From a virus (Duplodnaviria; Caudoviricetes): 26,128 bases of DNA. The stretch spans positions 1 through 26,128 of IMG/VR virus record IMGVR_UViG_3300029319_000429; one strand, 5' to 3'. The position numbers and the translations under genes were made by a program. Under the pieces are notes generated by a model. That model ran no database searches. It saw only the letters and a program-made list of their open reading frames with translations, and was not told where the DNA came from. Below are positions 1-26,128 of the stretch, in pieces (positions within the stretch are counted from its first letter, which is position 1; every line of letters begins with the position of its first letter).

Positions 1-683
1 TGACTTGCATTCCAAAATGGAATTAAAGAATCATCCACGTAACTGAATGCTCTGACTTGAGAACCATCACCAAATATTGTAGGTGAATAACCATTTATTA
101 TCTGCCACATCCATATACCTAAAACATTTCTGTACTTATCCCATATGTTTTGGTTTCTACCATAGAAGTTGTGTGGTCTAACTATCGTGTAAGGTAGTTT
201 GTGTTGTTCGTACGCAACTCTTAAATCTTGTTCGACTGCATACTTCGCTATACCATAAGGGTCGATTGGGCGTGGTGTCAACTCCTCTGAGAATGGTGGA
301 TTGTATATGTTACCATATACTGACATGGAACTTGCAAATACAAATCTTTGAACATCGTGTTTGATTGCGTGATTGATTAGGTTTGTAGATGCTAATAGAT
401 TGTTCTGATAGTTGTATTTTCTTATGAACGGACTCAAACCCTCAGCGGCGTATGCTGCAAAATGATATATGATATCTATCTTATGTTCTTCAAAGATATC
501 GTCTAAGTTAGCTGTAGATAGATTTACAGGATAAAACTTTACTTCACTTCTAATATTCTCTTCGTAACCACCACTCAAATCATCAATACCAATCACATTG
601 ATATCTCTCCAAGAAGTGTTTAGTATGAAATCTGCTAACCTTGAACCAAGTAATCCTGCTACACCTGTGATTAATATATTCAT
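1..683 (-). CDS. NAD-dependent epimerase/dehydratase (extended SDR, GalE-like), 3' end outside the window
   Basis: Not in the ORF track; read manually from ATG at 683: MNILITGVAGLLGSRLAD (GxxGxxG), YHFAAYAAEG, FASSMSVYG, catalytic PYGIAK (YxxxK), RPHNFYG, IFGDGSQVRAFSYVDD. ATGA overlap with the upstream stop. Confidence 0.93.
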   Translation of the reverse strand, partial: MNILITGVAGLLGSRLADFILNTSWRDINVIGIDDLSGGYEENIRSEVKFYPVNLSTANLDDIFEEHKIDIIYHFAAYAAEGLSPFIRKYNYQNNLLASTNLINHAIKHDVQRFVFASSMSVYGNIYNPPFSEELTPRPIDPYGIAKYAVEQDLRVAYEQHKLPYTIVRPHNFYGRNQNIWDKYRNVLGIWMWQIINGYSPTIFGDGSQVRAFSYVDDSLIPFWNAS

Positions 684-1084
684 TTTTTTACCTCAACCAT
701 ATCCTTAAACAAAATGTCTATTTTATTCTTATTCTTAGCTCTACCCTCATTTGCTTTTCTTAATCTTTTCTCTTCCATCTGTGCAATTCTAAGTCTAGCT
801 CTATCCGATTCTCCGATATGTATGTCATTAGTTACTAAGTCCTCTAACTCCTCTATAATGGAACTTGAATCAAAAGTTCTCTTCTCACCAACATACTGAT
901 ATTCGCCTGAATCATAAACCTCTTGTAGCAAATTAGATATCTTTTCTCTTATCATATCGATTGCTACTTCTTGATGATGTATCTTCTGTAAGTCTTTCTC
1001 TTTCTTAAAGAAAAACAACTTTATGTTTTCTGTTATCAGTCTATCGAAGTATGCTGATAGTGTATCTATGTTAGATAGTCTCAT
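680..1084 (-). CDS. Hypothetical helical protein, possibly DUF4254/DUF6165-like
   Basis: 134 aa with ATGA overlaps at both ends. TLSAYFDRLITENIK and RKANEGRAKNKNKID recall those families from memory only. Confidence 0.55.
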   Translation of the reverse strand: MRLSNIDTLSAYFDRLITENIKLFFFKKEKDLQKIHHQEVAIDMIREKISNLLQEVYDSGEYQYVGEKRTFDSSSIIEELEDLVTNDIHIGESDRARLRIAQMEEKRLRKANEGRAKNKNKIDILFKDMVEVKK

Positions 1085-2229
1085 TTGTCCTCAAAGTATT
1101 TGTTAACCCAATAAATAACGTAGTCTATGTCTTCGTCAGTCATAGCTGGATGGCATGGAAGACTGATTAGAGACTTCCAAACACTATCTGCTACAGGGTA
1201 ATCTCTGTAGTTTGTTGCTCTCAAAATACCATACTTGTGTAATGGTTTAAAGTGAACTGAAGTATGGATGTTCTTATCTGCTAAGTAATCAATCAAGTCA
1301 TCTCTATCTGTAATGACAGCACCACTACCATCAGGTGCATAACTACTATGTTCCGGCAGTCTAGCAATATAATACTGAACTGTATCTGAATGTGGTGGTC
1401 TATCTACTCTTTTATCTAATCTTTCATTGTATTGATTTTGAATATGTTGTCGTTTATCTAAGTGGTCAGGTAATTTTTTCATTTGTTCTAAACATATTGC
1501 TGCCATAATATCAATCATATAATATTTGTAACCAAGTATTTCTACTTGATAATCCCATGCATAACCTGGCTTACCACTAGCTCCTTGAGCTCTACTCCAA
1601 GTAGAAGATACACCAAACCAAGTCATATCTTTTACCTTACAATATAAATCATAGTCATCGGTTGTAATCATACCACCATCACCACAAGGCATTGTCTTCA
1701 CTGCTTGGAAAGACCAAACTGCACAATCACCTTTCTTACCAGCTCCCTCTGTATAACAACTATGAGCAGTATCTTCTATAATGAAACCATCATAGAACTC
1801 TCTAATCTCATCTATGGGTGCAGGAATACCAGCCATGTTAACTGCAATAAGTGCGTCTGAATTTCTTTTCAGCCTAGCTTTAACATCTTGAGGATCGATA
1901 TTTAAATCCCATTCTTGAACATCAACAATATTAGATGTACAATCATTCCATAATGGAATAGTAGCGGTTGCTATAAACGACATAGTAGGATTGATAACAT
2001 CTATTCCTTTCAATCCTTTAGCTTTCATAACTAAGTCTTGTCCATGTGAAGCCGATGTTACAGCGACTGCATATTTAGCACCAACCATCTCAGCAAACTT
2101 CTGTTCGAACTCTGCTACTTTTGGACCTTTTCCCCACCAACCACTTTCAATAACTTCTCTAAGTGCTTGTACTTCTTCTTCACCACCAAGTGGTCGAAGA
2201 ACGGGCAACATTGTGTCTCTAATTTCCAT
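1081..2229 (-). CDS. DegT/DnrJ/EryC1/StrS family PLP-dependent NDP-sugar aminotransferase
   Basis: SGWWGKGPKVAEFE, IIEDTAHS, SFQAVKTMPCGDGGMITTDD (PLP lysine), SLPCHPAM. Start moved to ATG 2229, which follows GGAGG by 6 nt. Confidence 0.95.
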   Translation of the reverse strand: MEIRDTMLPVLRPLGGEEEVQALREVIESGWWGKGPKVAEFEQKFAEMVGAKYAVAVTSASHGQDLVMKAKGLKGIDVINPTMSFIATATIPLWNDCTSNIVDVQEWDLNIDPQDVKARLKRNSDALIAVNMAGIPAPIDEIREFYDGFIIEDTAHSCYTEGAGKKGDCAVWSFQAVKTMPCGDGGMITTDDYDLYCKVKDMTWFGVSSTWSRAQGASGKPGYAWDYQVEILGYKYYMIDIMAAICLEQMKKLPDHLDKRQHIQNQYNERLDKRVDRPPHSDTVQYYIARLPEHSSYAPDGSGAVITDRDDLIDYLADKNIHTSVHFKPLHKYGILRATNYRDYPVADSVWKSLISLPCHPAMTDEDIDYVIYWVNKYFEDK

Positions 2230-2440
2230 TATCATCCTCCCGGAAAACCTCTACCATCAATACATTAGGATCGTTTATCAAAACCATTCTACCATCTACA
2301 GTAAAAAACTTTGTAAATTGTCCTTGTTCAATAGTATCTGTATCTATTCCTCTTATTGTTTTTCTATAACCACCCTTGAAGTGTATAATCTGTGTGACAT
2401 ACTTTCCTTGTAGGGTTACACTTGACTCAAGATTCTTCAT
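2219..2440 (-). CDS. Small hypothetical protein, predicted beta-rich
   Basis: 73 aa. AAGGTG SD-like element before ATG 2440. Overlaps both neighbours and fills the gap in the operon. Confidence 0.7.
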   Translation of the reverse strand: MKNLESSVTLQGKYVTQIIHFKGGYRKTIRGIDTDTIEQGQFTKFFTVDGRMVLINDPNVLMVEVFREDDNGN

Positions 2441-3266
2441 ACTCACCTTTCAAATATTGCATCATGTTATCGATATCGTTTTCACTTGCTACTCTTTCAA
2501 AAACTTGACTTGACATCTCATGGTTCTCTTTTGCTATATCATCTACGTTCTCACCAGTCTCTTGTGCTCTAATTCTATCAGGTCTGGTAATCATGTTTCT
2601 TGAACCAGCCCAATGATGATAAATTAAATCATCGTAGATTGCGTAGTATAATGGATGTAAATCAGTTTTATTGCTTCTTACTAATGGGTAGTAATCATAA
2701 CCACGTTCTTTCAACCAATTGATTGTTCCACCCCACCAATTGTCATTCTTGTCTTTAATTATGTTTCTTAGATAATCAGTTAAGTTATCCTCTATTATAT
2801 GCTTAGCCTTAAATGCCATGAACATCGGATGTGGTATCAGATACAATGGATTTCTATCCCACTCATGCATCGGTTCTTGTGCTGATACAAATGGATACTC
2901 TTTTAATTTCTCTTCTAAGAAGTCTCCCATCGGTGCGATTGGAAAAGCATCTGAATCTAATAGTAATATCGTATCATCCGTCATTATCTTAAAGTTATTT
3001 AATACATAATCTATCAGTTTACCCATTGAGTAAGTCCAATGTTGTGCACCTGATATAGCACCATCAAACTTATGTTTGTGTTTATCGTAACTTATGGTTG
3101 TATCACTATACTTTACTCTCTCTCCTTTTTTATTCACTTTGAACTTAAATGGTTCTTCACCTAATCTTGCATAAACCTTGTATGGTTCTGATATAAATCT
3201 AGCTAACTCTCTCTTCTGAATATCAACCCACTTATCACTTAGGTGTAACGTTAGTATATGTAACAC
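2427..3266 (-). CDS. Putative GT-A fold glycosyltransferase
   Basis: ILLLDSDAFP (DxD after a hydrophobic strand), late IYHHWAGS histidine motif. Start reassigned to GTG 3266 (GGAGGT SD, TAGTG overlap with the upstream stop). Confidence 0.6.
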   Translation of the reverse strand: MLHILTLHLSDKWVDIQKRELARFISEPYKVYARLGEEPFKFKVNKKGERVKYSDTTISYDKHKHKFDGAISGAQHWTYSMGKLIDYVLNNFKIMTDDTILLLDSDAFPIAPMGDFLEEKLKEYPFVSAQEPMHEWDRNPLYLIPHPMFMAFKAKHIIEDNLTDYLRNIIKDKNDNWWGGTINWLKERGYDYYPLVRSNKTDLHPLYYAIYDDLIYHHWAGSRNMITRPDRIRAQETGENVDDIAKENHEMSSQVFERVASENDIDNMMQYLKGEYEES

Positions 3267-4855
3267 TATCCAACCTCCTGTAGTAAATCGAATCCCCATT
3301 GTTCCATAGTAATATGATTAAATGGATATCCTTTGTAACCCTCAGCTTTGATAAAATCCTCAACACCTTTCTTACCAGCTTCTTTTATTTTACGATTCTC
3401 TTCTAAACTTCTATGTGCTGATGGTTTTAACATATGCATTCTACTAAAATAGAATCGTGGTTCTGTAAAGTTGTAACCATGAATGTTAACACTATAATTG
3501 TAAACCAAATCATCATCACTCTCACAACCAAAAAATCTAAACTTTTCACTATTTGGTGGGAATGGATGTATCTCTTTTGGTAAATCTATGTTTTGTTCCT
3601 CTATCATCTTTCTTAGTTTGCTACTGAACACAACATCTAAATCACCATTCTTATTCTTTCTTGCATCTACTCCCATGACTGCTAAGATAGCACTATTACA
3701 TATTGCATATTCTTCTTTTGGAAAACCCATCACATCCATTAACTCAATAAAATTAATATACTTTAGTGGATTTTCTGCGTTACCTTTAAACACTTCTTCT
3801 GATGGCATATAAAATGGTATGTAACTTTTACCATTTATCAATCTACCAATCATAGACACTGCTCTATGATATCCATGCTTTAAGAAACCACCAAAGAAAT
3901 TAACAGGATCGTCAATTAATGCCACCTGTATTTCTTCGTCTGTCATCATCTCTAAAGAATTGTAATATTCTTTAGTCATATTTTCCCAACCTCTGTCGTG
4001 GTGGTTTTCAACGTTACGTCTAAACTCAGCCCACATACAATTCCAATACTGATGATTACCTCTATTGACTTTCTTTACAGTCTTCTTGACATTTTCCACA
4101 TCAGAAAAGTATTCTAATGCTTCTCTTACAGTTTTGATTTGTTTGTCATTATGTATAATCTCTTTACCACCACTACCATGTTGTAACTCCATATTCAGAA
4201 AATATTCTAAGTTGATTGGTACTGTAATCAATAAGTTTTCAATAAATGTTTTATAAGTATTATCCTCTATAAAATTTCCAGCTGAAAGATAAGTTTCGTA
4301 GTGATGTTTACTTAGATTAGTGTACTCGTCTATATGATATATTCCTTCTAAATCTATTAGAGTTGGCTTTCCTTCAAATTCATATGTGTGGTTTTTACAA
4401 AAATCGTATGAGAAATATCTACTTTCAATAGTTTTTATTTTTACTTTAACCAACATCTCATTAAAATGTGATTGTGATTTGTCTGTAAGTCTGACTAACT
4501 TTTGTTCAAGACTATCTTCTTTTGTAAATAACTGCTTACACTCTTTGGTGACATAACCTCTACAGATATTATTCTCATCATAAATCAAACCAACAAAGTT
4601 TGGAACGATTGTGCTATCATAGAAACCACTTGCGAACGCTTGTGGTAAAGTGTTAATTCTAATATAATCTTCATCCCACACCTTAACAAAATACTCATCT
4701 GTCTGATAGATAGTTCTATTGTGGTTTTCACTTCCCCAACGACTATCTTTGTGTTTGACTTGTTTGTAACTCTTGAAATCTAAATCTTCATACTTGAAGA
4801 CATCATAAACATCTCCAATCAAAGATTCAAACTCAAATATTTTCGTAAAATTCAT
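3266..4855 (-). CDS. Multidomain protein: kinase-like N-terminus, ParB/Srx-like middle, Pol-beta nucleotidyltransferase-like C-terminus
   Basis: 529 aa. YFVKVW, VPNFVGLIYD..GYVT, YDFCKNH..LIDLE (kinase-like); LKHGYHRAVSM (G-x-H-R); AICNSAILAVMG..R....GDLDVV (NTase-like). Confidence 0.5.
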   Translation of the reverse strand: MNFTKIFEFESLIGDVYDVFKYEDLDFKSYKQVKHKDSRWGSENHNRTIYQTDEYFVKVWDEDYIRINTLPQAFASGFYDSTIVPNFVGLIYDENNICRGYVTKECKQLFTKEDSLEQKLVRLTDKSQSHFNEMLVKVKIKTIESRYFSYDFCKNHTYEFEGKPTLIDLEGIYHIDEYTNLSKHHYETYLSAGNFIEDNTYKTFIENLLITVPINLEYFLNMELQHGSGGKEIIHNDKQIKTVREALEYFSDVENVKKTVKKVNRGNHQYWNCMWAEFRRNVENHHDRGWENMTKEYYNSLEMMTDEEIQVALIDDPVNFFGGFLKHGYHRAVSMIGRLINGKSYIPFYMPSEEVFKGNAENPLKYINFIELMDVMGFPKEEYAICNSAILAVMGVDARKNKNGDLDVVFSSKLRKMIEEQNIDLPKEIHPFPPNSEKFRFFGCESDDDLVYNYSVNIHGYNFTEPRFYFSRMHMLKPSAHRSLEENRKIKEAGKKGVEDFIKAEGYKGYPFNHITMEQWGFDLLQEVG

Positions 4856-5465
4856 TTTGTTTAATTTGTTTCTCTATTGTTTTTGGATGATATAATGATA
4901 ACTCTTCGTGTGGTGGTAAGTGTGCATATGTTTTTCCACCTTGTATTATTTCATGAACTTTTCCAGTCCATCTGATTCCATCTGCTTTTCTAAATACCCT
5001 TGCTTGGTAATCTGGATAGTTTACCCAATCCTTCTCTGATACTCTCCAACCCCATTTTTGTATCCACTCTTCGGTTAATCCATCTACTGTGTTAACTCTT
5101 GGCACCCAAATTAAATCAACATCATTCATTTCTACTATCTGTTTTATTTGGGCTAGTAATACTTCATGTGGATATTCATCTGCATCAAAGTGAAATACAT
5201 AGTCACCACTACTATTTTCTATTACTGAATTCTTCTGTGCTGCAAAATCACCATTGAGTTTTCTCTGATACACCTTGATAGTTTTCATATCTTCGTGTCC
5301 ATATTGTTGAACCCAACTTGTGATTACCTCTTGTGTTTTCTCATCAGAGTAATCATCACATATTACAATCTCATCCTCAGCATCAGTTTTATGTATGAGT
5401 ATTTCTAATAACCTATTTAATTCTTCAGCCTCATTGTGAACTGTTATTCCGTAACTAATCTGCAA
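4833..5465 (-). CDS. Glycosyltransferase family 2
   Basis: ISYGITVHNE, ICDDYSDEKT, FAAQKN, FHFDADE (DxD), YPDYQARVF, WTGKVHE. Probable start TTG 5465 after AGAGGTG; the ORF track's GTG 5471 lies inside that SD. Confidence 0.9.
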   Translation of the reverse strand: MQISYGITVHNEAEELNRLLEILIHKTDAEDEIVICDDYSDEKTQEVITSWVQQYGHEDMKTIKVYQRKLNGDFAAQKNSVIENSSGDYVFHFDADEYPHEVLLAQIKQIVEMNDVDLIWVPRVNTVDGLTEEWIQKWGWRVSEKDWVNYPDYQARVFRKADGIRWTGKVHEIIQGGKTYAHLPPHEELSLYHPKTIEKQIKQNEFYENI

Positions 5466-5949
5466 AATCACCTCTAAATTGTGTAGGTATAATATTCTTA
5501 AAGTCGTAGTCTAATACTCTAACTTGTCCCATCTTATCCATCTTGTATGTTCTGTAAGCTGTTTCGACTAAACCACTAATTTTTGTCAACTTAGTATCAT
5601 AGAATTTAGATGCATCTATTCTACCTGTTGTTAAATTAAATTTAACCATGTTACCACCACTTGGATTTTCTACATCTTCATCCACAGATGGTGCACCAAT
5701 TATTTGTGCAAATCTTCGTAAATGATTATCAGAAACCATATCCAAACTTAAACCATGAACTAACTTCTCCTTTAATGCTCCAGCAGGAGGCCAGACACTC
5801 AGAACAATAGCTCCAACCAAGTTTTCCTCAACCTTTCCACCCTTAACTTTCTCATACCTAAATTCTATCATTGTTCCAGGATCTATCTTACTTCTTGGTA
5901 TTGTAGTTCTTTTTATTACTCTAGATCTATGCTTTACTAAAAATCCCAC
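5455..5949 (-). CDS. Hypothetical protein, possibly a distant T4 gp2-like DNA end protector
   Basis: 164 aa, TAGTG overlap at the start. PGTMIEFRY, VHGLSLDM and AYRTYK echo the gp2-family spacing (G.M..F.Y / GLNLHY / .K.Y) as recalled. Confidence 0.45.
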   Translation of the reverse strand: MGFLVKHRSRVIKRTTIPRSKIDPGTMIEFRYEKVKGGKVEENLVGAIVLSVWPPAGALKEKLVHGLSLDMVSDNHLRRFAQIIGAPSVDEDVENPSGGNMVKFNLTTGRIDASKFYDTKLTKISGLVETAYRTYKMDKMGQVRVLDYDFKNIIPTQFRGDFAD

Positions 5950-6440
5950 TAATCTTCCTTTTTCTTCAAGTCTTTAATTATACCCATATCTTGACATGCT
6001 TTGAAAAATTCAAACTTATCATAAACTTTTGCGTTATCCACATCAAGTCTCTTATCATAATTATTATAGTTTGCACGTTCCTCTTCAGGTATTTCAACAA
6101 CTTTTGCATATTTCCAAACATAGTTCTTTTTGTCTTTAGCTTTAAAAGAAGCTCTTGATTCTGATGAAACACTTTCATCTGGATATATTATGCCTAACTC
6201 ACCCATATTGATAACACAAGGAAACCAAACTATACCTCTACTTTCATCGTGGTATTGTAAATCTTGAACTAACTGAGGACTTGCATTCATATTGTCAACT
6301 AACTCTACACTACCAGCCCTATATCTTGTATCACTCATGTAACCACAATTGAAACACATGAAACTACTGAAGTTTTCTTGCATCTCTTCAAAACAACTAT
6401 CTCCATCCTTACATACAGGACAAATTACAACTCTTTCCAT
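5949..6440 (-). CDS. Zinc-finger-containing hypothetical protein
   Basis: 163 aa. N-terminal CPVC and CFNCG. TAATG overlap with the GT4 stop. Confidence 0.7.
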   Translation of the reverse strand: MERVVICPVCKDGDSCFEEMQENFSSFMCFNCGYMSDTRYRAGSVELVDNMNASPQLVQDLQYHDESRGIVWFPCVINMGELGIIYPDESVSSESRASFKAKDKKNYVWKYAKVVEIPEEERANYNNYDKRLDVDNAKVYDKFEFFKACQDMGIIKDLKKKED

Positions 6441-7810
6441 TACATCTTCCTCAACTTAGGTAGTTTAATTACATCTTTAACTTTTGGTTCATCCTTTGGT
6501 GGTTTGATTGCACCTGTTTGTCCACCATCAATCTTTTTTAACTTAGGTAGTTTAAGACTTACCGCTTGTGGAACATCACCAATCATTTTATCTACCATCT
6601 CAACAAACTTAGCACCCATGTTAGCTCTTGTAAATTTCTTTGTATTTGTTTTACCCAGCTGATTGAATATCGGTGTGTATTTTTGATAGTTTTTATAAAC
6701 ATCTTTCATCACTTTTGCAGCTTTACTATAATTTACTGAGAACCAAGCCATACCGTCTACGAACATTCCTTTTTGAAATGCTTTCTTTGGAACTTTAGTT
6801 AAACTACCCTCTAAAGCTGTACTTAAACTTACAGGTAAGAAATCTATATGTCCACTCCAAGCTGGAAATATAACTGGCTTACCTGTTAGTGATGCCTCAA
6901 GTAATGGTCTTCCAAAACCCTCACCATGTGTAAATGAAATGTGAGCTTTGACTTTAGGATGATTGTATAGTTCATTCATTTCGTAATCTTCTAAATCACC
7001 ATGTAACAAATAGATGTTTGGTAAGATTTTAGCATCAACTGTTTTTCTAATAGCTTCTATCTTATTTAACATATCTTCTCTGTCCATAACAGAAAATGTA
7101 GCACTACTTGTTTTTAGTATCAGAGCTGGTCTCTTCTTCTTACCTGTATTCTTAAATGTTTCTAAGAATGTCTTTATCAACATACCGACATCTTTTCTAT
7201 CTTCTGTAAGATTACCACTTAACCAATGTCCTACAAATAAGAAACAGAATGGTTCTCTAATTTTGTTCATCTCAGCAACCAATTCCTCTGAAAACTTGTT
7301 TGTCTTACCAAATACTTTTTCATCAAAACCCTCAAACAACACATCGATTGGTGTATTCACTCCATGAACACCAACAACTTCTTTACCCTGCTTTTCTTCA
7401 TACTTTGTTTGTAGTATCATTTCTTTTACAAACTCAGCAGGAACTATGTTGTGATTCATTCTATTCATCCCATCAACCCATTCTTTTGGTATTGCTGTTG
7501 CTTCTAATCCTGCAGTTATACCAAGATTTTTTTTACCAATTTTCTGAAACTCACTTGGGACTGTAACTTGAATATGTAAATCAGGTTGTTTTTCTAACCT
7601 ACCCTCATAAATCATGTTATCCAATATAAGTTTATGGTCAGGATTCTGTTCGTTTAGTGCATTCATTGGTGTGTTTCCCCAACGAAGTGATGCTACTCTA
7701 ACATCATACTTGTTTGATTTCAATAACTCTAAAGCTAAATCTCTAGCATGATCTCCGTAACCACTTCTTGTAGCTACAGGACCTTGAAATAAAATAAAAG
7801 GTTTAGTCAT
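6440..7810 (-). CDS. Glycosyltransferase family 4 (GT-B)
   Basis: SGYGDHARD near the N-terminus, FLFVGHW, HGEGFGRPLLEASLTGKPVI (E-x7-E signature). AGGAG SD. Confidence 0.9.
   Translation of the reverse strand: MTKPFILFQGPVATRSGYGDHARDLALELLKSNKYDVRVASLRWGNTPMNALNEQNPDHKLILDNMIYEGRLEKQPDLHIQVTVPSEFQKIGKKNLGITAGLEATAIPKEWVDGMNRMNHNIVPAEFVKEMILQTKYEEKQGKEVVGVHGVNTPIDVLFEGFDEKVFGKTNKFSEELVAEMNKIREPFCFLFVGHWLSGNLTEDRKDVGMLIKTFLETFKNTGKKKRPALILKTSSATFSVMDREDMLNKIEAIRKTVDAKILPNIYLLHGDLEDYEMNELYNHPKVKAHISFTHGEGFGRPLLEASLTGKPVIFPAWSGHIDFLPVSLSTALEGSLTKVPKKAFQKGMFVDGMAWFSVNYSKAAKVMKDVYKNYQKYTPIFNQLGKTNTKKFTRANMGAKFVEMVDKMIGDVPQAVSLKLPKLKKIDGGQTGAIKPPKDEPKVKDVIKLPKLRKM
6453..6555. repeat. 16-bp direct repeat AACTTAGGTAGTTTAA (6453-6468 and 6540-6555) encoding a duplicated KLPKL motif
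   Basis: Two exact copies read from the sequence; the protein tail has LKLPKLKK and IKLPKLRK. Confidence 0.85.
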
Positions 7811-7818
7811 TATAACTC

Positions 7819-9198
7819 CTATGCCTTATATAAGGTGTATCGTTTTCTTGGTGTCCACTTTTCGAATGCAGTGTCCATGTCTTTGATAAATCGTTTGCTC
7901 ATATTTTCTGCTGTCATACCTATCTCTTCTGTCTGAACAAACTCAACTCCTTTTTCACCACACTCTTTTCTTTTCTCTTCACTCATATCATAAAAATGCT
8001 TTAATCCCTCTGCAGCATCTTCATAACTTGGTCTGTCATCAAAAATATATGGTGTTGGTGGTGAACCTTGTAATGAAATGTTAGAGGGAAATACTGGAAA
8101 CGCCCATTCACCGCACTCCCTATATTTCCCCCTATGATTGGATTGAAACTCATCATTGTAATCATCTACCGTTAAATATGAACCATCTTCTTTCTTAAAA
8201 CCACATTGATCCTGTAAACCACCTGTAACATTAACTACAATTGGTGTTCCACACATCAATGATTCACAAGTTCCTAATCCAAATCCCTCATTCGATGCTA
8301 TGTTGATTGTAACATCAGCCATATTATACATGAAACACATTTGGTCATTATCTAATTTCTCATTAGAAAAAATAACGTCGTAGTCTGGACAAAGTTCTTC
8401 TACTACTTTAGGTAAATCTGTTCCATTGTCATCAATAGGTTGTGTGTGCATTACTAATGCACATTTTTTTGCTTCTTCTTTTGGTAACATATCACAGAAC
8501 GTCTTAAAAGACATAATAACATCACCTGGCAACTTACGTCTGATATTCCTATTATTCCAAAAGACGACAAAATCATAAGTCTTATTACGTAACACGTGTT
8601 TTTTGAAAGTTACTGACTTATCATATTTCTTGTGTAAGCTATCAATAGGTTCAAAGTATTTGTGATTGATACCATGTGGAATGTAAGTATTATCCCATTC
8701 AGTTCTTGGTTTATTTCTACATACATTATCTACAATATTAACTGTTTGTCGTGATATGTTCATAATCAAATCACAACTCTCATAGTAAGGTTCATTCCAT
8801 CTTGGATAAGGTAAATCATCCCAAATATTGTAATAGAATATAGGAATATTTTGTCTTATCTCATGCTCCATGTTAAATAACCATATCCAAAATCGTGGGT
8901 CTGTATAAATCATAATAGCGTCGGGCTTTTCTATATTCATTACAGCTCTTAGTGTTTCATCATTTCCATAACCACTTATTGGATATATCTTTAGATATGC
9001 ATCTTTAATACCATAATCTTTTTCAACCGATTTAGAAATATCGACTACGTTTCCCTCTTCTGGATGTTTTATAGCTCCACCCATCTGAACCCAATCATAT
9101 CTGTCAAGTGTTCCCATTACGAACTCTCTTGACATAGTTCCAACACCACTTGACATTCTCAAGTCGTCTGATAGTAATAATATTTTCTTTTTAGCCAT
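7819..9198 (-). CDS. Glycosyltransferase family 4 (GT-B)
   Basis: KILLLSDD..SGVG, YIPHGIN, NRNIRRK, SNEGFGLGTCESLMCGTPIVVNVTGGLQD (E-x7-E). Confidence 0.92.
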   Translation of the reverse strand: MAKKKILLLSDDLRMSSGVGTMSREFVMGTLDRYDWVQMGGAIKHPEEGNVVDISKSVEKDYGIKDAYLKIYPISGYGNDETLRAVMNIEKPDAIMIYTDPRFWIWLFNMEHEIRQNIPIFYYNIWDDLPYPRWNEPYYESCDLIMNISRQTVNIVDNVCRNKPRTEWDNTYIPHGINHKYFEPIDSLHKKYDKSVTFKKHVLRNKTYDFVVFWNNRNIRRKLPGDVIMSFKTFCDMLPKEEAKKCALVMHTQPIDDNGTDLPKVVEELCPDYDVIFSNEKLDNDQMCFMYNMADVTINIASNEGFGLGTCESLMCGTPIVVNVTGGLQDQCGFKKEDGSYLTVDDYNDEFQSNHRGKYRECGEWAFPVFPSNISLQGSPPTPYIFDDRPSYEDAAEGLKHFYDMSEEKRKECGEKGVEFVQTEEIGMTAENMSKRFIKDMDTAFEKWTPRKRYTLYKA

Positions 9199-9199
9199 A

Positions 9200-9391
9200 C
9201 TAATACCTACTACCGCTTTGTTGTAAATTTGCGTAGCATTGTATCTTTACTCTAAAATCTCTATCATGACAATACAGATCTATTGAACGATTGACTAATT
9301 TTTGTAGAGTAAATTCTTCTTCAATACTTACTCCTTTAAATTTTTTGTAGAGGTCAGTTAAGAGTTTAACTGACGTTAATTTGCTTTCCAT
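9200..9391 (-). CDS. Putative ribbon-helix-helix DNA-binding protein
   Basis: 63 aa with GGAG SD. LTSVKL (strand), TDLYKKFK (helix A) and TLQKLVNRSIDLY (helix B) match the RHH pattern. Confidence 0.6.
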   Translation of the reverse strand: MESKLTSVKLLTDLYKKFKGVSIEEEFTLQKLVNRSIDLYCHDRDFRVKIQCYANLQQSGSRY

Positions 9392-9414
9392 ATAGTAACT
9401 CCATTCAGTATATA

Positions 9415-9429
9415 TATAAATATAAATAT
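9415..9429 (-). promoter_or_regulatory. Two overlapping ATATTTATA motifs (class ATAnTTATA), putative phage promoter or operator
   Basis: Intergenic, about 25-40 nt upstream of ATG 9391. Related motifs at 17536-17544 and 22817-22825. Confidence 0.45.
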
Positions 9430-9430
9430 A

Positions 9431-9826
9431 TTAAGAAATAAATACAACTTTTTTGTTGTGTTTTTTAGCGTGTCCAACTGCATTTTTTGTTCCTGATGTT
9501 ATCTCACCATCCGTTACAAAAGCAACAATTCCATCTGAGTATTTAACAATAGCTTCATTTCTGATAAAGAAATGTTTGACGTTATATTCTCTACCATACT
9601 TGAACTTACTTTCTACACAATAAGGATTATGTTGTTCATGATATGGTGGAAATTCAGTATATTTTATACCAAAATCAAGTGCATATTCTTTTGCATACTT
9701 ATCTGCACCAAATTTAGCACCACCACTAACAACCTCAATCAAATCACCATACTCTTCTTTTAGTTTGTAAATAAACTCTTTTATCTTTAGTCTATTAGTG
9801 TAAGTTCTTGAACCTATTATTGCTAT
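9431..9826 (-). CDS. SLOG superfamily (YspA/DUF2493-like) nucleotide-binding protein; start codon non-canonical or uncertain
   Basis: Frame extends upstream of the ORF track's TTG 9742 to KIAIIGSRTY, followed by VVSGGAKFGAD, RNEAIV and SGTKNAV, which are SLOG motifs. Confidence 0.8.
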   Translation of the reverse strand: MAIIGSRTYTNRLKIKEFIYKLKEEYGDLIEVVSGGAKFGADKYAKEYALDFGIKYTEFPPYHEQHNPYCVESKFKYGREYNVKHFFIRNEAIVKYSDGIVAFVTDGEITSGTKNAVGHAKKHNKKVVFIS

Positions 9827-10254
9827 CTTGACGGTTTCGATGTTTCTATTTTCCTTTGGTTAACACTTAAAATAAAATTAGATATTTTTGTGTAATCATC
9901 TAATCCTTTTGGTATCAATTCTCCGACTTGAGTTTTGTAAGTATATCTACTGCTTGCATTTGGTAGTGGGTTGTTAGGGTCTTTTATATCAAACAAAACA
10001 TAATCATTAACATTAATATTTGATTTTGATTTAAAAGATACTCTGTGTTGTTTAAAAATGTCTTTATATTTTTTAGAAAATTCTAATACTGCATCAGTAT
10101 CAAATGTAGCATTATCTACCCAAAATTTTAATGTCCAAGACGTGTTAATTTTAGAGTAACACTCTTCTATCTTATCCATAACCATCTGTTCAGATTTCTC
10201 ACCAACAAATAGATGTAATGGTAACCTTAGACTAATATTAAATCTTTGATACAT
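9823..10254 (-). CDS. Hypothetical protein
   Basis: 143-aa ORF filling the gap between the nuclease and SLOG genes. No motif recognised. Confidence 0.65.
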   Translation of the reverse strand: MYQRFNISLRLPLHLFVGEKSEQMVMDKIEECYSKINTSWTLKFWVDNATFDTDAVLEFSKKYKDIFKQHRVSFKSKSNINVNDYVLFDIKDPNNPLPNASSRYTYKTQVGELIPKGLDDYTKISNFILSVNQRKIETSKPSR

Positions 10255-10256
10255 AT

Positions 10257-11120
10257 TTATTTGACTCCTGCATCACAGTATTCAGTTTGATTAAACTCAC
10301 AGAAACGACAGTTCTTTTTTGAAGCTTCTTTCCTATAAATATGTTGTTCGTTATACTTTCCATCAATAAAACATTCATCAATGAAAGATTTAATATTATT
10401 GGTTACTTTGTTTATACTTGGTGTTCCGTTTGCAGGTGTAAATGTCTGAACCCTACGTTGTGGAAAATCTAATTTTTCATATAATTTACGTTTTACGATA
10501 AAATATTCTATGTCTATTCTATCTAATGGTATATCGTGTTGAGCACCATAAAATTGTTTATATAATAGTAGTTGGTCTGTCTTTGTCTTGTCAGCTTTAG
10601 CCCACTTGTTCCAACCCATCGTAGAAGTCTTGATATCAATAATCTTATATCTATCTCTTACAGTATCGTGTAGTAGAACGTCAATGTAACCAACAAACTT
10701 GATATCGTTAGGTAAGTCATACTCAATGGGAACCTCTATACCAACTAATTCATAACCTTTCTTATTAAAATACATAGCTCTCTTCTTAACAAACCATTCT
10801 ATTATTGCCAATCCATGCTCATAGAACTCTTGCATTTCTTCTTGAGAGGTTATCTCCTCACCACCCAAGTCTTCTACTATTTCTTTGTAGTAATGTTTCA
10901 TTCGATGTAGTAACATATCAGCTAATGGTAACGAATCTGCCATCTTGATTGTATCATTATACATTACAGTTAGATATGTCTGCAATACATCGTGCATAGC
11001 AGAACCAAACAAGGTATGTATGTTACCCTTGAATGTTCTTAACTCATCTATATAATTTAGTTTCCACTTATGTGGACATACAGCCCATTGTGAATATTGA
11101 CTGTAACTAATCTTTTTCAT
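10257..11120 (-). CDS. PD-(D/E)XK exonuclease, AddB/Cas4-like, with Fe-S cluster cysteines
   Basis: ISYSQY..CPHKW, GSAMHDVL, GYIDVL..IIDIKTS, QLLLY, C-terminal CRFC..C. Confidence 0.88.
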   Translation of the reverse strand: MKKISYSQYSQWAVCPHKWKLNYIDELRTFKGNIHTLFGSAMHDVLQTYLTVMYNDTIKMADSLPLADMLLHRMKHYYKEIVEDLGGEEITSQEEMQEFYEHGLAIIEWFVKKRAMYFNKKGYELVGIEVPIEYDLPNDIKFVGYIDVLLHDTVRDRYKIIDIKTSTMGWNKWAKADKTKTDQLLLYKQFYGAQHDIPLDRIDIEYFIVKRKLYEKLDFPQRRVQTFTPANGTPSINKVTNNIKSFIDECFIDGKYNEQHIYRKEASKKNCRFCEFNQTEYCDAGVK

Positions 11121-11124
11121 ATCT

Positions 11125-11156
11125 GAATATACAACTTTTTTTCATTATAAGTCAAG
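11125..11156 (-). promoter_or_regulatory. Sigma70-type promoter CTTGACTTA-N15-GTATATTC, copy upstream of the nuclease
   Basis: TTGACT (11155-11150), 18-nt spacer, TATATT (11131-11126). Same architecture at 14037 and 20755. Confidence 0.75.
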
Positions 11157-11784
11157 CCCTTTTTAGTTTTTTTATTTTCTTTTTAATACCTTTGTTAAGA
11201 TAGTAAACGTATTTGTTTTTACTCTTTCTCTTTCTAAAAAATACATCAGGATCACCAGCTTCCCATCTTGCTCTAATTCTTCTACTATATGGTTTGATTG
11301 GTTGACTTAGAGACCTACTATGATATTCCTTACCATCTACCATCAAAACTCTACCAGCGCCAGTCTCACCCACAAACTCAAAATTACTAGCTCTATAAAT
11401 TACACCTGTGTGTCCATGTTCTTTGTCTGCGAATGAGATGATTACTTCATAGTTTGTATTTTGTTTTAACCACTTGATTGTTTTACCGATAAAGTAACTT
11501 TCTGCATTCTTTGGTGTGTCGTCAATACAAACTAATCTTCTCAACTCCACACACCTATCAGGATTGATAGGATTGTATGCTCTTGCAGTATTTGGCATAG
11601 ATGGTATAGCATACATCATAGCACCTACCATTTTTGGAATACCAAAGTTGCCAGGTGCAAATAATGCGAAACACTCTAAACCTTGTATTCCATTAGTACT
11701 ATGACTATAATGGTGTTTTTGAATAAACTCTTGTATAGCCATACGAGGAACAACCTCAACTATGTAGTCTTTTAAATCAGCCAA
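11152..11784 (-). CDS. Mom-like (GNAT-fold) DNA adenine modification protein, paralogue 2
   Basis: FIQKHHYSH, VELRRLV..PKNAESYFIG, IISFADKEHGHTGVIYRASNFEFVG, YHSRS, KNKYVYYL. Confidence 0.78.
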   Translation of the reverse strand: MADLKDYIVEVVPRMAIQEFIQKHHYSHSTNGIQGLECFALFAPGNFGIPKMVGAMMYAIPSMPNTARAYNPINPDRCVELRRLVCIDDTPKNAESYFIGKTIKWLKQNTNYEVIISFADKEHGHTGVIYRASNFEFVGETGAGRVLMVDGKEYHSRSLSQPIKPYSRRIRARWEAGDPDVFFRKRKSKNKYVYYLNKGIKKKIKKLKRA

Positions 11785-12286
11785 CAGTTCTTATACTTTG
11801 TCCGTCCGATGGAAAATATAAACCAACTGATTGCAGTTGCTTTTTTTCTACACCATATTTCTGTAACATATCTGATAGTTCCATCTGACCAGCTACAGTT
11901 AACATATACATTTCGATAGCATCAACTGCTTCTCTTACACTAACTTCTAAGTCATTACGAACTACATTAACCAACCAATTTGGATAATCCATATTCTTTT
12001 TCTTCTTTCCCTTGATGTATCTAAGGTAATAATTTCCTTTTGGAATGATATCCATATACGTTTTGTATATCAGTTCAGGTTTCAAGTTATACTTCTGAAC
12101 TTCATTCACTATGGGTAGGAAATCTGATCTCATTGATAAGAATCGATTGACAAGAAATGTCGACCAACCCTTTTTGTCTTCATCAGAAAGTGATTCCCAA
12201 AATCCTTTTTTCTGATACTTTGTAATTTGATTTAAATAATCAAATACACCTTTACGTTTAACTGTCTGTCGCTTCGCCAATTCCAC
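11777..12286 (-). CDS. Clamp loader small subunit, T4 gp62-like
   Basis: FDYLNQI, FLVNRFLSM, VNEVQKY, YLRYIKGKK. Located just downstream of the clamp loader ATPase. Confidence 0.72.
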   Translation of the reverse strand: MELAKRQTVKRKGVFDYLNQITKYQKKGFWESLSDEDKKGWSTFLVNRFLSMRSDFLPIVNEVQKYNLKPELIYKTYMDIIPKGNYYLRYIKGKKKKNMDYPNWLVNVVRNDLEVSVREAVDAIEMYMLTVAGQMELSDMLQKYGVEKKQLQSVGLYFPSDGQSIRTVG

Positions 12287-12521
12287 TTCCCTCTAGTAGA
12301 CTTGATGGAACATGACCACAATTACCACAACTATAAACTTGTATTGGAACTAAACCCTCTTCACCTGTAGGTGATACAAGTGCTGATATTCTTTTCAATA
12401 CATAAGATGTAATAAACAAGTAGTTCGTACACTTTTCACATTTCATAGTTTCAGCTTGTGCCAAATCTACTTTTACTTGAGCTTGTGGTTTCTTGATGGG
12501 TCCTTTCGGATGCATACTCAT
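12258..12521 (-). CDS. Zinc-ribbon protein
   Basis: 87 aa with CEKC and CGNCG. ATGA overlap with the clamp loader stop; AGGAG SD. Confidence 0.72.
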   Translation of the reverse strand: MSMHPKGPIKKPQAQVKVDLAQAETMKCEKCTNYLFITSYVLKRISALVSPTGEEGLVPIQVYSCGNCGHVPSSLLEGSGIGEATDS

Positions 12522-13435
12522 TTGATAACTCCTAATAATTCTATTAACATAGCCATAAAGTTTATTTCCTTATCCACGACTTGCATATCTGATTGTTCAT
12601 ATCTGGCTAATATCAATATGACTTCAGCTATGTGTCCTTTTGCATATTCATCAACATTGTCGTATAATAATCTAAAACAATCTGAATAATCTCTGATAGC
12701 GTTGTCAGCAAGTAGTTGTCTAAGATTAGTAAAAGCCGTCTTCTTATCTTGTGTCTTCAAAATGTCTAAGACTTTTAACTTGTAATCATTTTGTATCGCA
12801 CTCTGTCTATCCATCACAACTTTATTATCTACCACACTTCTTTGTGTTGCATTAATAATCTTTCTAACATCTGGATAACTACTATCAATTAGAACCTTTA
12901 AGTCTTCATTACTATACTCAATACTTTCCTTACCCATAACTTTGGTAAGATGTAGTGCCACCTCTTTCTTATTAGGTGGTATAATTTCAAATACTTGACA
13001 ACGACTTTGTAGGGGGTCGATTATTCTTTCCACATAATTACAAGTTAGAATAAACCTACAATGTTTTGAGAATGTTTCCATAAGATTACGAAGTGCTGCT
13101 TGAGCATTTGGTGTAATGTAATCACACTCATCCAAGATAATAACTTTCATCTCCTTAAAACCAATTGTGGATGCGAATTGCCTTACCTTGTTACGAACTG
13201 TATCTACACTATTCTCATCAGATGCGTTTATATATAGATAATCACACTCAATATTCTTTACAATAAGTTTAGCAAGTGTTGTCTTACCTGTTCCAGCTCT
13301 ACCGAACAAAAGTAAGTGTGGAACATCGTTTGACTTGATATACCTCTCTACTTTTGCTTTTAGATGTTCGTTACCAACATAATTTTCTAACATAGTCGGG
13401 CGATATTTCTCAACCCATAGAGAATGTTTACTCAT
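12518..13435 (-). CDS. Clamp loader AAA+ ATPase (T4 gp44 / RFC small subunit-like)
   Basis: LWVEKYRP, Walker A GRAGTGKTT, INASDE, Walker B ILDECD, SRC motif (LQSRCQ). Confidence 0.95.
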   Translation of the reverse strand: MSKHSLWVEKYRPTMLENYVGNEHLKAKVERYIKSNDVPHLLLFGRAGTGKTTLAKLIVKNIECDYLYINASDENSVDTVRNKVRQFASTIGFKEMKVIILDECDYITPNAQAALRNLMETFSKHCRFILTCNYVERIIDPLQSRCQVFEIIPPNKKEVALHLTKVMGKESIEYSNEDLKVLIDSSYPDVRKIINATQRSVVDNKVVMDRQSAIQNDYKLKVLDILKTQDKKTAFTNLRQLLADNAIRDYSDCFRLLYDNVDEYAKGHIAEVILILARYEQSDMQVVDKEINFMAMLIELLGVIK

Positions 13436-14006
13436 CTTTCATTCCTTTTGTTATTATTTCTATAATATCATCTAACTCAAACACTCTGTGCTTTGCTTCG
13501 ATATGATGGTTGTATGGTCTATCCATAAGAATAAATCCATCTTCCATTCCTCTTCTTTCTTTCCAATACTTCCAATTGTTTGGTGAATCATCAACAAGAA
13601 AATCTACAGGTGTATTTGGTTTGTCGACACCTCTTCTGAAATATATCGTGTCAAAGTTTAGTTCATGCTTACCTAACCAATATGCCGTATGATATCTTGC
13701 GTGTGGTTTCTGAGATGTAACACATACAAATCTTACACCAACTTCCTCACCCCACTCAATCATAGCTTTCATTTGTTTTACGTTCTCTTCGAACGCTGGT
13801 GAGTTACCCATAATTTCTTTACTGTAGTCTTCCCAATATATCTTTTGTAAATCAGGTTTACTTGCTCTAAAGTTTTCTGATAGCTTCCAATTATTTATAC
13901 CTGTATAATCATCAGGCAAATATTGTGGATAATTTTCTTTTACTACTTTTTCTAATCCATAACAGAAGTCTCTCAAAACTCCGTCTACATCTATTCCTAT
14001 TACCAT
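13428..14006 (-). CDS. HAD-family 5'(3')-deoxyribonucleotidase (NT5C-like)
   Basis: IGIDVDGVLRDF (motif I), VTSQ (motif II), K..VDDSPNN (motifs III/IV), DRPYN. Likely start ATG 14006. Confidence 0.88.
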   Translation of the reverse strand: MVIGIDVDGVLRDFCYGLEKVVKENYPQYLPDDYTGINNWKLSENFRASKPDLQKIYWEDYSKEIMGNSPAFEENVKQMKAMIEWGEEVGVRFVCVTSQKPHARYHTAYWLGKHELNFDTIYFRRGVDKPNTPVDFLVDDSPNNWKYWKERRGMEDGFILMDRPYNHHIEAKHRVFELDDIIEIITKGMKDE

Positions 14007-14036
14007 AAGGTTGTATTTCTCCAATTTATTATACCA

Positions 14037-14068
14037 GAATATACGAATAAAAACCAGTATAAGTCAAG
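14037..14068 (-). promoter_or_regulatory. Sigma70-type promoter CTTGACTTA-N15-GTATATTC, copy upstream of the nucleotidase and clamp loader genes
   Basis: TTGACT (14067-14062), 18-nt spacer, TATATT (14043-14038). Followed immediately by TGGTATAAT, a possible second extended -10. Confidence 0.78.
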
Positions 14069-14093
14069 TCTTTTTTCAGCTATCTCTTCCCAT

Positions 14094-14918
14094 TTATTTT
14101 TTAAGGTCCTTACTCTGATAGAAATGGGTTTGTGATTCTTTTGAGTTTTCATAATCATCCATTATTTTTCCTCTAGCACATTCATGTATCCAATCAGAAT
14201 GTAAGTATTTTTTTGATAAAAACCCTATTTGATTAGAGTTAAATAGTCTATTATACTTGTAGTTATTTAAATTAGGAAATTCATTTCCCCAACTACTCAA
14301 TTTTTTACCACCTCTGTATTCGTATTCACTTGTTTTTTCATCAACTAACTCTGGTGAAACATATGCATCATATCTTGGTTCAAATCCACCTATCTCTTTA
14401 ACAGTTTTGTATTGCATAGCTAAGAAACTTGGTCTAACACTTATAAGGTTTTTGATTGGTTTGTCAAATATATGTCTATTCTCTTCTTTAACATAATCAA
14501 CTGCTCTCATACCATCAAACTCTTCCTTAATACCAACATCAATAACCTTATTATAGTCATAGTTTTGAACAAGATAGTTAGCACCATTACCGACAACCTT
14601 GTATCCATCTAAGGTAAGAATTTCAATAACTAATTGAATAAATTCAAAATTCTTTATGACTAAATCATCGTGCATAAAGAAACACACATCTTCATCATCT
14701 ATGTCAAGATAGTTTATAGCTTGTTCGTATGCACCATACTCTTCTCCACCATTAGGAAACACCTTATAATCAAAGTTTTCTTTTATAAAATCTGTAGGTT
14801 CTTTATGACACGACCAAAATACGTGAACATCATCTGAATTATATTCTTGTAATGTATTAAAACCATTTAATACTGTGTCTTGATTCATGTGCCAACCACA
14901 TATTATAAATCTAATCAT
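14094..14918 (-). CDS. Putative GT-A (GT2-like) glycosyltransferase
   Basis: N.G.EYGAYEQAI followed by VCFFMHDDL, and later KEIGGFE, typical of GT2-like folds. Confidence 0.55.
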   Translation of the reverse strand: MIRFIICGWHMNQDTVLNGFNTLQEYNSDDVHVFWSCHKEPTDFIKENFDYKVFPNGGEEYGAYEQAINYLDIDDEDVCFFMHDDLVIKNFEFIQLVIEILTLDGYKVVGNGANYLVQNYDYNKVIDVGIKEEFDGMRAVDYVKEENRHIFDKPIKNLISVRPSFLAMQYKTVKEIGGFEPRYDAYVSPELVDEKTSEYEYRGGKKLSSWGNEFPNLNNYKYNRLFNSNQIGFLSKKYLHSDWIHECARGKIMDDYENSKESQTHFYQSKDLKK

Positions 14919-14919
14919 A

Positions 14920-15255
14920 TTATTTATTCATAAGTTGTATTAAAATTATCGTTGCTGCAAGAACTAAACAAAGAACTGTCTTCCAATTAGGTATCTCACC
15001 TAATATACCCCAAGTCATTACTGCAAATATCAAGTTACCAAGACCAAATCCTATTAATCTAATATTCCACACATAACCAAAGTGTTCATACGAAAGTCGT
15101 GTTGAATAATAAAACAGATAACTTATAGGTAATCCTGCTAATATTATCCACCATTGAGATTTCATAAAATCCCACTTGAATTGTCCGTTCATATGAAAAA
15201 ATGCTATTATGTGTCCTAATATACTAAGACAGATAGCTCCTATTAACTTACTCAT
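14920..15255 (-). CDS. Small membrane protein with about four TM helices (SMR/DMT-like topology)
   Basis: 111 aa with four hydrophobic segments and a late GE motif (WGILGEIPNW) as in DMT proteins. Confidence 0.6.
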   Translation of the reverse strand: MSKLIGAICLSILGHIIAFFHMNGQFKWDFMKSQWWIILAGLPISYLFYYSTRLSYEHFGYVWNIRLIGFGLGNLIFAVMTWGILGEIPNWKTVLCLVLAATIILIQLMNK

Positions 15256-16009
15256 CAATAGTCATGTCCCTGTCTACAAATATTGTCCAACTTCTTCTTA
15301 TAAAATCTGTTAAAATTGGGTTAACGCCATGTTCAACATCATTACCTTGTGTAAAATCTAATATAGCTGCATTACCTAAAGTTGGTTCTAAAACATCACC
15401 ATCACATACTAGTTCACCACCATCGCCAGGTTTCCAATCCTCATTTGCGTAAAGTAATATAGTACAAAATCTTTCACTACCATATGTTCCATCACAATGT
15501 GATTCTAACCACATATCTTTGAACATTATTCTACCATTAATATCATATTGTTTATCATAACCTATACCATCATTTTTAGGATTATTAGTATAACACGAAT
15601 TAAAAATCTTTTCTAAAATTGGCACAATACCATCCCATTCTGAGCGCTCAGTTGAAGCTACCTCACATCTACCATCAAAAAAATGTAATTTTCCATTAGA
15701 GTTTGTAATTGTTTGAGTAAAAAATTTTTGTAAATTAGCCCATCCACTTAACTCCTCTAACATATTCTCCCAATCAATATCAATTGTAGGTGTAGGATTA
15801 ATAGATACATTAATACCATATATTGATTGGTTATTTTCATCACGAAAGGATGGTGTACGGCGATTATATCTATATTCTATATTCTTTATATTGTCAAAAG
15901 TTAAAGCTTCGTCTCTTACAAGCCTTAATTTTTGCGTATCTTCTTCATTTAATTTGAAAAATAAATAACCATCTTCTTGTAATTTGTCTAATTGTTTTTC
16001 ATTAAACAT
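15248..16009 (-). CDS. 2OG-Fe(II) oxygenase, prolyl-4-hydroxylase-like
   Basis: HCD (HxD), TILLYANEDWKPGDGGEL, EHGV, RRSW. Confidence 0.88.
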   Translation of the reverse strand: MFNEKQLDKLQEDGYLFFKLNEEDTQKLRLVRDEALTFDNIKNIEYRYNRRTPSFRDENNQSIYGINVSINPTPTIDIDWENMLEELSGWANLQKFFTQTITNSNGKLHFFDGRCEVASTERSEWDGIVPILEKIFNSCYTNNPKNDGIGYDKQYDINGRIMFKDMWLESHCDGTYGSERFCTILLYANEDWKPGDGGELVCDGDVLEPTLGNAAILDFTQGNDVEHGVNPILTDFIRRSWTIFVDRDMTIDE

Positions 16010-16779
16010 TACTTGTTTCCTAATTTACTTTCTACTTTAATCTCTTCCACAGGTGGAACGTATTGTTTTGGATTTGTAGGATATGGTTTTGATTCATACT
16101 TTAAATTTTTCATATATTTTTTGTTTTCTTTTTTGTTACCTATAAAATAGATGTAACGATGTTTTTCAGGTTCTTTTCTTCTCCAAAACGTATGTCCTAT
16201 AGCTGCTTTCAATTTATCTACATTATGACTTCCCCAAGTAGCTGATACAGTTCTACTGTGTATCCACTCATAAGGTTTGACTAAAGATACTGAATGATTT
16301 GGCATTAGATTCAATCCTGCACCTTGATATAACCAATTGGTAGCTTTGTAAATACCACCCAAATGTAATCTATCAGGATCTGCGTAACTGATTAATACCT
16401 TTATATTCTTGTCATACTTCTTTAACCATTTAAACGATTGTGAAATAGAATAAGATTCAATATTTTTACCATAACCATCGTGTATAAAAAGTCTTGTCAG
16501 CTCTAAGATATTCTTGGTTTGTAAAATATTCTCATCTTTAAATATGGAACCCATTACAGACCTACCAACAGGATACCCATAAGTCATACAACCCACCAAC
16601 TCTTCTTCATTCATATCAGAAAAAAATGGATGTGGTTTGTCTGACTTATAGAATATACCTATTGCGTATCTACACGAAGAAAACTTGTGAGAGTAATGAT
16701 TTTTTTCAATCATCCTCTTAGCTGTTTTCTTATCTATCTCTTGCAGATAAACTCTTGATTTATCTACATATTGTTCCAT
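16009..16779 (-). CDS. Mom-like (GNAT-fold) DNA adenine modification protein, paralogue 1
   Basis: IEKNHYSH, VGCMTYG, LELTRLF..GKNIESYSIS, LISYADPDRLHLGGIYKATNWLYQG, IHSRT, KHRYIYFI. Confidence 0.82.
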   Translation of the reverse strand: MEQYVDKSRVYLQEIDKKTAKRMIEKNHYSHKFSSCRYAIGIFYKSDKPHPFFSDMNEEELVGCMTYGYPVGRSVMGSIFKDENILQTKNILELTRLFIHDGYGKNIESYSISQSFKWLKKYDKNIKVLISYADPDRLHLGGIYKATNWLYQGAGLNLMPNHSVSLVKPYEWIHSRTVSATWGSHNVDKLKAAIGHTFWRRKEPEKHRYIYFIGNKKENKKYMKNLKYESKPYPTNPKQYVPPVEEIKVESKLGNK

Positions 16780-17510
16780 TAGTCTACAGTTGTTTTTGCT
16801 ACCAATACATAAGTAGAATCAAAATCATCTACCTTAAAATTGACTTTAGCTAATCCTGCACTTGAAACGTAAAGTGTTGCTGATTCACAATCTTTATTTG
16901 CTGTCAACACTTCTTTGAAAGTATCTGCGTCAAAGAAAACCGCATCATCAAGTGAAGACATTTTACTTGTCTCTACAGGAATAGTCACTTTATTAGATTG
17001 TGTGCTTGAACTATAACCAATTACAACTTTGGCATCAACTCCATCACAAAGGATAGCGAATGTAGAAACATCACTTAGAGCACCCTTACCTGATATGAAT
17101 GAAGAGATAAATGCTTTATCTAATTTAAGTTCTAACTCAAACTCTGGAATGTTAGTCAAGTCAGGTTTCTTTGAAACCACATCAAGACGAGCTAATCCAT
17201 AATTGACTTTAGTGTTATTTGTTTTCTGTGCGATTACTAACTGAGATACAACATCTCCGACTTCATTAGCTTCTATAACTAACTCACCATCTAAAACGTT
17301 TAGTAACTTAATTAAGTCTTGAATCTCATAGAGACCCATTTCGTAATCACCAAAACCATTCTTAGCCAGAACAATATCACCAACACAGCTTTTTGCTGAA
17401 TTGATAAATGAACAACTAAGAGTATCTTTTGTTGAAACCACTGGCGCAGATTGTGTTTGTCCACCTAAGTAAAACCTATTGACAAATCCCATCAACGTTT
17501 GTTTATCCAT
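16779..17510 (-). CDS. DNA polymerase sliding clamp (gp45/PCNA-like)
   Basis: 243 aa, acidic, two-domain clamp-like pattern ending GLAKVNF..STYVLVA. Located between the polymerase and clamp loader genes. AAGGAG SD. Confidence 0.7.
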   Translation of the reverse strand: MDKQTLMGFVNRFYLGGQTQSAPVVSTKDTLSCSFINSAKSCVGDIVLAKNGFGDYEMGLYEIQDLIKLLNVLDGELVIEANEVGDVVSQLVIAQKTNNTKVNYGLARLDVVSKKPDLTNIPEFELELKLDKAFISSFISGKGALSDVSTFAILCDGVDAKVVIGYSSSTQSNKVTIPVETSKMSSLDDAVFFDADTFKEVLTANKDCESATLYVSSAGLAKVNFKVDDFDSTYVLVAKTTVD

Positions 17511-17535
17511 TTTGTAACTCCTTTATATACATATA

Positions 17536-17544
17536 TATAAGTAT
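17536..17544 (-). promoter_or_regulatory. ATACTTATA motif (class ATAnTTATA) upstream of the clamp gene
   Basis: Intergenic, 25 nt before ATG 17510; recurring motif. Confidence 0.4.
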
Positions 17545-17561
17545 CATATTATTTCTCCAAA

Positions 17562-18227
17562 TTAAAGTAATTTTCCATTAAATACATCATAAAGATGTTC
17601 TGCATATTTTCTGTAACCCTCTGTATAAGGATGGTTACTTTTATTAAGTTTAAAATCATTTTCAACACACCATTCCATACAACCCTTAAATCCGTCATGA
17701 AAATAAAAATTATCCCAATCTATACATTCTTCTAAATAACTGACTTTTTCATATTTTTGATAAAATTCAGATAATATATCTCTATGGGTTAAGAACAAAT
17801 ATTTTATGTTTTTTTGTTTTAAAAAATTTTGAATATTCAACATATTCAGTATAGTATGATAATATGCGTTTTGATTATCATACGCATATCTGTAATGGTG
17901 TTTTTTAAAATTAGGGAATTGTTCTTGTCCGCTGTGAACCCATCTGTCATTTTTAATCATATCATACCTATGCAATCCCGACCACATCACCATCACCACA
18001 AAATCTTTATCACTATATTGATTAACTAATTCATAAACTTTGTTAGCCATATAAAAAGAACCAACACCATTTTTACCATAATTAACACACGTTCTATTGG
18101 TTAATTTACCTAACCATGAAGGCCAACTATCTAATTCATAATGTTTTGCAGTAGTCATTACTGGCTGATTTTCATTATCATGACCTATTGTATAACTACA
18201 TCCAACTGCTAAAATATACTTATCCAT
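17562..18227 (-). CDS. SGNH/GDSL-hydrolase-like protein
   Basis: ILAVGCSYT (block I Ser), NYGKNGVGS (block II), VMWSG..R, HPYTEGY (block V His). Confidence 0.68.
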   Translation of the reverse strand: MDKYILAVGCSYTIGHDNENQPVMTTAKHYELDSWPSWLGKLTNRTCVNYGKNGVGSFYMANKVYELVNQYSDKDFVVMVMWSGLHRYDMIKNDRWVHSGQEQFPNFKKHHYRYAYDNQNAYYHTILNMLNIQNFLKQKNIKYLFLTHRDILSEFYQKYEKVSYLEECIDWDNFYFHDGFKGCMEWCVENDFKLNKSNHPYTEGYRKYAEHLYDVFNGKLL

Positions 18228-20728
18228 TAGAAAAATTTATTAAAACCAAAATCATCATTTGGTTCTTCCCATTTTAATGCTTCATACAACATCTTAACTT
18301 TCTTAGCAAGTGCTTGTTTGTAAATCTTATCTGTATCAATATGTTCTTTGATATATTCTAAAACTTGTGGTGGGTCTTCGTGTCCTTTGTAACATATTGT
18401 TTCAAACTTAAATGGATTGTCTTTTAAATAAGTCCATTTAATCTTCTCACCATTTCCAACTGACGGATATTTCTTATTCAACTTATTCAATAGTAGAAAG
18501 TTATTGTAGTTAATGGCTGATTTAATATGAACGGGCGTACCTTTCTTTGGTATCAATATACCCTCACCCTTTTCAATAAACTTCTTAACATTTTTTGCAG
18601 ATGTCGGCATAGCTATCGTATCATACTTTTTGAGTTTCATAGATTTCTTAAAGTTTAAGATAAACTCATCAATCTTACCCTTTGGAACATCAGCCAATAT
18701 ATCTTCTAATACTTTGGTAAGACACTCTTTGAACGCTGCAGGGAAACTTGAACGAACAATATCCAAACCCTTGACATGAAGTTTGTTTACCTTTACACCA
18801 TTGTCGTTGATAATCTTCATACCATATCGTTTCTTCGTAACGAACAACCCACCTTTTGCTATTAACTCCTGCTTAATCTCAAACCTATGTTCATCTATGT
18901 TACAAAACTTCTGAGCAAACAAGTCATAAGATTTATTCAGATATTTCTGAACATCCGATGCGATTTCTAATATCTTTTCTGTAACTATAGCTTCGTCTTT
19001 GATATCGACGTGTGGATATTTCTTCTCAATGATAGGAATAGCAGAATAGAAAACTGAATCTGTATCAATGTAAATACAATAATCGTCTTTATCACCCAAC
19101 GTAGAATTATAATAGTGATTAGCCATCCTCTTAGTATATTTAATCAGTTCTACACCTGTTGTCGTGGTTGCTTCTGCGTTATCCAAATCATAGAAACGAA
19201 ATACAGGCAATCCCAACACACCATACAATGAGTTTAGAACAACCTTTTGAATATATTGTCGTCTATCAAAGTATGCGTATTTGTCTTTATCACCTTGTTC
19301 AGCGAACTTCTTTGCTAACTTTCTAAACTGAACCCTATCATCAAACCACTTTTCCAACAACGTTGGTATGAGACCTCTTCTATCTTGTGTATATAATACA
19401 CCATTGGAAGATACAGATACATTATTATCATTTAAAAAGTTCTTAAATTCTGCTGTGGTTAACTTTGCAGTTTCTTTACCATACTTGTTGTTTATAGTAT
19501 ATGTCTTATCTACACCTTTCAAGAATGGTTCTACATCCCAACTATCTAACTTACCCAACTTAGTTTCGGGTGATATATTAAGACTCATAATGATAGATGG
19601 ATACATACTTGTAATATCTAAGTCATACACCCATTCGTGCTTACCCTTTTGAGGATCCTGAACATATGCACCTGTAAATTTATCATTACCATCCATCAAT
19701 TGTCTATTTGCTTTTACTTTATTCGGTGCTACAATACCAACCTTTTTAAGATAGACAAGAATAGCACCCTCAAGAAATCTTGATGAGTAATACACGTCTT
19801 CATATGGAACGTGTCCTAAGTGACAGATAGCTCTAGCGATATCAATAAAGTCTAATTTCTTGTCCAACTCTTGTAATATCAAAACGTCATTGATGTTGTA
19901 TTCAACAAACCTATTTCTGTCATTGTCATACAAATCATTTAATGTTCCCTCATAAGATACCTTTTTGATACCAACCTCTAACTCACCAATATCATCTAAT
20001 CGATATGAAGACCTCTCACCAAATGTAAGTTTCTTGTATAATTCAAGATAATCAAGTGAAGATACACCTGCTATCTTGTATGTTCCTCTATGTTTCTGAA
20101 ACTCTACGATACCGATAGGTGAAAGACAATTTGCAGCTTCTTGTCCTAATAATCTTATAGTTCTATTATATAGATAAGGAACGTCAAATCTATCACTATT
20201 CCAACCACTAATGATTGTTGGTGATATCTCAAGATATTTTGTGTAGAATGCTTTTAGTAAGTCTCTTTCATCTTGAAATTTAATAACAGTAGAATTACCA
20301 AAGAGACCTGTGTTCACTTTGTTCTCTTTATCAAGAACATAACAATAATATTGTTTAGTTAGTACGTCGTAGAATGCAATTGATGTGATGGTGTTATCAG
20401 CTCTATTGACATCAGGAAAACCTTGTGTGACTTCTACCTCAATATCAAAGAACATCACACGATGTCCCTCTGAAACATCATCGGAATCTGTATACTTATC
20501 AACCAAAAAACGTATTTCTGGTGCTACATCTGATTCAAATGGTATATCAGTTTCATCAATTCTACTGATTGGTAATTTTCTTAACTTATCACCATATAAA
20601 GATGTGTAGGTTCCTTTGGGATCCTTAACATATGCATATTGACTAAAGGGATGAACTGAATATCCAGTCTTGTCATCCCATATATGGATTCTTCGTCTCT
20701 TAAACTGATAAAAGATGTTCTGATATAT
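18227..20728 (-). CDS. polB: Family B DNA polymerase (T4 gp43-like), 833 aa if initiated at ATA 20728
   Basis: ExoI FDIEVE, ExoII GWNSDRFDVPYL, ExoIII YNINDV, DLDITSMYPS, KVVLNSLYG, YIDTDS. The frame is open 74 codons upstream of the ORF track's TTG 20506. Confidence 0.96.
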   Translation of the reverse strand: MYQNIFYQFKRRRIHIWDDKTGYSVHPFSQYAYVKDPKGTYTSLYGDKLRKLPISRIDETDIPFESDVAPEIRFLVDKYTDSDDVSEGHRVMFFDIEVEVTQGFPDVNRADNTITSIAFYDVLTKQYYCYVLDKENKVNTGLFGNSTVIKFQDERDLLKAFYTKYLEISPTIISGWNSDRFDVPYLYNRTIRLLGQEAANCLSPIGIVEFQKHRGTYKIAGVSSLDYLELYKKLTFGERSSYRLDDIGELEVGIKKVSYEGTLNDLYDNDRNRFVEYNINDVLILQELDKKLDFIDIARAICHLGHVPYEDVYYSSRFLEGAILVYLKKVGIVAPNKVKANRQLMDGNDKFTGAYVQDPQKGKHEWVYDLDITSMYPSIIMSLNISPETKLGKLDSWDVEPFLKGVDKTYTINNKYGKETAKLTTAEFKNFLNDNNVSVSSNGVLYTQDRRGLIPTLLEKWFDDRVQFRKLAKKFAEQGDKDKYAYFDRRQYIQKVVLNSLYGVLGLPVFRFYDLDNAEATTTTGVELIKYTKRMANHYYNSTLGDKDDYCIYIDTDSVFYSAIPIIEKKYPHVDIKDEAIVTEKILEIASDVQKYLNKSYDLFAQKFCNIDEHRFEIKQELIAKGGLFVTKKRYGMKIINDNGVKVNKLHVKGLDIVRSSFPAAFKECLTKVLEDILADVPKGKIDEFILNFKKSMKLKKYDTIAMPTSAKNVKKFIEKGEGILIPKKGTPVHIKSAINYNNFLLLNKLNKKYPSVGNGEKIKWTYLKDNPFKFETICYKGHEDPPQVLEYIKEHIDTDKIYKQALAKKVKMLYEALKWEEPNDDFGFNKFF

Positions 20729-20754
20729 AGCTATACCTCTTCAATTTAGTATGT

Positions 20755-20786
20755 GAATATACGAATAAAATAGTATGTAAGTCAAG
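20755..20786 (-). promoter_or_regulatory. Sigma70-type promoter CTTGACTTA-N15-GTATATTC, copy upstream of the DNA polymerase
   Basis: TTGACT (20785-20780), 18-nt spacer, TATATT (20761-20756). Shares TTTTATTCGTATATTC exactly with the 14037 copy. Confidence 0.8.
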
Positions 20787-20788
20787 CT

Positions 20789-22774
20789 TTATTTTATTTC
20801 TTCGCCTGGTATTTCACAACTGTCGTTATTACAGAATTTGTCTATCTCTGCTTCTTCGTTTTTGATTACACCGAAAGTAAGATTTTTGAGTTTCTTTACT
20901 TGTCTATTGTATTCCTTTTCATCGATTGCTTCATATGGCATTTGTGGATAAGCACCATAATCGTGTCTTGGTAGTAAAGAAATACCTTTCAAGTGATATT
21001 GAAAGTAGTTTAGTGCAGGTGCAATTTCATTAGCTTCTGTTTCAGGATCGAATGTTACAGTGCAACTTACTTGATTGTCAGCCCAATGTCTTTGCATAAA
21101 TGCTGCTAGACTGAATTGTTCCCAAATGGATAACTCACTTGCAGTTCTGATACCCTCACCAACATCTACAGGCACCTCAACTACGCAAGTTGTATCTTCA
21201 GAACCAAATGCAGGTTCTATCTTGTAACCTGCTTTTTGTAATGGTTCTAATAACTCTGAATGATTTGAAAGTCTCACTCTCCTAATATAGAACCGACTTT
21301 CGGGATAATGTAAGCCTGGAGTAGCACCAGCCAATAGTGAGACTGTACCACTTGGTTTAACTGAAGTAGTCTTAATGGAACGTGGTATTGCAAACCAATC
21401 TGAATACATCTTATCCCACTCTTGTATTGTATCATATCCATTCTCCAACCAATTTTTAAACTCATCTAATCCACGATTAGTTACAAACTGAGCTACACCA
21501 CTTACACTACATCCAATTCTTCTGTTTCTCAACATCACTCTGTTTGTGTCACTCCAATGTGTTCTACCAAGTGTTACCGATTTGGCATACAGATAAGCAT
21601 ATTTAAGTGTTCTCTGATAATCCTCTAACGAATCATGATTACTTGGAAATGTCTCCACTAAACAACATAACTCATATGATTCAAGTGATTGTTCAAGACA
21701 AGGATTACCACCAGCTACTCTATGGTCTTTGTTATCACCACCATTTTTCATTCTTGAGTAGTGTCTCATGTTATCCAACCAAGCAAAACCTGGCTCACCA
21801 TTGTCTACAATACGTTTTGCAGCTTCTGTATAATCCATACCAAGTTCTGCAAAGATAGAGTTATTACTTGTCCATCCATACATTTCTCTATGTGGATTTA
21901 CCTTGTAATTTTTTAAGTCTAAATACTCTTCTGAATCAGGGTCACCAAAAACTATTTCAGCAGTTCTACGAACATTTCCCGCTACAACACACTTACCAAT
22001 TAGATTCATTATATCTACAATCGTGGTTACTGTGATTGGTTCACCTGAATTACTCTCTAATACTTTTCTGATATCATCATGAACTTCTTTTAGTGGTTCT
22101 GGTCCCGAACTTACTCCACCAAAACCTTTGATTGGTTCTCCAGCTTCTCTTATTCCACTATAATCAAAATCTATTTCTGATGTTGCGTGGAAATAACTTT
22201 CTAATAATAGTCTGAGAGATTCAACCCAACCCTCTCTTGTATCGGGTATTTTGAATGTTTCTTTATTTCTATCTTTATTTACGCCCTTAACAACTATTTC
22301 ACCTGCACCTTTTGTATCAAATCCTACTCCGACACCCAACATAGAGGCATCCATGAGGAAACAAAATGGTTTTGAATAATCTTCTTTGAGTGTTTTAGTT
22401 GATACGAATGCACAATTGTTTAGAGCTGCATATAAACCTTTTTCTTCGGTGATTGGTGTTCCCATAGCCCATAAACCACGACCAGGTGGTAGGAATTTCA
22501 TATTAAAAATTCTATCATACATTTCTTGAGCTGACTTTTGAGCTTGCCAAGCATTCCAACCTAACTGATAATTGTCAATATGGTTTTTTTGCATGGAATA
22601 AGTTCCTTCTACAACTCGTCTAACCGTTTCCCACCACCTCTCGTTCTTACCATCGTCTTTGATACGAGAATACGTTCTCATGTAAACCAATTCCCCTAAT
22701 CCATTAAAACCGAAAGGTGCTTTCTTTCTCTTGTATTTATTGACGAAATTTTCCGATAACTTAAATTTTTCCAT
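20789..22774 (-). CDS. nrdJ: Class II adenosylcobalamin-dependent ribonucleotide reductase (monomeric RTPR type)
   Basis: RTYSR, PPGRGLW, LNNCAF, GNVRRTAEI, NPCLEQ..LCCLVE (thiyl Cys), NRRIG, TSVKPSGTVS, C-terminal FCNNDSC redox pair. No ATP cone. GGAGG SD. Confidence 0.95.
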   Translation of the reverse strand: MEKFKLSENFVNKYKRKKAPFGFNGLGELVYMRTYSRIKDDGKNERWWETVRRVVEGTYSMQKNHIDNYQLGWNAWQAQKSAQEMYDRIFNMKFLPPGRGLWAMGTPITEEKGLYAALNNCAFVSTKTLKEDYSKPFCFLMDASMLGVGVGFDTKGAGEIVVKGVNKDRNKETFKIPDTREGWVESLRLLLESYFHATSEIDFDYSGIREAGEPIKGFGGVSSGPEPLKEVHDDIRKVLESNSGEPITVTTIVDIMNLIGKCVVAGNVRRTAEIVFGDPDSEEYLDLKNYKVNPHREMYGWTSNNSIFAELGMDYTEAAKRIVDNGEPGFAWLDNMRHYSRMKNGGDNKDHRVAGGNPCLEQSLESYELCCLVETFPSNHDSLEDYQRTLKYAYLYAKSVTLGRTHWSDTNRVMLRNRRIGCSVSGVAQFVTNRGLDEFKNWLENGYDTIQEWDKMYSDWFAIPRSIKTTSVKPSGTVSLLAGATPGLHYPESRFYIRRVRLSNHSELLEPLQKAGYKIEPAFGSEDTTCVVEVPVDVGEGIRTASELSIWEQFSLAAFMQRHWADNQVSCTVTFDPETEANEIAPALNYFQYHLKGISLLPRHDYGAYPQMPYEAIDEKEYNRQVKKLKNLTFGVIKNEEAEIDKFCNNDSCEIPGEEIK

Positions 22775-22816
22775 GTGCTCTGGCTCCTCCTAATTTTCCT
22801 GTTAACCTTTACAAAA

Positions 22817-22825
22817 TATAACTAT
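22817..22825 (-). promoter_or_regulatory. ATAGTTATA motif (class ATAnTTATA) in the AT-rich spacer upstream of the RNR
   Basis: Lies within the 121-nt intergenic region 22775-22895; recurring motif. Confidence 0.35.
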
Positions 22826-22895
22826 AATATATATCAGATTAAAAACAAACTATTTTAAATTTTTATGATTTTTAAATAATTTTTTCTTCTCAGTT

Positions 22896-24272
22896 TTATT
22901 CGAAGCCCTCGACTTCACTATTTTTCATATCGTTATACTTACTTGCTAGTAATTTTCTCTTAAATTCTTCACTATTATCCATCTTACCTTGTTGTTCTTT
23001 ACCCGGTTGAGTTGTGGATTCATATATTTCTATCTTACCAAGATTGGTATTCATACTCATCGGATAAGTTATACCATCCATACCAAACCTATTCTTAATA
23101 ATATGACATCTTGCTGTATGACTTAACTTATCTTCAGCTTTTCTACTAATACTCATAACAAAATCTGCAATCATAATCTTACTATATGCTTCTGCTACTT
23201 TAGTAGCTTCGATTACCTCTTCTTCTAATGCTGAACGATTTGCTTGTGATGCTGTCCATATTGGAACTTTCAACTCACCTGCTAATCCTCTAAGTTCCTC
23301 ATAGACTGCGCCCAACTGATGTCTTACCTCTCTCATACCACTATTATCTCTCAAGATATCTGCGTAATCTACGATAATCATATCAGGTTTTATATTCTTG
23401 AGTTCTAATTGTTTGACGTGTGCTGCTAATGTATTTACTGTAGCTGAACGTGTTGGATAATACTTGATAACCATTCTACCCTCAAGTGAGTCAATCACTT
23501 TCTTCACGTCATCTTTCTGAAACTTAATATTTTGTGTAGTTATTCCACTAAAGACAGTATCGTATCTTAAACCAACATAAGTTTCATTCAACTCTAATGT
23601 ATAATGAACTACAGTAAATCCTCTCTTGATTGCACCTGCAGCTATACTCTGAAGTAACCAAGTTTTACCAACACCAGCTGGCGCAACTACAACACCTAAC
23701 TCACCCTCACCAAGACCACCATCCATAATCTCATTTGTAATATCCCAAGGCGTTTTGATTGTAACTCTTGTAGACTTAGTTAATCTCTCTTCAATACCCA
23801 CATTATAATCATGACCGATATCTACAGCAGTTCCAGCTTTCATAGCTGCATCTATAACTGTTTTTATACCATCATAGTTTTGATTTTCTAATAGACTTAC
23901 GGATTCCATGATAGCTGACTTTAGAACTTGATTCTTACAGAAATCTAATGTTTTTTCTTGAACAAATTGCAAATCATTTGCTTCTCTATGTCTCCAAGCA
24001 TCTTTAAGTGCTTCTACAATAGATAATCTAAACACGTCATTTTCAACATCATCAACTGCTATCTTAATTGCTTCTAACGTAGGTGTAGTTTTATATTTTA
24101 GAAAATAATCATTTATCTCTTTAATTAACCATTTATTTGAATCAGACTCAAAATATTCTGGCTGAAGAACTTCCATAATAGTCTGTAGGAACGTAGCATC
24201 AATTAAACATGATGTTATAACTTTAGATTGAAATGATGTTCCAAATTCAATTAAAGAGCTATTGTTCTCCAT
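22896..24272 (-). CDS. dnaB: Replicative DNA helicase (DnaB / T4 gp41-like, SF4)
   Basis: GGLGEGEL, Walker A APAGVGKT, YTLEL, Walker B IIVDYAD, WTASQANR, KNRFG. Confidence 0.93.
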   Translation of the reverse strand: MENNSSLIEFGTSFQSKVITSCLIDATFLQTIMEVLQPEYFESDSNKWLIKEINDYFLKYKTTPTLEAIKIAVDDVENDVFRLSIVEALKDAWRHREANDLQFVQEKTLDFCKNQVLKSAIMESVSLLENQNYDGIKTVIDAAMKAGTAVDIGHDYNVGIEERLTKSTRVTIKTPWDITNEIMDGGLGEGELGVVVAPAGVGKTWLLQSIAAGAIKRGFTVVHYTLELNETYVGLRYDTVFSGITTQNIKFQKDDVKKVIDSLEGRMVIKYYPTRSATVNTLAAHVKQLELKNIKPDMIIVDYADILRDNSGMREVRHQLGAVYEELRGLAGELKVPIWTASQANRSALEEEVIEATKVAEAYSKIMIADFVMSISRKAEDKLSHTARCHIIKNRFGMDGITYPMSMNTNLGKIEIYESTTQPGKEQQGKMDNSEEFKRKLLASKYNDMKNSEVEGFE

Positions 24273-24441
24273 ATAAATCTTTCGTAAGTTGTGTTTTAGA
24301 TAAATTCAATTTCTTCTGTCTATACTTATCTTTCATTTTTTTCAAAATGGTTTCCTTATTTCTATAATAGTAATCCATTTGCCATTTTCTCTGAGCATCT
24401 CTTTTCTCTTTAGCAGTGAAATATTTTTTTTTCCTACCCAT
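24259..24441 (-). CDS. Small basic helical protein, possibly nucleic-acid binding
   Basis: MGRKKKYFTAKEKRDAQRKWQMDYYYRNKE, 60 aa and K/R-rich. Overlaps both neighbours. Confidence 0.65.
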   Translation of the reverse strand: MGRKKKYFTAKEKRDAQRKWQMDYYYRNKETILKKMKDKYRQKKLNLSKTQLTKDLYGEQ

Positions 24442-25495
24442 CAGTTTGCTCCGCATATTTATCCATAGTGGTAAATGTTTGAGCTAACCAACTACTAACA
24501 TTTGGTAAGTTCTGAAATAGTCTATCTTCCATGAACATGGATTCGAATTTATATTTAACTAATCTTCTAATAGGACCTCTGATAGTATCAATCAATTTAG
24601 TTTTTGTTGAAGCACTTATATTAACATCTTCTAACTGCATCAGTTTGTAATTACGTTCTAATATATCTTTATTCTGTAATATCTTCACAAAGAATTTACC
24701 ATCATCATCTTTGTGTTTATGTGCGTATTGATATATCTCTTTCAGACTATAATTATTATTCTCTTCTCCCAAAGATGGTATATTTTTTACCAATGTTTTA
24801 GTAGCTATACCCTTGACACCACCTATATTATCAGACTTATCACCCTCAAATATTTTAGCCATAATAAAGTTCTCAGCAGTAACACAATACTCCTCTAATA
24901 CTGCTTCTTTATCATATAATTTTTTCTTGGTGGGAGACCAGACTTTAATGTCGTCTGATACTAATTGTAGGAAATCTTTGTCGGTTGACATAATCACTTT
25001 CTCACCATCAGGTATAACACTCTTTGCTATGTAAGCTATAGCATCATCAGCTTCTATACCATCCACAGATATAGTGGTTAGTGGAAGTAATTCAAGATAG
25101 TCTGCAACTCTTCTAAGTTGCATCATCATACTACGTCTTTCATCATCAGCGTTTTCTAATCCATCTACTCTATTAACTCTGTATGATGTTCTACGTTTAT
25201 TCTTGTAGTCGGAATATAATTTACGTCGGCGATTGCTCCCACCCTTACCATCAAACACGATTATGGTACGGGTGGGATTAAACATATTGATTGCAAATCC
25301 TATGCTTTTAAGGAAACCAACAATGCCACCAACATGAACGCCGTTTTCGTTTAGAGTCGGCATTACGCTGAACACTCTGATAAAGGTGTTCAAGCCGTCG
25401 ACTATTAGCACTTTTTTGTTTTTGTTCTGAAAGTTAACAGAACCACCTTTTTTCTTTATCTCATTCAGGATGGAAAGGTATCTGGTGTTTGACAT
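24434..25495 (-). CDS. Stand-alone 5'-3' exonuclease/flap endonuclease (PolA N-terminal domain / T4 RNase H family)
   Basis: LIVDGLN, VFDG, YKNKR, EADDAIAY, STDKDFLQL, GDKSDNIGGVKGI (H3TH). Confidence 0.93.
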   Translation of the reverse strand: MSNTRYLSILNEIKKKGGSVNFQNKNKKVLIVDGLNTFIRVFSVMPTLNENGVHVGGIVGFLKSIGFAINMFNPTRTIIVFDGKGGSNRRRKLYSDYKNKRRTSYRVNRVDGLENADDERRSMMMQLRRVADYLELLPLTTISVDGIEADDAIAYIAKSVIPDGEKVIMSTDKDFLQLVSDDIKVWSPTKKKLYDKEAVLEEYCVTAENFIMAKIFEGDKSDNIGGVKGIATKTLVKNIPSLGEENNNYSLKEIYQYAHKHKDDDGKFFVKILQNKDILERNYKLMQLEDVNISASTKTKLIDTIRGPIRRLVKYKFESMFMEDRLFQNLPNVSSWLAQTFTTMDKYAEQTDG

Positions 25496-26127
25496 TATTC
25501 ACCAACCACCTCTTCCGTTTCAACCACATCATCTATTCCCAAATCTTTCATATCATATTTTAATATAACCTTTTCACATATTTGTTCGTAAATGAATGAT
25601 TTGAAATCAGGATCTGATAGTTTTTCTCCGAATTCTTTTGATTGAAATTTATGTTCAGCTCCTAAGTGGTCTGTAAGTGTATACCATGCTCCAGCTTGTT
25701 TTACAATCTTATGGTCTTTCATTACTTTTAACCAACTACCTACATCATCAATACCACTCTCAAAGTATAAAGGAAACTCACAACTTCTTAGTGGTGGACC
25801 TAATCTATTCTTGACAACTTGTGCAAGTATAGTCATACCAATTACGTGGTTCTTTTTATCTTTGATTTGACCTTTGTTTTTCAATCTAACTCTTGTAGAT
25901 GCGTGAAATGGTAGAGCTTTACCACCACTTGTAGTCCAGGGGTCTCCGAACATCACACCTAACTTTTGTCTTAACTGATTAGTAAATACAAGAGCTACTC
26001 TCTGTCTACCAATCATTTGGGTAATTTTTCTCATAGCTTTCGATATGATAATTGCTTTAGAAGTAGCCCAACCATCCTTATCAAAGTCTGCTTCCATCTC
26101 TACATTAGTCGATGCAGCTGCAAGTGA
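25495..26127 (-). CDS. recA: RecA/UvsX recombinase, 5' end outside the window
   Basis: Frame open to the window edge (SLAAAST..). FTNQLRQKLGVMFGDPWTTSGGKALPFHAS, VVKNR, AGAWY. Confidence 0.93.
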   Translation of the reverse strand, partial: SLAAASTNVEMEADFDKDGWATSKAIIISKAMRKITQMIGRQRVALVFTNQLRQKLGVMFGDPWTTSGGKALPFHASTRVRLKNKGQIKDKKNHVIGMTILAQVVKNRLGPPLRSCEFPLYFESGIDDVGSWLKVMKDHKIVKQAGAWYTLTDHLGAEHKFQSKEFGEKLSDPDFKSFIYEQICEKVILKYDMKDLGIDDVVETEEVVGE

Positions 26128-26128
26128 G

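Follow-up and report, generated by a model that had tools for sequence, protein, structure and literature searches.

Two intact, long-diverged proteins of the Mom family, both under purifying selection, are encoded beside the sliding-clamp and clamp-loader genes in the window (the whole stretch of 26,128 nucleotides analysed here, from an uncultured, aquatic, T4-like phage), and we infer, with a probability of roughly 0.6, that they work independently of each other as adenine-aminoacylating enzymes, differ in target, are co-expressed with the replisome, and block host restriction. Each Mom would move an aminoacyl group to the N6 of adenine in newly made double-stranded phage DNA, the most likely donor being glycine on charged tRNA, as for the Mom of phage Mu. 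Mom1 and Mom2 would act separately, probably at different sequence motifs, the modified adenines would block host restriction enzymes, and expression together with polymerase, clamp, and loader would allow modification to keep pace with replication. Possibly, Mom1 would additionally be docked on the clamp through an H-x-F-F hairpin. Mu Mom is the only Mom with its chemistry worked out in the literature found, and mom in Mu is a single gene, expressed late, after replication, and under tight regulation (PMC13219725, PMC7261163). An abundant phage family with two to four divergent Moms thus offers a panel for tRNA-dependent DNA aminoacylation with other motifs or amino acids. Further, the family holds natural Mom variants that bear only a tail, only a loop, the two together, or none, and these make testable the old and unsettled question of whether the sliding clamp carries the DNA-modifying enzymes of phages. 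Two Moms beside phage clamp and loader genes are an arrangement that was not found in the literature searched. The features on which the argument draws are as follows.

11126 to 11155, minus strand: promoter-like motif TTGACT-N18-TATATT at the end of Mom2, ahead of a PD-(D/E)XK nuclease gene
11152 to 11784, minus strand: Mom2, Mom family, 210 aa, TTG start, final gene of the putative clamp-loader unit
11777 to 12286, minus strand: gp62-like clamp-loader small subunit (phrog_225, E 4.8e-14)
12518 to 13435, minus strand: gp44-like clamp-loader AAA+ subunit (phrog_168, E 1e-85)
14038 to 14067, minus strand: promoter-like motif TTGACT-N18-TATATT, ahead of NT5C-gp44-Zn-gp62-Mom2
16009 to 16779, minus strand: Mom1, Mom-family GNAT-fold protein, 256 aa, immediately 3' of the clamp gene
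16621 to 16641, minus strand: DKPHPFF, Mom1 residues 47-53, tip of an extended beta-hairpin and candidate internal docking motif
16779 to 17510, minus strand: gp45/PCNA-type sliding clamp, 243 aa (profile and fold matches)
18227 to 20728, minus strand: family B DNA polymerase (PolB), C-terminus FGFNKFF, a putative clamp-binding tail
20756 to 20785, minus strand: promoter-like motif TTGACT-N18-TATATT ahead of polB, which would drive polB-clamp-Mom1

Membership of the Mom family is firm for both proteins (PF25680: E 4e-47 and 160.8 bits for Mom1, E 2.6e-38 and 132.1 bits for Mom2, the curated cut-off being 27.1 bits; phrog_1384: E 8e-48 and 3.6e-55, respectively), and they are 31% identical to each other over 213 columns (BLASTP, E 2e-22). 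An earlier note on this DNA had claimed two divergent paralogues from a set of shared motifs, every one of which is found in both: HYSH and HSR, and in Mom1/Mom2 order ELTRL/ELRRL, KNIESY/KNAESY, KHRYIY/KNKYVY, and ISYADPDRLHLGGIYKATN/ISFADKEHGHTGVIYRASN. The nearest solved structure for both proteins is Mu Mom (8bv8) and not a generic GNAT enzyme, by sequence (Mom1, E 1.6e-7; Mom2, E 1.6e-13, next match 0.17) and, for the Mom1 model (pLDDT 92.5), by fold (E 4e-13, next GNAT 4e-4). The GNAT fold is that of Mu Mom (PF25680; PDB 8BV8), and helices at residues 175-182 and 187-194 of the Mom1 model are candidates for the HTH-like insertion that sits at this place in Mu Mom and is required for its activity (PMC13219725, PMC7261163). 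Equivalents of Mu H58, Y59, R111, S124, D149, and Y159 are present in both window Moms, so that of the nine residues singled out by the Mu study six are retained. Five of these are invariant across all 101 Mom1-type and all 31 Mom2-type representatives, and D149 is kept in 96/101 and 31/31. Values of dN/dS (about 0.06-0.07 for Mom1, about 0.06-0.09 for Mom2) are at the level of the clamp and gp44 in 3/3 relatives. With catalytic residues and selection intact, the idea that either protein is a dead partner is ruled out.

The replication genes alongside were also called correctly, the clamp by its match to the 1b77 profile (E 7.5e-4) and a model (pLDDT 94) with PCNA as top Foldseek matches (E 6e-13), and the gp62-like protein by its phrog_225 match, its hit to PF16790 (E 0.003) falling under the cut-off. 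The PolB reading frame reaches back to an ATA at 20728, and in alignment this codon matches the MYQNIFY start of relatives. The TAATG at 16779 common to the clamp stop and the Mom1 start is real, as is the 8-nt overlap of the gp62-like gene with Mom2 (11777-11784). Such overlaps carry little weight, since overlap is seen at 19 of the window's 30 gene junctions and a distance within 10 nt at 23, and gene overlap as proof of special coupling is thereby ruled out. The proposed transcriptional linkage of the Moms to clamp and loader draws instead on the TTGACT-N18-TATATT-type motif, present in 3 copies in the window versus 0.06 expected, which putatively groups Mom1 with PolB and clamp and Mom2 with the loader; both Moms are probably co-transcribed with replisome genes. 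A similar promoter-like site lies ahead of polB in 12/21 relative loci examined, and a generic sigma-70 scan gave no excess over shuffles. Among 52 clamp-selected groups of relatives, 51 of them with a visible gene after the clamp, that gene is Mom1 in 25, methyltransferase-like in 7, a PLP (PALP) enzyme in 6, gp44 directly in 12, and an unassigned protein in 1. As judged from these neighbourhoods, DNA-modifying enzymes replace one another in a clamp-adjacent slot in the phage family of the window. Placement of Moms by clamp and gp62 is accordingly conserved and non-random within a broad clade, although more distant relatives carry them elsewhere in the replication block.

Whether modification is coupled to replication at the fork, as the earlier note proposed, is a separate matter. 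Against such coupling stand the absence of tails from the window Moms and the behaviour of Mu Mom, which uses Gly-tRNA and acts post-replication on naked dsDNA down to 11 bp (PMC13219725), so that no fork is required. As regards docking alone, the chances are about even that gene position simply reflects expression timing, that the Moms never touch the clamp, that the HPFF loop is structural or DNA-contacting, and that an ancestral tail was lost. In a survey of 1846 proteins in 245 families, FF-type tails were found on 115/121 PolB and 45/163 Mom proteins and on a further 20 proteins spread over 10 additional families, against a background of 2.2%; those 20 are mostly methyltransferases, PALP, CxxCxxCC, and TAGT or PLOD-type glycosyltransferases, and in the closest complete relative (G001) radical SAM and unassigned proteins have such tails as well. 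Many relatives of the window phage, unlike Mu, carry aromatic tails on their Moms (48/101 Mom1-type and 0/31 Mom2-type representatives), two Mom1 relatives ending in a PolB-like KSMEKFF, whereas a tail like that of PolB is absent from the C-termini of both window Moms (ESKLGNK in Mom1, KKLKRA in Mom2). Established clamp clients likewise rely on a short hydrophobic motif, which is terminal in T4 gp55/gp33 (C-terminal LDFL) and RNase H (N-terminal peptide), and in eukaryotes the clamp PCNA recruits DNMT1, an enzyme that modifies DNA (PMC9690074, PMC3012046). The window Moms, by contrast, have no terminal motif, and the predicted candidate is the internal hairpin tip of Mom1, formed in the model by strands 38-49 and 57-68 of an extended hairpin that Mu Mom lacks.

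Several observations favour a docking function for this hairpin. An aromatic pair occupies the loop in 87/101 Mom1-type representatives, and loop or tail is present in 99/101. In 75/87 Mom1 loops and in 10/16 tails of the otherwise unrelated slot enzymes, a His stands two positions ahead of the pair, against 28/1019 background pairs. The long FF loop is close to exclusive to the Mom1 types of this clamp-encoding family; 76 Moms from outside it lack the loop, one 5-residue FW insertion excepted. On the other side, the His is found in 0/27 PolB tails, 36/101 Mom1 types have loop and tail together, and the anticorrelation of the two (tails in 12 of the 14 loop-less types, p 0.003) comes largely from one clade. 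The window loop is modelled as ordered (pLDDT 93-95), and single-F loops exist in Mom2, which has just one F in a short loop and no tail, and in the Mom of a 49-kb Polaribacter phage; the loop may therefore be structural or DNA-binding. Three tail-trained matrices were rejected as a pointer to the loop, which they did not single out: among background aromatic pairs it ranked at the 87th, 77th, and 85th percentile, and it lay outside the top 10 of 7787 windows, while Mom tails themselves reached only the 33rd-64th percentile. Nor is the T4 precedent of help, an interaction of alpha-glucosyltransferase with gp45 having been claimed and then not reproduced (bioRxiv 10.64898/2025.12.06.692756). 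Docking of Mom1 on the clamp via the H-x-F-F hairpin is thus, from sequence, a candidate at somewhat less than even odds, and Mom2, which has no docking motif, probably works free of the clamp. The T4 alpha- and beta-glucosyltransferases are nonetheless a parallel, in that a single T4-type phage has both and each modifies DNA after replication; they differ from the Moms in fold, base, and chemistry, and their pairing has been read as redundancy against layered defences (bioRxiv 10.64898/2025.12.06.692756).

Beyond docking, the reaction itself deserves scrutiny, and it is possible, if rather unlikely, that in one or both proteins a Mom-like fold and active site serve a reaction unlike that of Mu, whether through a different amino acid or acyl donor, a different base, or a target other than DNA. 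Identity to Mu Mom is about 25%. R151, essential in Mu Mom (PMC13219725), is replaced by D in Mom1 and E in Mom2; W48, a dimer residue in Mu, is missing from both; and W181 is kept in Mom1 and missing in Mom2. Loss of R151 is ruled out as a sign of inactivity, because this column varies across wider Mom homologues (sets of 78 and 103), most of them with His where Mu has residue 154. Given that R151 is not conserved family-wide and is changed in both Moms, Mu chemistry (product 6-NcmdA, target motif SAS; PMC13219725) is not simply transferable. The long relatives show 2-4 Mom matches each, which suggests functional divergence, and the nearest complete relative has no tRNA-Gly. Against a different reaction stand the six retained residues, the activity reported for metagenomic homologues (PMC13219725), the DNA methyltransferase-like alternates in the slot, and tRNA-Gly in 3/5 long relatives. 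In 2/5 long relatives a DruA-like gene has a tRNA-Gly(TCC) close upstream of it, in one as the sole tRNA found. That tRNA-Gly generally accompanies the Mom pair is not upheld, since none was found in the window, G001, or G002. A weak T-stem occurs in the tRNA-Gly of G006 only (A49-U65, U50-A64, U51-A63; the comparison T-stem is A49-U65, U50-A64, A51-U63, PMC7826273). Separately, A51-U63 is seen in phage tRNA-Ala genes as well.

Independent action of two aminoacylating enzymes also has to be set against the earlier note's heteromer. A Mom1-Mom2 heterodimer or two-step pathway, with Mom1 as the tether and Mom2 as a second active site, would accord with the dimeric state of Mu Mom (PMC13219725) and with joint presence and absence at the two positions, Mom2 following gp62 in 19/20 groups with Mom1 after the clamp versus 0/15 others, over at least three state changes on the clamp+gp44 tree, yet the gp62 neighbour is in view for only two joint losses. 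An obligate heteromer is made less likely by the occurrence of each type without the other: Mom1 types with no Mom2 in view (L137, L138, L142, L212), one Mom in a 100-kb record (G009), and a single match in Vibrio phage F100, a Mom2 relative at 43% identity. The full catalytic set in both proteins and their different putative transcription units add to the case, and such a pairing is judged decidedly improbable. Least credible by far is a restriction-modification-like module of one Mom with the PD-(D/E)XK nuclease encoded right after Mom2, for which jumbo-phage Mom-REase fusions are a proposed precedent (PMC7824862), because Mom and nuclease are not fused, a separate promoter-like site precedes the nuclease, PHROGs labels it an exonuclease, and it persists in 8 relative groups where no Mom is in view. 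The resemblance to those jumbo phages lies in Mom domains within large T4-like (group 2) phages; their Moms are typically nuclease-fused, whereas those of the window are free-standing and beside clamp and loader genes.

More speculatively still than Mom1 docking, the window may represent a widespread aquatic T4-like family with a clamp-docked, swappable tool belt, in which Moms, methyltransferases, PLP enzymes, glycosyltransferases, and DruA-like GNATs would bear a clamp-binding aromatic motif at one end or the other, or for Mom1 on its internal hairpin, and would modify DNA that the fork has passed. The paralogous Moms would then use different tRNA-borne amino acids or motifs, and in some members a phage tRNA-Gly, tuned to avoid EF-Tu, would feed them; for Moms of other elements, convergence would be on QxxLF, the motif for the host beta-clamp. 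By PolB, the closest cultured phage is Microcystis phage Mel-JY01 (48.6%), with no Mom in the 32 kb examined, and both genome matches of the family are to contigs that belong to MAG TMED198.

Both genes at issue lie on the minus strand, which carries all the long genes of this 26-kb virus record:

16009-16779, minus strand: Mom1, 256 aa, Mom family
11152-11784, minus strand: Mom2, 210 aa, Mom family

The most probable reading, which we put at about 0.6, is that two functional Mom paralogues sit in a part of the replication block that serves as an exchangeable slot for DNA modification; most likely they aminoacylate adenines independently of each other, at different targets, and so counter restriction. 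The family assignment proposed in the earlier note holds up well: every motif it listed is present in both proteins, both pass the Pfam Mom cut-off and match phrog_1384, and by sequence profile phage Mu Mom (8bv8) is the best solved relative of each. Foldseek with the AlphaFold model of Mom1 (pLDDT 92.5) likewise finds 8bv8 at E 4e-13, the next GNAT following at 4e-4, and the gene preceding Mom1 is indeed a true sliding clamp. The two proteins share 31% identity, and their types form two separate deep clades. Mom domains are also found fused to other sequence, as in five proteins of 408-1439 aa (P0388, P0405, P0414, P0430, P0487), and jumbo phages carry them typically fused to nucleases, according to PMC7824862.

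Once DNA has been replicated, Mu Mom takes glycine from Gly-tRNA and attaches it to the N6 position of adenine; it is a dimer acting on naked dsDNA down to 11 bp, and its named residues are W48, H58, Y59, R111, S124, D149, R151, Y159 and W181 (PMC13219725). Across 101 Mom1-type and 31 Mom2-type representatives (270 sequences, 90% dereplication), H58, Y59, R111, S124 and Y159 never vary, and D149 does so rarely. W181 is retained by Mom1 only and W48 by neither window protein, while the R151 position holds D in the window's Mom1 and E in its Mom2. This column also varies among 103 cluster representatives and among 78 homologues taken from contigs of prokaryotes and from cultured phages; most of these have a His three residues further on, and the outlier at R151 is Mu Mom itself. 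Against three relatives, dN/dS is 0.06-0.09 for Mom1 and Mom2, like that of the clamp and gp44, and given this low ratio and the kept catalytic residues both proteins look active. Since R151, W48 and, in Mom2, W181 differ, the donor, motif and dimer state of Mu Mom cannot be assumed for either.

The relatives of the window phage are T4-like phages of 216-271 kb; G001, the closest, has portal, major head and baseplate matches. Ten long records, several of them incomplete, hold 2, 2, 2, 4, 2, 3, 2, 0, 1 and 2 Mom matches, one of the four in the fourth record being below cut-off. By contrast, the cultured phage records, 296 in one search and 245 in another, each gave a single place. In more distant relatives one, two or three Moms stand in tandem, located either after gp44 or between DnaB and polB. 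Expression of mom in Mu is confined to late infection, and the accessible text of PMC7261163 mentions neither a clamp nor paralogues for it. A search mostly outside subscription journals found no literature describing Moms bound to a clamp or several Mom copies within replication operons.

Placement beside the clamp, to which the earlier note had drawn attention, recurs among relatives. To avoid selection on Mom, 97 loci were chosen by clamp and, at a clamp identity of 95%, fell into 52 groups that include the window's twin; the second scan took the best 80 of 520, so the sample leans towards closer relatives. In this sample Mom1 comes next after the clamp in 25 of the 52 groups, gp44 in 12, a methyltransferase-like gene in 7 (six of one family, whose one scanned member falls just under the Pfam cut-off) and a PALP enzyme in 6; of the remaining two, one has an unassigned protein there and the other stops at the contig end. 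Of the 15 groups that lack Mom1 after the clamp and show the neighbour of gp62, 5 have a Mom1 type elsewhere. A DruA-like protein occurs in 5/5 long records and stands directly after the clamp in some clades. Where the PLP-dependent PALP enzyme and a CxxCxxCC protein replace Mom1 (L149 10713-12207, L183 1897-3391, L196 6351-7848), both proteins end H-x-F-F. PLP enzymes play a role in base hypermodification, and this pair is a candidate novel DNA modification.

The gene overlaps at Mom1 and Mom2, offered earlier as a sign of transcriptional fusion, are real but ordinary, as 19/30 window junctions overlap. Better evidence of co-expression comes from TTGACT-N18-TATATT, present in three copies against 0.06 expected: one copy precedes polB, another the NT5C-gp44-gp62-Mom2 run, and the third follows Mom2. 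These copies are probably promoters; similar sites precede polB in 12/21 relative loci. The start of polB is apparently ATA (window 20726-20728, minus strand), preceded by a GAGG site; relatives have MYQNIFY at the point where this frame gives IYQNIFY, and the listed ORF would grow by 74 residues. Several relatives (L018, L021, L028, L096) encode PolB as two separate ORFs.

Whether these enzymes also touch the clamp is a more delicate matter. The PolB C-terminus carries an aromatic pair (FNKFF, SIERFF) that, by analogy with T4 and PCNA, probably binds this phage's clamp. In a set of 1846 distinct proteins from 245 families, where the background frequency is 2.2%, such tails occur in 115/121 PolB, 45/163 Moms (some ending KSMEKFF or KFGKFI) and 20 further proteins of 10 families, chiefly methyltransferases, PALP, CxxCxxCC proteins and glycosyltransferases; G001 has FF-type tails on unassigned proteins and a radical SAM enzyme as well. 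Clamp binding has its PIP-box consensus and, for the beta clamp, QL[SD]LF. The latter is resembled by the QxxLF ends of 6/72 Moms outside the phage family, some perhaps related to one another, vs 1/967 other ORFs of the same loci; these Moms sit in bacterial genome contigs, several Bacteroidota (L251, L252, L265, L273, L277, L287). Such tails lend real family-level support to tethering, though those of Moms score no better than background under tail-trained matrices. Neither window Mom has one, and docking on the clamp is more probable in relatives with a tail than in the window's two proteins.

The window's Mom1 might instead dock through H-P-F-F, which caps a long hairpin that is ordered in the AlphaFold model, a tentative proposal to which we give somewhat less than even odds. 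An aromatic pair occupies this loop in 87/101 Mom1 types, 99/101 have loop or tail, and 36 Mom1-type proteins retain both; 0/31 Mom2 types have either, Mom2 and Polaribacter phage P12002L having a single-F loop, and the long FF loop is missing in 76 outside Moms, one short FW insertion excepted. His at minus two of the pair, common in the Mom1 loop, marks 10/16 slot-enzyme tails vs 28/1019 background pairs and no PolB tails. Under tail-trained matrices the family's Mom1 loops reach the 94th percentile, but the window's own only the 77th-87th, and it did not rank among the ten best of 7787 windows. This score counts against docking, as do the ordered state of the modelled loop, the 36 proteins with both loop and tail, the single-F loops, the PolB tails without the His and the FF-type tails on other G001 proteins. 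Binding of gp45 by T4 alpha-glucosyltransferase, as originally claimed, was not reproduced in the preprint that cites this claim (bioRxiv 10.64898/2025.12.06.692756).

Mom2 follows gp62 in 19/20 Mom1 groups vs 0/15 others (clamp groups, second scan the best 80 of 520; 17/52 ended too early to show this neighbour), and a Mom1-Mom2 heteromer, one option in the earlier note, is nevertheless unlikely. Because the clamp+gp44 tree holds at least three state changes, with the gp62 neighbour visible in only two, joint presence or absence of the pair reflects a few events. In 13 relative groups that lack Mom2 there (e.g. L160 14895-15290), the gene after gp62 is DUF1599/Nmad1-like (phrog_1485); none stands at that place in the window.

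As for a donor for independent aminoacylating enzymes, tRNA-Gly(TCC) occurs in 3/5 long relatives and is absent from G001 and G002. In two relatives it lies 58 nt (G006) and about 170 nt (G007) upstream of a DruA-like gene:

L339 (G006) 10909-10981: tRNA-Gly(TCC); DruA-like (PF14236) gene at 11039-12232
L214 (G007) 1939-2011: tRNA-Gly(TCC), followed directly by a DruA-like (PF14236) gene

The G006 copy is the sole tRNA found in that relative and has a weak, A-U-rich T-stem (compare PMC7826273). The presence of tRNA-Gly hints at glycyl-tRNA chemistry in the phage family, but its position links that chemistry with the DruA-like gene rather than with the Mom1/Mom2 pair. The DruA-like product downstream has an FF motif at its N-terminus. 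A 198-aa protein after Mom2 in one relative (L096 10623-11219; DruA E 2e-7, Mom E 0.004, phrog_1384 E 1e-6) links the DruA and Mom families. Elsewhere in the window, variable genes between clamp and loader (14094-16009 and 17562-18227), gained and lost among close relatives, encode a 2OG-Fe(II) oxygenase, unassigned proteins of 274 and 221 aa and a 112-aa membrane-like protein, and a glycosyltransferase and DegT aminotransferase cluster (1081-9198) is kept in relatives with and without Mom.
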